Source: an uncultured virus (IMG/VR IMGVR_UViG_3300000243_000001)
Taxonomy: Duplodnaviria > Heunggongvirae > Uroviricota > Caudoviricetes
DNA length: 64,000 bases
IMG/VR virus record: IMGVR_UViG_3300000243_000001
Strand: one strand, 5' to 3'
In this document: one piece after another, positions 1 to 64,000 of the stretch
Layout: each line of letters opens with the position of its first letter
Position numbering within the stretch: the stretch's first letter is position 1
Program-made: the position numbers and the translations under genes
Notes under the pieces: generated by a model
The model's input: only the letters and a program-made list of their open reading frames with translations
Told to the model about the DNA's origin: nothing
The model's database searches: none

Positions 1-1
1 A

Positions 2-109
2 TATGAAGATTGGAAGTTTAAGTTCAGTAATTCCAACACGTTGAATATTATACTCGTATTTCGGACCATTCTTTTGCATGTCCGGCAAGTCTTTATTGTA
101 TTCTACCAT
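2..109 (-). CDS. Hypothetical protein, partial (runs off the window edge)
   Basis: ATG at 109 just after the stop of the 112..321 ORF; frame MVEYNKDLPDMQ... stays open to the window start. Confidence 0.5.
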   Translation of the reverse strand, partial: MVEYNKDLPDMQKNGPKYEYNIQRVGITELKLPIFI

Positions 110-111
110 AT

Positions 112-321
112 TTATGACCGTCTCAATATTTGTTTTTCTAATTCGAGTTTCAAATCATCCATCTTTGCATATAACTCTTGTAGCTGTTCTATATCTAACG
201 ATTTTGTTAATTCTAGAACTAGGTCATATCCACTCAATGCGTATTCACCATTATCCTTCAATGGACAATCGATCAATGAAGATGCAATTTTGAAAGTCCC
301 ATCTAATTTAGGAAGTGTCAT
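112..321 (-). CDS. Small hypothetical protein, paralogue of the C-terminus of 318..653
   Basis: ATGA overlap with upstream gene; GYDLVLELTKSLDIEQLQELY resembles GYDETILFLDSLSAGQLQDIY. Confidence 0.65.
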   Translation of the reverse strand: MTLPKLDGTFKIASSLIDCPLKDNGEYALSGYDLVLELTKSLDIEQLQELYAKMDDLKLELEKQILRRS

Positions 322-653
322 AGCTTTCCAAGAAGTTTAGCTTCGATTAAAACTAATAGTTCTTCCTTACGTTTATATATATCTTGCAACTGACCTGCAC
401 TCAGACTATCAAGAAATAAAATTGTTTCATCATAGCCATCTGTATCAGTACCAGGTACTCCTACTTCCGTCCAGGTAGTGCCATCATAAACCAATAGTTT
501 CCCATCTTCATATTTAACATTACCTGTGATTGCCGGTATCGATATATCATATGCTATGTTACCATCACCTATTGCTAATTCACTACCCATAACATGAGTT
601 TTAACTTCGGCATTTACGATATGATTAAGGTCTATTGGTTTATTATTTGACAT
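318..653 (-). CDS. Hypothetical protein (111 aa)
   Basis: Start moved to MSNNK (653) just after the upstream stop at 658; C-terminal helix shared with 112..321. Confidence 0.65.
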   Translation of the reverse strand: MSNNKPIDLNHIVNAEVKTHVMGSELAIGDGNIAYDISIPAITGNVKYEDGKLLVYDGTTWTEVGVPGTDTDGYDETILFLDSLSAGQLQDIYKRKEELLVLIEAKLLGKL

Positions 654-657
654 AGTA

Positions 658-972
658 TTAACCAGGAAATTGGATCTGTTGCCCAGTAATATTCTTAAGA
701 TCAGCTGGTGTTGCTGGAATGATAGTACTGGTGATCTGCATATATTGTTCAAGAAGTTGAGGATCAGCAATCGTTTGAACAGCAATAGATGAAGCTGGAA
801 TATCTGCTTCATCACGAGAATATGGTGCCCAGTATGGGCTGATACCCATTCGGATTGCATTACTACCAGGTTCAGGTACTGCTTGAAGTAGCAAACAGTT
901 TACGAGAGTTTCTTCAACAAGTTTGCCAACTACAGTTTCGCCAGTTACAAGTCTACACAATTTAACGTCCAT
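658..972 (-). CDS. Small protein, possible Sm-like fold; paralogue of 1942..2277
   Basis: VKLCRLVTGETVVG...PYWAPYS...IPASSI pattern as in small T4-like phage proteins; AAGGA RBS. Confidence 0.55.
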   Translation of the reverse strand: MDVKLCRLVTGETVVGKLVEETLVNCLLLQAVPEPGSNAIRMGISPYWAPYSRDEADIPASSIAVQTIADPQLLEQYMQITSTIIPATPADLKNITGQQIQFPG

Positions 973-1022
973 TACAATTCCTTATTATTATTATATTTAT
1001 ATATAATTGACTGTCCGACAAC

Positions 1023-1934
1023 TTAATACATTTCAGACAATCTATCTTTATTCAATTCTCGAGTCATTATTTGAGCATCTCTACTCTGATGACTACAATC
1101 ATTGATGATTAAATCAATATCGTTCTTAACACAATGATCGATTATATCATATGTGATTAAACGTGAGAAAGTAGGCGATGTGTGTCCACCTCTAGCCATT
1201 GATGTATACACATACGTTTCCGTCTCCGGATATTCAGCTAGAGCTCTCTCGGTATTGAAATAATGTTCGGAACAATTAACTTGAGTAACACCCATGTCAA
1301 ATGCTTGTTGTAGACCATTTTCCTTGATTGCCCATTGTTTCATTGCTGGTGTTGATGGAGTCTCAATACTGACTCGATCAAACATCTTACACGCAACCTC
1401 CATTCGATTGACTATAACTGGATCGAAACCGGTCGCACCGAGATGAAATCGAACTTCAGATATTCCAGCATCAACAAGACGCTGTAAACGTTCTGGTGTA
1501 GCCAATAAGCCGTTCGTATATGTCCATTGATATACATCATGATATTGATTACCTGGATGGCCGTTAAAATTCTCAGCTATAAACTCAGCCATGTCTATTA
1601 TCTTCTCAACAAACATTAACGGTTCACCACCAGAGTAACCGATACCACGTATCGTACCTTTAGGAACAGTTAATAAAGCAGCTTTAATGTCATCTATCCA
1701 TAGACGTTGCATAGCCTGAGGATGTTCGACCTTATTACGCTTATCATCTGCCGTTCCTTGTGGACAATATATACAATCTAAATTACAACGATGACCCACA
1801 TATAAACACCACCAAGTACCATCCTTACATGATAAACATCCTGGCGATAAGCCTTGATTAACACTTAACACTTCATTATCTGCTTTCTTTAATTCGTGTG
1901 GATTGTATATCGGAGATAACCCGTTATTTAACAT
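1023..1934 (-). CDS. Radical SAM protein
   Basis: CNLDCIYC (CxxxCxxC), SGGEP and YTNG motifs, extra N-terminal SPGCLSC; start uncertain. Confidence 0.85.
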   Translation of the reverse strand: MLNNGLSPIYNPHELKKADNEVLSVNQGLSPGCLSCKDGTWWCLYVGHRCNLDCIYCPQGTADDKRNKVEHPQAMQRLWIDDIKAALLTVPKGTIRGIGYSGGEPLMFVEKIIDMAEFIAENFNGHPGNQYHDVYQWTYTNGLLATPERLQRLVDAGISEVRFHLGATGFDPVIVNRMEVACKMFDRVSIETPSTPAMKQWAIKENGLQQAFDMGVTQVNCSEHYFNTERALAEYPETETYVYTSMARGGHTSPTFSRLITYDIIDHCVKNDIDLIINDCSHQSRDAQIMTRELNKDRLSEMY

Positions 1935-1941
1935 TTGAAGC

Positions 1942-2277
1942 TTACCCTTCAGCTTCTCCTGTCGCAACTTTATCTTCTCCATGAACTCCATTCTGTCCAT
2001 TAGCATTCTCCTGGGCTTTCTCAAGTATATTTTTAATCATCTCAAGATATGACCCTTGTAGTTGTTGAGGTGCATCTTCCATATATATAACTTTCTCTGC
2101 CGGAATTATTTTAGCTAGCGATGCTGTGATTGGATGCATATAAGGTACAATTCGAATACCTTGTTCACCAGACACCGTGTTTGAATTAAATGTTACCAAT
2201 GCTACGTTTGTTAATAGGTTATCGACATGGCGTCCAACTACGAATTCATGCGATACCAGTTTCGCTAGTTTAATCAT
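1942..2277 (-). CDS. Small protein, possible Sm-like fold; paralogue of 658..972
   Basis: MIKLAKLVSHEFVVG...IRIVPYMHP...IPAEKV aligns by eye with 658..972. Confidence 0.55.
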   Translation of the reverse strand: MIKLAKLVSHEFVVGRHVDNLLTNVALVTFNSNTVSGEQGIRIVPYMHPITASLAKIIPAEKVIYMEDAPQQLQGSYLEMIKNILEKAQENANGQNGVHGEDKVATGEAEG

Positions 2278-2278
2278 T

Positions 2279-2818
2279 CTATTTACCGATAGTTGTTAAA
2301 TTTGGAACAATTACAGTATTGTATAAATCGTTTAATGATAAACATATACCGTAACATGTCTGTAAAGGTTGACTTTCGCGACTAGAATCATATGCAGTGT
2401 ACCAAAATACATCTTTGATTGGTACCATTGCTGAAAACTTCATTTTACCATTTATATCAGTTTTTGATTTAGCGATTTTATCAATATCTGCTTTTGTAAT
2501 GTTGAAGTGTTTATTAAACAGATTAGTTATCCAACCAACACTTGTTGATACATATTCTGAATCTTTTGTCGATAGTCTACGATTTGGATACATCATTTTC
2601 ATTATAATATGAATATTTGTATCACCATTATTTTTATGTGTAAATACTGCGATGTTTGATTCTGTCATTCCACTATTTTTGGGAATGTGAAACTTTAATT
2701 GATGTGGAACATATCTGAATTTCAGTGGTGATAAATTAATTTTTTGAACACTCATCGTACAATCAAAATCATGATCTACATGTGTTAATACATATCGTGG
2801 ATTTTCAGTTTCACTCAT
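2279..2818 (-). CDS. Hypothetical protein
   Basis: 179-aa ORF with GGAG RBS, in operon. Confidence 0.7.
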   Translation of the reverse strand: MSETENPRYVLTHVDHDFDCTMSVQKINLSPLKFRYVPHQLKFHIPKNSGMTESNIAVFTHKNNGDTNIHIIMKMMYPNRRLSTKDSEYVSTSVGWITNLFNKHFNITKADIDKIAKSKTDINGKMKFSAMVPIKDVFWYTAYDSSRESQPLQTCYGICLSLNDLYNTVIVPNLTTIGK

Positions 2819-2842
2819 GAGTATAACTCCAGTTCAAATAAA

Positions 2843-2864
2843 GAATGGGCCCGAAGACCCATTC
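2843..2864 (-). terminator. Putative terminator hairpin
   Basis: GAATGGG...CCCATTC inverted repeat followed by TTTATTT on the minus strand. Confidence 0.5.
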
Positions 2865-2873
2865 ATTGTACAA

Positions 2874-4169
2874 TTATCGCTTCATTTGACCGGACATTGC
2901 CATATTCCAGGCTTGACCGTTCAGTAGGAATTCGAGTGCTCGTTGAAAACCTATTGCATATTCATCTGTAATTGGAAATGAATATGTGTTTCCACTCTGT
3001 GTATTGGTGGATTGAATCAGGAACGATGTACCATTATTCGTAATGGACGATGGATTCGGATTCCATGAACCAGCCTTGATGACTCGTTCAAAGATTCGAA
3101 CCGGTGTTCCTTGTGTTGTATGGTTAATGGCTAATGCGTGTTCAGAGAATATATTGAAGTTTGCGAGGCGAGTACAATTTCCAATAATTATAGAGGTATC
3201 AGTAAATGCACCTCCATTATCTGAAGCCATTCCAACGCGCATATTATTAAATGACGCATTGAACCCAATAGTCAATATCTGAGCTTCACCTGGTTCGAGT
3301 GCTTGGTTTGCATATAATTTCTTATTAACAAACCAGAACATATCGATAATAGCGAACTTCTCACCACTGTTTGTAAATCCACCGCCACCATTTCCTTGGT
3401 TTTGTTGGAATCCACCTCCGCCACCTTGGTTCTGATTCTGTTGGAATCCACCTTGATTCTGTGGTGGTTGTTGGAATCCACCTCCGCCACCGTTTGGGTT
3501 AAAATTCTGCTGTGGTTGCTGGAAGTTTTGTTGTGGTTGCTGTTGTTGATTCGGATTAAACGCCGGACCATTATTCTGCTGTGCAGGTTGCTGTTGTTGA
3601 ACAGGTTGCTGTTGTTGAACAGGTTGCTGCATAGGTTGTTGTTCCGGTTGCTGCTGAACAGGTTGCTGTTGAACAGGTTGTTCTTGTGGTGGTTGAAATC
3701 CTTGACCAGCAGGGTTCTCACCAGGGTTGAACGCATTTCCAGCTTGTTGTGGAGCAGCGTTTGGATCAACACCAGGTTGTTGCTGTTGGTTAGGGTCACC
3801 ACCTTGTGGCATAGTAAATGGTTGACCTTGTGTTTGCATACCAACTCCTTGTGGATATTCCGGTTTTGGTTGACTGTCGATAGTTGGCCCAATTCCTGTT
3901 TCATTCAATTTGACTTCCGCTTCCGCTTTAGTTTCTTGATTCATAACAGTGTCGATTGCATCATCTATAACAGTTTCAGTTTCAGTAACAGTACTGATGG
4001 TTTGAGAAACAAAAGTATCGGTCGGTTCATAGGAATTATCGAATGGATCATCCTTAATAGCCTTTGATACGTCAGAAAATGGATTGTCTGCAACATTTTG
4101 TTCAGTTGCGGCAGATATCGGTGCTGTTTCTACGACTGATTTCTCAAAGGGGTTTTCTGTTGGATCCAT
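2874..4169 (-). CDS. Protein with acidic and Q/N/G/P-rich disordered N-terminus and a ~160-aa globular C-terminal domain
   Basis: QQQPV and GGGGFQQ repeats; GAGG RBS; C-terminal domain possibly Whirly/PC4-like (weak). Confidence 0.75.
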   Translation of the reverse strand: MDPTENPFEKSVVETAPISAATEQNVADNPFSDVSKAIKDDPFDNSYEPTDTFVSQTISTVTETETVIDDAIDTVMNQETKAEAEVKLNETGIGPTIDSQPKPEYPQGVGMQTQGQPFTMPQGGDPNQQQQPGVDPNAAPQQAGNAFNPGENPAGQGFQPPQEQPVQQQPVQQQPEQQPMQQPVQQQQPVQQQQPAQQNNGPAFNPNQQQQPQQNFQQPQQNFNPNGGGGGFQQPPQNQGGFQQNQNQGGGGGFQQNQGNGGGGFTNSGEKFAIIDMFWFVNKKLYANQALEPGEAQILTIGFNASFNNMRVGMASDNGGAFTDTSIIIGNCTRLANFNIFSEHALAINHTTQGTPVRIFERVIKAGSWNPNPSSITNNGTSFLIQSTNTQSGNTYSFPITDEYAIGFQRALEFLLNGQAWNMAMSGQMKR

Positions 4170-4183
4170 ACCTGCCTCGTTAA

Positions 4184-4435
4184 TTAATTAGCAGTAGCCT
4201 CTGATTCCTCTGCAGGTTTACTTGCAGCCACTAAGGTTACATCCATAGCAACTAATCCTTTTTGAGATTGCTCAATACTGAAAGAAACCTCGTCACCATC
4301 ATTTAGACTTTTAAAGCCTTCTGCAGCGATATTAGAATAGTGCACGAATACATCATCTGCTTGACCTTCCAATTCGATGAATCCATAACCTTTAGTCGTA
4401 TTAAACCACTTTACTTTACCAGTTGTCTTAGACAT
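4184..4435 (-). CDS. cspA: Cold-shock domain protein
   Basis: GKVKWFN..KGYGFI (RNP1) and DVFVHYS (RNP2). Confidence 0.95.
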
Positions 4436-4461
4436 AATTCTTACCTTGATGTGTTAATTAT

Positions 4462-6594
4462 TTATTGACCATATTTATACTGCAAGTAATCCTCGCCTAA
4501 TTGCTGTGCTATCTTAATGGTTAACATGCCATTATTAGTGATAGACTGAGCAAGCCAGTGATTACTATAACGAAACGTAGACAACCCATAGAGTCCATAA
4601 GTCGTATTCATAACAACTTTAAATGATTTCTGACGGTTGTCATTTAAATCATACTCGAAGGTACCACGCGTACATTCTTGACGAGCATCTTTGTACTTAG
4701 TACGGAGATTACCCATTGTTGTGAGAAAGTTTGTGAACAATCCCATGTATTCAGAATGTTTATAGAACAACGTTCCAGATAACGTAATGATGTATTTCTG
4801 GAAAGTCTGGACACCTTCAACCAATGGGTATTTATTAATGAAGCAATTAGTATCAGCAGGATTAAACATAATATAAATCTCTGGATACATATGTTGCAAC
4901 ATATCAACGTTATTCGCATCATATCGATCCATGAATAAGTAATCATATGCAAACTGATTGTATTTCTTATTTTCTGGATGAATTAGATTCATTGCATCTA
5001 ACAATGGTGTTAGGTAATGTCTCAAGTATACATGATGTTTCAATGTTGTTGGAGCACATACTTCTTGGAAAGTTAATCCACTAGTGAATAACTTACTAAA
5101 CAAGTACATTATAATATTGTACATTTTAATCGATGTTTCTCGCTTCTGGGCTTTCACAGTGTTACCATATGCCCAACACATTGTTGATACGTTCTGGGCT
5201 AGAGCATCCGGCATTACTGTTTGCGCCATACACTTTTCTAATAACTGTAATGATTTGTATGTACATGGAGGAATAATCCTACCAACATACGAGTCAAATG
5301 ATATGTTTGACTGAAGAATCATCGATGGGTATAGTGCCTTTGCATCAAGGTCAATTACAAGAGAACCGTCATTAATAATTTTTGGATTCGGTTCTTTTAC
5401 ATATGCACCTGGGAAGCGTGTTAATGCATTACTATACGTTTTCGATGGTATCTTAGGAAGTTTACACTGTTTTCCTTTCGGATCATTTAGGGCTGGAAGA
5501 TGCATAAGCTTATCTTCTTCTAAATTCCTACGAGTCTCAGTATTAATTCCATACCGAACATATTGTTTACGTTCTACAAGCTTTGAGTAAATCATGGAAT
5601 CAAAGATAGCTGCAGATCCCATCATACTTGCAGCAAATCCACTTCTCATAATTCTTCGAAGTGTATTATACAGTTCAACATGTTGCAGTTTTGCATTGAG
5701 TAAATACGTAAGCGCGACATCAACGATATTGTATAGTAAGAACCAATACGGATCATTTTCATACAATTCATTAAGTGAAACGTTCTCACTCTTATACTCA
5801 ATTTTCTGTAGTCCCAGCTCTTGAGTAGCGATATTGTCCAAGGTATAATTACTTTGTTTCCTACCGAGGTTCAACCCACCTTCATCACGAGGTTTATATG
5901 CATATAATAGATCTAAAATAGCATATTCTGGAAATGATACAAAGTCACCTTTCTGAGTTATATGACCCAGTTTAGTGACCATTCTATTTGCAACTTCCGC
6001 ACCAAACAACTTGACAGTACGAAAGAATAGATATGGATAATCAAAATAATCACTATTCCAACCACTAATGACACATGGATCTATAGTCATTAATCTAGCC
6101 CAATAATCTTGAAGAAGCTTCTCCTCTTGATTATATAAGTAGATGGTTAACTCACAATCTGCATCGATGTATTTCTTTTCGAGAAGTACACTCTTCATAT
6201 GATTCTGAGCTTGAACGATAAAGGTATTGTAATCGAAACCTTCGGCGTTCGTAATACCAAACAGAGCCATATTGGAATCTTGAAGGAGCAGATACGCATG
6301 GTAGTGCTTAGAAATAGTATCAACAATTGTAACAGCATTAATAGGAAGATGAGCGGCCTTAAAGTCGAAGTCCTCATCATTAGGGTTATATAACTCTATA
6401 TCCGTTAGGGCCGTATTAATTAGTTGTGGTGCATCCATTGTATCTGTTGGATGGTTTAAATAGTAGTCTACACTATAGTGAGTTCCAATAGGAATATCTG
6501 CGTTATAGAAGTTATAAAAACTTAAGTCACCCGCACGCATCATATTCATTACGTAATTCAAATCGAAGTTCTGCAGTTGGGGATTAGGCATCAT
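4462..6594 (-). CDS. Family B DNA polymerase, N-terminal part (3'-5' exonuclease, motifs A and B)
   Basis: TDIE (ExoI), GWNSDYFD (ExoII), YNIVD (ExoIII), FPGAYV, DAKALYPS (motif A), KVVMNTTYG (motif B); ends before motif C. Confidence 0.9.
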   Translation of the reverse strand: MMPNPQLQNFDLNYVMNMMRAGDLSFYNFYNADIPIGTHYSVDYYLNHPTDTMDAPQLINTALTDIELYNPNDEDFDFKAAHLPINAVTIVDTISKHYHAYLLLQDSNMALFGITNAEGFDYNTFIVQAQNHMKSVLLEKKYIDADCELTIYLYNQEEKLLQDYWARLMTIDPCVISGWNSDYFDYPYLFFRTVKLFGAEVANRMVTKLGHITQKGDFVSFPEYAILDLLYAYKPRDEGGLNLGRKQSNYTLDNIATQELGLQKIEYKSENVSLNELYENDPYWFLLYNIVDVALTYLLNAKLQHVELYNTLRRIMRSGFAASMMGSAAIFDSMIYSKLVERKQYVRYGINTETRRNLEEDKLMHLPALNDPKGKQCKLPKIPSKTYSNALTRFPGAYVKEPNPKIINDGSLVIDLDAKALYPSMILQSNISFDSYVGRIIPPCTYKSLQLLEKCMAQTVMPDALAQNVSTMCWAYGNTVKAQKRETSIKMYNIIMYLFSKLFTSGLTFQEVCAPTTLKHHVYLRHYLTPLLDAMNLIHPENKKYNQFAYDYLFMDRYDANNVDMLQHMYPEIYIMFNPADTNCFINKYPLVEGVQTFQKYIITLSGTLFYKHSEYMGLFTNFLTTMGNLRTKYKDARQECTRGTFEYDLNDNRQKSFKVVMNTTYGLYGLSTFRYSNHWLAQSITNNGMLTIKIAQQLGEDYLQYKYGQ

Positions 6595-7492
6595 GCGCTC
6601 TTACAGTTTCTATTATATGTTTGGATACCTTATTCAGTACAAGTCCCCAACATAAATTTTCATCTATAGTTATACCATAATAGTTTATAACCTGTTTAAG
6701 TTTGACTGGATCGTATGAATATGGAATAGCCAGTTTAGTCAAGTTATTAAGTGGTGTATCACCTATATAACGGCGATGTTTGTGTCTAAGTGCAGATATC
6801 TTATTGTCGAAGTCAACCGGATTAGCTATCGCTATAGGTACAGTCATTCCAGCAGCCATAGGTGAAAATATATGTTCATCCATGATTGTGTTATATAACT
6901 GCATAGCGGTAACCTGCCATGGTGTTCGATCCTTCTTATGTCCAGATCCCCATTTCTTAGGTGTAGCAAATGGTTGAACATTAAGATCTGCAATTAGAGC
7001 TTTAAGTTTAGCGTTATATTGCATAGCGAGTTCATTAATTGGGTTCAGTAACTTCTGACCACGAAACTCTTTATTAAATATAACATCTTCAATAATCGAT
7101 CTGATGAAGTCTTTCGTTAATGGTGGAATATCGGATTTCTTAATGATTCCAGTATATTCGATACCTGAGGTTATTTTACCTTCAATTGCAAGTAATGAAT
7201 ATGCATAATTCTTTTTAACGGGTAGAAGTAACATACCATCGCATACTAACTCTGTTTTGAATAGAGTCTCATTATAATCAGATTCAATACCCATTTTAGG
7301 TAATAGAATATTCTCAGTATAATGTGTTATTTGTTGGTTTATCTCTTCACCAATTTCTTCAGATAAGCGTAGTGCTTCTTCTGGAGTTTCTGGAATTAAA
7401 GTTGGAACATTGATGTATAAAGAATCGGTATCACCATAAATGACATACTTCATCGCTCTTTCAACATTTTGGAAAAATTGATAGTCTATCAT
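6584..7492 (-). CDS. Family B DNA polymerase, C-terminal part (motif C and thumb)
   Basis: YGDTDS near the N-terminus, KKNYA, GIIKKSD. Confidence 0.9.
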   Translation of the reverse strand: MIDYQFFQNVERAMKYVIYGDTDSLYINVPTLIPETPEEALRLSEEIGEEINQQITHYTENILLPKMGIESDYNETLFKTELVCDGMLLLPVKKNYAYSLLAIEGKITSGIEYTGIIKKSDIPPLTKDFIRSIIEDVIFNKEFRGQKLLNPINELAMQYNAKLKALIADLNVQPFATPKKWGSGHKKDRTPWQVTAMQLYNTIMDEHIFSPMAAGMTVPIAIANPVDFDNKISALRHKHRRYIGDTPLNNLTKLAIPYSYDPVKLKQVINYYGITIDENLCWGLVLNKVSKHIIETVRAHDA

Positions 7493-7534
7493 ATATTTGT
7501 TATATCTTTATAATTTTGATCCTCAAAAACTTCC

Positions 7535-8875
7535 CTATAACTCGATAGTATTGAAATCACTACCGAATTCTTCATGGAGTATTCCCATCTTACGATCGAT
7601 GTTTTTACTGAATACCCCATTGAATCCGGTTTCAATCATATCATAAACAACCGGTTGTTGTTTACCATCAAACGATCTAAGAATACGTCCAATAACCTGT
7701 ATTAGACTCTTTTTACCATCTAATGGTGTTCCGAGAATAGCAGCAGATAGCGATGGCATATCAAACCCAGCACCAGCATACTTATATGTCGCAATGACAA
7801 TTTCATCGTTCTCTTTATCAATATCACGTTTCTGACTGTAAAATTGACGAGATTCAATACTATTCTCTTTTAGCATCGCATGTATAGCTTTAACTAACGC
7901 TACTGTAAATACGATGATGATAACTTTGTGTCCATTAGTACGTAGCTCTTGAACTAACTTGAGCATTACTTCAAAGTACTTTGGACTCTTATCAAGTTTA
8001 GAAATATACATGGATCGACGTCTGATCATATCACGAATGTACATGATCTGTTTACCATATTTACCATCTAGACCTGAATCGAACTTAACAAAGTTTACTG
8101 TAGGTATTAATTCATACTCATCTTCTTGTGCAACAATTTGACCTAACGCATTGTCCATAAATATCTTATGAAGATTGTCAGCAAATGGTGTTGCAGATAG
8201 CCCGAATACATTAACTGTATTTAGAAATAAAGATGCAGTAGCATACTTCGGACCACATGTTGTAGCATGACATTCATCGAAAAATACCAAGTCGAACCCT
8301 TGCTCCTTGATCTTTACATAGAACTCCTTCATGTTAGATTTCGCTCTACTCATGAAAGTTTGCACTAAAGCAATAGTAAAAGGGGTATCTTCCTCAACGG
8401 TGAACTTACCACCGCCAATTATTCCGATTTGATCTTCAGTTACAGTAGTGAAATCACATATTGCTTTCTTCCACTGTTCCATTAGATTACTGTTGTCAAT
8501 TATAATTAAAGTTTTCCGTTTTGTCGTTGCAGCGGTATATACAGACATGACTGTCTTACCAGCTCCGGGTATAGCTTTAACTATTCCACCACAAGTTTGT
8601 GGTGAATTGATGATGTTCTCTGTAATGTTACAGATATTAATTTGATTTGTTCGTAACTCGAAGCCGTCTTTAACAGCCATATCAACGAGTTTAGGTTCCC
8701 AAGTTGTATCAACATGGAAGTTTAATAGTGGAGAAGGGAAGTTGTATGCAAAATACCTAGGTAGAAACACACAACCATCACCTTCATGGAGTATCAATTC
8801 ATTTGCATGTGGGGATAATGCTAAATATTGATTGAAGTATCGATTTAAATCCTGGTTCGGTAGTATAGTCCACAT
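7535..8875 (-). CDS. Superfamily 2 helicase (UvsW/ResIII-like)
   Basis: PGAGKT, DECH, SAT, GFDMP and QVIGRILR motifs. Confidence 0.9.
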   Translation of the reverse strand: MWTILPNQDLNRYFNQYLALSPHANELILHEGDGCVFLPRYFAYNFPSPLLNFHVDTTWEPKLVDMAVKDGFELRTNQINICNITENIINSPQTCGGIVKAIPGAGKTVMSVYTAATTKRKTLIIIDNSNLMEQWKKAICDFTTVTEDQIGIIGGGKFTVEEDTPFTIALVQTFMSRAKSNMKEFYVKIKEQGFDLVFFDECHATTCGPKYATASLFLNTVNVFGLSATPFADNLHKIFMDNALGQIVAQEDEYELIPTVNFVKFDSGLDGKYGKQIMYIRDMIRRRSMYISKLDKSPKYFEVMLKLVQELRTNGHKVIIIVFTVALVKAIHAMLKENSIESRQFYSQKRDIDKENDEIVIATYKYAGAGFDMPSLSAAILGTPLDGKKSLIQVIGRILRSFDGKQQPVVYDMIETGFNGVFSKNIDRKMGILHEEFGSDFNTIEL

Positions 8876-8877
8876 AC

Positions 8878-10410
8878 TTATAGACCTTCACATTTATTGA
8901 TTTCCCGATACAATTTGGTGTTTAGTGATTGACGCTCTTGTTCAGAACAGTACACTACACCATCCATTTTGTCCGAAAAGTTAATGCATTCCGCATACTG
9001 ACCATTCTTAATGTATATCGGAACACTAATTGGTTGAACAAGATACTTTTTCATTCCTTGCTTATCTAACATTATCATTATGATTTTATCTTTAATTACT
9101 TTAGAGTCAAAGAATGTTAAATCATTAGTTAATGAATGTATTACTTGATGTTCGGGAATGTTAAAATCTGCAATCTCAACAGTAGTTTGCATAGTAGCAC
9201 TATTTTCTTGTATATATTGTTCTAATCCGATCCAACCAGCTTCATATTGCTTCAATTTTTTATTATTGATTATGACAACTTCGGAATCCATTAGTACAAA
9301 TGTACCATCAATGGCTTTACCATTCAGTTTAGTTATACCACCTTTGAGTCCTGCAATTTTGGTTGCTTCTAACCCAACAGCTATCTTCATCTTTGGAGTA
9401 AATTGTCGAATCACTTCTTCTAACAATTGACCACAATTCTTAACGACTGCTCGTTTATTCTGTAATTGTTTCGTCTTCTCCAATGGACAGAATATGAAGT
9501 TAGTTAATACATATGTTAAGTTGAATTTCTCTACCAGTGGTTGTAAGAATCGGTGGAATAATCTAGCACTATCTCCACCACTAAACGGGATTTTATTAAC
9601 TGTATCTAATGCAGTTGGCATAAACCCAATAAACATTAAATCTACAGGTTGTATACCTTTAACATTAGTATCGATAGATACCGATTGTCGACAGTTAATC
9701 TCACATTGTTTACATACATTTCTAGTTTCCATATACGATCGAATATTCGTTACATACGTTTGAATATCCGAACTTAATGATTCGAATGTACGTTGTGTTG
9801 ATGGAGCACCAGCTACAGTTACCTGACTTAACAAATCATTTTGAATGTTAAATTGGTTCTGTTGCATTGCACCAACTTTGGCATTAGCAGACTTACCACT
9901 AACTACTTCTTTCATATTCGTTAATCGATCTTCACCAATAAACCCATATTTATATAGAATAAATAAAGCGTTTAACTCTGCTTTGTTTGGTTTATCTGAA
10001 CCGATTTCAGCATAGTATGAATTCAAGATCTTAATGAAATCATCTCGTTCATTTTGTTGAAATCTACCATAATGTAATTTATTTGTATGGTTAATCTCGA
10101 ATAACTTACATATTAACATGATACTATAAAACCATTCGCGTGGTGGTATATTGCTGAAATCAAACAAACTATTCATATACTTATTGATATAGCTCATTAA
10201 CTTCGGGTACATCGATAATTGCGAAATAGTTCTATATTTCATATTATACAATGTTTGTTTGTCAGCCTCCATGATCGAATCTAGGATACGATCATTACCA
10301 CCGGATACTATGTATTTAGATAATAATTTAAGCTTAGCGAATTTATTATCTTTTTGGGATTTCGCTTTGATTCCCTTCGCCTTGTTCGATCGTACCACTT
10401 TTACAGCCAT
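8878..10410 (-). CDS. Multidomain protein with a degenerate family-4 uracil-DNA-glycosylase-like domain
   Basis: CKQC...DLMFIGFMP...PFSG...LTNFIFC...NC..LLEEVIRQFTPKMKIAVG follows the UDG-4 layout but GEAP is replaced by GFMP. Confidence 0.55.
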   Translation of the reverse strand: MAVKVVRSNKAKGIKAKSQKDNKFAKLKLLSKYIVSGGNDRILDSIMEADKQTLYNMKYRTISQLSMYPKLMSYINKYMNSLFDFSNIPPREWFYSIMLICKLFEINHTNKLHYGRFQQNERDDFIKILNSYYAEIGSDKPNKAELNALFILYKYGFIGEDRLTNMKEVVSGKSANAKVGAMQQNQFNIQNDLLSQVTVAGAPSTQRTFESLSSDIQTYVTNIRSYMETRNVCKQCEINCRQSVSIDTNVKGIQPVDLMFIGFMPTALDTVNKIPFSGGDSARLFHRFLQPLVEKFNLTYVLTNFIFCPLEKTKQLQNKRAVVKNCGQLLEEVIRQFTPKMKIAVGLEATKIAGLKGGITKLNGKAIDGTFVLMDSEVVIINNKKLKQYEAGWIGLEQYIQENSATMQTTVEIADFNIPEHQVIHSLTNDLTFFDSKVIKDKIIMIMLDKQGMKKYLVQPISVPIYIKNGQYAECINFSDKMDGVVYCSEQERQSLNTKLYREINKCEGL

Positions 10411-10445
10411 AGGTATACCCTTTTGAAATTATCGTATGGCTTAAT

Positions 10446-10456
10446 TATATCTATAT
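10446..10456 (-). promoter_or_regulatory. Candidate phage promoter motif ATATAGATATA
   Basis: Intergenic copy of a recurrent motif, 36 nt upstream of 8878..10410. Confidence 0.5.
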
Positions 10457-10477
10457 ACTTTTGACACCCATAGCATA

Positions 10478-12343
10478 TTATTTCAATGTATTGATATCTG
10501 TATATAGCTTCTTATCGATTTCAGAAATGAATCTACTTATTTTCAAATCCTTCATCCAACCACGTTGTTTACATCGACTAACATTCAATACATCAGCGGC
10601 TCGAGTACAGGCAACATAGAACAATCGTCGTTCTTCCTCAATCGCAGCATCATTTTTGCTTTCTTCAGCTTCACCGATTGAGCGATAATGAGGTAGTGTA
10701 CCTTCTTCTAATCCGATGACAAATACAACCTTAAATTCCAATCCTTTAGCTGCATGAATTGTCATTAATGTTATTTGTTGTGCTTCATCGACATGATCAT
10801 CAGGATTGATTAAAGCACAATCTTCAAGAAATGAAATCATATCATCGTATTGATGTGTCATGTTAATTAACTCCTTAACATTCATTACACGATCATCGAG
10901 TTCAGTATCGTCAGAAGACGTTTCTAAATGCTTATAGAATCCACTTTCTTTAATGAAGAATTCGAGTACATCTTTGAATGGTACTTGATGTGCTTTTTCA
11001 AACATCAACATTATACTATTCAATGTTTTATACGCTTTACCAGTATTGGCAGCAATAGTCATCTTTATTTTACTAACTAATGTATCGCCATTTGCAGCCA
11101 TGATAGTTTCAATAGTCTTTTTACCAACGCCACGTCTAGGACTTTGAACAAGTCTTTCGAAGGATATTGAATCATTGTAGTTATACAAGAACAATAAGTA
11201 TGACATTAAATCTTTAATTTCTTTACGTTCAAAGAACGAGATGTCGTTAACGATCTTATATGGTATTTTATTTCTATTAAATTCAGTTTCAATAACTCGA
11301 GACGACATCTTAATTCTGTAGAGAATTGCGATATCATTAAGATCAAACCCCTCGTCAATATATCGTTTACACGATTTAACGATAGCTGCTATTTCTTTAT
11401 ATTCATTTGTGAAATGAACAATCTTTGGTTTATTCTTTGTCTCGATATCAGAGAAACATGTTTTGTCAATCTGATTCTTATTATTCTTAATGATACTTTG
11501 ACCCAACGATACAATCTTATCACCACTTCTATAATTCTGCTCAAGTTTAAATGTCTGAGCACCTTCATAGTTACTGGTGAAGTTAATGAAGTACTTAGGG
11601 TCACTACCTCTGAAAGCATAGATAGCTTGATAATCATCACCAACTACTGTAATGTTATTTCCAAGCTCTTTGATCAGTAAATACTGAATATTATTAACAT
11701 CTTGATATTCGTCTACCAATACATATTGAAATTCATTGAAACAACGCTGTTTAAATTCAGCATTTGTCTTAATCAACCAGTATGCATGATATAAGATATC
11801 ATCAAAATCAAGAAAATTGTTTTCGCGCATAAGTTCATGATATGCACCATAGATCTGTTTACCCATGTCAATGTTTTTGAAATTAGCTTCTAAATGTTTA
11901 ACTGGATTTGGATAATCCTTACATCTAGAGATCATTCCCAACACTTTATTAACTTTAGCAGCTTCATTACTGACTCGCATATCTTTCAATACTTGTCGAA
12001 TAATAGTCTTCTGCTTAGACATAGATGTTATTGTAAAGTTGTCTTGATATCCAAGACTAACGATGTACGGTTTAATCATCTGAAGACATGCTGAGTGAAT
12101 AGTTCGTACCCAGCTTGGGTTGTTTACACCAATTAGTTGTTGTAAACGTGATTTCAGTTCTTCAGCAGCTTTGTTCGTAAATGTTACACAAAGGATCGAA
12201 TTCGGATTAATACCATGGTATTGCACTAAGTGTGCAAACTTATGAGTAATAACTCTAGTCTTACCAGAGCCTGCCCCTGCACCAACGATGCATGGCCCAT
12301 CTACGTATTCTACTGCCGATTGTTGCACTGGGGATAATTGCAT
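10478..12343 (-). CDS. uvrD: UvrD/PcrA/Rep superfamily 1 helicase
   Basis: AGAGSGKT, TFTNKAA, DEYQD, GDDYQAIYAFRG, LEQNYRS, TIHAAKGLEF, EERRLFYVACTRA; start at 12343 with GAGG RBS. Confidence 0.95.
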   Translation of the reverse strand: MQLSPVQQSAVEYVDGPCIVGAGAGSGKTRVITHKFAHLVQYHGINPNSILCVTFTNKAAEELKSRLQQLIGVNNPSWVRTIHSACLQMIKPYIVSLGYQDNFTITSMSKQKTIIRQVLKDMRVSNEAAKVNKVLGMISRCKDYPNPVKHLEANFKNIDMGKQIYGAYHELMRENNFLDFDDILYHAYWLIKTNAEFKQRCFNEFQYVLVDEYQDVNNIQYLLIKELGNNITVVGDDYQAIYAFRGSDPKYFINFTSNYEGAQTFKLEQNYRSGDKIVSLGQSIIKNNKNQIDKTCFSDIETKNKPKIVHFTNEYKEIAAIVKSCKRYIDEGFDLNDIAILYRIKMSSRVIETEFNRNKIPYKIVNDISFFERKEIKDLMSYLLFLYNYNDSISFERLVQSPRRGVGKKTIETIMAANGDTLVSKIKMTIAANTGKAYKTLNSIMLMFEKAHQVPFKDVLEFFIKESGFYKHLETSSDDTELDDRVMNVKELINMTHQYDDMISFLEDCALINPDDHVDEAQQITLMTIHAAKGLEFKVVFVIGLEEGTLPHYRSIGEAEESKNDAAIEEERRLFYVACTRAADVLNVSRCKQRGWMKDLKISRFISEIDKKLYTDINTLK

Positions 12344-13223
12344 TTCCGTCCTCACCGTATTGTACTGTATTTGAAAAATCGAATGGTAATCGTTTCAGTT
12401 CACATCCACATGCAGCTCGGTGTCCACCCCCACCGTACATAACTGCGATTTTAGACATATCCACATCATCGTGAGTTGTATAGAAAGAAATCTTCCAAAA
12501 CTTACCATGCCAAGAATATACCGAAAGTCCATCGTAAGTGCTTGGATCGATGGATTTAAACAGAGGGGAACCATACACTGTACTGTTAACTACACATACA
12601 CGTACACCCTCGAACCATATAATATTCGATTTATATTTTACTAGTTCTTTGTTCTTACGATCTTGATACTTATGCAATACGTCTCCAACCTGACAAATAT
12701 CATTGATCGTATTGGATGATACATAATTTGAATCTTCATGTAGCAATATGTTCCATACAGCACTGTCTGGTTTGTTTCCATCTTCAGTATTGCAAATTCC
12801 ATGAAAGAACATTGTTGTTTCTGGATCATGGTCGAATTGCCATATGTCCCAATCTGCAGTTAATACAACAGATCTTGGAGGTGCTATTCCTGGGTAGAAA
12901 TATTCCCATATTAATTCACATGCGGCTACACCATCGATCCGTACACCAGGTAGGTGGTGTGGAAATGCTGGATCTTCAATTGCAGTTTTATGATGATCGA
13001 ACCAATATACATCGGATGTACGCTCAAGCAATGCTTTCCATTCTTCTGCTTTTAAACTATAATCTACAATATATACACGTTCATTTAGTTCAATTTTGTC
13101 AATGGGTAGTGGCCAACCATATGTTATTCCATGAAATCGTACATTATCGTCGTCTTCATGGAACTTTTTTACAATGGCAGCTGAACACCATCCATCTGGA
13201 TCAGTGTGATGTAAGCATATCAT
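12261..13223 (-). CDS. DHH/DHHA1 family phosphoesterase
   Basis: HTDPDG, VDYS, FDHH and GGGGHRAACG motifs. Confidence 0.9.
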   Translation of the reverse strand: MICLHHTDPDGWCSAAIVKKFHEDDDNVRFHGITYGWPLPIDKIELNERVYIVDYSLKAEEWKALLERTSDVYWFDHHKTAIEDPAFPHHLPGVRIDGVAACELIWEYFYPGIAPPRSVVLTADWDIWQFDHDPETTMFFHGICNTEDGNKPDSAVWNILLHEDSNYVSSNTINDICQVGDVLHKYQDRKNKELVKYKSNIIWFEGVRVCVVNSTVYGSPLFKSIDPSTYDGLSVYSWHGKFWKISFYTTHDDVDMSKIAVMYGGGGHRAACGCELKRLPFDFSNTVQYGEDGNAIIPSATIGSRIRRWAMHRWCRGRLW

Positions 13224-13247
13224 AATAATTTTCCTATATCAGTTAAA

Positions 13248-13280
13248 AAAAGGGAGACCCGTCTATAGGATCTCCCTTTT
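13248..13280 (-). terminator. Rho-independent terminator (possibly bidirectional)
   Basis: AAAAGGGAGA...TCTCCCTTTT inverted repeat with T-runs on both strands. Confidence 0.7.
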
Positions 13281-13313
13281 CATTGCTCCGCCTGTGTGAT
13301 GAAAAATAAAATT

Positions 13314-13345
13314 CAATACGAGGGATTTTTACGTCCCCCGTATTG
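13314..13345 (-). terminator. Putative terminator hairpin after the HTH gene
   Basis: CAATACG.GGGA...TCCC.CGTATTG followed by TTTTATTTTT on the minus strand. Confidence 0.55.
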
Positions 13346-13364
13346 TTAAATCTGTACTGTAATC

Positions 13365-13913
13365 TTACAGTCCAGAGAGCAGATCATCAACAGCGGTATC
13401 AATGCTTGATCCACGACCAGCACCAGCTCCGCCACCAAATGGCTTCTCAGGGAGTTTTTCCTCGAGGAACTTTTGGAGCTTAGCTGCGGTAGCTGCATCA
13501 CCAGCACCAGTAGCTTCGGTGATACGCTCCTGAATACGCTCACGGGATTTACGAACGGTTCCATAAACCTGTTGACGGGTAAGACCCATCTCGACAGCCA
13601 TTTCGGATGTAGATTTTGTTGCATAGTTTTCGATGACATACTTACGTTCATCGGTAGTCATCTGACGATTTGGCTTCTTTCTTTCTTTCTTTCCGTCTTC
13701 ACCAACAACTTCACCTTCAACAGGTGCAGCAGCAGGAGCAGCAGGTGCTACAGCAACGGGAGCAACTCCAACAGGAGCAGCAGGAGCAGCAACGGGAGCA
13801 ACAGGAGCAGCAGCTTGAACTGGAGCAGCAGCAGCGGGAGCAGCAGCAGGTGCAGCAGCGGCAGGTACGGTATTTGCTTGTGGAGCAGTTGTGCTAAAAG
13901 GATTTGTGGACAT
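13365..13913 (-). CDS. HTH DNA-binding protein with Ala/Pro/Val-rich N-terminal tail
   Basis: KSTSEMAVEMGLTRQQVY helix-turn-helix; AGGAG RBS before MSTNPF; higher GC than neighbouring genes. Confidence 0.7.
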   Translation of the reverse strand: MSTNPFSTTAPQANTVPAAAAPAAAPAAAAPVQAAAPVAPVAAPAAPVGVAPVAVAPAAPAAAPVEGEVVGEDGKKERKKPNRQMTTDERKYVIENYATKSTSEMAVEMGLTRQQVYGTVRKSRERIQERITEATGAGDAATAAKLQKFLEEKLPEKPFGGGAGAGRGSSIDTAVDDLLSGL

Positions 13914-13944
13914 GATAAATCTCCTAAATAATTTACAGTTTGGG

Positions 13945-15750
13945 TTAAATACTATTTGCGTGTTCTTCTTGGGCAATAGCTTTGAACAAAGTGTTCAAAT
14001 TGAATCGATTGTCTTCACACAGACGTCTTTTCAGGTCGGTGTCAGTTATACAACGAATAATATTATCTTCTTCTTGTTTAGAAGCTGGCGGTGATAATAA
14101 ATATTCTTTAGGTGCATCACGAATAATAACTTCCAATTGATAAGGGCTCATTTCTCCGATTCCTTTGAATCGTACGATCTGGTGACCCGGATAATTTTTA
14201 GTATCATTAATGTCATACAATGGTATAAACTGCTTACCTTTGACGGCACCATACAATGGGGGTAGAATAACAGACACCTGTCTATTTTTAATCAGAGACG
14301 GAGCGTAATACCAAATTCCCATTGTTACGAGTACAACAATATGCAACCCATCAGGATCAGCATCACATAGTAGTTTCACATGATCATACCGAAATTTCTG
14401 TTGGTTTACATTTTTTAGGTTTACACCTAATACTTCCAATAAAAATTTGAACTTCTTACTCTGTACGGCCTTCTCAACGTTACTCTTAGCAACATTTAGA
14501 ATCTTACCAGATATTGGAAGTATAGCTTCAGTTTTACGATCTCGTATTTGAGATAGTGAACCATCTGCTGACTTTCCTTCCATGATATATAATATACCAC
14601 CTGGTGTGTCAAGACAGTCTTTAAAACCATCTTGAGCTGAGATGCGCTTTTTCTTTTTTGAGACTTGTTTAGCAGCTTTCGAAAAAGATTTTCGATCAGC
14701 TATTGTTTGAAAGATCTCTTTGAGATATGTACTAATGTTAATGATCTTCGCAACTTCTTTATCAGCATTGCTGAATAATCCATTCATATTGCGAGTCATA
14801 TTAGCTTTAGATTGACTATCAAATTCCATGTTCTGTGTAATTAAACTTACATAGGCACGGAGTTTTGTCTGAGCTTCAGACTTCGATAATCCATATTTCT
14901 TAATAACGCATCGGGTTAATAGTGTAATGAAATTCGTCAAATATGTACCTTTACATATATGCAAATTAACATCGCCTTCTACGATTGGTTGGTTCTGACC
15001 ATTCAGATCATAAGTGAAATAAATAGTAGCCTGCTCAATCGATGTAGGGTGTTTAACATGCAATTTATAAAGCTGCATATCATCGCGCAATCCGAGCTTA
15101 AACTTGGCAAATTGTTCTAGTGTACCTCTCGGTACAATATCACCATTAATAACAATTTCACTCTTCTCGAACTTAGATGTAACAAGACATGCACGTTCGT
15201 ACATCTTATGTATATTAAAGTCTTGAATAGTGAAGTACTCGGAATTTATTGTGAATTCAATACGTGTAGACCAATCGATATCTTGTACAACAGATGACTC
15301 TTGTCTAGTCAGAATTGAATTAACAAATTCATAATAGTGATATAGATCGTGTTGATTTCGATCTCTCACCGTAACACTTAAAAATGTCGAAAGGGCATTA
15401 ACTGCAACCAGTCCGACACCATGAAGTCCAATTGAATATGAATATGTAGATTCATCGAATTTTGCACCAGAAAACAACTTAGTACAAGCAACGATAATCG
15501 AATCTTTAACATCTCCACTTTCTAACTTTACACCATGAATCGGTATCCCTCTACCATTATCAGTAATAACTATATTACCAGGTGAAGGATTATCAATAGT
15601 GATACGAGTAGCAAAACCATTTGCCATTTCATCGTATGCATTATCTTCAATTTCACGAGCAAGTCCATCTGGACTAAATGTAGTACCGATGTACATACCT
15701 GGGCGAAGTTGAACATGTTCAATATCACCTAAGGATTTAATTTCATCCAT
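13945..15750 (-). CDS. Type IIA DNA topoisomerase, B (ATPase/TOPRIM) subunit
   Basis: EHVQLRPGMYIG, DNAYDE, DNGRGIP, GLHGVG, EGKSA, PISGKILN, DADPDG, RFKGIGEM. Confidence 0.95.
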   Translation of the reverse strand: MDEIKSLGDIEHVQLRPGMYIGTTFSPDGLAREIEDNAYDEMANGFATRITIDNPSPGNIVITDNGRGIPIHGVKLESGDVKDSIIVACTKLFSGAKFDESTYSYSIGLHGVGLVAVNALSTFLSVTVRDRNQHDLYHYYEFVNSILTRQESSVVQDIDWSTRIEFTINSEYFTIQDFNIHKMYERACLVTSKFEKSEIVINGDIVPRGTLEQFAKFKLGLRDDMQLYKLHVKHPTSIEQATIYFTYDLNGQNQPIVEGDVNLHICKGTYLTNFITLLTRCVIKKYGLSKSEAQTKLRAYVSLITQNMEFDSQSKANMTRNMNGLFSNADKEVAKIINISTYLKEIFQTIADRKSFSKAAKQVSKKKKRISAQDGFKDCLDTPGGILYIMEGKSADGSLSQIRDRKTEAILPISGKILNVAKSNVEKAVQSKKFKFLLEVLGVNLKNVNQQKFRYDHVKLLCDADPDGLHIVVLVTMGIWYYAPSLIKNRQVSVILPPLYGAVKGKQFIPLYDINDTKNYPGHQIVRFKGIGEMSPYQLEVIIRDAPKEYLLSPPASKQEEDNIIRCITDTDLKRRLCEDNRFNLNTLFKAIAQEEHANSI

Positions 15751-15876
15751 ATCCTACTCCAGATTAGTAAATACGGGAAGCCAAATAAAAATAATTGTTC
15801 ATGCTATGTATATAACAATAAAAGAAACAATAAAATTGTTTTGGCCTTAGCAAATTCTGCCCTTTCATTTATAATT

Positions 15877-15887
15877 AATATCTATAT
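15877..15887 (-). promoter_or_regulatory. Candidate phage promoter motif (ATATAGATATT)
   Basis: Intergenic copy upstream of the topoisomerase B gene. Confidence 0.45.
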
Positions 15888-15960
15888 GTAAACTTTGAAA
15901 AGAAATAAAAGTTTCAAATCATGCGTCAAATACTGTTACTATCTGATGTGTATCTCAAGA

Positions 15961-16818
15961 TCAAATATTATTTTGGCTGAGTCGACATAAAGACAGTATT
16001 GGATACAGTATGTATCGCAAATAAGCTCTAGGATCTAAATTCACTAATGCATCTAGTTTTCCAGAACTATTTAAGTATTTGCCGTTAATCAGATATAGAC
16101 GATTGATGTCATCTGTTAACGATCCTTGACGGAGTATCTGACAGTATTGTTTAGAGTATAAACGTTTAACCTCTGTTAACATTTCGTAGTCATATATACC
16201 ACCACCAAGGATTGTCGGGATAACTTTATCACATAGAAGCTTCGGTGGATCTTTATAGTCACCTTTAATAGATAACTCTTTACCGTAGGTAATGACACTT
16301 GTACGATTAAATCGTATAAAAGTATCGATTCGCCGTTCATGAAATGTAACTTGGTTTTTAACAACAAAGTCTACAAACGTATTACCATTCGAATCTAACT
16401 CTTCTTTTAATGTACCTAAGAACAGTACACCATCTTTAACATATTGAATAATGACAATATCTTCATATCTAGAATAAATGTAACCCATAACCAATATCTT
16501 ACTCCAGAGGTTAAGATCAGCGAGGTACGATACACCGTTCTTATCGCCTTCTCTCTTTAGGGTTATAGCTATGTGTTTATTACGCTCAAATTTATCTGGT
16601 AGCGCGAATATTGATTTAACAAATGCACTATCTTCACCATACATTAATCTACATATGGTTGGGAATGCTCCTTTAATATCAATTTCCATAACTTGTTTAG
16701 TTAAAACATTACTTTTAATGTCTTCAGCTAATTGATATGTAAATGGCGGACCTAGTGTCTTAAACTTTGGTTCAGTGACTATTTCAACGAACAACGGAAT
16801 TAAATCGTTTAAGTTCAT
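15961..16818 (-). CDS. Hypothetical protein, possible minimal polymerase palm-like domain
   Basis: EIDIKGAFPTI (motif A-like) and YVKDGVLF (motif C-like); function uncertain. Confidence 0.4.
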   Translation of the reverse strand: MNLNDLIPLFVEIVTEPKFKTLGPPFTYQLAEDIKSNVLTKQVMEIDIKGAFPTICRLMYGEDSAFVKSIFALPDKFERNKHIAITLKREGDKNGVSYLADLNLWSKILVMGYIYSRYEDIVIIQYVKDGVLFLGTLKEELDSNGNTFVDFVVKNQVTFHERRIDTFIRFNRTSVITYGKELSIKGDYKDPPKLLCDKVIPTILGGGIYDYEMLTEVKRLYSKQYCQILRQGSLTDDINRLYLINGKYLNSSGKLDALVNLDPRAYLRYILYPILSLCRLSQNNI

Positions 16819-16831
16819 TTCGTCTCAACAT

Positions 16832-17380
16832 TCATAATATTGGATTAGATACCTTTTTAATTGATTTGACTTGATCATTACGTATTACACTCGTAGCGAA
16901 AACATACTTATCAATCAATAGGTTACATGCATTAACCCGGTCTTCTTCTGGCATTTTTTGGATGTCAAAACATTCGGCTAATGATAAACGAGTTTGATCA
17001 TCCATCGTATGGTCACAAAGAGTCGTAACATATGTAGATAACCACTGGTATGGTAACAACTCAAATCGACTGTTGAAAGCCCGAGTTAAAGGAATTAAAA
17101 TGTCACGAAGCTCTAAGGTAAATTCCAGGAGATAGAGTTCTACCATAGGTCCAAATAGATCTTTAAAGTTAATATCTTCGATCTTTTTCCAGTCATTATT
17201 GTGGATTAGGATATCTAACGGGTGGATTGCAAGAGATTTTTTATCGAGAAAACATGGGTTTATACCATGAGTTATGATGACATTCTCAATGGTTTCGTTC
17301 TCCATATAATTTTCAAATGTTATAGCGCGAACATATTCTTCAATCTTTTTGATTGGGAATAATGCGTACATTGTAAACAT
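16832..17380 (-). CDS. Hypothetical protein
   Basis: 182-aa ORF with AAGGAG RBS. Confidence 0.7.
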   Translation of the reverse strand: MFTMYALFPIKKIEEYVRAITFENYMENETIENVIITHGINPCFLDKKSLAIHPLDILIHNNDWKKIEDINFKDLFGPMVELYLLEFTLELRDILIPLTRAFNSRFELLPYQWLSTYVTTLCDHTMDDQTRLSLAECFDIQKMPEEDRVNACNLLIDKYVFATSVIRNDQVKSIKKVSNPIL

Positions 17381-17404
17381 GATTAACTCCTTAGAAAAAT
17401 AAGT

Positions 17405-17432
17405 GAGGGGTGACCTTAATCGGTCACCCCTC
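17405..17432 (-). terminator. Rho-independent terminator
   Basis: Perfect 11-bp stem GAGGGGTGACC/GGTCACCCCTC followed by TTATTTTT on the minus strand. Confidence 0.8.
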
Positions 17433-17436
17433 GCGT

Positions 17437-18429
17437 TTAGATGTTAACTTCCACAATGCATTTTATTGATCGATACAAGAAATCTATATAATGAACATAT
17501 AAGCTGTGCTTATGGTCCATCGAAGATGAGAACTGATTAACGAGACTCTTAATTGGAAAGAACTGGATGCGATCCATCATCTGGTCATAGACTTCGTGAT
17601 AATCGATATTCTGATTATACTGGATAATCTCAACTAGTGATATATATTCTTTCGCGATGATACTACTTGCCGGTTGCATAACACATAATTTCTTAAGGTT
17701 AATATCTTGACACATTACTACCATCTCAATCATTTTCAAAGTCAGGTTAATGATCTCTTCTTCTTGTTCGGATTTCTGAAGTATGATCTTATCAAAATCA
17801 ATTTGATTATTCAATGCATTAACTTGCAAAGTATTAATAAGATCTCTCAATCCCATACCGAGGTTTCTATCTACGAACATTCGGAGTTTATCGGGATCGT
17901 GTGATATGTTCTCTTCGTTTAATATCTGAACTAAACGTAGGAAAACACCATCGTTATTAGTACAAGTCAGGTTAAATTGGAATGTAAAACGAGTTTGGAG
18001 TGCGTGATCAATTCGGTTAAAGTGATTTGTAGTACAGATAAAGATTACGTATTCTTGGAACTTCTCCATCATACCATCTTTAAGTGTACCTTTAGCTTCA
18101 TTCGATAACTTATCGAATTCCTCAATATACACAATTTTCTTTTTAGATCCAACTGGTCGTTTTTGTAACCAAGGAGCTAGTTCATCAATGTCCTTTACAG
18201 AACGTTTGACAATACGATTTAAATCATGTTGACTTTTGATACATGCTCGTATCAACAGTTCAGCTAGAGCTGTTTTACCAGTTCCAGCTGGACCAAACAA
18301 TACGACGTTTGCTGGTATTTGTTCAGCATTGATCCATTCAATTGCAGTAGTTCTCTGTTCTGAAGACTCGAAAACATATTGTTCTACATTTTGTGGTTTG
18401 TGGCGCATAAACCAGCTGATATTATTCAT
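17437..18429 (-). CDS. Clamp loader AAA+ subunit (RFC small / T4 gp44-like)
   Basis: WFMRHKPQ (W..KYRP-like), GPAGTGKT, IEEFDKL, TTNH, ALQTRF (SRC-like). Confidence 0.85.
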   Translation of the reverse strand: MNNISWFMRHKPQNVEQYVFESSEQRTTAIEWINAEQIPANVVLFGPAGTGKTALAELLIRACIKSQHDLNRIVKRSVKDIDELAPWLQKRPVGSKKKIVYIEEFDKLSNEAKGTLKDGMMEKFQEYVIFICTTNHFNRIDHALQTRFTFQFNLTCTNNDGVFLRLVQILNEENISHDPDKLRMFVDRNLGMGLRDLINTLQVNALNNQIDFDKIILQKSEQEEEIINLTLKMIEMVVMCQDINLKKLCVMQPASSIIAKEYISLVEIIQYNQNIDYHEVYDQMMDRIQFFPIKSLVNQFSSSMDHKHSLYVHYIDFLYRSIKCIVEVNI

Positions 18430-18919
18430 TCGGAATGTCCTTACAATATGGACAATCTTCAGCTTTCCAAGTGTTAATTGGCACTACACTGGTGATATTT
18501 ATTCCTTGTAAGAATGAAATTCCAGTATAGTTAGCAACACAAACAATAGCTTTGATTGGTCCGGTAACGGTTGCAAATATCGAATTGATATCATCTAACG
18601 TTTCAATTACTGACAATACAACGATAGAATCACCTTCAATCACAGAATCTTCAATGTTACCAGGTGAATAGAAGTTGGCTTTAAACATTAATGATAATGG
18701 ATATGATATGAGTGTTGCTATAGGTGAAAGCGCAACAATGTTATCAAATTCAAAATCTTTAATATTATTGAATAGTGCCAAATTAATCTTATCCGCAATC
18801 TCACGAGTATATACAAAATTCTCTCTTACAAGATTATCTGTATGTACTCTAACGAGATTAAAGTGACCATGATTAATGCACCCTGCTTCGATCATTTCTG
18901 TAATGATATCAGTATTCAT
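18422..18919 (-). CDS. Degenerate orotate-phosphoribosyltransferase-like protein
   Basis: GCINHGHFNL N-terminus and WKAEDCPYCK C-terminus resemble PyrE; PRPP loop is degenerate (VVLSVIETLDD). Confidence 0.5.
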   Translation of the reverse strand: MNTDIITEMIEAGCINHGHFNLVRVHTDNLVRENFVYTREIADKINLALFNNIKDFEFDNIVALSPIATLISYPLSLMFKANFYSPGNIEDSVIEGDSIVVLSVIETLDDINSIFATVTGPIKAIVCVANYTGISFLQGINITSVVPINTWKAEDCPYCKDIPNE

Positions 18920-19261
18920 TTAAAATTCATCCTTGGGTAAAAGTTCTTGAAGATCAGTTTCATCCAATTTATCTAATTTAGATTTAAATTTAGATTTCAA
19001 TAAGTCAATTTCTTCATCGAACATTTCTTTAATACGAGCTTTAACATCATCGATGTCTTCGAATTCATTCTCTTCTGGATCACCAGGATCAGAATATGCT
19101 GGGTTGCTTGGATCTTGACAGTGAGGCATAGGTCGTTCAGGTGTATGATTTACCCAAACTTCATCTACCTCTAAAGATAAATCCGTACAATCAGTTTCGA
19201 GTTCAAACGGTAAAGTAATCAAAGCTCTTCTTGTAGAATACTTATTCCGTGGATTACTCAT
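18920..19261 (-). CDS. Acidic hypothetical protein
   Basis: Start moved to MSNPRN, 2 nt after the queC stop. Confidence 0.65.
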   Translation of the reverse strand: MSNPRNKYSTRRALITLPFELETDCTDLSLEVDEVWVNHTPERPMPHCQDPSNPAYSDPGDPEENEFEDIDDVKARIKEMFDEEIDLLKSKFKSKLDKLDETDLQELLPKDEF

Positions 19262-19263
19262 AA

Positions 19264-19932
19264 TTATTCGTAGGTTATTGGATCCGTTTTCCCTAACAGT
19301 TTGAAAGCTTCGAGACGTTCTTGACAACTTCCACATTTGCCACAACTTGCTTCTTGATCTTTATAGCAAGTACGAGTATGTTCATATGGAAATGGAGGAT
19401 CGAGAGCATAACCAATCTTAAGTATACCAAGTTTATCGAAGTGTATAAATGGTGCTTCGAGAGATACTTTACCATCTGTAGCTAAGAGCACTGACTCCGC
19501 CATTGAATTAATGTATTCTGCTCGACAGTCAGGGTAGATATGATGATCTCCAGAATGCACTCCAGCAGCAATGATTTCAGCACCAATACTCTCGGCATAC
19601 CCCATCATTATTGAAATGAATATGGTATTACGTCCAGGAACGACAGTCTTAGACATACTTTCGTCTTCATAATGACCTTCTGGAATATCACCACCACTTT
19701 TGAGTAGATCAGATTTAAACAGTTTACCGATAAAATCTAATTCAACAAAATGTGGTACTTTACATCCCAGTGTTCTGGCAATCGTATGAGCACATCTATT
19801 TTCGTAATGGTTGTGTTTACTTCCATATGCAAAAATGATTGGATGCACTTCATATCCTTTACTGATGTAGTATCCAGCAAGAGTAGAACTGTCCATTCCA
19901 CCGGATAGTCCAAGTACGACTTTCTTACTCAT
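19264..19932 (-). CDS. queC: 7-cyano-7-deazaguanine (preQ0) synthase
   Basis: LSGGMDS, YGSKH, VPGRN, YPDCR, CY..CGKCGSCQER; GGAG RBS before MSKKVV. Confidence 0.95.
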   Translation of the reverse strand: MSKKVVLGLSGGMDSSTLAGYYISKGYEVHPIIFAYGSKHNHYENRCAHTIARTLGCKVPHFVELDFIGKLFKSDLLKSGGDIPEGHYEDESMSKTVVPGRNTIFISIMMGYAESIGAEIIAAGVHSGDHHIYPDCRAEYINSMAESVLLATDGKVSLEAPFIHFDKLGILKIGYALDPPFPYEHTRTCYKDQEASCGKCGSCQERLEAFKLLGKTDPITYE

Positions 19933-20254
19933 GTTTATCTCCGATTTCTTTTGATTTTTCAAGTTCAATAGTTCTGATCTTTGAGAATCCACCATCATGG
20001 GGATTATCATCATCAATTACACTATCTTTTCGATAACATTCATTCATTACTAATACACCATGACCATCGTGCTCCATAGTAAATCCATATTTCGATGTAG
20101 TGGTTATATCATTTAAGTTAGTAGATATTCTACTTAACTCTATTTTGAGCATACCATCATCAAAGAAATCACCGAGAAAATCATCATCTGTTTCAATGAC
20201 AGTAATCATTTTCCGTAACAATTGAACTAGAGTTGCTTGTCCTTTTTCATTCAT
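19925..20254 (-). CDS. Hypothetical protein
   Basis: 109-aa ORF with GGAG RBS, overlapping the queC start. Confidence 0.65.
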   Translation of the reverse strand: MNEKGQATLVQLLRKMITVIETDDDFLGDFFDDGMLKIELSRISTNLNDITTTSKYGFTMEHDGHGVLVMNECYRKDSVIDDDNPHDGGFSKIRTIELEKSKEIGDKHE

Positions 20255-20327
20255 CGATTACACGCTCCATTACTAGATTTATGAGAAAAAATATCAATAT
20301 GGCTTCACTCCTTCCCATATTAGAATT

Positions 20328-20338
20328 TATATCTATAT
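20328..20338 (-). promoter_or_regulatory. Candidate phage promoter motif ATATAGATATA
   Basis: Intergenic copy upstream of the queC operon. Confidence 0.5.
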
Positions 20339-20362
20339 AACTTTATTTAAAATAAATGAGCG

Positions 20363-21478
20363 TTAATCAACTAGTACTCCACGATTGGCATTAGCTAATG
20401 CTCTTTCAATCATTGGGTACATCATATCATAGTTATCACCATGTGATTGATACCACCCCTTAGATGACACCAATACATTTAGTACTTCAATGGTTGATAT
20501 TTGTGAGTACCAATACTTAGTTATGAGATTATCATACATATTGTCACCGAAATAGACTTTCTTGTACGGTGAATAGCCTCTGACACTTATACCATAGATA
20601 GCATCATTATCAATATTGATCATCTTAAGAGTTTCATCATGATTAGCTTTCATTGCAACTGGGTTCTGCTTATCTGCAATTTGAAAGAACCCTTGTGTAA
20701 ATCCACTTCTTGTTGAATTCAATGCTCGATAACTATCGTGTTTGATTGTTGGTATTAACAAATAGTCTGGAAATGTATTTTGAAGTATGTTCCACGTAGA
20801 CCATGCATCACTATATTTTTCACCAACAGCCATCATATCATTACCGTCGAGATCATCTAAATCTTCAATATCATCGTTATTCATTCTTCGAAGAATTAAA
20901 TGTGCATACTTTGGTGGTAGTGTTGTTATTACTTCAATCAATAACTTGTCGTGAAATAATAAGGCGTCGGCGTTAATGATTGCCCAGTCCAATTGATCGT
21001 CTCTTATACCGGCCAGGTTCAGTACTGAACTTTTACCAGGTACAATTGTGATGGTATATAGATCTTCAAGGTGCTGTTTCAATTGCCAAGCCATGTATTT
21101 GCAATCTGGACTATTTACATCTGTGCATCCAAGACGAATCTCATTTGGATTTCGAGGTGTAATATCTACAACTTCGATTTTTTGAGTAGTCTTTTGTTCA
21201 ACTGTTGATTTCGGTTTGTTTTTCTTATTTGCGTATAGTGTTGGATTCCAAGGTGGTAATTGGACACCAGTCACTTTGGTTTTGATTTTCTGAGTAACAA
21301 CAACTTGTTTTCCAGCTGGTACTCCACCAGGCATATGTTGATCAACAAGAGCTTGAGCATCAATTCCAGCTTGCTTTATTTCTGCTGCTCTTGCATCTAG
21401 TTCAGCCTGAGTTTCAGCAAATGTCATTGTTGGTATATACAGTAATGCAATTATCAGTATTGCTATCGATCGTTTCAT
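20363..21478 (-). CDS. Secreted TAXI-type solute-receptor-like protein with N-terminal extension
   Basis: Signal peptide; C-terminal ~260 aa aligns with 21648..22502 (RLG, S..N, LDWAIINAD, HLI, AVG...W); GGAGG RBS. Confidence 0.65.
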   Translation of the reverse strand: MKRSIAILIIALLYIPTMTFAETQAELDARAAEIKQAGIDAQALVDQHMPGGVPAGKQVVVTQKIKTKVTGVQLPPWNPTLYANKKNKPKSTVEQKTTQKIEVVDITPRNPNEIRLGCTDVNSPDCKYMAWQLKQHLEDLYTITIVPGKSSVLNLAGIRDDQLDWAIINADALLFHDKLLIEVITTLPPKYAHLILRRMNNDDIEDLDDLDGNDMMAVGEKYSDAWSTWNILQNTFPDYLLIPTIKHDSYRALNSTRSGFTQGFFQIADKQNPVAMKANHDETLKMINIDNDAIYGISVRGYSPYKKVYFGDNMYDNLITKYWYSQISTIEVLNVLVSSKGWYQSHGDNYDMMYPMIERALANANRGVLVD

Positions 21479-21512
21479 TATATTGTCCTCCATTTTGACA
21501 ACAAAAAAATAC

Positions 21513-21535
21513 AAGGGGGTTTTAAGAGTCCCCCT
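21513..21535 (-). terminator. Rho-independent terminator
   Basis: AGGGGG...CCCCCT stem followed by TATTTTTTT on the minus strand. Confidence 0.7.
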
Positions 21536-21536
21536 C

Positions 21537-21630
21537 ACTACGGCTTACGCCAACTCTACCTAACTACTATGCACTGGTCATAGGTCTACCGGTCAAACCG
21601 AGGGTATTAACTTGGCAGCAATCCATCAGT
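21537..21630 (-). ncRNA. Candidate structured RNA (long irregular stem capped by two hairpins)
   Basis: Hand-folded nested pairings ACTGATGG/CCGTAGT, TTGC/GTAA, GCCAA/TTGGC, TACC/GGTA enclosing GGTTT/AGACC and TATG/CATA hairpins; family not recognised. Confidence 0.4.
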
Positions 21631-21647
21631 TATAGACACTTTCGACA

Positions 21648-22502
21648 TTAGTCGTTTACTTGATCTTTTAATACATGTGGTACAGCCTTAGCAGCTGCAT
21701 CATACAGTGTATCATAAAGAGCTTCATTTGCATTGATCCATGAAACTGCTACGATGAATACCATCTTCATCTCAATGGATTCAGCCGAACCGCGAGTCAT
21801 ACCCGTAATTAAGTTCGGGTACACATCGTCGTCGATGTCGGTGAATTTATACAGTTCAACTCCGTGAACCTTATCGTTAAGATCCCAATCATCAATGTTT
21901 GCAAGGGTGAATTTACCCTTTTGTTTATTTGCACGCATAATCTCTGCATCTCGGAGTCCACAGACTCTAAATATAGCATCAATTTTACCTGCTTCGAGCT
22001 TAGATAAAGCTCTGGAACCGGAGAGTGGGATGGTTGAAATGTTTGTTGGAAGGTATCTCTTATCTTGCTTTCCAAAGTTACCCCACGTTACCGCAGAGCC
22101 TCCTCCAGCACGACCAATTGCAACAGTCATGCCCTTCTTAACATCCTTAATTGACATCATTTTCTTTTCAGTTAGAGTGATCAAATGACCGAACTCTGGA
22201 TGCCAGTTGTTCACGATTTCATATTCGAAATCAAGACCAACGAGGCCATCAGGTTGCACGAATGCACCATCAAGTTCACCAGCGATAAGTCGTTCAATTG
22301 ACTCTTCTGTACCGGCACCTGGAACACGAGTAATCGCGATCTTTTTGGCATTGACTTGTTGGATAAGATGTTTTCCAGCGGACTTGAAATAAGCTCCACC
22401 TTCACCACCTGTTCCAAGACGGAACGGTACTGGAGCTGCTGCATTGGCAGTTCCGAGCGATACTACGAGAATTGCAATAATCAGTAATAATTGGCGTTTC
22501 AT
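21648..22502 (-). CDS. TAXI-family TRAP transporter solute receptor
   Basis: Signal peptide, LGTGGEGGAYF, GTEESIERL..GELDGAFVQPD, IGRAGGGSAVTW. Confidence 0.8.
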   Translation of the reverse strand: MKRQLLLIIAILVVSLGTANAAAPVPFRLGTGGEGGAYFKSAGKHLIQQVNAKKIAITRVPGAGTEESIERLIAGELDGAFVQPDGLVGLDFEYEIVNNWHPEFGHLITLTEKKMMSIKDVKKGMTVAIGRAGGGSAVTWGNFGKQDKRYLPTNISTIPLSGSRALSKLEAGKIDAIFRVCGLRDAEIMRANKQKGKFTLANIDDWDLNDKVHGVELYKFTDIDDDVYPNLITGMTRGSAESIEMKMVFIVAVSWINANEALYDTLYDAAAKAVPHVLKDQVND

Positions 22503-22507
22503 TTATA

Positions 22508-22870
22508 CTACTCCTGTTTTGAGATGCTGATTACATTTGGATAACTTGAAGTAATACCGCTACGAAAGCCATATACTTTCAAGGTTACTTTTGCACCAGG
22601 TGCTGCCATGCCCTGGACGTCACTAGATTTGAATTTGAAGTGGAACCATGAGTCGACATTCTTGTATGTACCGTCATCGGTAAATACTAAGAAGATTCCG
22701 TCTTTACTGTCAGTATTACCAATGGTAACATCAACGGTTCGAATAGTACCATATTTGAAGTATCCGAAGATACATGCAAATACGATCAATACTACAATAA
22801 GCTTCTTCTTCCAATCAAACCACTTTGGTTCTTCTCCGAGAATCTTCTTATCTATTTCTTCTTCATTCAT
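22508..22870 (-). CDS. Membrane-anchored phage protein
   Basis: One TM helix followed by LVFTD.GTYKNVDSW..KF.SSDVQ...YGFR...SYPN, a pattern seen in phage membrane proteins. Confidence 0.65.
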   Translation of the reverse strand: MNEEEIDKKILGEEPKWFDWKKKLIVVLIVFACIFGYFKYGTIRTVDVTIGNTDSKDGIFLVFTDDGTYKNVDSWFHFKFKSSDVQGMAAPGAKVTLKVYGFRSGITSSYPNVISISKQE

Positions 22871-22914
22871 GTTAATTACCACTCCTTGTGCAGTAAAGTT
22901 AAGTAAGTATGAAA

Positions 22915-23259
22915 TTATTCATCATCTTGATTTTTTGATGATTCATATATTTCACGCAAGTTGTCCTGCATGTTTTTGTTCTTCTGAATATACTCACCCA
23001 TACGACATATAGACGACGGACTTTCCTCAATTTGACCATGAGAAGCACAAGGTGTATCCTTATACCAAGGCATGTCATGAACACCACAAAGGAATTTGCC
23101 GTTATCTAATGTAACATGTGGACAAGCTTCATCCGACATCGAAACTAAAGTATTCTCTTCACTGAGATTCTTTAATTTAAAAGTTTCGGTTGCATATTCT
23201 TTATTGATGGTTACTACACACAATTTAATGCAGCAATAACCACAATGAACACATATCAT
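22915..23259 (-). CDS. YkgJ-like Cys-cluster (Fe-S/Zn) protein
   Basis: CVHCGYCC...CPH...CGVH...PC; GGAGG RBS. Confidence 0.75.
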   Translation of the reverse strand: MICVHCGYCCIKLCVVTINKEYATETFKLKNLSEENTLVSMSDEACPHVTLDNGKFLCGVHDMPWYKDTPCASHGQIEESPSSICRMGEYIQKNKNMQDNLREIYESSKNQDDE

Positions 23260-23293
23260 AAATATAATCCTCCTGTAATAATAGTTTTATATT

Positions 23294-23304
23294 TATATCT
23301 ATAT
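23294..23304 (-). promoter_or_regulatory. Candidate phage promoter motif ATATAGATATA
   Basis: Intergenic copy 35 nt upstream of the YkgJ-like gene. Confidence 0.5.
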
Positions 23305-23324
23305 GTCTACATTGAAAATAAACA

Positions 23325-23540
23325 CTACTTAAATGACTTAATCTTTGTCTCAATTGAAATAGTTTCTTTACTAAATTTAGTATAATGCTTCTTTAGATCT
23401 GTTTTTAAATTCTTGAACGCCGACATTAACTTACTATAGTTAACTCCTTCATTCTCTCCATCAAACGATTCGGTGATTTCTTTTGGTGCAGCATTTGGTT
23501 TGATCGTTAATCCGACCAATATATCCCGACTCTTTGACAT
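23325..23540 (-). CDS. Small hypothetical protein
   Basis: GGAG RBS before MSKSR; 71 aa. Confidence 0.6.
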   Translation of the reverse strand: MSKSRDILVGLTIKPNAAPKEITESFDGENEGVNYSKLMSAFKNLKTDLKKHYTKFSKETISIETKIKSFK

Positions 23541-23558
23541 AATTAGCTCCAATAAAAA

Positions 23559-23585
23559 TGACCTAACCCGATATGGGCTAGGTCA
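23559..23585 (-). terminator. Rho-independent terminator
   Basis: TGACCTA.CCC...GGG.TAGGTCA followed by TTTTT on the minus strand, just after the topoisomerase A gene. Confidence 0.7.
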
Positions 23586-23591
23586 AGTGAA

Positions 23592-24929
23592 CTACTTAAT
23601 CGATGGAAATATAGATTTTAAACGCTCATGAGCAGTAGCTGCCATACTATTTAACTGTGTATCAATAAAGTTAAGTTTGTTTTGAACGGAAGTTGTGTTT
23701 GTTGAATGTTCCAACAATGTTTTAATCTTGTGTTTCTGTACAACTTCACGTAGAGCATCACCACCAATCTTTTTATCTTGATATGCCGGTGTACTATTAT
23801 ATAACTTAACAACATCTTCTGATGATTTAATATTGGATCCATGATCTTCAAGAATCCTACGAACAATCGAAATGACTTGTAATTCGTATATTCGTTCAAT
23901 CAATCCAGATTTATCAGCAGTCAGTTTGGCACGATATGAACCAACCCAATGTTCATAACTACTAAGTAATAATGTATCAATACTTGTTGTTTTAACAACA
24001 CCATCATCATAAACTACATTACATAGAAAATTGAGATTGTGAGTAATGAACTTGTGGATCATGTCAACGAACGGTTGATCTACATTACCTATCTGAGGTT
24101 GAACCCAGACATCGATCACTTCTTTTTGCGACATATCGATATTGTCGAATTTTCTTTGATCCGGTTTTTTCGGATCGCTAGCATTAGTTTTTAATGTAGT
24201 GAAACCTAATGCTGGTTTACCGAGTATTCGTATCTGTTGAAGTTCAACGAGATACTTTGGAATAACGGTTATTGAACCTACACCAGTTGTCAATACACGC
24301 TCGAAATCCCCGACATTACTTTCATAAACGTCACAATTGGGAAACGTTGGATATATTGTTATTGGTGCAATAGCTGGATTTACTTGTCTCATTAACACAT
24401 TTATTAAACGAGTTACGAGAGCATCCATTGAATATCTTGGGATCTTAGTTGTATGAAAACTAATTCCTTGAATATAATGGTCTCCAATCAATCCAATTGG
24501 AATGGGACATGGTAGGAATCTAGGTTGGTTATACGATAGATTCTCTGGATCATCCCATGGTACAAACTTGATAAATTCAAATGCTAATTCATTTATCAAT
24601 TTGTTTGCAGATACTTCTGTGTAACGATATGCTGCCGGGTCGGTGTCCTCGAATCCAGTAGCACCCCAGTTTCCTTGACCTTCAGCTAATCCACGTCTTA
24701 CTAGACCAACCAATGTACCATAAGCACTTTGATCGCCATGTGGGTGATACTTACCAATAGCTTCACCAATCACACGAGCAGATTTCGTTAACTTCTTCGC
24801 AACCTGGAACAGTGTAAATAATAGTCTTCGTTCAACCGGTTTCAAACAATCAATATGATATGGGATTGCTCGAAACTGGTCAATATATCGTCCGTAATCA
24901 GCATACAGACTCGGAATTGCTCGTTTCAT
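23592..24929 (-). CDS. Type IIA DNA topoisomerase, A (breakage-reunion) subunit lacking the C-terminal pinwheel
   Basis: RAIP..DCLKPVERR, KSARVIG..GKYHPHGD, QGNWG, AAYRYTE (catalytic Tyr); only 445 aa. Confidence 0.95.
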   Translation of the reverse strand: MKRAIPSLYADYGRYIDQFRAIPYHIDCLKPVERRLLFTLFQVAKKLTKSARVIGEAIGKYHPHGDQSAYGTLVGLVRRGLAEGQGNWGATGFEDTDPAAYRYTEVSANKLINELAFEFIKFVPWDDPENLSYNQPRFLPCPIPIGLIGDHYIQGISFHTTKIPRYSMDALVTRLINVLMRQVNPAIAPITIYPTFPNCDVYESNVGDFERVLTTGVGSITVIPKYLVELQQIRILGKPALGFTTLKTNASDPKKPDQRKFDNIDMSQKEVIDVWVQPQIGNVDQPFVDMIHKFITHNLNFLCNVVYDDGVVKTTSIDTLLLSSYEHWVGSYRAKLTADKSGLIERIYELQVISIVRRILEDHGSNIKSSEDVVKLYNSTPAYQDKKIGGDALREVVQKHKIKTLLEHSTNTTSVQNKLNFIDTQLNSMAATAHERLKSIFPSIK

Positions 24930-24938
24930 TGACTCACC

Positions 24939-25859
24939 TTATGCATGTAGTAATTTTGTTCGTTCGAGTTTGTTTTTGAAATCTTCGAGTTGACCACACA
25001 TCATTAAGTGTGCAACGACGAGATTAAGTTGCGATGCTGTCGGATTATTAAACAAATACCCTAACATGTTAATTGATACTTTTTCTTTGGTGATATACAT
25101 CTTTACACCTTTGAAATTGTAAGAACTTCGTTGTTTAATGTTATCCTTAATATAATATATATCGGATAATACATGTTCAACATTTTCATCATTATCATAA
25201 TCAACACAGTCTCGACATTGATTAAACGCAATTACACTTGAGTGTCTAGCAACAGATAATAATGGTTGAAATTGTGTTGATGTGAATTCGCTAAATGCTT
25301 TACTCGTTAAACCACGCCAGCACGATAGGTACTGCCCAAGATTAGTTGCTGTCTTAACATCATTTTCTAGAAAGAACGACATCTTGGATATTAATTGAGT
25401 AAATGTTGCTAACTTTTGTTTCAGTACATCAAGGTCTAAATTTCCGAACTTAAGATTCGTTACAAATTCGAGATTAACTCCACCACTATGCGATTTTAAT
25501 TTCGATATAAATCCACTATCATCCGAAAATACTTGATGTGTATAATTGACTTTTGTATCTGGTACGAATTGACCTACCAGATCATCTAGGTTCAAAAATG
25601 TAATCTCATCACTAACAATCGGTGTTCGCTCAATTAAAGTTCGTTCAATATCGATAGCATTACAATGATTTGAATCTGAATGTAGTATTACAGTTCGATG
25701 TGTAACTCCGTCTGATACATTTGAAATTCCAATTGCGCCATCATCAATTGTCAATAGTGTCGAAGTATTTTCCTTTATTAAGGTTGGTTGCAATGGAACC
25801 AATGGCATACTCTTATTCGTCACAATACCCTTAAGTTCACCAATTAATGTACATCTCAT
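24939..25859 (-). CDS. Hypothetical protein
   Basis: 306-aa ORF in operon. Confidence 0.7.
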   Translation of the reverse strand: MRCTLIGELKGIVTNKSMPLVPLQPTLIKENTSTLLTIDDGAIGISNVSDGVTHRTVILHSDSNHCNAIDIERTLIERTPIVSDEITFLNLDDLVGQFVPDTKVNYTHQVFSDDSGFISKLKSHSGGVNLEFVTNLKFGNLDLDVLKQKLATFTQLISKMSFFLENDVKTATNLGQYLSCWRGLTSKAFSEFTSTQFQPLLSVARHSSVIAFNQCRDCVDYDNDENVEHVLSDIYYIKDNIKQRSSYNFKGVKMYITKEKVSINMLGYLFNNPTASQLNLVVAHLMMCGQLEDFKNKLERTKLLHA

Positions 25860-25865
25860 AATTTA

Positions 25866-26834
25866 TCACTCTATTCTGGTTAATAACATTAATTCAGATA
25901 CATCCTTACTGAATGTCGGTTCATACATCTCAATTGAAATCTGAGGGTTTAATATATTCGTCGATGACGATATATTGTGTTTTAACTGATCAATTCGTTT
26001 AATCCCTCTATCAAATACAATGCGTATGTCATATTCACCAATCAGTAGAAATGTATTTATAAGATTTGTTATTAATCCCTTATAATTACTATCACCAATT
26101 GCAATGAAAAACGACGTATTGAATTGTGGATAATAGTTATACAGATTTATTAAATCGAACGCACCTTCACATATTACTATTTCTGAATATAAATCAATAT
26201 TGTTTATATCTTGAAAGAAGTAAAATTGCTTTCTACCACTACCTTTGTAGTATCTAGCTTTAGTTTCGGTGATAGGTCTAGATGTTATAAATTGCCCATC
26301 GAAGTTGAAGAATGCAACAGAAGTAACAACCTTTCCTTTATTGTTGAATATCTGCGGTGCCATCAAGAACTTCATCGGATTAACATCTAAGCATCTGTTT
26401 GTAATGTATTGTTTATATTGTAAATATTCTGCAGGATAGTTCTTTTGTGCATCAACATATCCTTTTTGCATAGTAAACAATGTTTGTTCAATAGGTGCAA
26501 TATTCGGTCTTTCAAAAGAGGTTGCCCGACTTGTATCGCCACTATATGATATTCTAGAAAGTTTATGTAAACGCTTTAAGATTGTTGGATTACTGAATCC
26601 AGTCTTAACCAGAAAATTATATAAACTTACTTTGACACCACATCTGAAACAATGTCCATATGGAAACGTTGAAGCGATCCAAAAGTGTCCATGTGATGGA
26701 TTAAATTTTCTGATCTTATCGTCACAGTACGGACAAAAACAACCATGCCATCCAGCAGAGTTAATATCGAATGCACGTCCAGCATCAGCCTTTATATGCA
26801 TTATTATTTCTGGATAATCGACAAGGTTAAACAT
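25866..26834 (-). CDS. DNA primase-like protein (Zn finger + TOPRIM, T4 gp61-like)
   Basis: CPYC...HCFRC zinc finger; ICEGAFD TOPRIM motif; the DxD motif is divergent (FDRG). Confidence 0.7.
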   Translation of the reverse strand: MFNLVDYPEIIMHIKADAGRAFDINSAGWHGCFCPYCDDKIRKFNPSHGHFWIASTFPYGHCFRCGVKVSLYNFLVKTGFSNPTILKRLHKLSRISYSGDTSRATSFERPNIAPIEQTLFTMQKGYVDAQKNYPAEYLQYKQYITNRCLDVNPMKFLMAPQIFNNKGKVVTSVAFFNFDGQFITSRPITETKARYYKGSGRKQFYFFQDINNIDLYSEIVICEGAFDLINLYNYYPQFNTSFFIAIGDSNYKGLITNLINTFLLIGEYDIRIVFDRGIKRIDQLKHNISSSTNILNPQISIEMYEPTFSKDVSELMLLTRIE

Positions 26835-26850
26835 AATGTACCAATAAAAA

Positions 26851-26873
26851 TGGAGGGGAACGAGTCCCCTCCA
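26851..26873 (-). terminator. Rho-independent terminator
   Basis: TGGAGGGGA/TCCCCTCCA perfect stem followed by TTTTT on the minus strand. Confidence 0.8.
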
Positions 26874-26878
26874 GTTCG

Positions 26879-27133
26879 TCAACTTTTAGCCAACTTTATC
26901 TCATGAAGTCTATCAACAATAGCGTCAATCTCATCAGGAGCTAAATTCAGCATCTTAACTCCAATCGGTAATGACTGAAGTAACATATCGAATTGACTTT
27001 GACCGGCTATGGCTTGTTCGTCTGGGTATAGATTTACGCCGACATTGGATATTTGTACGCCATTTCCAGTGTCACTTATATTTACATCCAAACTTCCAAT
27101 AGCAAAACCATTGACGTTAAATGGTATATTCAT
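26879..27133 (-). CDS. Hypothetical protein
   Basis: 84-aa ORF coupled to the queD stop. Confidence 0.65.
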   Translation of the reverse strand: MNIPFNVNGFAIGSLDVNISDTGNGVQISNVGVNLYPDEQAIAGQSQFDMLLQSLPIGVKMLNLAPDEIDAIVDRLHEIKLAKS

Positions 27134-27543
27134 TATTCCGAATATACTGCGTAATTGTTGGTGGTCTCATTGATCTTAACAGAGACCAGGTTACCAGATA
27201 ATCCGAGCATAGCACAAGCCTTCTCGTGTAATACTTTACACATCAATTCGGCTGTAACATTGTGCTCTGGAAACGCAAACAGTTTACCGTAATACTCACC
27301 CATTGCATCGGTGATCTTATCGGCAGGAATAAGTGTAGCATGATCCCAGTTCTCCATAACCCATTCTTTAACTGAGTTAAGTTCAGTGAAATCCATTACC
27401 ATTCCATTCTCATCGAGTTCCACAGACTTAACCATCAGTGCAACTTTATACGAATGTCCGTGCAAATTAGTACATGGGCTTTCGTATGTTAGATACAATT
27501 TATGGGACATTTCAAATTCCCATTCCTTAACAATTTTGTGCAT
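27133..27543 (-). CDS. queD: 6-carboxy-5,6,7,8-tetrahydropterin synthase
   Basis: FEMSHKL, CTNLHGHSY, GMVMDF, DH, TAE and ET motifs. Confidence 0.93.
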   Translation of the reverse strand: MHKIVKEWEFEMSHKLYLTYESPCTNLHGHSYKVALMVKSVELDENGMVMDFTELNSVKEWVMENWDHATLIPADKITDAMGEYYGKLFAFPEHNVTAELMCKVLHEKACAMLGLSGNLVSVKINETTNNYAVYSE

Positions 27544-27911
27544 TATATAGTTCCTTTTGGTGCCTTAGCTCCACCAGACTTGGCGTGCTTAGACTGTTTG
27601 ATTTTCTTAACAGAGAAAACTTCATACTCGGCCTCAGTTACAATTTCATCGTATACCGATTGAGTTACAGAAGTTGCTAATAATTTTTTATCGACATTCG
27701 ATCGTTTACGCTGTGCAATAACCATCTGCCAAAGCTTGGTCTTGTCAGTATTGTAACTTTCGAAGTCTTCTAATCCGTGCATATCGAGCCATTTTCGGAC
27801 CTTACCACGGAGTTCATCTTTCTCAAGACTCAGTTTATCCATATCACTCATCACAGTATCGAGACGATCTAGAGCTGTCTTAAGACTTTCAATAAAATTC
27901 AATTCAACCAT
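27543..27911 (-). CDS. Hypothetical phage protein
   Basis: 122-aa ORF, GGAG RBS, N-terminal coiled coil. Confidence 0.7.
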   Translation of the reverse strand: MVELNFIESLKTALDRLDTVMSDMDKLSLEKDELRGKVRKWLDMHGLEDFESYNTDKTKLWQMVIAQRKRSNVDKKLLATSVTQSVYDEIVTEAEYEVFSVKKIKQSKHAKSGGAKAPKGTI

Positions 27912-27993
27912 GTTTTTTGTTCTCCATAATTAAATCACTTACCAGTGTATTTCCGAGTTTAATTACATCATTGAGATAACATAGTTAACTTTA

Positions 27994-28131
27994 CTAATCA
28001 TCGTCGGTAAATAAATCCTTAAGAGATATATCTACTTTCTGATCGGTGGGGGTAAAGTCACTAGGTGTAGTTATCTTATCGATAAGTATACCTAGTGCTA
28101 AACCACCAATAATTAATACAAAGTTAACCAT
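27994..28131 (-). CDS. Small membrane-anchored protein (45 aa; below the ORF-track cutoff)
   Basis: GAGGA RBS then MVNFVLIIGGLALGILIDKITTPSDFTPTDQKVDISLKDLFTDDD*. Confidence 0.6.
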   Translation of the reverse strand: MVNFVLIIGGLALGILIDKITTPSDFTPTDQKVDISLKDLFTDDD

Positions 28132-28146
28132 CAATTCCTCCAGACA

Positions 28147-28755
28147 TCATATGTCAATCATTTTCGAAGTTATTTTAGTGCCATGTGTATTCACCAATAT
28201 AGATATTACTCGTTCAATGAAATTCTCTAGATTTCCGTCAAACAGATCATAATAGAATGTCCACTTGAGTACCAGAGTATATAATTCTTCGTTACCGCTA
28301 ATGGTATACATTTTACGTATTGACTCTAATCGAGCTAACGTAACGTCCTTAAGTGTAGACTTAAAGCCAGCATAGTTCACCATAGGCAATTCTACAGGAT
28401 CTTTTAGATCCAATGCCAGTAACATTTTTGGAACAATAAAATTTAAAAGTTCAACAACAAAAAGTTCGTAAGTAAATTTACCAACTTTATCTACAGTGTT
28501 AGGGTCTACCACGATTGTTTCGATGTATGGGATCGTAATATAATTTGAATTAACATACATCAGTACGTCAGCTAAAGTAGAATTATCTAACTGACCATCA
28601 TCATCTAGTAGATTGTGATCCAAATCCTCTAAATCTTCAATTTGCCGTTCAACTATAATAGCTAGCGCTTGCTGAGCTTCAAAGTGATCGATATCGGCGA
28701 TATCTTGAAGATTGATGTTTGGGCTATGACTCTTCATTCCATGATCTTCACTCAT
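28147..28755 (-). CDS. Hypothetical protein
   Basis: ~202-aa acidic helical ORF. Confidence 0.7.
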   Translation of the reverse strand: MSEDHGMKSHSPNINLQDIADIDHFEAQQALAIIVERQIEDLEDLDHNLLDDDGQLDNSTLADVLMYVNSNYITIPYIETIVVDPNTVDKVGKFTYELFVVELLNFIVPKMLLALDLKDPVELPMVNYAGFKSTLKDVTLARLESIRKMYTISGNEELYTLVLKWTFYYDLFDGNLENFIERVISILVNTHGTKITSKMIDI

Positions 28756-28789
28756 AATCAATTAAAAAAAAGTTAAGAGTAAAAAAGCA

Positions 28790-28811
28790 GGATAGGAGTT
28801 TAACCCTATCC
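28790..28811 (-). terminator. Putative terminator
   Basis: GGATAGG/CCTATCC stem followed by GCTTTTTT on the minus strand. Confidence 0.6.
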
Positions 28812-28823
28812 CACTTTAAAGTA

Positions 28824-28834
28824 TATATCTATAT
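28824..28834 (-). promoter_or_regulatory. Candidate phage promoter motif ATATAGATATA
   Basis: Intergenic copy, but followed immediately by a terminator-like hairpin. Confidence 0.4.
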
Positions 28835-28840
28835 GAAAAC

Positions 28841-30304
28841 TTAAATAATCAAGTTGTCATCAGATACTGGCGAAAGACTTTCCATAACACTAATTGTCAC
28901 CAGACCAGTATTAACGAAAGTTAATGACCAGAGGCCATCACCAATCTGACCAATAGAAACCTTATATGAGTCACCCGGAACCTGTAGGAAAGAATAGGAT
29001 CTGAGTTTAAGGTCAGCATTGGTATCATCGATTTGATCTTTAATGTAGTCTTTAAAGCTATATACCGCTGTTTCTGGAATATATATTGCTTTAAGTTGAT
29101 TACCTTGCATTAATAGATCAATGTTTGCACTATCACTAGCCATTGTAGTGATAATCGACCTTACTTCTTTATCGATCTCAATAGTTTGACCAATAGGTAT
29201 TGCTGACGTAAGATCTGGTGGAGTAGCATCTTGTTCCAAAGCTTCAATTTGCTTAGGAAGATAGATACTCATATCACCATTAGTTACGATGTAACGCTGA
29301 TTGTTTTGATCGTCAATAAAATGAATATCTGCTTCACCTTTAATGTTCTTAAAGTATTTCAGATATTTTTTGGGATTCAAGATATGTAACGAAATAGCGT
29401 TATTTGCACTGTCAATGAGATTCGACAGATTCGCAGTAACAATAGCACTACCATTGTTGATTGATTGACAAATGTTAGAGTTATTAATAATAATAACGTT
29501 CTTCTCATTAAGTATTGAGAGGATCTTAACAAATGCATCAAACTTACCTGGGCTGATCTTACAAATGAGACTTTGACCAGGTTGCATTGGTGGTGCAAAC
29601 GCAGCAGTTGGATCAATATTCATTGCTGGTGTGGTGTTTTGAACAGTCTGAGCTACAGGTTGACCAACGGTGTTCTGTTGGATTACACCAGGTTGTTGAA
29701 CAGGTATTGCTTGTGGTTGTTGAATCTGTTGAGCCTGTTGCGGTTGGATCGGAACCTGTTGCTGTGGAACCTGTTGAACCGGTTGAACCGGTTGCTGTTG
29801 AACTTGTTGGAACGGTTGTGCCTGTGGTTGTCCAACTTGACCTGGTTGTACACCTGGGCCTGGTTGTTGGAAATTTTGAACAGGAACATTTTGTTCCAAA
29901 GGATTAGCAATCCCAGCTGGTCCTGCTACCCCTGGAAGTTGTGGTTGGGTAGGACCAGGAACAAACTGACCCTCTTGAGTTGCAATATTTGGTTGCATTT
30001 GTAGATTCGGATCAGTTGCTAATGGATTTGCGATAGGTGCAGTTGCCTGAGGTGGAGGCTGACTTAAATCAACCCCACCTTGAACAGGCTGTTGAATTAG
30101 TGGTTCATTACCCATAGCGATTGCAGTTGGATCATCTAATGGAATTGGTTGGGTTAATACGTTCACCGCTGGATCAGCCTGCGGTGAAACCAAAGAATTA
30201 TCAGATGGTGTAGTTACAATAGTCTGACCTAAGTTTGGTTGCTGTTGTTCTCCAACGATTCCAGCAAAGCTAGAACCTGGATCTTGATTTTGAGTTTCAG
30301 ACAT
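28841..30304 (-). CDS. Probable sliding clamp (gp45/PCNA-like) with long Q/P-rich N-terminal tail
   Basis: C-terminal ~245 aa has clamp-like size and opening (KISPGKFDAFVKILSILN...QSINNGSAIVTANL); a clamp loader is present in the window. Confidence 0.55.
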   Translation of the reverse strand: MSETQNQDPGSSFAGIVGEQQQPNLGQTIVTTPSDNSLVSPQADPAVNVLTQPIPLDDPTAIAMGNEPLIQQPVQGGVDLSQPPPQATAPIANPLATDPNLQMQPNIATQEGQFVPGPTQPQLPGVAGPAGIANPLEQNVPVQNFQQPGPGVQPGQVGQPQAQPFQQVQQQPVQPVQQVPQQQVPIQPQQAQQIQQPQAIPVQQPGVIQQNTVGQPVAQTVQNTTPAMNIDPTAAFAPPMQPGQSLICKISPGKFDAFVKILSILNEKNVIIINNSNICQSINNGSAIVTANLSNLIDSANNAISLHILNPKKYLKYFKNIKGEADIHFIDDQNNQRYIVTNGDMSIYLPKQIEALEQDATPPDLTSAIPIGQTIEIDKEVRSIITTMASDSANIDLLMQGNQLKAIYIPETAVYSFKDYIKDQIDDTNADLKLRSYSFLQVPGDSYKVSIGQIGDGLWSLTFVNTGLVTISVMESLSPVSDDNLII

Positions 30305-30318
30305 TATTACAATTCTCC

Positions 30319-30627
30319 TTACCACGTAATTGTTAGATTAACTTCAGTTGAGCTACTCTCAAATAAAGTTACAGATCGATCGTATTCCGTTGCGTGATCT
30401 CCAGTTTCAGTTTCAATAAAAATTACAATTTCTTTTGGAAGACGTTCATTGATCAATGTCAGAACATCATCTGCTGTGTATTCTTCATTCGAGAAAAATA
30501 CAAAATTGTGAATCCCACCGTTAACGTTGAAATTCACATCCAGTTTACACTCCGTTGCTACTGCTTCGCATAAATGCTTAACGAATTTCGATTTGAGTTC
30601 TTTAGAAATAGGTTTTACCTTTAGCAT
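30319..30627 (-). CDS. Hypothetical protein
   Basis: 102-aa ORF, AAGGA RBS. Confidence 0.65.
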   Translation of the reverse strand: MLKVKPISKELKSKFVKHLCEAVATECKLDVNFNVNGGIHNFVFFSNEEYTADDVLTLINERLPKEIVIFIETETGDHATEYDRSVTLFESSSTEVNLTITW

Positions 30628-30672
30628 ATCAGTTCCTTTATATCATTATATCTTTATAAGTTTGTCTCAAAA

Positions 30673-33600
30673 TCAAGTTACCTTCAATCCCATACCAATC
30701 ATATGAATATTGTGCATATTCTGAGTGGCAGAGTTACCAGTCTTAGCTGGAATCGAAGTGTTACCATTTTGAATAATATCAATAACAGCGAAACGTTTAC
30801 TGTTAAAATCATCGGATCTAATCGTCAATAACTCATTTAGCATATTAGGTGCATCGTATGATAATAAGTTGTAGATGTCTAGATTACCAATAGACTGTCC
30901 ACCTTGATTAGATCTACCTTTCTTAGGTTGTCCGGTTACAGAAACATAAGGACCAGTAGATCGTAAACTTTCATAATCAGAAGCTAATTGTTCCAAACGG
31001 TTGGTGTACATAATCCCAACTGGAATTTTAGTCTTAGTCCAAGTATCAGTTTCCGTTAAATATACATATTCATCTAATTCAATCTTTGCATGATCGGCAG
31101 CTTTACGAATCTGTTGCATCGGAATATTAACGAATGGTTCTATAATGAAATTAAACTTCATTTTGCCGTTCATTATAGCATTCTTAAATTTAATATCAGA
31201 CATAGAAGAAATCTTCTTAGACATCGATGTAACATATTTATTAGTAGATGTAGGATCTAGTATTTTATAAAGGTCCATTAAAAACTGTTTAATAGAACTA
31301 CTCGATACTCTGTTATCATTAAACTTAGCCTTAACTATATCCGGCATCATATGGAATAACTTACCTATATATACCTCTTTAATAAATGCTAAGTTCTTAC
31401 GACCTAAAACACTTATTGGTGATATAAAGATGTCTATATCCCCAAATGTTTCTGCTTTGCATTCATTTCCTTCATCAATTACCTTAGTTACAATACCTTT
31501 GGCACCGAATCTATTAGCTAGTTTATCACCAGTTACTAACGGCAAACTTTTCTTGATGAAGAATTTAACCTGGACACCATCGAATAACATACCGCGATGT
31601 TTATGGGTTGATACTCGAATTTGACTCATGTCTAAGTTATCAACTGCTTCAAGCTTCTCTTTTTCATTCTTGGCCAATGTAGAATATTTCTTCTGGCGAT
31701 CTTTAAGATCTTTAATTAATTTACGCCATACAGAAAGTAACATTGGATCAGCAGTCTTTTGATCGTTAACGAATATTTTGATTTGGGTTATTTCACCACC
31801 TGGAGATGTCAGTCTAATGTTGTCTCCAATTAGATCAAATATTGCATTCTCATCTTCGGATGTTTCTGCATCTAAAATAGCATACTGTTCAATATATTCA
31901 TCAAGATCGCCAGCATATGAAAATTCAACCAATACATCATTCTCTTCAGTAATTAAATCAACGTCCGATTTGATGTCATGGATCTTAGCTCCTGGTGGAA
32001 TGATTACACTTACTTCTTCAATAACTTCAGTTTGGATATCATTAGCCGTTTTATTACTGATTACATAACCATCTTCGTGAGAATATCCCAAATAGTTCAT
32101 AACGGCTACTTTTAGGTTCTTACCAGAGGCATATGCATCACCATTAAAGTTATCTGTCCAAGCAATCATCTCATCTTTCTTGAACTTGGTACCAGGCTCC
32201 ATTGTATTCATTCCCAATCGAATATGTGAAGCTCTTTTTGTTGTAGCTAAACGAGGTGTGATATCGATATAATCTTCATCACCATCATCATATTTGACAT
32301 GAATATAATTATTGTACTTAACATCAAGTACTTTACCATCTCTCTTACCCTTCTGAAGGAATCTCTTGGATGAGATTTGAGGGACAATAAACTCAGCTCC
32401 AGTTGCAACTAATGGTACATCTCCGTTTTTGATTGGTGATGCTTGAGCACGATGTGTATATGCCAAGATAGCACGAGTTGCGTCCATTTCATTAATAAAC
32501 GGTACTAATGATTCATCCAGAGAAACAAAATCCCAACCATTGGCTTTAGATATATCTTTGGTCCCATATGACCCATACTGGTTGGAAATAAGTGGATTCA
32601 ATGTCATATGGTTAGTGATACCAACGGGTGCATACTCACTAGTTGCATTGGCTCCAATATTACCATAGTACGAAGGATGGATATTACGATGCTCTTTCTT
32701 AATACTTCGAGTATTCGGTATCCCTCCAGGACCAGTTTTAATCAATTTGGTGGCCAGTTTAAGTTCATCTACTGGAGTATATGCTTGGATTGGTTCAACT
32801 ACAGCACCACCTCGTTTATTTGGATCTACACCCAATAAACAATCAATCACATAGTTTGGTTTCAAGAATATTTTAGATGAATCGTCGTTCTGATTCATAT
32901 TGTTCTTATATGTAGAGTGCGCCATCATAAGTTCACTATACAGTAAATTAAACATGATTTCAGCTTGACGACTTCGATATATCTTAAGATCAGTTAAACT
33001 ATCTGGTTGATCATTAAGTAATTTATCGACCATTTCATCAGCAATCAATCCAATCATAGTTGTTGGTTTATCTTGAAATTCCAAGAGATCTTTTGTAATT
33101 GGATCGATAATATTCTCTGCCGCATTATTAATCAATGCAACAGCTCGAGTACCTTCTTTGGTAGTTATGAAATCTACTATAGCTTCGGTATCATTAAGAT
33201 CTGTTTTTGCAAACTTAAACTTACGTTTATCGATCAATAATAATCCATTTGCAAGAAGTTCTTGTTTACGATTTGCAATCTCAATAACTAAAGTTTCATC
33301 ATCCCTTAAATCGAAATATAATGCATCTTTGAATGATACTGATGATTTCTCATCTTTAGTAATAATTGTATAGTTAAGATCTAATTTAACAAGAGCATTC
33401 AATAAACCAACCTGTTGCCACATATATATGATTATTGGAAGCTTAACACCGGATAGATGCATCTGGATATATGGAATAGATTTAGTGCTCTTGTTGAGAG
33501 TTTCTGCTGGATTGATTGCTTGAATTGCCAACAGTAACTTGTTATAGATGAATTCAGATATCCCGTTACCTAAAGGAACATCTGCAACATTTGAGTCTGA

Positions 33601-35361
33601 ATATTGTGCAATATAATGACCTTCTTTAATGTTAACTTGGCACGATTCATCTATATAAAATGGAGCTTCCAATAGATTGATCTTCATACCATTAGAGAAT
33701 TCAGCAGTTTTAATACGATTCTTATCTTGCTCCATACTAACAATCAATTCACCATATTTGATTGAAATATACTCGATAATCTTTTCCAGTTCAGATATGT
33801 TAAACTTCAGATTGTTAACCGTCAATGTCATCGTCGTATATGAAGTTAATAAACGACATTCATTCGGATGTGTCTTCGTTACAGGTGCAAAGGTCTGTTG
33901 ATTCGCTAGAATGTACTGCTTACCATTGAGCTTAAAGTAACGATCATTGACAAGAGCAGGTACTTTAACATTAACCACATAAGGTTTGTCATATCCACCC
34001 GCCAAGTTCTCAAGAGTTATTTCGTAATTAATAACTCGATTGAGATTATCGTCCTGATACTTGTGTTTGAAGCTAACGATCTTAATTGGTCGGTCTTTAC
34101 GATTCTCGAGTACTTTGAATAGAGTTTTAATGGTCTTATGAATGTTGTCAGAAAATTCATATTCCTGTCGAACTAAACCTGTAACCTTATCTAAACTAAC
34201 GATATCTGCTGGATCACACATGTAATCTTCTTTAAGATTCTTAATGTTGATCGCTTTGGAGTAAGTATTGACTTCTTCCAATTTAGATATCAATTTAGCT
34301 GGATTTGACTTATAATCTTCAGATACATCAGATGTACCGAATATGGTAAGATGTATTGCTTTGAAGATCTGTTCTTCAAGATCACTTTCATCAAACGTTT
34401 CATTCGATTTGATGTAGTTATCCAAAGCATTCTTAATATTGTCACCAATCGTTTTATCTTTAATCTTATACTTACGAAGGATCTTAGATAATTGGTTACG
34501 GTTAATTCGTATGACTGGTTGTACTGAACCTTTGTTAGATACATCAACAGTTTTGTCTAACTTGACTGAAGATATATCTTTTGTTAGTTTAGTTTGAGCT
34601 TCATCATCGTCTGATATGGATTTAACCGTTTTGATATTGGTGAGATCCTTAACAGCCACACTAAACTCTTTCTGTAACTTACGAATAAACTGGATGTTGG
34701 CATCATATGCAACGAGCTTACCCTTTGGATTATATCCCATAAGTGGTAAGACTAACGATTTATCGGCAAGTTTAACAGATGCCAATGTAAACCGATCAAA
34801 TGCTCTATAATTAACATTCAAATCATCTTTAGATACTGAAATCAACCTGGCCAAAACATCAATCAATGATATCTCTTCACTGGTTTTATTCAATCCAAAT
34901 ACGATAACATTCTCGTGAGTTGGAAATATACCTTTAATGTATTTGAATTCTTTAGATAACTGTTGATATAGAAAGGATAGACCACGCTTAACACTAGTTA
35001 GCTCCGAAATATACTGGGTGGCTTGACTTGTTAGTGTGTGATCCATGATTATAAATCGATTCTGTGGGATCGTTTTCGGTAACATGCGTTTAATCTTGAG
35101 GCTTGAACTATGTTCTTTATTGTTCTCGGCAACTTTGTCTTTCGATGCCAGGAATAATTTGCGACCATTGAACGATCTACTACCTAGTTTAAGTAGTTTA
35201 CCTTTAGTGATTAAAGCAAAGCAGTTATGTAATTCAATTCCAGAAGTATTGATTAATTCAGCAGTTGTAGATCCGAAGTCAGGAACGAAATGAACTATAG
35301 TTGGTTTGGTAAAAGTTAAACTTGTAACTTTTGAACTATAATTTAGTTGTTTTGAATTCAT
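30673..35361 (-). CDS. rpoB: DNA-directed RNA polymerase beta subunit with ~400-aa N-terminal extension
   Basis: YFKLNG, RNIHPSYYG, DATRA, GKNLKVAVM..GYSHED, GDKLANRFGAKG, TGPYVSVTGQP.KGR..QGGQSIG. Confidence 0.93.
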   Translation of the reverse strand: MNSKQLNYSSKVTSLTFTKPTIVHFVPDFGSTTAELINTSGIELHNCFALITKGKLLKLGSRSFNGRKLFLASKDKVAENNKEHSSSLKIKRMLPKTIPQNRFIIMDHTLTSQATQYISELTSVKRGLSFLYQQLSKEFKYIKGIFPTHENVIVFGLNKTSEEISLIDVLARLISVSKDDLNVNYRAFDRFTLASVKLADKSLVLPLMGYNPKGKLVAYDANIQFIRKLQKEFSVAVKDLTNIKTVKSISDDDEAQTKLTKDISSVKLDKTVDVSNKGSVQPVIRINRNQLSKILRKYKIKDKTIGDNIKNALDNYIKSNETFDESDLEEQIFKAIHLTIFGTSDVSEDYKSNPAKLISKLEEVNTYSKAINIKNLKEDYMCDPADIVSLDKVTGLVRQEYEFSDNIHKTIKTLFKVLENRKDRPIKIVSFKHKYQDDNLNRVINYEITLENLAGGYDKPYVVNVKVPALVNDRYFKLNGKQYILANQQTFAPVTKTHPNECRLLTSYTTMTLTVNNLKFNISELEKIIEYISIKYGELIVSMEQDKNRIKTAEFSNGMKINLLEAPFYIDESCQVNIKEGHYIAQYSDSNVADVPLGNGISEFIYNKLLLAIQAINPAETLNKSTKSIPYIQMHLSGVKLPIIIYMWQQVGLLNALVKLDLNYTIITKDEKSSVSFKDALYFDLRDDETLVIEIANRKQELLANGLLLIDKRKFKFAKTDLNDTEAIVDFITTKEGTRAVALINNAAENIIDPITKDLLEFQDKPTTMIGLIADEMVDKLLNDQPDSLTDLKIYRSRQAEIMFNLLYSELMMAHSTYKNNMNQNDDSSKIFLKPNYVIDCLLGVDPNKRGGAVVEPIQAYTPVDELKLATKLIKTGPGGIPNTRSIKKEHRNIHPSYYGNIGANATSEYAPVGITNHMTLNPLISNQYGSYGTKDISKANGWDFVSLDESLVPFINEMDATRAILAYTHRAQASPIKNGDVPLVATGAEFIVPQISSKRFLQKGKRDGKVLDVKYNNYIHVKYDDGDEDYIDITPRLATTKRASHIRLGMNTMEPGTKFKKDEMIAWTDNFNGDAYASGKNLKVAVMNYLGYSHEDGYVISNKTANDIQTEVIEEVSVIIPPGAKIHDIKSDVDLITEENDVLVEFSYAGDLDEYIEQYAILDAETSEDENAIFDLIGDNIRLTSPGGEITQIKIFVNDQKTADPMLLSVWRKLIKDLKDRQKKYSTLAKNEKEKLEAVDNLDMSQIRVSTHKHRGMLFDGVQVKFFIKKSLPLVTGDKLANRFGAKGIVTKVIDEGNECKAETFGDIDIFISPISVLGRKNLAFIKEVYIGKLFHMMPDIVKAKFNDNRVSSSSIKQFLMDLYKILDPTSTNKYVTSMSKKISSMSDIKFKNAIMNGKMKFNFIIEPFVNIPMQQIRKAADHAKIELDEYVYLTETDTWTKTKIPVGIMYTNRLEQLASDYESLRSTGPYVSVTGQPKKGRSNQGGQSIGNLDIYNLLSYDAPNMLNELLTIRSDDFNSKRFAVIDIIQNGNTSIPAKTGNSATQNMHNIHMIGMGLKVT

Positions 35362-35369
35362 TATATTCC

Positions 35370-36056
35370 TCAATCATCGTTGAAACCCAATACATCTCCA
35401 ATAATATCACCAAGGATTTTATTTTGTTCTTTTTTAGTCAATGGTTTATCAATGAGTTCTTCGGGTGTCGACTCGTTATTTTCGTTAACTGTATTTTTTT
35501 CAGTAGTTGATTGACTGTCATTATTTTTAATGACGTCAGGAAACCAGTCTGGCATCACAGCCAAAAAGTCTTTTTTCAGTATTTCATTGAATTTATAAAC
35601 GTAAAAGAACTCATTAACTCCATCATGATGCACATTTAAGGCAACTAAATAATGATGCCTCAGAACAATATTTGTCATCAATATTGGTATTTGATGGTGG
35701 TATTGTGCAATGAAGAAGGGTATGCGTTGCTCATCACTACGTTCATCCAATAATTTCTTTAACCATTTACGGAGATGGTTTTGATTCATTAATGTTGGTA
35801 TATTTTGAGCATAACCATTCTTACACTCAATTACAAAAGGAAATATGTGCCAAGGATATTTTGAGACATGTTTGGGTGTAATATCACCCATGTACACAAC
35901 CTTACGTGCACCTGAATCTTCATGTTTGTATAATATGGTATTATCATTAAACATCCACTTACTCAATCGCTTAGCTGTCTCTCTTTCGTATTTGTTTCCT
36001 TTCGATTTTTGATTAGTTGGTCGTTTCTTTTTTACAGGCTCAATTGGTGTCGTCAT
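35370..36056 (-). CDS. Holliday junction resolvase-like PD-(D/E)xK nuclease
   Basis: KGNKYERE, SGA, GDI and IECK motifs (Hjc-type layout). Confidence 0.75.
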   Translation of the reverse strand: MTTPIEPVKKKRPTNQKSKGNKYERETAKRLSKWMFNDNTILYKHEDSGARKVVYMGDITPKHVSKYPWHIFPFVIECKNGYAQNIPTLMNQNHLRKWLKKLLDERSDEQRIPFFIAQYHHQIPILMTNIVLRHHYLVALNVHHDGVNEFFYVYKFNEILKKDFLAVMPDWFPDVIKNNDSQSTTEKNTVNENNESTPEELIDKPLTKKEQNKILGDIIGDVLGFNDD

Positions 36057-36064
36057 ACAGTAAC

Positions 36065-36277
36065 CTATTTAATAAACTTACTTTTGGGTTTACGTTTACG
36101 ATTACAATAACCACAATCTTTAACTTTTCCAGAATTCAGTTTCCGAGTAGACAATTTGATATTCTTACCACACCGACATATACAGTGCCAATATGTGGTA
36201 CTAGTTTCAGATGTAGCTTCCCCAGTTACAGATAACTTACCGATTGTCTCTCCAGTAAAGTCTATTTTCTTAGCCAT
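36065..36277 (-). CDS. Stand-alone Cys-rich domain of the type found N-terminal in HNH/AP2 homing endonucleases
   Basis: DFTGETIGKLSV...WHCICRCG...LNSG..KDCG; no nuclease domain follows. Confidence 0.65.
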   Translation of the reverse strand: MAKKIDFTGETIGKLSVTGEATSETSTTYWHCICRCGKNIKLSTRKLNSGKVKDCGYCNRKRKPKSKFIK

Positions 36278-36446
36278 TTCTATTCCTCAAGATAGGTGAG
36301 TCCATCGACATCTCGTTCTGATTGAGGTATTTTCGCATCCTCATCATCTTTTTTCTTCTTTTTCTTTTTCTTCTCTGGTGGAGTATCATGACCACCTTTC
36401 AATACAACTCTTGTTATATCAATTACTACTTTTTCTTCAGACATGA

Positions 36447-37109
36447 CTATAACCTCTTGAAATCTTCTTGGATTACATTTTCAATTGGATTTTGTTCAGC
36501 TTCTTTACCTTGAACTAACCCTTGAGTAATCGCTTTGTCGATATATTGGAAGGCTAGTGCTGACATCCAGCTATCTTGGAATGGTTGATTCTTTTGTCCA
36601 ATAATAACTGCATTGTTATATGACCCTTTAATTCGACATCGTTCAGCAAGATTATTCTCACGACGAAACATATTCGATATAATAAGTTCGATATGGACTA
36701 AATCAACAGTTGGTATAATATCATATATCATGTTGATTAAAGTCTTTGGGTCATTAACATATTTGACATTACCGTGCAGTAATCGAGTCAATAAGCCAAT
36801 GTCCGTTTGGACATCAACATACTCTTTATCGATAACTGTATCACCTTTGTCATATTTGATTGTTGTTATTTTACGGTTCTTCTCAGACTTTTGGGTTTTA
36901 TGTAAGTTGACTGAGAATGTTACTGCGAATTGAACGGTCGTATCTTTCGATGGTACATAAAAGTCAAGTATACCAGGTAATGATATCGTGTCAGATTGTT
37001 CGATAAATGAACGCTCATCATAATCTCGTTCATTAATTATAATCTCACATGGTATTTTACATACGATCTTACTTTTCTGTATATCGAATACATCATCGAG
37101 TTGTAACAT
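36447..37109 (-). CDS. rpoC: RNA polymerase beta' subunit, C-terminal fragment
   Basis: VHIELIISNMFR and SWMSALAFQ....ITQGLVQGK...IENVI match beta' KHIEVIVRQMLR and SFISAASFQ...KENVI. Confidence 0.8.
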   Translation of the reverse strand: MLQLDDVFDIQKSKIVCKIPCEIIINERDYDERSFIEQSDTISLPGILDFYVPSKDTTVQFAVTFSVNLHKTQKSEKNRKITTIKYDKGDTVIDKEYVDVQTDIGLLTRLLHGNVKYVNDPKTLINMIYDIIPTVDLVHIELIISNMFRRENNLAERCRIKGSYNNAVIIGQKNQPFQDSWMSALAFQYIDKAITQGLVQGKEAEQNPIENVIQEDFKRL

Positions 37110-37122
37110 AAATCACCTATGA

Positions 37123-37158
37123 TTTGGGTGATCGGACGTAATGGTTCGATCACCCAAA
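37123..37158. terminator. Intergenic hairpin (terminator or RNA-stability element)
   Basis: TTTGGGTGATCG/CGATCACCCAAA perfect 12-bp stem; weak U-tract. Confidence 0.55.
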
Positions 37159-37161
37159 CGT

Positions 37162-37938
37162 TTAGATTAAACCTTCATCTTTAAGTTCTTTGATTTCGGC
37201 TACAGTATATCCGGATTCTTTAAGAGTTACTAATTGACCTAAAGACAGTGTACGGTGTATTGGTTCTGCAATTAATTCAGTTGTTACCGCTGGATATGCA
37301 ACATGTTTCATTTGCTCGTCAATGATTGATTTAACCAGACCAGGGAGTCCGTTATGAACTATCTCAAGTTCACCGGTGACAATAGATTTAACTGCATCTA
37401 CACCAATTGGAGTTGGTGCCATTGATGCACCATCGATATTTGCTTTTTTGAAATCTTGATTCAAAACATGAAGTGACTTTTCAATCGACTCAATCTTTTC
37501 CAGAAGTGAAGCTAAATCACGATTCATTTCATCGGCATCGAAGTTTTCTGAAACTTTGGTACCTTCCGAGACAAGTTGATTGATATTCTGTTCAATTTGT
37601 TGTCTGAAGTCTTGAAGATCTTTAAGTTCAACACATTGAGCAATCTTATCACTCATATTATCAACAACACGATTAACGTTGTTGAATGAATTTCCCATCA
37701 GTTCTTCTATCTTCTTGGTGAGAAATGTAACTGTCTCTTTATCTTTAGCTATATCAAAAGGTACAGGTTCGATTTCAAACGTTTCAAGTCGTTGATCGAT
37801 CAGTGTATCAAATAGTTCTTTAGGTACAGCAGTATGCGAATTTCCAGCCAAGTGAATATATTGACCATTATGTTCATATATCTGGTTCTGAAATTGCTCA
37901 GGATATACGTATGCTTCTGCTTCTTCATCACGAATCAT
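37162..37938 (-). CDS. Coiled-coil hypothetical protein
   Basis: Start moved to MIRDEE directly after the upstream stop; heptad-rich centre. Confidence 0.65.
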   Translation of the reverse strand: MIRDEEAEAYVYPEQFQNQIYEHNGQYIHLAGNSHTAVPKELFDTLIDQRLETFEIEPVPFDIAKDKETVTFLTKKIEELMGNSFNNVNRVVDNMSDKIAQCVELKDLQDFRQQIEQNINQLVSEGTKVSENFDADEMNRDLASLLEKIESIEKSLHVLNQDFKKANIDGASMAPTPIGVDAVKSIVTGELEIVHNGLPGLVKSIIDEQMKHVAYPAVTTELIAEPIHRTLSLGQLVTLKESGYTVAEIKELKDEGLI

Positions 37939-37939
37939 T

Positions 37940-38203
37940 TCAGGAAGGGCTACTAATTTTCGGATCGGTTTCGATTCCATGCGTTTCACCAAGTGTGGAT
38001 TTTTGAATGTCAGTTTTGTCCGCAATTTCACTGCTAATATAGTCGATCGGTTCAACTTGGCACAATAAATCTTCTAATCCATGTTGTACTTTCCATTGAT
38101 TGAAGTAGTTAACACCAAATATTTGATCATCAGTTATGAATAACGGTTTCGTTTCTAGTTGCTTGTTGATCGTTTTCACTAAAAATAGTTTAGGTTTAAT
38201 CAT
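37940..38203 (-). CDS. Hypothetical protein
   Basis: 87-aa ORF with ATGA overlap to the beta' middle gene. Confidence 0.6.
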   Translation of the reverse strand: MIKPKLFLVKTINKQLETKPLFITDDQIFGVNYFNQWKVQHGLEDLLCQVEPIDYISSEIADKTDIQKSTLGETHGIETDPKISSPS

Positions 38204-39294
38204 AATACATCTTTAGTAAAGTCAACTTCCTTAATGTTAACGGTTACAGATTCATGTCTTGCTTTCATACTGTAACCTTCAATACCGGCTGTATTGATTG
38301 CACTACCAGCAAGTAACCCAAGATGTTTTGTATCTAATTTCTTAGACAATCCACCATAACATATTGAACATATTCCATCTTTTGCTTTACAATATGTTGG
38401 ACTTCGTAATTGAATAACCTTATTTGCAATTTTAGAATCATCGGTTATTTGAATCAATTTGCCAGATCGCGAATTGATCATCCATCTCCCAGTCAAGTGC
38501 TTTTCCATGCCAGGTTTAATAAAGATTTCCAAGTACTTATTCGTTCCACAATCGTCTTTTTCCGCTAACTTTGTATTTGAGTTTGCGAATACGACAGTCT
38601 TTGCCAAGTATCCTGGACCAGCTGTACCAACAGCACGAATGAATAATGTTCGTCGTGCATCAGCAGCAGTAGTATAATATTCTTTACCACTGTACCCTTC
38701 AGATAAAGCAGACGTTACTGGATCCGATATATTACCTTCGATATCGATAGTTGGACCTTTGGACAGTTGTAATACACCTAAATCTGTTGGACTAATCTTT
38801 GCTCCAGATTTAATGATGTTTGATATACCACTGTTCGCATCGATATCTTGTTCGACATATTCATTAGATAGCTTGGTTAATTCACCAGCATACTTTTCTA
38901 GTGGAGTATCTTTATTCAATCGTTGATTTCGTTGTTCAATGATCTTATCCGATACAACAATATTATTTGAATCTACCGATTGTGGAATAATTGAAGATAA
39001 TTTGAATGTTTCTTTATTTAGTTCTGTCATTGTTCGTGCAGCTGTTTCTGCATCACACACTTCAATGATATCACCAATGATAGCTGACATTCGTTTCTTA
39101 TCTACTGCTTCATTTACCAACACTTTATACTTATCTGGCATCAATAGATTAAACCAGATTCGCCCGAGCGATAATGATACAGATTTATTTTTAGTTTTTA
39201 TTCTGTGTGTGAACGAATACTTATCAGATATTTGAACTGTATTTTTTTTCAGTTCTTCATACACTTCTTCAAGTGTTGAAATGTCATTACTCAT
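38200..39294 (-). CDS. rpoC: RNA polymerase beta' subunit, middle fragment (bridge helix, Zn site, trigger loop)
   Basis: SEGYS..EYY...ARR....TAGPGYL, DDCGT, RSPTYC...GICSICYG, GLLAGSAI...MKARH. Confidence 0.9.
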   Translation of the reverse strand: MSNDISTLEEVYEELKKNTVQISDKYSFTHRIKTKNKSVSLSLGRIWFNLLMPDKYKVLVNEAVDKKRMSAIIGDIIEVCDAETAARTMTELNKETFKLSSIIPQSVDSNNIVVSDKIIEQRNQRLNKDTPLEKYAGELTKLSNEYVEQDIDANSGISNIIKSGAKISPTDLGVLQLSKGPTIDIEGNISDPVTSALSEGYSGKEYYTTAADARRTLFIRAVGTAGPGYLAKTVVFANSNTKLAEKDDCGTNKYLEIFIKPGMEKHLTGRWMINSRSGKLIQITDDSKIANKVIQLRSPTYCKAKDGICSICYGGLSKKLDTKHLGLLAGSAINTAGIEGYSMKARHESVTVNIKEVDFTKDVL

Positions 39295-39306
39295 ATCGTA
39301 TCCTTA

Positions 39307-39334
39307 AAGGGGAACACTAACCAGTATTCCCCTT
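39307..39334. terminator. Intergenic hairpin
   Basis: AAGGGGAA/TTCCCCTT inverted repeat between nrdJ and the beta' middle gene. Confidence 0.5.
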
Positions 39335-39360
39335 CTTATGTTTATAAATTTGTGAATGTC

Positions 39361-41706
39361 TTATCCACAGGCTGAGTAACCACAATCTGGATCGATACAT
39401 GATCCACCACGACAACCAGCAGATCTTTGTAGAGTACGATTACGACACACTGGGCAGATTTCCAATGATGTTTCAACTTTAACTGGTTTGTTGTCAGTTA
39501 AACAATATCCATCAACCGGCTTACCTACGAAGTGATAGCGAACCATTTTAGCAATAGCATCCAATACGGATTCTGCACTAATGCGGATTCCTTTAGTACC
39601 ATTACCACCTTCACGATCTTCATCTAACAAGAACCAGAATGGGTGTCCACCTTCACCTTCCATTTGAGCCAATATTGTATCAATTGGAACACGATGATGT
39701 AGTGACTTACTGATTTGCTTCGATAGATTCTTAATCAATAATGATTCGAGCTGTCCAGATTTACCCATGGATAAGAATAATTCAACAATCTCACCTTTCC
39801 ATTTATTACATGTGATGTAAACGGATCCATGTGGACTTCTGAATTTAACAGTATCCCCTGGACGTTTGTTCGGAAGCTTAATCGGTTTAGACTTAATTGT
39901 AGGATCGGTTTCAAATTCATCTGAAACTTCAGATTGATCCTTAGTCGTTCCAAAATTAACTGGTTGAACCTCCAATGATCCATCACGATATACAGTAATA
40001 CCTTTAAGACCTAACTTCCAAGCCTTAATGTATGCTTTTTCAACATCAGCAACAACAGCGTTATTTGGAAGATTGCAGGTTGAAGATATCGCAAGACTAA
40101 TGTATTTTTGTCCAGCAGATTGCATATCAATCTTTTTACTCCAACCAACATCATGTGCCGTTATAAATACTGTCTTAATATGATCTGGAATCCCATCAAC
40201 CTTCTGAATACTACCACGGTTCTCAATAATGGACTTCATAATTTCGTCCGTTAATTCAATCCCTTCACTAGCACAACGAGAAAGAAATTCTTCATTAACA
40301 AACTTAAGAGTTTGGTTACGATCAGCTAGAGGCTTCTCCCAAACAATAGCCATCATTGGTTCAAAAGCATAACAACAATCAGCAGAGATAGAAATACTAC
40401 CAGTTGGAGCCAGAGACGTAACATGAGTATTACGGATACCCGAATCATCAAATATTGCCAGGTAGGCTTCACTAACCCCATATTCTTTAAGGAGTTTTCT
40501 CATGATAGGTTTATCGGGACCTAATGTAATAGGACCATATTCAGCTGCCATATCAATAGAATGCTCATATGCGGTTACTGTTAAGAATTGACATATCGTT
40601 TCGAATAGTTGAAATGATTCATCACAACCATACGGTATGTTCATCTTATACAGTATATCTGCAAAGCCCATGATTCCAAGTCCTAACGGACGAGTGTCAG
40701 TCATGGTTGTTTTAAAACGTTGATTTGGAAATGATGTTGTGTCAATTACTTGATCCAAGAATTCAACAGCTCGTTGAATAGCTGGCTTAAACAGATCGTA
40801 ACTGAATTTGTACATATTTCCATTCTCTTGGCCTTCTTTCTTAACCAAGAACTTATTAAGATTCAGCGATCCAAGATCACAACATGAATCATCAGTTAAC
40901 GGCACTTCACCACATGGGTTAGTTGCTTTAACTTTACCACGACTTGGAATAGGATTCATATCATTACTTTTATCATAAAATAATAGACCTGGATCACCAG
41001 ACTTCCATGCGTTTTGTACAATCAATTCCCAGATATCTTTAACTGTAATCGTTTCAACTAAAGTATCATTATTCGGGCTAATTAGTTCAATTGATTGATC
41101 CCACCGACCTTCGTCAACATATGTCATAAATTCATCATCGACAAGAATACTGATATTAACAGCACTAAAATTAATTGTCTTTTTACATTCGATGAACCGT
41201 AAGATGTCTGGGTGTTTATACCAGAATGAAGCAAGATTAGCGGCACGTCTAGCTTTGCCACCAGACTTAACTGTATCGGAAATAGATTGAACAACCTTCA
41301 TATATTCAATCGGTCCACTAGCCTGACCACCAACTGATAAAGGAGAACCGGATTCTCGAAGGTTGGAAATACAAAAACCTGTACCTCCACCACCAGCGTA
41401 GACCGTAGCACACGTATTCCACATCTCAATAATAGATGACATCGTATCATCAAGACCTACAACGAAACAAGCTACGAGGTTATTATTGTATTTACTTTTG
41501 TGTTGTTGGGAACCCCATGCATTAATCAGGCATGGTGAATTAGGTCTAAAAATATTATCGTCCAGTAACTGTTTGAAATCGTCTTTCTGTTCGGAGTCGC
41601 GAGCAACACATTCTGCTACTCTTAGATGTACTTCCTCTACAGTATTTTCATCTTCATTCATGTATAACGATTTATATACAGCAGTTGCATTTTCACTTCG
41701 TTCCAT
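39361..41706 (-). CDS. nrdJ: Class II (adenosylcobalamin-dependent) ribonucleotide reductase with C-terminal TSCPD-like/Zn-ribbon region
   Basis: PNSP, ACFV, TNPCGE, CDLGS, APTG, KGITVYRDGS, terminal CPVC...C..CGYSAC. Confidence 0.92.
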   Translation of the reverse strand: MERSENATAVYKSLYMNEDENTVEEVHLRVAECVARDSEQKDDFKQLLDDNIFRPNSPCLINAWGSQQHKSKYNNNLVACFVVGLDDTMSSIIEMWNTCATVYAGGGGTGFCISNLRESGSPLSVGGQASGPIEYMKVVQSISDTVKSGGKARRAANLASFWYKHPDILRFIECKKTINFSAVNISILVDDEFMTYVDEGRWDQSIELISPNNDTLVETITVKDIWELIVQNAWKSGDPGLLFYDKSNDMNPIPSRGKVKATNPCGEVPLTDDSCCDLGSLNLNKFLVKKEGQENGNMYKFSYDLFKPAIQRAVEFLDQVIDTTSFPNQRFKTTMTDTRPLGLGIMGFADILYKMNIPYGCDESFQLFETICQFLTVTAYEHSIDMAAEYGPITLGPDKPIMRKLLKEYGVSEAYLAIFDDSGIRNTHVTSLAPTGSISISADCCYAFEPMMAIVWEKPLADRNQTLKFVNEEFLSRCASEGIELTDEIMKSIIENRGSIQKVDGIPDHIKTVFITAHDVGWSKKIDMQSAGQKYISLAISSTCNLPNNAVVADVEKAYIKAWKLGLKGITVYRDGSLEVQPVNFGTTKDQSEVSDEFETDPTIKSKPIKLPNKRPGDTVKFRSPHGSVYITCNKWKGEIVELFLSMGKSGQLESLLIKNLSKQISKSLHHRVPIDTILAQMEGEGGHPFWFLLDEDREGGNGTKGIRISAESVLDAIAKMVRYHFVGKPVDGYCLTDNKPVKVETSLEICPVCRNRTLQRSAGCRGGSCIDPDCGYSACG

Positions 41707-41707
41707 A

Positions 41708-43552
41708 TTAACGTTTATCCCTACCAAAGATTAATTGATATATAGTATTATCTCGATACCATTTAGATCTAGCGTAGTTAAATCTATCAAGTATTGGTGC
41801 GGTTCCTAATGACTTAGTTGAATATGGTATTGGTTCAACTTGAGTCGATGGATCACCACTCATCATTATTTGATTAATAACTAACAGATCTTTTTTGTTA
41901 CAATATACAATTGCAGCTTCACCAATCTTACGGCCAGCTCTATGAACAAGTTGAGCTAATGATGAATTAGACATTGCACGTGGATTACCGAACTCTTTGC
42001 TAAACACATCGATGCTCGGGATGTAGATTGCTCGAACTTTAAGATTTACACCAACACCAACAGATGTTGTTGCGATTATCGAGTATATCATTCCACGTTT
42101 ATATAATTCTTCAACAACTTGTATGTCATCTGGGGAATACATTCGACCACTTGGTCCACCTGGTTCATCATCACCAGACATTATGTAACCAAAACCATGT
42201 GATACAGCTTCCTTTAATTGTATATCTTTCATGTTCTCATACATCTTATATATCTGGTCCATTGTTGAACCTCTAGATGCTTTCTCGGCAACTGAACCGA
42301 TCGTATGAATTGGATCGGCATGTGGTTGTCTAGATGGAGAAACATATTGATCTGTTATATTAGCAGACTTAATTCCCATAACTGCAGCCATGTTTCGTGG
42401 GGATGTTGAACTAATTACTTGTTCAGTAAAGTCGGTAATTATCCGCTTATTGAATACCATAATTAAGTTATTAGTACTTTTACCTTTGATATGATCTACA
42501 ATCAATTTCGGAATATCTTTGCGAACTAGGTCTGTTGGTAATACGGTAATTCTGGCTTTATTGCGTTCACCAGTACTATTTAGTTTCATATCGAAACCAG
42601 TACTTGGTGTATCAAAACGGATATACTCCATCTTGTGTTTCAGATAGTTATTTAAATATGATCTGATATATAGAGCAGTAGCATGATTCATTGATCCAGT
42701 TAGTACAATTGATGATGTACCGTTAGAATTATCTGCAGCCACTATGTTGTTAAAGAAATGCCGAACCTTTGTGCTTTCACTTTCCGGATCACTAAGTTCA
42801 GGTTTAAATCTTTCTTGAACTTCATCAATAACAACGATTGCAGGATTATGCTGACTGATCATTTTGGTAGCAAATTCATAGGTACATGTCATTGCAATTG
42901 TGTCAGATGTAACACCATCTACTCCACCCATCTTCTGTCCAGTCCATCGTCCAACCATATCGTGCATTCGTTGCATTGCATTTGGTGGCAAAACGAAATT
43001 ATTAATTGGACCTGTATGTTGACCGAATCCAGGAACATCATAGAAATACGGTTCAATCATGAATTTAGGCATTGATGCTACAGTCTTATCGTCACTCATG
43101 TTATCTGATTTTAATGACGTGAACAATGATTTAAATAGAATCTCACGTAGTTGATTTAAAATCTGAGACGATAACAGTTTAGTTTCGGCAACCCATAATA
43201 TCTTTGGAATACTACCTGGTCTAGCTCGTTTCAATAAATCGAAAAACGACATCATTATTGGGTGAGTTTTACCAGCAGATGGTGCAATGTTTACGAACAA
43301 GTTTGCATTTCCAGCGATAATTTTGGTTGTTATTAAATGTTGCCAATTCTTAGGTATAAACCCAGGTTTGGTTACATTCGCCATTTGTTTTCTGATCAAT
43401 CTTTCTTGATCATCAGCTGCAACGATACCATGCTGATCTAACAAACGACTATTTGCAGCATTAGCTAAATGAGATCCTGGATTTGCTGTTTGTCCTGTAA
43501 GTGCACGATGTTGTCCACCGAACACTTCATTGATGATACTTTCATTATCCAT
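41708..43552 (-). CDS. Superfamily 2 helicase (Ski2/DEAD-DEAH-like)
   Basis: APSAGKT, DEVQE, TGS, GVGVNL, QLVHRAGR; start moved to MDNES. Confidence 0.8.
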   Translation of the reverse strand: MDNESIINEVFGGQHRALTGQTANPGSHLANAANSRLLDQHGIVAADDQERLIRKQMANVTKPGFIPKNWQHLITTKIIAGNANLFVNIAPSAGKTHPIMMSFFDLLKRARPGSIPKILWVAETKLLSSQILNQLREILFKSLFTSLKSDNMSDDKTVASMPKFMIEPYFYDVPGFGQHTGPINNFVLPPNAMQRMHDMVGRWTGQKMGGVDGVTSDTIAMTCTYEFATKMISQHNPAIVVIDEVQERFKPELSDPESESTKVRHFFNNIVAADNSNGTSSIVLTGSMNHATALYIRSYLNNYLKHKMEYIRFDTPSTGFDMKLNSTGERNKARITVLPTDLVRKDIPKLIVDHIKGKSTNNLIMVFNKRIITDFTEQVISSTSPRNMAAVMGIKSANITDQYVSPSRQPHADPIHTIGSVAEKASRGSTMDQIYKMYENMKDIQLKEAVSHGFGYIMSGDDEPGGPSGRMYSPDDIQVVEELYKRGMIYSIIATTSVGVGVNLKVRAIYIPSIDVFSKEFGNPRAMSNSSLAQLVHRAGRKIGEAAIVYCNKKDLLVINQIMMSGDPSTQVEPIPYSTKSLGTAPILDRFNYARSKWYRDNTIYQLIFGRDKR

Positions 43553-43556
43553 TCTA

Positions 43557-44843
43557 TCACTCTTTGGTTGCAGCGTAGATCGTAGATACTGAATCAAGGG
43601 TTAATGGATAATGATGGCCACTTGATACAGGATCCATCCAGGCTGATTTAGACTTCGCAGGATTCAGTTTACGAGCTTCTTTCAAAGCTTCATTTGTGAA
43701 AACTGGAAATAGTGCAATTGCATCTCCATCAAAGTCTAATCCTTGAGGAGTTACACTTAAACTATTAACTACTGCTGCTTGTCCAGATTCTAATACTACA
43801 ACAGAACCTGAGTAATATGAGTTTCGAGAAACAACTGGATCTCTTTTACAGAGAATGTCTTTATCTTTTGAAATTATGGTAGCAACTCTAAGTAGTTCAT
43901 CTTTCAATGGTCCAGTAATCTTCTCTGGATACTTATTTATTTTTTGATTGAATTCCTGGATCTTATGGTCATTAATGTCACCTGGATCACAGCTCATGAA
44001 TTCAGCAATTAATTGTTTAATCTCTTCATTTTTGAAGACATTGTGTATAAAGAACGGTTGGTATAATGTAATAACTACGTGCCACGGTACACCTATTGAT
44101 CCCAAAGGTATGTTTGGATCTGATATTGCAACAAGTCTTGCTGAGAAATCAACAGTCTTCTTCAACATTGTTCCTTGAAATAATCCTTGTTTACCTTTGA
44201 CTTTAGATTGGACCCATTTATATATTGCCAATGCTGTCTTTTGAATATATCCAATAAACATATCTGATAGTTCTTCAGATTGAGTTGTACGTTGAACAGT
44301 TAATAAAACCATCTTCTCATACAGTTCATTGATCTCTGATGAAAATTGTTTACCTTTGGTTTGAGTTAAACTCAGATCTCTAATACCGGCTGGTAATATT
44401 AATTGTTTGTCAATAAGGATCAGATGTTTATTCGTATCTAAGAACTTAGCATTATCTGCTTTAGCACTTTTGCATATGTCGGAGAACTTGATCTTATCGA
44501 ACACAGATATAAAGAACCCTAATCCGGTTTGTCCAATCTCAACTTCTTCAAATTTTCCATTTTTGAATGCGAAATGCTTATTCTCATTCAAAATGTGTCT
44601 AAGTTCAGGTGTTATTCCAGCAATTATATCATACAATACTGGATTAATGACCTGACATCCTAGATCAATATATGCAAACTTAGTTTTACGTATATCACTA
44701 CCAACATTACCAAACAGTTCTTCTGACCATAATCCTTTTGGATCAAATGTGTTTTTGTTGATCGAATAAATATTTACCGAAGTTACTTCACCGCATTTAT
44801 TTCGGGATATATAGTGATCAATATCTAGTAATTGTAGTTGCAT
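43557..44843 (-). CDS. rpoC: RNA polymerase beta' subunit, N-terminal/catalytic fragment
   Basis: GLWSEELFG, LPAGIR, KGKQGLFQ..MLKKTVDFSAR, RDP, and catalytic LDFDGD. Confidence 0.92.
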   Translation of the reverse strand: MQLQLLDIDHYISRNKCGEVTSVNIYSINKNTFDPKGLWSEELFGNVGSDIRKTKFAYIDLGCQVINPVLYDIIAGITPELRHILNENKHFAFKNGKFEEVEIGQTGLGFFISVFDKIKFSDICKSAKADNAKFLDTNKHLILIDKQLILPAGIRDLSLTQTKGKQFSSEINELYEKMVLLTVQRTTQSEELSDMFIGYIQKTALAIYKWVQSKVKGKQGLFQGTMLKKTVDFSARLVAISDPNIPLGSIGVPWHVVITLYQPFFIHNVFKNEEIKQLIAEFMSCDPGDINDHKIQEFNQKINKYPEKITGPLKDELLRVATIISKDKDILCKRDPVVSRNSYYSGSVVVLESGQAAVVNSLSVTPQGLDFDGDAIALFPVFTNEALKEARKLNPAKSKSAWMDPVSSGHHYPLTLDSVSTIYAATKE

Positions 44844-44863
44844 ATGTCTACCTAAAAAATAAC

Positions 44864-44886
44864 GTGAGGGACATTACATTCCTCAC
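44864..44886 (-). terminator. Putative terminator
   Basis: GTGAGG/CCTCAC stem followed by TTATTTTTT on the minus strand. Confidence 0.65.
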
Positions 44887-44892
44887 AGAGCA

Positions 44893-45642
44893 TTAGAAGT
44901 CTTCGTTTTCATCGTCCCATAAATACAGATGTAGGCGAGGTACAAAATGATACCCGTTATCTACACAATACTTAAGGGTTACAAGACTAGCATCTTTGAG
45001 CTGTTTTGCAAATTCATCTGGATCTTTCACTTCGAATCGATTGGGTGTTAAAGGCATAATGTACACTTTTCGATAATCGATATCCATTCCATTAATGAGA
45101 GATTCCATTACTTCTTGATACACTGGATCATTAACGAATTTAAAAATATAATTACCGTATGCCTTGATGTGCCGTAAATTCGCAAGCATGCTTGTATATG
45201 TACCTTCTGAACTAGGTAGATACCAAGTAACATCTAACTTTGGACTGATATTGAGCTTAACCTTCGATGGTAATGAATCAAGAAAAGGTTTGTCAATTAG
45301 AGATCCATTCGTTTCAATTTCAATGGTTTCAAAATGATCACAATTAAGTAACCGATGGAACATCTTGTTATTTTTATATAACAGTGGTTCACCACCAGTG
45401 ATCATTAAGTTACGGGTTTTGTTACCGAACTTTGATATCATTTGTGCAAGAAATGCATCGAACCCCGCTTTATCAACGAGACTGGCATTTTTTGTACCCC
45501 ATGACCATGGAGTATCGCACCACGGACATCGACAATTACATCCAGCAAGACGTAAAAGAATGGAAGGAACTCCAATCAAATCACCTTCACCCTGTATAGT
45601 TTCAATTTCTTGATGAATATATAACGTTGAATTATGATTCAT
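44893..45642 (-). CDS. queE: 7-carboxy-7-deazaguanine synthase (radical SAM)
   Basis: TIQGEG, RLAGCNCRCPWCDT, ITGGEP, IETNG, SPK, PRLH. Confidence 0.92.
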   Translation of the reverse strand: MNHNSTLYIHQEIETIQGEGDLIGVPSILLRLAGCNCRCPWCDTPWSWGTKNASLVDKAGFDAFLAQMISKFGNKTRNLMITGGEPLLYKNNKMFHRLLNCDHFETIEIETNGSLIDKPFLDSLPSKVKLNISPKLDVTWYLPSSEGTYTSMLANLRHIKAYGNYIFKFVNDPVYQEVMESLINGMDIDYRKVYIMPLTPNRFEVKDPDEFAKQLKDASLVTLKYCVDNGYHFVPRLHLYLWDDENEDF

Positions 45643-45649
45643 TTTAATC

Positions 45650-46381
45650 CTATTCAGTTGAAATAGCAGTCTTAGATTTACGAATTTCAGGTTTATCAAA
45701 AACAGTCATCAGAGATTGACAAAAGTTACATGAATCTTCATTAATCTTGGTATAACGATAACTCGAGGAACACTGAGGACAGATAAATCGCCGTTCATTA
45801 TCCAAGAAATCTTTATCTTCAAGAATTGCAAAATCATCACCACACTTAGGACAGACGCATTCATCCTCATAAATAGCTGCAGAAACAACTATACCACACT
45901 TCTCACAATGGTATTTACTTTTATGGTCAATTTTCTTATTGAGTTCATCACCTTCATCCAATCGATTAAATAATCGACCTTCATTGGTTTCCTCTGCTCC
46001 ATCGCCTTGGACTTTGTTCTCGTCCTTTTCAGAGTTACCATCTTTATCGTCTTTCTCACCTTTGCCTTTCTTAGCTTTGGCTTTCTTCTTCTTCTTGGCA
46101 TCGTCGTCGTCAGCCACACCAGGTTCTTTCGAATCTAATTCAGAAGCTTCAACCAATATCTTAAACTTATCAGCTATAGAATCAGCACCTCTTACACTTG
46201 CCATGAGCTCTTCATTCTGTTGTTTCAAAGAAGTCATCATCATTGCTCCACATTTTTTACATTTCTTTTGGTCACAAGATACTTCATCAATACCTAATTC
46301 GTCATCAAACCCACACTCTGGGCAAGAACAACCATCAATGAACTTATCTGCATCTTTCAGTGCTTTTTTATCATCCATCAT
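45650..46381 (-). CDS. Protein with three C4 Zn ribbons and a charged linker
   Basis: CPEC..CKKC, CEKC..CPKC, CPQC..CNFC; K/D/E-rich middle. Confidence 0.7.
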   Translation of the reverse strand: MMDDKKALKDADKFIDGCSCPECGFDDELGIDEVSCDQKKCKKCGAMMMTSLKQQNEELMASVRGADSIADKFKILVEASELDSKEPGVADDDDAKKKKKAKAKKGKGEKDDKDGNSEKDENKVQGDGAEETNEGRLFNRLDEGDELNKKIDHKSKYHCEKCGIVVSAAIYEDECVCPKCGDDFAILEDKDFLDNERRFICPQCSSSYRYTKINEDSCNFCQSLMTVFDKPEIRKSKTAISTE

Positions 46382-46917
46382 ATCACCAGATCGACTTTGA
46401 TTATGCATTTGCAATTATAGCACTTACCAGTTAGAATAGTAACATCGTTCACAACCATCGGTTTAGCTTTAAGTGCTTTATTTAAACAGTTTGGACACAC
46501 TCTTAATTGATCATATGCGATGTTTGGACCTTGATAATCTTCAATTTTACCAAGATCTACTATTCTAGCTGAAGCATTCATAATTCTGGGCTCACCTAAA
46601 GATGCTACCATCATGACACCACCAGATACATTTTTAGTGATCAAGATGTATTGATTTAGACCAAAGTTATTACTCGTCCAAGCAACAGTACCAACTGGAA
46701 TTGATTTGATTTGTGCTTTAGCATTAGCATGTTGACTAGATGTAAAGTCTGCAGCTAATGATATTGGTTGAGCATATTCTTCTTTGTTGATTAAGAAATA
46801 CTGTTTAATCGGTATAATTGGAATATAATTCGGTGCGATCGTTCCTTTACATCGGAATGCAATCTCACCGCTCGTTTTAAGTACATGTCCTACGATTAAA
46901 TCGTTAAGTAAAATCAT
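46378..46917 (-). CDS. Hypothetical protein with C-terminal Zn ribbon
   Basis: CPNC...CYNC; ATGA-coupled to gmhA. Confidence 0.65.
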   Translation of the reverse strand: MILLNDLIVGHVLKTSGEIAFRCKGTIAPNYIPIIPIKQYFLINKEEYAQPISLAADFTSSQHANAKAQIKSIPVGTVAWTSNNFGLNQYILITKNVSGGVMMVASLGEPRIMNASARIVDLGKIEDYQGPNIAYDQLRVCPNCLNKALKAKPMVVNDVTILTGKCYNCKCIIKVDLVI

Positions 46918-47486
46918 GATTTAATAACCTCGTAATATTGATCTACGATATGACAGACAATATGCCAAGCTAGAATATGTACTTCTTGTATTCTAGCGGT
47001 TGAAGAAGATTTAACTTCAAATGTCATATCGACATCATCATTTTTTGGAATGTTGCTGAGGTCACCAGAGAAAAGGATAGTTTTCATTTGACGTTTTTTA
47101 GCCATTTCTAGAGCACGGATAACATTCTTTGATGTACCACTTGTGCTTATTCCAATTGCAATATCCTCTGAGTGTCCGAGAGCTTCAATTTGTTTGGAAA
47201 AGATTTCTTCAAATGAGTAATCATTTCCTATCGCAGTCAGTGCAGATGTATCTGTTGTTAATGCAATGGCTGCCAATGGTGCTCGTTCTGTTTCAAAACG
47301 ATTTGTGAATTCAGCTGCGACGTGTTGTGCATCAGCAGCTGATCCACCGTTACCGAATATATATACTTTATTACCTTCTTCAAACGCTGCAAGTATTGTA
47401 TTTGCAATGTTCTTAATTGGTACATAGTCATGAAATGTACTAACTACAGCATATTGATGATCGGTTATTATTTGACGAATATTCAT
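46914..47486 (-). CDS. gmhA: D-sedoheptulose-7-phosphate isomerase
   Basis: GNGGSAADAQH.AAE, TAIGNDY, ISTSG.S.NV, TARIQEVH. Confidence 0.95.
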   Translation of the reverse strand: MNIRQIITDHQYAVVSTFHDYVPIKNIANTILAAFEEGNKVYIFGNGGSAADAQHVAAEFTNRFETERAPLAAIALTTDTSALTAIGNDYSFEEIFSKQIEALGHSEDIAIGISTSGTSKNVIRALEMAKKRQMKTILFSGDLSNIPKNDDVDMTFEVKSSSTARIQEVHILAWHIVCHIVDQYYEVIKS

Positions 47487-47488
47487 AG

Positions 47489-48943
47489 TTACCCCAGTTT
47501 AGCTGGAAATCCAATTTTATCTACGAAAGCGTTTATCAATTCGCCTAGTTTAGCTTCAGATCGATTGGTTTGATACCAATGGTGGAATATATATGTTATT
47601 CTACAATTTTCATAGATGCATTTTCTTGACTTCGAATTAAAGATTACTGGGTATTGAGCAGCAAGAGTTAACAGTAGGTTATTTAATTGTCTACTTAATG
47701 TTTCCCAGTTATCTGCACGAAAGAACATATCGTCAACACAGTAATGATGAATGACCCATGCATAGAATCTATCCAATTGTTTATTAGAATATACATTCGC
47801 TGGTGTAAACGTATCGATATTATGCAACATGTTACCAGCTTTCAAGTTACCCATATCCAACATCATATCATCATAGTATTCATCTGTTGTATATACTTCA
47901 CGTAAGATTGAATCATCTAATGTTTGAATGTTAGGGTGAGTGATTAATTTTTCATCTTTGAATTGATATATGAGAAGATCTCGTACTTTAAGTTGAGCAG
48001 TTCTCATGTAATTTACCGAATCGTATGTCAGTTCCATTTTTTGTGAACAAACATTCTCACCCGATAAATCAACTCTGTAACGTTGAAATAAACGTTCAAG
48101 TAAGGTTAATTGAAAGCGATCATACTTAATATAAACACCAAGAGAGTGTAATCTGAAATCATTATCTACACTATCCGAATTAATGTAATCATAAAATGAT
48201 CGATACGCCATCGCTGTAAACGGACTGAAACTGATATCCGTTGAGTCTGGATCTCTACGTAATATTCCACGTAAACCAACCATTCCACCAATAGCATAAT
48301 TACGAATATACTTACTCATTTCAAGTTCTTTATATAACTTAGTCCAAATCTCATACTGACCTTTCAATTTGAAATGATAAATAAAGAAGAACTTCTCACG
48401 TAACTCAGGATATTTAATCAAGAGGTCACGAGATTCGGTTAATGATAACTTGTTGAAATTATAGATTGCTTCTTTAGTATTGTGCTGTGGATGTGCTAGA
48501 AACACAGGAATATCCAATGAAAACATATAATCGAAGACTTCTCTTTCATTCTCTAAGTAGTAATTGTAATAGTAAATGAAACGATTGATGTCAGTTGGAT
48601 GAACGTCACCAACGATGATTGAGTACCCACCCGAATCCATGTATATCTTTGCTCCAGGAACGGACTTAATGTACTTGTCAACATAGCCTCGAATATGAGC
48701 CATCGCTACACCGAGTGTAGAATGATCGAAGTTCTGTTGTTTCAGGCCATCAATGATCGAGATCAATGATCTACCAGTTTGTTCGACTATTGGTTTATTG
48801 AAGTCAGTTTTCTTACGAGCTTCAATGCCTTGATTTGTGAGACATGTGTGAAATGGATTTACTTCATCAATTTCAATATCATTTCCAACATGTTTGGTGC
48901 CACCTTCCAATGCACGACTTCCCCCGACATAAATAAAATCCAT
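47489..48943 (-). CDS. dpdA: TGT-fold guanine transglycosylase, DpdA-like (probable DNA 7-deazaguanine insertion enzyme)
   Basis: DSGGYS, SLDIP, AIGGMV, LHSLG and YDS in TGT-barrel order; queC/D/E present in the window. Confidence 0.7.
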   Translation of the reverse strand: MDFIYVGGSRALEGGTKHVGNDIEIDEVNPFHTCLTNQGIEARKKTDFNKPIVEQTGRSLISIIDGLKQQNFDHSTLGVAMAHIRGYVDKYIKSVPGAKIYMDSGGYSIIVGDVHPTDINRFIYYYNYYLENEREVFDYMFSLDIPVFLAHPQHNTKEAIYNFNKLSLTESRDLLIKYPELREKFFFIYHFKLKGQYEIWTKLYKELEMSKYIRNYAIGGMVGLRGILRRDPDSTDISFSPFTAMAYRSFYDYINSDSVDNDFRLHSLGVYIKYDRFQLTLLERLFQRYRVDLSGENVCSQKMELTYDSVNYMRTAQLKVRDLLIYQFKDEKLITHPNIQTLDDSILREVYTTDEYYDDMMLDMGNLKAGNMLHNIDTFTPANVYSNKQLDRFYAWVIHHYCVDDMFFRADNWETLSRQLNNLLLTLAAQYPVIFNSKSRKCIYENCRITYIFHHWYQTNRSEAKLGELINAFVDKIGFPAKLG

Positions 48944-48967
48944 TACAGTTTACCTCCAGTTGTAATT

Positions 48968-49636
48968 TCATATGTGTGTCCAAGTAATTCTTCGTTTAAT
49001 TTTACTTATGACATATGGTTTAATATTGTATATTTTAGCAATATCGACATTTGACATTGACTTTGTTAAAGATCTAATGTTTATCACATCACTTTCAAGT
49101 AATGATGTATTGTGATGCTTTGATCCAAATAACGATCTTCCTTTATCTACCATATCAAACATATTGTCGTTATTGTTTCCGATAAATAGATGGTGTGGAT
49201 TACAACATTTAGTATTATCGCATGTATGACATATAAGTTGTTCTGGAACCAAATATACATTATGATAAATTTGATATGCTACTCTATGTGCTTTTTGGTG
49301 CTTATTTGAATATCTGAGTTTACCATATTCATCTTTGCATAAATTAGCTTGCCATTCCCAACATTCGTCATCACCTTTGATATCAACAAAGTGCCAAAAA
49401 TATTCTGGAGTACTTATAACTAACATATGATGTGGATTAACACATATTTTATTATTGCATATTCTATGTATTCTATTTTGTGGTTTAACTCCACAAAACA
49501 TTTCATATGCTACTTTAGCTATACCAGATCCACAAAAATAATTACTTCCATTCCATTCCCAACATTCATCCGGTTTCAAGTCATTATTATTCTTAATCTT
49601 ACTAAAGAATCTGTTTCGTTCAGTTTCAGTATACAT
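48968..49636 (-). CDS. HNH homing endonuclease (tandem HNH-like domains)
   Basis: Two CWEW...H.C.N..C.NPHH repeats plus a C-terminal HTH-like segment. Confidence 0.88.
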   Translation of the reverse strand: MYTETERNRFFSKIKNNNDLKPDECWEWNGSNYFCGSGIAKVAYEMFCGVKPQNRIHRICNNKICVNPHHMLVISTPEYFWHFVDIKGDDECWEWQANLCKDEYGKLRYSNKHQKAHRVAYQIYHNVYLVPEQLICHTCDNTKCCNPHHLFIGNNNDNMFDMVDKGRSLFGSKHHNTSLLESDVINIRSLTKSMSNVDIAKIYNIKPYVISKIKRRITWTHI

Positions 49637-49638
49637 AA

Positions 49639-50271
49639 CTAACTCACATCTGATGCAAAACGTTCAGCATGTTCTCGAGCTTCCTGTTCAGTTTTAATAG
49701 TATATGGTTTAAAGACTTTTTTCTTGTATTCTTTATCCCATCTATTCGCAGCTTCAAGCCCTTCTTTCTTTTCAATTTCCCAATACTTTTTATTGATATG
49801 TTCACCATAAGTGTGTTTGTTACCAATAGTATCAGCAGATTTAATCTTCATTCCAACGTAGAATCCAGCGACTGCGCGATGTGACCAACCATAACACTTG
49901 CCGTTTGGTGATTGACCATTCGAGTGTGGTGATCCCCAACCTTTCAGCATAAGCCAATCTTGGAATTTACACTTTGCTTTCCTATCGGCTGTCCTTGGAA
50001 GGTTCTTGAGAGTACGTTCTTCTGGTGGAACATTTGTTTTTAACCATTTAAGAGTTTTGAATTTCTTCTTACGGTTAGTTCTAGGGTTCAATTTACGGCG
50101 AACATCTTTTTCGATTCGAGCTACAGCATATTCGCCATCTTCAAGTTCAGGTTTAGCTAATTCCAATATGATATGATCATCATCTTCTTCAACCATTTCG
50201 ACAATAAATCTGTAATTACCTAATGGTGAATGAGTAAGACTTTCTTGTACCAGTTGATTTATATTACTCAT
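49639..50271 (-). CDS. Hypothetical phage protein
   Basis: 210-aa ORF containing YGWSHRA..GF. Confidence 0.7.
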   Translation of the reverse strand: MSNINQLVQESLTHSPLGNYRFIVEMVEEDDDHIILELAKPELEDGEYAVARIEKDVRRKLNPRTNRKKKFKTLKWLKTNVPPEERTLKNLPRTADRKAKCKFQDWLMLKGWGSPHSNGQSPNGKCYGWSHRAVAGFYVGMKIKSADTIGNKHTYGEHINKKYWEIEKKEGLEAANRWDKEYKKKVFKPYTIKTEQEAREHAERFASDVS

Positions 50272-50327
50272 CGTTAGTTATCCTATTTGCCTAAATTACT
50301 TATATCTATTTATTATTGTTCCTAATA

Positions 50328-50780
50328 TTAGGACAATATAAACATAAAGTGATCTAAACCGATAATAACATCTTCATTTACTTTAACTAAAACTCTATGA
50401 GAACACCCAGTATTTTCCATTAGACGTTTAGCTTTATGCTTCATATCCAATGCACCAGGGCGAGACGATTGACTTAATTCATAATACGCACGATTCAACA
50501 AGTTACAATCGAAGTCACAGGTACTTGGATTCATAACCGGGTAATTGAGTCTTGCTCCATCTAGGAATGCCTTTTCTCCACAGTCTTCATAGAGTCGCTG
50601 TCGAGCTATCCGGCTTCTTAGGATAGGAATTTGAGGCATCTGACTAAGGGCCTCTTCAATCATTTCTTTAATTTTGAGTTCATCATTCTCATCGAACCCA
50701 AAGTCCTCAAGAACTATAGTTTCGTCGGAATCGTGTCCAAGTAACTTTGCACAACGTTCTTCTAATTCTGTCAGTTCCAT
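50328..50780 (-). CDS. Hypothetical protein
   Basis: 150-aa ORF, GGAG RBS. Confidence 0.7.
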   Translation of the reverse strand: MELTELEERCAKLLGHDSDETIVLEDFGFDENDELKIKEMIEEALSQMPQIPILRSRIARQRLYEDCGEKAFLDGARLNYPVMNPSTCDFDCNLLNRAYYELSQSSRPGALDMKHKAKRLMENTGCSHRVLVKVNEDVIIGLDHFMFILS

Positions 50781-50807
50781 TAATCTTCTCCAAAAAAAAT
50801 AGTTAAA

Positions 50808-50837
50808 TTGAGGTGAACCTTTTACAGTTCACCCCAA
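50808..50837 (-). terminator. Putative terminator after khpA
   Basis: TTG.GGTGAAC/GTTCACC.CAA stem with downstream T-run on the minus strand. Confidence 0.6.
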
Positions 50838-50857
50838 TCATTCTACCATCGAATCAC

Positions 50858-51106
50858 TTAGTCAATAATATGAATATTGACTCGCTTTTCATTCTTAGCG
50901 GCAATATTTTCACATATAGTACGGATCGAAGTGATAATCTTACCTTCACGTCCGATTATCTTTCCGACTTCTTCTTTCGGTACAGTTATACTGATAACTG
51001 TAGTCCGATTACCCGATTTCTCCTCTATAATAATTTCTTCAGGATTATCGACGAGTTGACTAACAATTGTTTTTACAAGTTCAGTAATGTTATTTGCTTC
51101 AGCCAT
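50858..51106 (-). CDS. khpA: KH-domain RNA-binding protein KhpA (YlqC family)
   Basis: ELVKTIVSQLVDNPEEI...EVGKIIGREGKIITSIRTI (GxxG loop). Confidence 0.92.
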   Translation of the reverse strand: MAEANNITELVKTIVSQLVDNPEEIIIEEKSGNRTTVISITVPKEEVGKIIGREGKIITSIRTICENIAAKNEKRVNIHIID

Positions 51107-51293
51107 GTTATAACCTTTCAAGTTTCGTTATTGTAATTAAGTTTCAGTAGGCGATGGATTTTCGATTATACATATAATCTGTCAATTATTGACTTGTCTG
51201 ATCTGAATATAATAATTATTTACCGAAGTAGCATTTGGTGGACACTAGTATCGATTATGTAATACCCATGTACTATGGGCATGTGGGGATGAG

Positions 51294-52001
51294 TTAACGA
51301 TTCGGTCCAGTATATGGATTGTTTGGTTGCCCAACGACATTATGTTGAGTACCTTGTTGTTGTCCATTTGGAGCGAATTGTGCATTGCCCGACTGCTGTG
51401 GCTGAAATCCTTGATTCTGGTTGGCCGGTGCTCCACTAAACCGGTTCTGTTGTTGGAATGGTTGACTTTGGAAGTTATCAAATTCCAATCTTAACGCTCT
51501 TTCGGATATTGCTGTGAGAGTTTTGGCCATTCCCAATATGTCACTTGGTGGTAATACAATAGTGTGCTTGGTTTTATCTTGTGACATTGATAAGTTGATC
51601 TTTCGAACAGCGATTTGAACACCACCGATGTTCTGCATTGTTGGTGGAGGTACCCATATCGCTAAGTTCTTTTTTGTACCAGCAGATGCACTAAATTTAG
51701 TATATGGTAACACATTCATATGATTCCCAATACCTACTTGATATAGGGTTTCAGCTAAGGCTACAACTTCTCGTGTAGAGAACTTCTGTGTGATTTTACC
51801 TTGTTGGAAATCATATCCACGTGAATTACCTTGTTGTTTACCAGGGACAAAAGCAACCATAAAGAAGAACTTATCTTTATATGTTTTATAGTTCTTGTCA
51901 CTCATATTTGGTGTTATTTGAAGAAGATCAAATGATAAAAGATGGTTGTATGAAAAACTCATCTGTGCAATCTTAGTCAGCGTATCATTATATTGAGACA
52001 T
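51294..52001 (-). CDS. Possible Whirly-like ssDNA-binding protein with Q/N-rich tail
   Basis: MVAFVP...RGYDF...QKFSTREVVAL and KNLAIW...INLSM...IVLPPSD resemble Whirly repeats (recognised by eye). Confidence 0.45.
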   Translation of the reverse strand: MSQYNDTLTKIAQMSFSYNHLLSFDLLQITPNMSDKNYKTYKDKFFFMVAFVPGKQQGNSRGYDFQQGKITQKFSTREVVALAETLYQVGIGNHMNVLPYTKFSASAGTKKNLAIWVPPPTMQNIGGVQIAVRKINLSMSQDKTKHTIVLPPSDILGMAKTLTAISERALRLEFDNFQSQPFQQQNRFSGAPANQNQGFQPQQSGNAQFAPNGQQQGTQHNVVGQPNNPYTGPNR

Positions 52002-52046
52002 ATATTAAAGTCCTTTCAGTTTCAGTTATAAGAATACACAATATCA

Positions 52047-52832
52047 TTAACCTGAGAATACATGAACAAGTTTATCCGGAGGTAACGAATCGACTTTCTC
52101 TTGTATTGTTTGTTTAATTGTATCATGTCTTGTCTGTAGTTCTTCCCAGTTGAGGTTAATCTCACCAAATGGGGTTGCTAAGTTACGATACTTTTTACGT
52201 AACTGAATGACATTATCTATTACTTCAGCTAATGCCCATTGCTTAAATATTTCATGATACATGTCACTTGGTATTGTAGTAAAGTCATTATGTACCATTT
52301 TACATTCAATAATAATGTTCTTACCATTCAATGAAATGTCCAATTGTAATTTATTGGGTGGAATAAATCGATACGTTGGAACTGTCATCATTGATTTTTG
52401 TATGTCTGAATATACATTTAACATTGCGGAATCCATTGGGTTCATCGACATCATTCCCATGGTTTGCATTACTTCAACATTAACTGTACCAGCACCACCC
52501 ATATATTGTGGCCAGTATAATTCTTGTACATCTACAACGAACATGTCTTCTGGTGTTGGAATCTTATACACCTCAGACATGAAATAATTCGATCTTCCAT
52601 TATCCACGAATACAGACTCATCATCTTCTGTTGCTAAATCATCTGTACCAATCAAGTGTTGTGGACCTAGTCTAAACCAACCAGGTCGACCGATGTATTG
52701 GGAAAATGCTGGCAATACATCTTCAGAGATTATTTCCTTAATGTCAGTGTCGCTTAATTCTAAGAAATTTAATGGGACACCGAGCTTTCGCTTAATGTAA
52801 CGTATGATATTGTTCCAATTTTGATGTGCCAT
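52047..52832 (-). CDS. Neck/head-completion protein, T4 gp13-like
   Basis: YIKRKLGVPLNFLELSDTDI N-terminus and KQWALA...KKY...PFGEINLN C-terminus match the gp13 pattern. Confidence 0.7.
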   Translation of the reverse strand: MAHQNWNNIIRYIKRKLGVPLNFLELSDTDIKEIISEDVLPAFSQYIGRPGWFRLGPQHLIGTDDLATEDDESVFVDNGRSNYFMSEVYKIPTPEDMFVVDVQELYWPQYMGGAGTVNVEVMQTMGMMSMNPMDSAMLNVYSDIQKSMMTVPTYRFIPPNKLQLDISLNGKNIIIECKMVHNDFTTIPSDMYHEIFKQWALAEVIDNVIQLRKKYRNLATPFGEINLNWEELQTRHDTIKQTIQEKVDSLPPDKLVHVFSG

Positions 52833-52852
52833 ATTATCATCGAAAAAGAATT

Positions 52853-52888
52853 TGTAGAAGGATTAAACATTAAGTTAATCCTTCTACA
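52853..52888 (-). terminator. Rho-independent terminator
   Basis: Perfect 14-bp stem TGTAGAAGGATTAA/TTAATCCTTCTACA. Confidence 0.75.
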
Positions 52889-52892
52889 GTTT

Positions 52893-53291
52893 TTATTTTG
52901 GCAACAAGGAATCTAACACGCTATCAATTTGTGATTTCCCTTTAGGGCTATTAAGTGGTTGAGTATTCTTACTGAGATAATCAATCAACTTAATTGTTAA
53001 ATCATCAATAAACTTTTGATTCGCATGTAAAGCATGTCCTAATTGCTCGGTGTCATCTGGATGTATGAATACAACATGTGCATCATAATGGATGACTTGG
53101 CCAATTTTCTGTAATGGTTTGATACCAAAGTTATTCGGTAACTCGTTATCTTCTTGTTTTAGAAAATGATTAAGGTGTGCTTGACCATTAGGGCCTAATA
53201 GCACTTTACCAATATGAGTCTTCAACCATCCACTTTCAATCAGTTCAGATATGCAGTCTCGTAATAATTGATTAACTTCTTCAAGTTGCAT
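52893..53291 (-). CDS. Hypothetical protein
   Basis: 132-aa ORF, AAGGAG RBS. Confidence 0.7.
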   Translation of the reverse strand: MQLEEVNQLLRDCISELIESGWLKTHIGKVLLGPNGQAHLNHFLKQEDNELPNNFGIKPLQKIGQVIHYDAHVVFIHPDDTEQLGHALHANQKFIDDLTIKLIDYLSKNTQPLNSPKGKSQIDSVLDSLLPK

Positions 53292-53302
53292 TTAATTCTC
53301 CT

Positions 53303-54274
53303 TCAAATGATTTCCAATTGCTGCTTTAATTCAGTTAAATATGTGAACGGTATACGTTTCAATTGTTCATCAAAGCATATCAATTTAAAATTCCTCAAGA
53401 CTTGTGCTTGATATTTTGCATATTTTGATGGAAGAATGGTGTTTTCATCAAAATACGGTCCCATGCTATTCGATGTAATCATCTTAATAGCACTAGCTTC
53501 TCCGATCCGTGGTATTCCCGGGATGTTATCCGCTTTATCACCAGCTAAAGCTAGTATTAATGGGATGTAGTTTGATGTCAATAGTCCTCTCTTAAATTTT
53601 TTATAGATGTAACTGATTGCGTTATCATCGCTTAATGTATTGAATTCCAATGTACCAGTACTCTTTTTATAGAGCGTAGCAATTTGCATTGTATTTCTGA
53701 ATACACACGTTTGAAGTAAATCTTTATCAGTCGATAGTATTACATTAAGTGTTTGTCTAGTACCAGCACCTAATAAGTTATTGCTTATTATATAGTAAGG
53801 AACTAGATCTCCTTCATATTGATCGGTATAAATAACCTTTGATAATCCAGGTATAGTAAACCGTGGTATAAAATCTTCAAAATAATAATTTTTAATTCGT
53901 TTAAATAGTTCACGTTCTGTATCTTCAAGTACTATAGTATCAACTACTTTAGAACGATCGCCTTTATACGCTTTGTATATCGTCTTATTTTGAATACATT
54001 CACCAGAGTCATAAAACGTTACAAACTTAGGACCATACTGATTAAACTCATTGAGTAGTTTATCGTAAAATATCCTAGCTTCATCGAAGAACAATTCTGG
54101 TAACTTTTGGGTTTCAAAGTAATTACCAATTTCAAGATCAATTACTCGTTTATTATAAAATCCTCGACATATACTCGGTAGATCTACATAAAAGATCACT
54201 TTCGAATATTGTCCTCGTTCCAGTATGGTGTGTATAGTTTTATACGGAATTTGAAACTTAAAGTAGTATTGCAC
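53303..54274 (-). CDS. 5'-3' exonuclease / flap endonuclease (T4 RNase H-like)
   Basis: YKAYKGDR, EGD, STDKDLLQ, GDKADNIPGIPRIGE. Confidence 0.88.
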   Translation of the reverse strand: MQYYFKFQIPYKTIHTILERGQYSKVIFYVDLPSICRGFYNKRVIDLEIGNYFETQKLPELFFDEARIFYDKLLNEFNQYGPKFVTFYDSGECIQNKTIYKAYKGDRSKVVDTIVLEDTERELFKRIKNYYFEDFIPRFTIPGLSKVIYTDQYEGDLVPYYIISNNLLGAGTRQTLNVILSTDKDLLQTCVFRNTMQIATLYKKSTGTLEFNTLSDDNAISYIYKKFKRGLLTSNYIPLILALAGDKADNIPGIPRIGEASAIKMITSNSMGPYFDENTILPSKYAKYQAQVLRNFKLICFDEQLKRIPFTYLTELKQQLEII

Positions 54275-54285
54275 AATAGATCTCC

Positions 54286-55185
54286 TTAAACACCACCATT
54301 ATCGAGATATATGGTGTTGAATAGTTCTGTAGGAACAACAGAAGTACCTGTTTTGGTTACAACATAATGTGCACATTCATTAGCGATGTGACATGCTGTA
54401 TTTATATCGTTTCCTTTCGCAATACAATATGCGACAACGGATATAACAGTATCTCCTGCACCACTAACATTAAAAACTTCAATTGGATCTGCCACAATAG
54501 CATGTAATTCTTCAGTATCGCTATTCAGAATACGAATACCTTTTGCACCCATAGTCTTAATATAATACTTAGGGTTCATCACTAATTGGGTATCTCGTCT
54601 CTGTAATGAATTATATTCTTTTTCATTAGGGGTAATAGCATATGCATCACAGTACATATGTAGATTACATGGTTTCGGATCAATAATGAACGGTATACCG
54701 AGTGCTCGAACTTGATCCATTAATTCAAGATTAACAACACCTTTGTCATAATCCGATATGATTATAATATCTATGTGATATAGATTAATCTTCTCAAGTT
54801 CACGATCGGTGAATAATAATCCTGGAGCTCGAACTTCATCATCTACACGTAACATTTGTGTGAATCGATAATCAGCTATGATACGATTTTTAACAGTAGT
54901 TTGATATGTAAGTGATGTTTCAACAAATTCATCATTGAATCCTGTAGTGTTAAGTAAATGTGTTTTTACTTTCTCACCAAAATAATCAAGACCAACAATT
55001 GTTTTACAGTATACTTTACAATCCAATTCGGCAAGATTTCGTATCACATTACCACATCCGCCAAGAACATTAAAGCTTTTTGTCTTCTTGACAATTGGTA
55101 CAGGTGCTTCTGGTGAAATTCTATCTACCGTTCCTATAGTGTAGCGATCCATCATAATGTCGCCAATTACTAGTATCTTAACCAT
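54286..55185 (-). CDS. hldA: D-glycero-D-manno-heptose-7-phosphate kinase (stand-alone RfaE domain I, PfkB family)
   Basis: GDIMMDRY, RISPEAPVP, GGCGNV, SDYDKG, IDPK, ITPN..E, VSGAGDTV. Confidence 0.92.
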   Translation of the reverse strand: MVKILVIGDIMMDRYTIGTVDRISPEAPVPIVKKTKSFNVLGGCGNVIRNLAELDCKVYCKTIVGLDYFGEKVKTHLLNTTGFNDEFVETSLTYQTTVKNRIIADYRFTQMLRVDDEVRAPGLLFTDRELEKINLYHIDIIIISDYDKGVVNLELMDQVRALGIPFIIDPKPCNLHMYCDAYAITPNEKEYNSLQRRDTQLVMNPKYYIKTMGAKGIRILNSDTEELHAIVADPIEVFNVSGAGDTVISVVAYCIAKGNDINTACHIANECAHYVVTKTGTSVVPTELFNTIYLDNGGV

Positions 55186-55256
55186 TTATCGCTCCAGTTT
55201 CAATTATCTTATATATGTATATTTTTTAATTCAAAAAAAGACTTAGTAGTACTATT

Positions 55257-55267
55257 TATATCTATAT
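55257..55267 (-). promoter_or_regulatory. Candidate phage promoter motif ATATAGATATA
   Basis: Intergenic copy upstream of hldA. Confidence 0.5.
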
Positions 55268-55281
55268 AAACAATTCGAATA

Positions 55282-55797
55282 TTAAATGTCCTGAATCGTA
55301 TCTATAACTCGATAGATATACATATATGCTCTTTTCCAAGCACGATGATCTTCAATGACAGTTTTAAGCATGTTGTTTGTAAACTGTTCATTTAACTCAA
55401 GATCATCCGGACTATTGAGGTATGCATATTTCGTAAACAATACTTCATCATCAGTTAATGGGTGAATATCAATTTTGTATTCCCCACGTGTACCATATTC
55501 CAAATCGGATCCAGTTGGAACTGAGATGTCCAGCTGTCTTTCAGTTAATCGATGGAATCGACGGAGCTCATACTTTTGCATATCGTGTACAATATAAGCA
55601 CCATATATCCATCGCTCATTACAGACTGGACACTCAACAGGACGTTCATCTCGAAATTCCCATAAAGGAAAGTCCCACGGGAAATCACAAGCTTGACACT
55701 TGAATTTAACCCATTCTGGATCGTATATGTCATACTCCTCTGGTCTACAACCTCGAAAACCATTGCCTATTTGTAAGTCATCGTGTATGATGTCCAT
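55282..55797 (-). CDS. Zn-ribbon family protein, minimal member
   Basis: GNGFRGC..EYD, CQAC...CPVC; homologous to both termini of 55802..57784. Confidence 0.75.
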   Translation of the reverse strand: MDIIHDDLQIGNGFRGCRPEEYDIYDPEWVKFKCQACDFPWDFPLWEFRDERPVECPVCNERWIYGAYIVHDMQKYELRRFHRLTERQLDISVPTGSDLEYGTRGEYKIDIHPLTDDEVLFTKYAYLNSPDDLELNEQFTNNMLKTVIEDHRAWKRAYMYIYRVIDTIQDI

Positions 55798-55801
55798 TAT
55801 A

Positions 55802-57784
55802 CTATCCTATATAGTCGCGCATTGATTCTTGTATAACTTCACGATGCATGAATGTCTTTTTCCAAGCATATTTTGGCTTATGAATCAATACTTTTAACAT
55901 ATTCCTATAGAACATACCTTCATCCCGTATGGTTAATGGACTATCCAATAATACATACGTTTCAACCCATAGTGCTACAGCTGGTACCGGTTCCGGTTCT
56001 GGTTCAGGTGGTAAGATTGGATCTGGATCTACAGGATCTGGGTCATCTGGTTCAGCCCATGGGTTATCATCGAAGTATCCATCCAGATATGCTTGATATG
56101 GTCCACAATCATGTACCGTCTTAGTGTCATGTCTCCATACAGCAATATTTCCATTCGGTATACCATTCGGCGATCCAGCTTGAACCCACCAAGATTTATC
56201 GTTGCGTATATTATATGTTGCTACAATATCTTGAATACTTTCAGTTCCATCTCCAGCGAATATTGTAAAAGATCGGTTAGATATTACATCAAAACATTCT
56301 TCACAATATGGGCACGGTGATACTGGTACAGGTACCAGATCATCATCTAAACCACAATCATGCCAAGTACCATTCGCAGTCCATATAACACGATGGTGTG
56401 TCATATCACCATTTAGTGTTGTTGGAACAGTTTTATCTACACGATCATCTGAAATTACATCGACTTTGGCTGGTGCACCTTCAAATGGTGATGTTGAATA
56501 TTCAATACCAAGTAGCATTGATTCAGTAAAAGATGTAGCTTCAGTGTTTGATGAATACATATTATCCCATGCATCTAAACAATCTTGAGTAGCGTCATAT
56601 CCACCAGTACCATCACCACCATCTTCACCAGGATCGGGTATCGAAATATCTGGTATTCCACAATCATACCATACTTTGTTTTCATCAATAATTAAATTAT
56701 GACCAGATACATTTTGTGGCATTCCTGGTGGGTATGAAAAGTTAGTTCGATTATCTTGATATACTTGTATTAATTTAGGGGAAGTTACAATCATCTCCCA
56801 TAGTTCAATAAAGTTGTTATCAAATGAATCTGCACTAACTGGTACTGTGCTTTTAAATGCATTACATATTGTTCCAGTTGGATCATCAGGATCGTCGATA
56901 ATTGGATCGTCTGGATCATCTATAATTGGTGCTGCAATAACTGTAACTATACATTTTCCAGATTGAGGTTGTGACCATGTAATTCTAATGCTGTTTGCAT
57001 CTACGACTACAATGTCATCTGGTGTTACTGGGTTATCATCTAAATCAAAACAACTAGCTTCGACATGTATTGTATTTAATCCATGATTAAACAACCAAGT
57101 GGTACTTGCTAACCCATCTGTAATTATAAGAGATTCGGTATCGCCGACTTCTGCTATACTTGGATCTGCAATTACAGTTACTGTACACGTTCCACCATAT
57201 TGATTATCGTGCTTGATGTATACAGAGTTTGCATCGACTATATCAATAGATACTGGAGTTATTACAGCTCCATCTGGTTTGTTACACACTACTTCAACAA
57301 ACATTGAATTAAGGTTATGTGCAATTGACCAATTTGCGGTATATTGTGCATCGATAACTATCGAATCTCCAATTACACCAGGTACTGGTTCATCTGGTTC
57401 ATCTGGTTCATCTGGGTCATCTGGAACTTCAGTACCAGGTATAATAACCCCTGGTGCCCAAGCGGTGATAGTATATAATCCAGGATCACCATATACTATA
57501 TTTTGAGGATTCATATTTGGAACTTCAACAATCAACTGTAAGTTTTGAAGATTATCGAAGATCTTATATTCATAAAGTCGCGAATTATAAGTTAGCCATT
57601 CTGCATTGAATGATTTTTCTTTGCATAAAGGACATTCTTCTGGACGATTTTCTTTATAATCATCTAATGGTATCGCCCATTCATATTCACAACTCCGACA
57701 TTTAATATATACGACTCGGTCGTAATATGTATCATATTCAAATGGAGTACAACCTCGTACTCCATTTCCTAAAACGATAGACAT
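55802..57784 (-). CDS. Zn-ribbon family protein with a large repeat-containing insert (possible virion/receptor-binding protein)
   Basis: GNGVRGC..EYD, CRSC...CPLC; two W..(A/N)H(N/G)LN repeats, three (W/V)(Y/H)DCG modules, PD/PE linkers. Confidence 0.75.
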   Translation of the reverse strand: MSIVLGNGVRGCTPFEYDTYYDRVVYIKCRSCEYEWAIPLDDYKENRPEECPLCKEKSFNAEWLTYNSRLYEYKIFDNLQNLQLIVEVPNMNPQNIVYGDPGLYTITAWAPGVIIPGTEVPDDPDEPDEPDEPVPGVIGDSIVIDAQYTANWSIAHNLNSMFVEVVCNKPDGAVITPVSIDIVDANSVYIKHDNQYGGTCTVTVIADPSIAEVGDTESLIITDGLASTTWLFNHGLNTIHVEASCFDLDDNPVTPDDIVVVDANSIRITWSQPQSGKCIVTVIAAPIIDDPDDPIIDDPDDPTGTICNAFKSTVPVSADSFDNNFIELWEMIVTSPKLIQVYQDNRTNFSYPPGMPQNVSGHNLIIDENKVWYDCGIPDISIPDPGEDGGDGTGGYDATQDCLDAWDNMYSSNTEATSFTESMLLGIEYSTSPFEGAPAKVDVISDDRVDKTVPTTLNGDMTHHRVIWTANGTWHDCGLDDDLVPVPVSPCPYCEECFDVISNRSFTIFAGDGTESIQDIVATYNIRNDKSWWVQAGSPNGIPNGNIAVWRHDTKTVHDCGPYQAYLDGYFDDNPWAEPDDPDPVDPDPILPPEPEPEPVPAVALWVETYVLLDSPLTIRDEGMFYRNMLKVLIHKPKYAWKKTFMHREVIQESMRDYIG

Positions 57785-57795
57785 TATTCACCACC

Positions 57796-59244
57796 TTAAG
57801 TATAGATAGGAGCGTCTAAATCAACTTGTCTTGTAATGAACATTTTGCAGGTATATATATCATTATTGAAACTTAATCCAGGATTACAGTCATCACCAAT
57901 CGGTATTAATCGATTACGTAGTTGATGTCTATAACCGATTATCTTTTGCTCTGCATACTTACTACCTTCACGTTTACTAACATTTGTGATTTCCAACCAT
58001 GGGTACGATGATTTGAATCCGGCAATCTGACTAGGAGTATAATCGTATCCAGATATCCATTCATTTGTAATTGGATCAGTTTCAATAGGGCTACCTTCTC
58101 CAGTTGTACCGTTAACATACAATGGGATTGGTGGAAAGATGATATCTTTACCATCTTTCAGAATTGGGGAAACTCCTGGTAGAAATACATCTGGATCATC
58201 ATTAATGTAATCGCAGTCATCATTTTCATTATATAATGTTAAATCAACAGCATCTTCACCATAGAATATATCCCCAACATTCAATACAACCTGGCCAGCA
58301 TCATAATGAGCATTAGCGACACTAGCGAGAACACCAGAGTCTTCGTCACCATATATGTAAGTGTTTACTTCTGGAATCTGACGACCCCGTCGTGGATGAA
58401 CCGATCCAGTATCTTCTTCCCAACGATCGATAGCAGTCAATTCTGTTTCATTGATATCTCTATCCCAATCGAACCATAGTCCTGGTTCAAAGTAACATTT
58501 ATAATATTGGGTAGTACCGGTACCAATTTTTCCACTCCACTTTATTGCACCCATCGGCGCATAATAATCGGCAACATCTTTTAATAACCATTTACCGGTT
58601 GGGTCACCATTATTATTTAAGTATTCTTTTGTATCTAGAAACTGTTGATCCGGTACTGGTGGAATCGAAGCTAACGGTTCGACTACAATCTTTGGATCTT
58701 CGGTATTTAATGGTGGATCTGTTATGAGTTTAATATCAACCCATGGGTAATCTCCCCAAGTGATTGGGTTACCATCTTCATCTTTAATCCGACCATTCAT
58801 CATAGCAGCATCAGGTTCGACATACGATGCTTTTCCTTGAGAACCATAGTAATTATCCGGATGGCGCAATGCATCTATGATGTATTCAAAACTTGCATGA
58901 ATCTCACCACGATCCCAAGCATTAAGAATATTATCATACATTGAAGTATTTTTATGATTCTCATCAACAAATACTTTCGGAAGAACATCAGGCTTAAAGT
59001 ATTCAATTTGTACGTTCTTGTCGCTACAATTACCACAGATAATCGGATTTGCTATAAGATCTCTAGATTCAACGTGCTGAATCGTATAGTTCTCAGTGTC
59101 TGCAATTCCACAACTCTTACATCGAACAATTGTTTTAACCAATCGATCTGGGTTATATGGTTCGGTATCGGTTCGGCCAGTAAATCCTTCGTACTCTTCT
59201 TTACTTTGAAACCCACGTTGTGTGTAATTAACACGAATTCCCAT
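57796..59244 (-). CDS. Zn-ribbon family protein (divergent member)
   Basis: RG..S.EEY, CKSC...ESRDL..NPIICGNC N-terminus. Confidence 0.7.
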   Translation of the reverse strand: MGIRVNYTQRGFQSKEEYEGFTGRTDTEPYNPDRLVKTIVRCKSCGIADTENYTIQHVESRDLIANPIICGNCSDKNVQIEYFKPDVLPKVFVDENHKNTSMYDNILNAWDRGEIHASFEYIIDALRHPDNYYGSQGKASYVEPDAAMMNGRIKDEDGNPITWGDYPWVDIKLITDPPLNTEDPKIVVEPLASIPPVPDQQFLDTKEYLNNNGDPTGKWLLKDVADYYAPMGAIKWSGKIGTGTTQYYKCYFEPGLWFDWDRDINETELTAIDRWEEDTGSVHPRRGRQIPEVNTYIYGDEDSGVLASVANAHYDAGQVVLNVGDIFYGEDAVDLTLYNENDDCDYINDDPDVFLPGVSPILKDGKDIIFPPIPLYVNGTTGEGSPIETDPITNEWISGYDYTPSQIAGFKSSYPWLEITNVSKREGSKYAEQKIIGYRHQLRNRLIPIGDDCNPGLSFNNDIYTCKMFITRQVDLDAPIYT

Positions 59245-59255
59245 TGTGTATCTCC

Positions 59256-59996
59256 TTAAATGGTTACATTATGTTGGCTAACAATGTATAATATTGCTCG
59301 ATAAAAATCATAATTTTTACGTGAAATCAAGTACTTTCCAATCTGCTGTTCCACTCGTGGTAACGCTCTCATATCATCGCCTTTTAAACGGATAATATAA
59401 ACATCGTCTTGGTCATACACATCTTCCTTCGGTACAGCTTCTTCCTCACGAAGACTGGCAGATATTCTTGTACCTGCTGAGAATACCTTAGTCATATCTG
59501 GTCCACTAAGTGTAACTTCTTCGTCGGCAAATGGATCGTTATGATTCGTGTGCCCTGATTCAAAATAATCTTCATAAAATGGTCTTGCTATACCAAACAT
59601 ACCTTCAGCTTCACCATAGTAAGCGGATTCAGTTAACCAATGAGTTCGTTCACGATGTAATTTAATAAAACGATGATTTGGATCATTAAACGTTCTAGGT
59701 TGATCTTCAAGCAAGCATACTTTAAACTTAATGTTTTGTACTTTACAATTCGGACACTCAAACGGGTCGGTTTGGAAATCACGTGACGCAAATTCTTCAT
59801 AACTCATTACACGTTCTCCAGATTCAGGTCGAACTGGATATTGGTGACTATTTGAACATTTCATGTAAACTATTGGTTCATAAGCCTCTGGTAATGGTAT
59901 AAGTTCATCTGCAGCATCTTTAAATTCACCACGAAACGTTAAGTACTCGTCAAGAGTATATAATCCTCGTCGAGATTTAGTTAATTGTATTGGCAT
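59256..59996 (-). CDS. Zn-ribbon family protein (divergent member)
   Basis: RG....DEY, CSNSH...ASRDF..DPFECPNC N-terminus. Confidence 0.7.
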   Translation of the reverse strand: MPIQLTKSRRGLYTLDEYLTFRGEFKDAADELIPLPEAYEPIVYMKCSNSHQYPVRPESGERVMSYEEFASRDFQTDPFECPNCKVQNIKFKVCLLEDQPRTFNDPNHRFIKLHRERTHWLTESAYYGEAEGMFGIARPFYEDYFESGHTNHNDPFADEEVTLSGPDMTKVFSAGTRISASLREEEAVPKEDVYDQDDVYIIRLKGDDMRALPRVEQQIGKYLISRKNYDFYRAILYIVSQHNVTI

Positions 59997-60005
59997 TAAT
60001 TCCTC

Positions 60006-61352
60006 CTAAGCCCAATCTTTGCTAGCTTTGAACTTAATAGTTTGATACATACAATGGTGAATTAGATATGGAAACTGTCCAGACTCACGTACAAAATTAT
60101 TTACAATACCAATAGGAGTATATCTGAATTCTTTAGATTCAAATGGGTTCAATATGTAGTTAATTCCAAATTGAATAAAATCAAAATGGGTATCTTTCAA
60201 TAGGTATGATGTAATTCCACTTATATCAGTTTTTAGTAATTTACTGTTCTGTTCCAATCTCTTCGTTGCATTACCAAATTCATCTGGTGCATATAACAAT
60301 GTTTCTTCTGTTGGATCAACATGTTTCGTTGATGGTATTGCTGCTCGAACTGATGATACTTTACGTTTATCAAGATCAACAGAATGTGTCGATTGTCGAA
60401 TAGATGGTACTGGTGTATTACCAGTTGCCTTTCGGTACTTAAATGCAAGATCTCTATTCTTAATAATCATCGATGGATTATCTTGATTCATTTCTTTAAA
60501 TGGGTCACCGATTTGATAACTTTTAACAAAAGTATTACCCATAAAAATGTCATCTGCATCTCGTTTTGAAGACATTGTTGATTTCTTTCCGAATTCATCC
60601 TTAGCACCCATATTGATCATGTATGCAGTTATGTCTTTTGTTGATTTAGAATCAATTCTGAAGTCATCGAAGAAATAGAATGAATATGTAAAGTGTGGCT
60701 TATACTCTGCAATAATCCATGAAGGTATAACTAGATCATTTTCTAATCTAATTAATACTTGTTCATACTTATGTTTATTAAGATGTACATTCTCGCCAAT
60801 CTTTTTAAATTCAAAACTATCTCCAAACGTTTTCTTGAGATGTGCTTCGTATCCTTTAATTAGATCCATACCAGTTTTACCGACTAGGATCTTATTGTAT
60901 GAATTAGTGTTATTCAAATAATACAATATTGGGTTCACTAGCACTATTGTGCAGTTTACGATTGTTGTATTTGGTGTAGGGTAGTCTTCCGATCCTACCT
61001 TCAATGCAATATATTGTTTAACAAACATGATGTCTGTTTCTCTACCAACATCAGCTGCACTTGGACTATTCTTTAGCATATCCAATAGCGTGCATTTGAC
61101 AGACAGTTCTGGGAAGTCACCATTTTCGATTTCAGTAGACATCGTTAAGTATGTTAACCCACGCAAGTTTATATTAAGTATTGCATAGGATGCAGTATTG
61201 GATATTGGGCATCGAACAACTGAGAATGATGCTAGATCACTAAACGTCTCACCAAATACCTTCACTTCGAATTTATACTTATGTGATGTATATTCCATAA
61301 TCAAATAAAAAAGATAGAGGAGGGAAGTTAATCCCTCCTCATTAATTTTCAT
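60006..61352 (-). CDS. Hypothetical protein (possibly structural)
   Basis: 448-aa ORF; start may instead be MEYTS at 61298. Confidence 0.65.
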   Translation of the reverse strand: MKINEEGLTSLLYLFYLIMEYTSHKYKFEVKVFGETFSDLASFSVVRCPISNTASYAILNINLRGLTYLTMSTEIENGDFPELSVKCTLLDMLKNSPSAADVGRETDIMFVKQYIALKVGSEDYPTPNTTIVNCTIVLVNPILYYLNNTNSYNKILVGKTGMDLIKGYEAHLKKTFGDSFEFKKIGENVHLNKHKYEQVLIRLENDLVIPSWIIAEYKPHFTYSFYFFDDFRIDSKSTKDITAYMINMGAKDEFGKKSTMSSKRDADDIFMGNTFVKSYQIGDPFKEMNQDNPSMIIKNRDLAFKYRKATGNTPVPSIRQSTHSVDLDKRKVSSVRAAIPSTKHVDPTEETLLYAPDEFGNATKRLEQNSKLLKTDISGITSYLLKDTHFDFIQFGINYILNPFESKEFRYTPIGIVNNFVRESGQFPYLIHHCMYQTIKFKASKDWA

Positions 61353-62296
61353 AGTAAATGTTTTTTACATATTTCAATAACGCGATCGTCTGGTATTTTA
61401 GTAGGGGCATTCTGTGGTGATCCGATGATCACATTAGATCCACCCCAACCAGGTTCGATTTTATTCAGTTCATCACGAACTGCATTTAAGTCTATAAAAT
61501 CAGAATCACTATATTGAGCGATAGTTACTTTCTTTCCAATTATCTTACTCGGTTCTTGACCGAATACATAGTTTGGATTTTTTGCAATAACACATGGAGT
61601 AAACTTATACCCATATGCGATACCTCCTCTATGATTAGATTCGACGAAACTAAGTTTCTTTGGAATGATTATCTTAGATGTGGTATTTTTGTTTGATTGT
61701 TTTAGATTGTTGTAAACGAGATTATTATACTTATTTAACTGTTTAAATGAGCCAGTTATTAAGTAATCAATCATGTTCTTAACTTTCTGTTCAATAGTGA
61801 TCTTATGGTCAGATGTCATGTATGGTAGTCCAGATGGGAGTCCATATATATTATAATCGTCGAAATTGAAGTAATCTTCTTTCTGATTCTTCCAGTTCTT
61901 TCGACCATGACGATCTGATTTTGCAATAGCTTTGAGTCTCAATATCAAGTCTCCATCTAACTTTAACTTCTTATTCAATAGTAAAGTTATAATTGCCATT
62001 GTTCCAATTGAATCAATATCTGTCTTAACAGTAGTTAATACAATTTTACCAAACTGAGTTATAATATCCAATACATTCGCTTGAAAGTTGAATATATACT
62101 CGATTGAAGTTATCTTGTTTTGATTTGGTGAATGTTGAGGATCTATTGACATAGCGCAATACTCCTCGTATTTGGGTATAGTTACTTCGATACCCAAGAT
62201 AAAGTGTGTATTACTTATGTTCGTAAAGAATTCAATTTCACCAGCCTTATTCGTCACATTTATGTGATGGTAAATGATTTCAGTTTCATAAGACAT
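61349..62296 (-). CDS. Hypothetical protein, possibly a divergent DHH-like phosphoesterase
   Basis: IDPQH, TDIDSIG, SDRHG and GWGG...IIGSP motifs. Confidence 0.45.
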   Translation of the reverse strand: MSYETEIIYHHINVTNKAGEIEFFTNISNTHFILGIEVTIPKYEEYCAMSIDPQHSPNQNKITSIEYIFNFQANVLDIITQFGKIVLTTVKTDIDSIGTMAIITLLLNKKLKLDGDLILRLKAIAKSDRHGRKNWKNQKEDYFNFDDYNIYGLPSGLPYMTSDHKITIEQKVKNMIDYLITGSFKQLNKYNNLVYNNLKQSNKNTTSKIIIPKKLSFVESNHRGGIAYGYKFTPCVIAKNPNYVFGQEPSKIIGKKVTIAQYSDSDFIDLNAVRDELNKIEPGWGGSNVIIGSPQNAPTKIPDDRVIEICKKHLL

Positions 62297-63998
62297 AAAA
62301 TTCGTCGTAAGTAATGATTTGAATAGTTGGTTTACCTTTAGCTTTTGTCATCTTTCCACCAGTACCATGCACATTATTGGTAACAAGGATAGATAATTCA
62401 TTAGTTACTGAATTAGTGACGGTAAAGCCTTTGTCTTCTGCCATTTTCTCTAACTCTGCTCGTTTCTTGTCAACTTTTCCAGTAAAGCATATTAGTTTGG
62501 TTGGTGTAATATCCCCAGCAATCATATTAACTAAAGCTTCAAGTTCGTTAATAAACATAATATTCTTCTCGAAATATTCTGAGATTTCAATTGCTCGTTC
62601 AACTCCAATAGTATCAATCAATACTAATCTATCAATATCTGCAGTCTTCAATTCTTCAAATGATAGATCTGCGAGTATCTTACGACTTACTCGTTTACCT
62701 ATACCTTTAATATTTAATGAAGATAACAATTTCCAATCATCAAGTGGTTCAGTTCGGATACGTTGTATTTCATTAAATAGCTTATGAGAAGATGTTTCTG
62801 CAAATCCATCCAGTTGAAAGATATCATTTAGAGTTACAGTTAGGATATCAGTTAGATTTTCAATACCAATATCAAGTAATTTTTGAACAGTGGCACCAGC
62901 TAAGTATTCAAATCCAAGTCTAGCTACAGAGTCAGTTAACTGTTTAGCTAACATTCCGGAACAATTTGGATTCGGACATTTAACATTTGGATCATCATAA
63001 ATGACATTAGTGCTACAATCTGGACAAATATCAATACGAATTGGTATTCTTCCATCGCATTTGGTTACATTAACGACGTAGGGTATAATCTCGCCTGCAC
63101 GTTCAATCGTCAATTCATCATTAATATTTATATCTCTATCAATAATGTTCTTTGCGTTAGACAAAGAAACTCGACGAATAGTAGCTCCAGCTATTACAAC
63201 CGGATCTATAACACCAACAGGCGTCAATCGTCCTTTACCAGATTGCCAAATGACCTGTCTTAATATCGATTTGGCTGATGGATTAGCTGCTTTATACGCC
63301 ATTTGACCACGTGGATGGTGAGAAGTAAATCCCAAACTATCTGAATAAACTTTATCAACAAGTTTAATAACTAACCCATCCGTTGGATATTCCCAAACTT
63401 TCAATTTAGAAAGCATACTGAACCAATCTAATTCACGCAACATTGAATCAGTATACGAAATTCCAAATTTACTAAACTCAACAAAAGTCAAAACTGCCGT
63501 TAGAGACAGATCCACATCATCTTGATTGACTAAACCACTAGCCATACCTCTTGGAGTCTTATAAGGAGTTCCATCACCCTTAAGGATAACCTCCTTATAT
63601 TTTACATATGTGTCTTTCTTAACGATAATTTCACCACGTCTCGATGGAGTAGGATCATCTTTCATTGGTCCATTATAATCAAGACTCTCAACGGTAATAA
63701 TTGGAATCTTATTGGAAATATCTTCTCCGTAAGTTCCATCACCTCTTGTAGCTAATGTATCGAAATTCTTATCGGCAGATAGACCATCTAGTTTAGGTTG
63801 TAAAGAATATATCTCATCTCCATTATTGTGTGTTGCATTTCTAGATGTCTTATCCAACCACTTAAACAAATCTACATCAGAGTACACTTTATCCAACGAT
63901 AACATTAGTACGGCATGTTGTATTTTACCTAGTGTAGATTTGATACACTTATCATTAATCTTAGATAATACATAACTATTTGGATTCAATGATCTTAA
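62286..63998 (-). CDS. ligA: NAD-dependent DNA ligase, 5'-truncated by the window edge
   Basis: H..MLSLDK, KLDG, TRGDG, RGE, DGLVIK, C4 zinc finger, HhH repeats, BRCT (CFTG); frame open to the window end. Confidence 0.95.
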   Translation of the reverse strand, partial: LRSLNPNSYVLSKINDKCIKSTLGKIQHAVLMLSLDKVYSDVDLFKWLDKTSRNATHNNGDEIYSLQPKLDGLSADKNFDTLATRGDGTYGEDISNKIPIITVESLDYNGPMKDDPTPSRRGEIIVKKDTYVKYKEVILKGDGTPYKTPRGMASGLVNQDDVDLSLTAVLTFVEFSKFGISYTDSMLRELDWFSMLSKLKVWEYPTDGLVIKLVDKVYSDSLGFTSHHPRGQMAYKAANPSAKSILRQVIWQSGKGRLTPVGVIDPVVIAGATIRRVSLSNAKNIIDRDININDELTIERAGEIIPYVVNVTKCDGRIPIRIDICPDCSTNVIYDDPNVKCPNPNCSGMLAKQLTDSVARLGFEYLAGATVQKLLDIGIENLTDILTVTLNDIFQLDGFAETSSHKLFNEIQRIRTEPLDDWKLLSSLNIKGIGKRVSRKILADLSFEELKTADIDRLVLIDTIGVERAIEISEYFEKNIMFINELEALVNMIAGDITPTKLICFTGKVDKKRAELEKMAEDKGFTVTNSVTNELSILVTNNVHGTGGKMTKAKGKPTIQIITYDEFYVL

Positions 63999-64000
63999 TT

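Follow-up and report, generated by a model that had tools for sequence, protein, structure and literature searches.

A probable virion-type RNA polymerase with a three-part beta' and an unsplit beta subunit in an uncultured giant phage

The window analysed here, the whole 64,000-nucleotide stretch from an uncultured giant phage, carries four genes for a multisubunit RNA polymerase (RNAP), all on the minus strand and within 14 kb. Three of them encode successive pieces of beta', whose N-to-C order follows the direction of transcription: beta'N (43557..44843, 428 aa), which has the DFDGD motif of the catalytic double-psi barrel; beta'M (38200..39294, 364 aa), which has the bridge helix, the zinc-cluster region and the first trigger-loop helix; and beta'C (36447..37109, 220 aa), which contains HIELIISNMFR and SALAFQ. 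The fourth gene (30673..35373) encodes an unsplit beta of 1566 aa from a TTG start. The original prediction had placed all four open reading frames (ORFs) here, with the beta' pieces in N-to-C order and separated by a helicase, NrdJ and genes without a recognised function, and the ORF scan finds them so; only the 5' limit of beta needed correction, the proposed 35361 being the first in-frame ATG of an ORF that runs on to 35373.

Between the pieces of beta' lie a 629-aa helicase-like ORF (41708..43597, minus strand), the NrdJ ORF that follows it (Pfam Ribonuc_red_lgC, E 2e-112) and ORFs without assigned function, among them ORF X (37162..38055, minus strand), which separates beta'M from beta'C and has 297 aa when read from a TTG, its start probably being Met26. 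The helicase-like ORF matches Pfam DEAD weakly and under the cut-off (E 0.0013), and may correspond to the SF2 helicase linked to RNAP in group 1 jumbo phages, a lead that comes from the literature (PMC7824862); its position is held by ORFs of 597, 616 and 468 aa in the relatives L011, L014 and C1, matched by position alone. ORF X has homologues at the same position in all five relatives with context (L011, L012, L014, L015 and C1; 24-42% identity). It has no above-cut-off Pfam match and no PHROG match, its best score in an Atlas look-up was 0.80, which is under the bar, and its structure gave a TM below 0.3. The gene arrangement is conserved in the same five relatives, and scans of IMG/VR with beta'N and with the beta'C alignment returned no relative.

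The surroundings of the RNAP genes consist of replication and nucleotide-metabolism genes, and the window also has a split family-B polymerase and a DHH phosphoesterase, both of which belong to the core set listed for RNAP-encoding jumbo phages. As had been predicted for alpha and sigma, no homologue of alpha, omega or sigma is recognisable in the window (62 ORFs compared with PHROGs, 35 with Pfam). Within 30000-46000, neither sigma-70-type promoters (61 against 75.5 +/- 7.2) nor intrinsic terminators (6 against 6.6 +/- 2.7) are enriched.

The identity of beta'N is established by Pfam Rpb1_2 (E 1.3e-17, 65 bits against a cut-off of 25.3) and by phrog_2986 (E 4.1e-52), the family of SPN3US gp240 and its PA7 homologue gp180. 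The Mg-binding DxDGD motif of the double-psi beta-barrel is present as DFDGD, as foreseen, and the protein ends about 45 residues past it, aligning with residues 1-397 of the unsplit relative P0105. Its nearest relatives outside the clade are unsplit beta' proteins of about 1000 aa (30% identity, E 3e-41), with SPN3US gp240 at E 1e-17. The fragment that had been read as bridge helix and trigger loop, beta'M, likewise holds up: it matches phrog_2962, the family of SPN3US gp42 (432-aa frame), with E 1.4e-23 and as far as profile position 430/433, and it finds 77 beta' sequences in the PDB at E <= 0.1, the best being residues 188-378 of 631 in 7s00_D (E 5.5e-17), an entry that Foldseek titles as the AR9 non-virion RNAP core. 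The trigger-loop motif GYSMKARHE, with the His, aligns with GTQMIMKSFHTGG of unsplit relatives, and these matches together place the bridge helix and trigger loop (the Rpb1 domain 5 region) in beta'M, which ends about 15 residues after the first trigger-loop helix. The family preference of this piece is narrow, 84.3 bits for the virion family against 73.7 bits for phrog_3015.

For beta, the prediction of an intact subunit bearing the beta motifs is confirmed by a single ORF with no internal stop codon over its 1566 aa and by a match to Pfam Rpb2_6 (E 7.9e-23, 81.6 bits against a cut-off of 23.4). Matches to Rpb2_7 (16.7 against 32.1 bits) and to Rpb2_3 (residues 882-926), the one hint of the N-terminal lobe and protrusion domains, stay under the cut-off; residues 1269-1543 align with E. 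coli beta 1050-1317 (E 3e-34), and from this alignment and Rpb2_6 the second barrel and the C-terminal clamp region (Rpb2 domains 6 and 7) are present. The one ORF matches both phrog_3148 (residues 626-1325) and phrog_3233 (residues 1361-1562), which are the families of two separate SPN3US proteins, gp241 and gp218, respectively. From residue 1 to about 410-620 it has no match outside close relatives. Its orthologue in C1 has 1543 aa, and in L011 and L015 the beta gene carries a group I intron (115.7 and 85.8 bits).

The 220-aa protein has no Pfam, PHROG or PDB sequence match (phmmer against the PDB returned 0), tblastn against a phage collection hit 2 of 50,697 records at E = 8, which is not credible, and an 18-member beta'C profile found nothing credible either, its best PDB match being a putative adhesin at E 0.22. 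The proposed check with Rpb1 and Rpb2 domain models bears out beta (Rpb2_6) and beta'N (Rpb1_2), leaves Rpb1_5 below the cut-off in beta'M (18.9 against 28.5 bits) and gives no match in beta'C. An exhaustive HMM search found the beta'C module at the end of beta' proteins of two size classes, about 571-597 aa and about 1000-1018 aa, with pairwise E-values of 2e-49 and 2.4e-56 against the fused forms. From this match to the ends of fused and unsplit relatives, the C-terminal conserved regions of beta' are present, and the call of the 220-aa ORF as the C-terminus of beta', first made on two short motifs, was correct. The protein opens with a beta-rich domain at the site of the trigger-loop insertion domain and continues with the second helix of the trigger loop and the conserved regions of the beta' C-terminus.

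More distant links agree with this assignment. The beta'C family aligns end to end with the family of SPN3US gp244 and phiKZ gp176 (hhalign E 7e-5, probability 63%, 204 columns), the probability being only 5% against a single gp176 sequence, and a local search with the narrow beta'C family HMM reached neither ten gp176/gp244 sequences nor the beta' of the second polymerase set of C1. The C1 orthologue of beta'C matches phrog_2926 (E 2.2e-8). With a model of the 220-aa protein, the best 12 Foldseek matches are all RNAP beta' chains; a VIA alignment places it at 407-552 of the AR9 beta'C chain with a Z of 3.5-4.1, which the tool rates as within noise, and it was used for the position of the alignment, not as proof.

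That the three pieces belong together is best seen in their relatives, where beta' comes in one, two or three proteins. In P0038 (586 aa), beta'M (35% identity, E 8e-77) and beta'C (36%, E 2e-49) are fused, as they are in P0026 (44% and 40% identity), and the unsplit proteins P0105, P0078 and P0138, of about 1010 aa, are tiled in order by beta'N, beta'M and beta'C; all three carry Rpb1 domains 2, 3 and 5, and P0078 and P0105 have domain 1 as well. The fused P0026, modelled with AF2 (pLDDT 81.3), matches the beta'C subunit of the AR9 non-virion RNAP (7s01_D, E 5e-22, 617 columns), that of the phiKZ non-virion RNAP (8que_D, E 4e-20) and cellular beta' (about 1e-19). Mobile elements are frequent in this lineage: LAGLIDADG inteins occur in the beta' of P0086, P0159, P0140 and P0142, and NrdJ inteins in L011 and C1. 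As exact marks of the split points the beta' inteins were rejected: those near the M|C cut precede it by about 20 residues, and those near the N|M cut, placed directly after DFDGD, precede it by about 45.

How does this set compare with known enzymes? In the accounts of the SPN3US virion RNAP in PMC5105663 and PMC7598289, beta' consists of gp240 (beta'N), gp42 (beta'M) and gp244 (beta'C), for which PMC5105663 gives 519, 431 and 240 aa, and PMC7598289 puts the N|M cut of jumbo-phage beta' at the position of the cyanobacterial one. The likeness to the virion enzymes of SPN3US and phiKZ lies in several points: three beta' proteins of similar size (428/364/220 aa in the window), membership in the same PHROG families as the SPN3US pieces with beta'M ending at the same profile position (430/433), a homologous small C piece of the gp244/gp176 family, no alpha, omega or sigma, and a paralogous second RNAP, which in the lineage of the window is found in C1. 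The best PHROG scores of beta'N, beta and beta'M are to phrog_2986, phrog_3148 and phrog_2962, with phrog_3233 also matched by the C-terminus of beta. The differences are that beta is two proteins there, an N part of about 1400 aa and a C part of about 220 aa (gp241 and gp218 in SPN3US), and one here; that identity is only about 21-27%; and that the genes are scattered there, whereas those of the window are clustered in 14 kb and in N-to-C order. With beta in one piece, one defining trait of the described virion RNAPs is missing, which counts against the virion type, as does the position of beta'C, which is not beside the head protease, unlike gp176/gp244 in PA7 and SPN3US.

The non-virion RNAPs of AR9 (7S00/7S01) and phiKZ (8QUE) are the best structural matches of the window pieces and of the fused relative. 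They too are two-barrel cores without alpha and omega, with beta' cut after the DFDGD barrel, and the trigger-loop insertion domain of AR9 (gp154 residues 400-508) aligns with the start of beta'C; unlike the window set, they have the C-half of beta' as one protein of 631-654 aa, a beta made of two proteins, and an additional, fifth subunit for promoter specificity. The mReC phages, metagenomic Caudovirales whose beta and beta' were recognised through models of the cellular homologues (Weinheimer and Aylward 2020, PMC7481178), are likewise uncultured tailed phages with a multisubunit RNAP, and differ in having beta' as one protein and not in three genes. The word "split" does not occur in that paper, where low-scoring, fragmented RefSeq phage beta' were left out of the main set. 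The unsplit beta' of about 1000 aa that are the nearest out-of-clade relatives of the window look to be of the mReC type. Natural splits of beta' into separately encoded proteins that assemble also exist in cells, as RpoC1/RpoC2 of cyanobacteria and plastids and as archaeal A'/A'', but these are two-part splits of enzymes that have alpha and omega. None of these cellular splits is known to lie at the edge of the trigger-loop insertion.

It follows from published work that a three-part beta', one element of an architecture that had been supposed unusual, is not in itself unusual: it is the layout published for jumbo-phage virion RNAPs, with gp240, gp42 and gp244 of SPN3US as the example described in PMC5105663 and PMC7598289. 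Of the architecture singled out in the original prediction, only the unsplit beta departs from the described phiKZ/AR9 pattern. The claim of a "complete" RNAP stands in that four genes hold the full beta/beta' complement, and needs a qualifier, namely that a second, paralogous set exists in C1.

Going by homology, the product of the four genes is probably the catalytic core of a two-barrel RNAP of the jumbo-phage virion type. Beta' would be built from three proteins assembling non-covalently: the N piece has the Mg-binding DFDGD barrel, the M piece the bridge helix plus the first trigger-loop helix, which holds the catalytic His, and the C piece everything from the trigger-loop insertion domain on, including the second helix of that loop as well as the C-terminal regions. 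Because M gives the first helix and C the second, the trigger loop of the active site would be made of two polypeptides. Together with the single 1566-aa beta subunit they would form a core without alpha, omega or sigma, like other jumbo-phage RNAPs. Homology with the virion enzymes of SPN3US, phiKZ and AR9 suggests that the complex is made late, packed in the capsid and injected with the DNA, after which a short AT-rich promoter may direct it to the early genes, with a second, paralogous RNAP serving later genes.

The relative C1, a contig of 263,784 bp, encodes two paralogous phage RNAP sets, of which the window-type set has the gene order of the window. The other, set A, prefers phrog_25354, phrog_3015, phrog_2987 and phrog_3295, and the window pieces score lower on phrog_3015, phrog_2987 and phrog_3295 than on the virion families. 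Set A lies about 670 bp from the C1 ligase, whose orthologue (38% identity, E 4e-127) is the terminal ligase of the window. No second RNAP set lies within the 64 kb; since C1 has one beside the ligase with which the window ends, the window probably shows one of two polymerases, and synteny predicts the other just beyond its end (past 64000). A promoter can also be proposed. The motif ATAWAGATATWA has 19 matches against 7.7 +/- 2.8 expected, none of 100 shuffles reaching that number, and seven exact copies lie in intergenic gaps on the coding strand; it fits the description of virion-RNAP early promoters in a review, and we take ATA(T/A)AGATAT(A/T)A as a candidate early promoter.

Unlikely, though the strongest of the alternatives, is that the four-protein core is real and is not packaged, being either the sole polymerase of the phage or a non-virion enzyme synthesised in the infected cell, as with the unsplit RNAPs of mReC phages. 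The placement of the genes inside a replication and nucleotide-metabolism block would suit such an enzyme, as would the affinity of beta'N for unsplit beta' ahead of gp240. Against it stand the two sets of the 264-kb relative, which shares the gene order, and the end of the window exactly at that ligase past which C1 has its second set. Virion-RNAP families also give beta'N, beta and beta'M their best scores, and beta'C has a homologue that occurs in the virions of several jumbo phages.

Three other explanations are far less probable. Rejoining of the pieces, by RNA splicing of introns that hold the intervening genes or by protein splicing of split inteins, might be entertained in a lineage so rich in group I introns (beta of L011 and L015) and inteins (beta', NrdJ), but it is very hard to sustain: there is no Rfam match in 30000-45500 even at E <= 1 (nor any at the gathering score in the whole window), the intervening NrdJ, helicase-like ORF and ORF X are conserved protein genes, and on the fused homologue the ends of neighbouring pieces come within about 5 residues of each other, leaving no room for intein halves. 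A gene in fragments with other genes between might also be a decaying remnant or an assembly artefact, which is just as improbable: independent contigs, at 44-82% identity, show the same boundaries and order, the pieces are full ORFs that each start from an ATG of their own, N, M and C cover the unsplit homologue nearly gap-free, and the catalytic motifs are intact. The idea that the 220-aa ORF has nothing to do with beta' and shares the two short motifs by chance, leaving beta' without its C-terminal regions, would explain the failure of the protein and its profile to match Pfam, PHROGs, phage genomes by tblastn or the PDB, but is refuted by the fused and unsplit beta' that end in this module, together with the Foldseek matches and the full-length match of the fused model to beta'C subunits.

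The series of beta' in one, two and three pieces bears on a dispute about the origin of split phage RNAPs, which have been proposed as relics of a pre-LUCA multi-piece enzyme (PMC7824862) and as products of intron-driven fission (PMC7598289). We speculate, with rather less than even confidence, that the clade displays the fragmentation of jumbo-phage RNAPs in progress, with beta' in one, two or three proteins and beta still whole. As part of this speculation, the M|C cut at the boundary of the trigger-loop insertion domain would have been gained or lost repeatedly, and the RNAP genes would also host inteins and group I introns at their catalytic motifs. If this is true, the many-piece RNAPs of the phiKZ kind would stem from recurrent fission driven by mobile elements and would not be pre-LUCA relics, and the window set would link the unsplit metagenomic phage RNAPs with the virion RNAPs of the phiKZ type.

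No multisubunit RNAPs but those of jumbo phages are known to function in the absence of alpha and omega, and searches found no structure of a virion RNAP. Compared with the phiKZ enzyme in its five pieces, a virion-type set of four proteins, encoded within 14 kb and with a one-piece beta, would lend itself more easily to expression and structure determination, and the natural fusions prove how the pieces of beta' fit together. A trigger loop made of two polypeptides would, moreover, be a natural experiment on how the trigger loop works.

The region 30673-44843 is an uninterrupted run of minus-strand ORFs, and all four polymerase genes of the original prediction are found in it, on that strand and with the motifs or domains described. 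The beta gene (30673-35373, minus strand) encodes 1566 aa from a TTG start, its first ATG lying at 35361, and matches Pfam Rpb2_6 well above the cut-off; the first beta' piece, beta'N (43557-44843, minus strand, 428 aa), contains DFDGD and matches Rpb1_2 above the cut-off. The middle piece, beta'M (38200-39294, minus strand, 364 aa), matched Rpb1_5 only below the cut-off and the 220-aa ORF (36447-37109, minus strand) matched no Pfam model. By PHROG label beta, beta'N and beta'M are RNA polymerase subunits. A 629-aa helicase-like ORF, NrdJ, a 297-aa ORF and an 87-aa ORF intervene between the pieces, and the interval from the 220-aa gene to beta holds a PDDEXK-like nuclease gene (35370-36056), kept in relatives, and a short HNH-like ORF (36065-36277), a 70-aa remnant that covers positions 191-256 of a 617-position profile; a free-standing HNH endonuclease is encoded further upstream (48968-49636). 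As had been noted earlier, no alpha- or sigma-like family was recognisable, either among the 62 ORFs of the window scanned with PHROGs or among the 35 scanned with Pfam.

The best solved relative of beta'M is chain 7s00_D (631 aa), matched over residues 188-378 only, from an entry that its Foldseek title gives as the AR9 non-virion RNAP core. The C-terminal end of beta'M reads ...AGIEGYSMKARHESVTVNIKEVDFTKDVL, where unsplit relatives read ...GERGTQMIMKSFHTGGA..., and so it stops about 15 residues past the first trigger-loop helix and its His, leaving it without about 250 residues of the normal beta' C-half. Direct searches with the 220-aa protein gave nothing in PHROGs, no phmmer match in the PDB and, by tblastn, matches in two of 50,697 phage records, both at E = 8; the profile of its 18-member family reached E 0.22 at best in the PDB and matched no Pfam family. 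An exhaustive HMM search with the same profile found 205 proteins at E <= 0.001, and among the 150 listed the module stands alone (about 216-257 aa) or forms the end of proteins of about 571-597 aa or about 1000-1018 aa. The boldest call of the original prediction, that this ORF is the beta' C-terminus, is borne out by such natural fusions, by the beta' proteins of about 1010 aa and by structural matches. In the 586-aa fusion P0038, residues 23-355 are homologous to beta'M (35% identity, E 8e-77) and residues 364-584 to the 220-aa protein (36%, E 2e-49); P0026 is likewise a fusion of the two (44% and 40% identity). The proteins P0078, P0105 and P0138, of about 1010 aa, carry Rpb1 domains 2, 3 and 5, the first two also domain 1, and are tiled in order by the three window pieces, in P0105 at residues 1-397, 458-779 and 791-1005. 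When the 220-aa family was modelled with AF2 (pLDDT 70.5), all 12 of the 12 best Foldseek matches were RNAP beta' chains (top 7s00_F, E 6e-3), and a model of P0026 (pLDDT 81.3) matched AR9 beta'C 7s01_D over 617 columns (E 5e-22), as well as phiKZ 8que_D (4e-20) and cellular beta' (about 1e-19). The 220-aa ORF is the C-terminal part missing from beta'M. The VIA placement sets residues ~13-99 of its model on E. coli beta' 948-1024, residues 943-1130 of which we take to be the SI3 insertion, and residues 2-197 on AR9 beta'C 407-552, with Z only 3.5-4.1. The AR9 paper gives gp154 residues 400-508 as the trigger-loop insertion domain; therefore beta'C begins at this insertion domain, followed by the second trigger-loop helix and then by the C-terminal regions.

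The PHROG preferences of the window proteins are phrog_2986 for beta'N (178 bits vs 34.6 for phrog_2987), phrog_2962 for beta'M (84.3 bits vs 73.7 for phrog_3015, reaching position 430 of 433) and phrog_3148 for beta (211.6 bits), the C-terminus of which matches phrog_3233. Control assignments placed gp240, gp241 and gp244 of phage SPN3US in phrog_2986, phrog_3148 and phrog_2926, and among SPN3US frames phrog_2962 fell in one of 432 aa, phrog_3233 in one of 238 aa and phrog_3015 in one of 702 aa, of the long non-virion type. An alignment of gp176/gp244 proteins (ten, from diverse jumbo phages, loci L001-L010) matched the 220-aa family end to end over 204 columns (E 7e-5, probability 63%), and the 50% identical orthologue on the relative contig C1 matches phrog_2926 directly (2.2e-8). 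Together these profile comparisons indicate that the window beta' has the virion-RNAP architecture, with both cut positions shared as far as profile ends show. In the portion of PMC5105663 describing SPN3US, virion beta' comprises gp240 (beta'N, 519 aa), gp42 (beta'M, 431 aa) and gp244 (beta'C, 240 aa), the counterparts of the three window pieces, and beta comprises gp241 (betaN, 1401 aa) and gp218 (betaC, 222 aa). An excerpt of PMC7598289 counts at least five polypeptides in the virion core of jumbo phages because gp244, a small virion protein, supplies the C-terminal-most beta' region; the part of PMC7824862 on this point differs from both in giving two beta' and three beta pieces. The original prediction had called the architecture unusual: this does not hold for the three-part beta', already known from jumbo-phage virion RNAPs and published for that of SPN3US, and holds for the unsplit beta only.

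Whereas SPN3US divides beta between two proteins, phrog_3148 (residues 626-1325) and phrog_3233 (1361-1562) both match within one window ORF, with no stop. Cellular beta can be aligned with it as far as residue 1317 of the 1342 in E. coli, and the PA7 gp178 homologue aligns only to window residue 1329, where that homologue ends. The beta orthologue on C1 is a 1543-aa ORF. In the relative loci L011 and L015 the gene appears broken after about 905 codons, and the break in each is a full-length group I intron (115.7 and 85.8 bits; L011 14514-14818, L015 8996-9498), inserted in a conserved motif between ...YYGNIG and ANAT..., across which the window gene is continuous and intron-free. Throughout the clade, beta is therefore a single polypeptide. 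No virion-type set with an unsplit beta is described in the main-text excerpts of PMC7598289, PMC5105663, PMC7824862, PMC13282480, PMC9209446 and PMC7481178.

Metagenomic relatives (L011, L012 and L014 at 75-82% identity, L015 at 44%) conserve the order beta'N, helicase-like ORF, NrdJ, beta'M, the 297-aa ORF, beta'C, PDDEXK-like gene, beta. A further locus, L018, lies on C1, a 263,784-bp contig of a MAG; when this assembly was searched with Rpb1_2 and Rpb2_6, two phage sets were found on C1 and cellular rpoB/rpoC on another contig, and C1 is probably a phage genome of jumbo size co-binned with a bacterium. Its set B mirrors the window (437, 371, 206, 220 and 1543 aa). Set A is the reverse, a compact block with an unsplit 1030-aa beta' (L026 14222-17314) and apparently a two-ORF beta of 392 aa (L026 17347-18525, no match in Pfam or PHROGs) and 648 aa (L024 1114-3060); it prefers phrog_25354, 3015, 2987 and 3295 and shares only 22% identity with window beta'N (E 5e-10). 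The last gene of the window encodes an NAD-dependent ligase orthologous to that of C1 (38% identity, E 4e-127), which is located some 670 bp from set A, and from this synteny we infer that a second RNAP would lie just past coordinate 64000.

Rejoining of the pieces by RNA splicing was rejected, as 30000-45500 contains no RNA-family match even at E <= 1, and so was protein splicing, because the piece ends abut within about 5 residues on the fused homologue, leaving no room for intein halves. Gene decay as the source of the beta' pieces is argued against by their conserved boundaries and intact catalytic motifs. Inteins of LAGLIDADG type do occur in the beta' of relatives: those of P0159 and P0140 sit between MK and (S/T)FH inside the trigger loop, that of P0086 cuts after the same MK, the sequence resuming at TGGAV, and that of P0142 directly follows DFDGD, so that these sites are near the beta' cut points, not at them. 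NrdJ also bears an intein in L011 and C1 (L011 4205-7621, 1138 aa; L028 1508-4825, 1105 aa; the window NrdJ has 788 aa); unlike these relatives' genes, the window genes contain none. For the C module, a quick maximum-likelihood tree (131 rows, midpoint root, SH-aLRT support only) was built from 170 sequences with a match, less 13 near-identical members of the family and 26 rows that covered under 180 profile positions. In it the window belongs to a starred clade of 23 rows, of which 22 are stand-alone and one is fused; the adjoining clade has 13 fused beta'M-beta'C forms among 22 rows, and all 14 full-length forms sit in the tree's other half. The 97 labelled rows require no fewer than 18 changes of state (stand-alone, fused or full-length), 34 rows of unclear completeness being uncounted, and some stand-alone calls may represent ORFs that were cut short by an intron, intein, frameshift or contig end.

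The motif ATA(T/A)AGATAT(A/T)A, with up to one mismatch, has 19 matches in the window against 7.7 +/- 2.8 expected, a number reached in none of 100 shuffles, and 16 of the 19 are on the coding strand. Of the eight exact copies, seven are coding-strand and sit in intergenic gaps upstream of genes for replication and others (minus strand: 7500-7511, 10445-10456, 15876-15887, 20327-20338, 23293-23304, 30646-30657 and 55256-55267). An excerpt of PMC7598289 states that RNAP-encoding jumbo phages each have a conserved AT-rich motif of about 10 nt at about -10 of early genes, taken as the virion-RNAP promoter; the window motif fits this description and is suggestive of a candidate phage early promoter. 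Directly upstream of beta'N, beta'C and beta the motif is missing, and GC-rich hairpins take its place. GC-rich hairpins at 37110-37161, 39295-39360 and 44844-44892 directly precede beta'C, beta'M and beta'N respectively, that before beta'N being followed by a T run and that before beta'C having a 15-pair stem; they may serve as terminators for the genes upstream or as regulatory RNA structures.

Elsewhere, the window encodes a family-B DNA polymerase as two adjacent ORFs (4462-6594 and 6584-7492) and a DHH phosphoesterase (12261-13223), both listed as core genes in jumbo phages that encode RNAPs. In a 210-aa protein (49639-50271), the C-terminal part matches Pfam Tad6 (E 6.2e-12, 46.2 bits vs a cut-off of 27), a type I Thoeris inhibitor family, which makes its gene a candidate for anti-defence. 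QueC-, QueD- and QueE-like genes (19264-20016, 27133-27543, 44893-45699), a further radical-SAM gene (1023-2024) and a 510-aa uracil-DNA-glycosylase-superfamily protein (8878-10410) together suggest 7-deazaguanine-type DNA modification; if this is true, the window RNAP would have to read such DNA.

The best explanation of the four genes is a four-protein, virion-type early RNAP core from an uncultured jumbo phage, probably one of two polymerases of that phage. The set would matter more if the fission series among its relatives held in a proper phylogeny.
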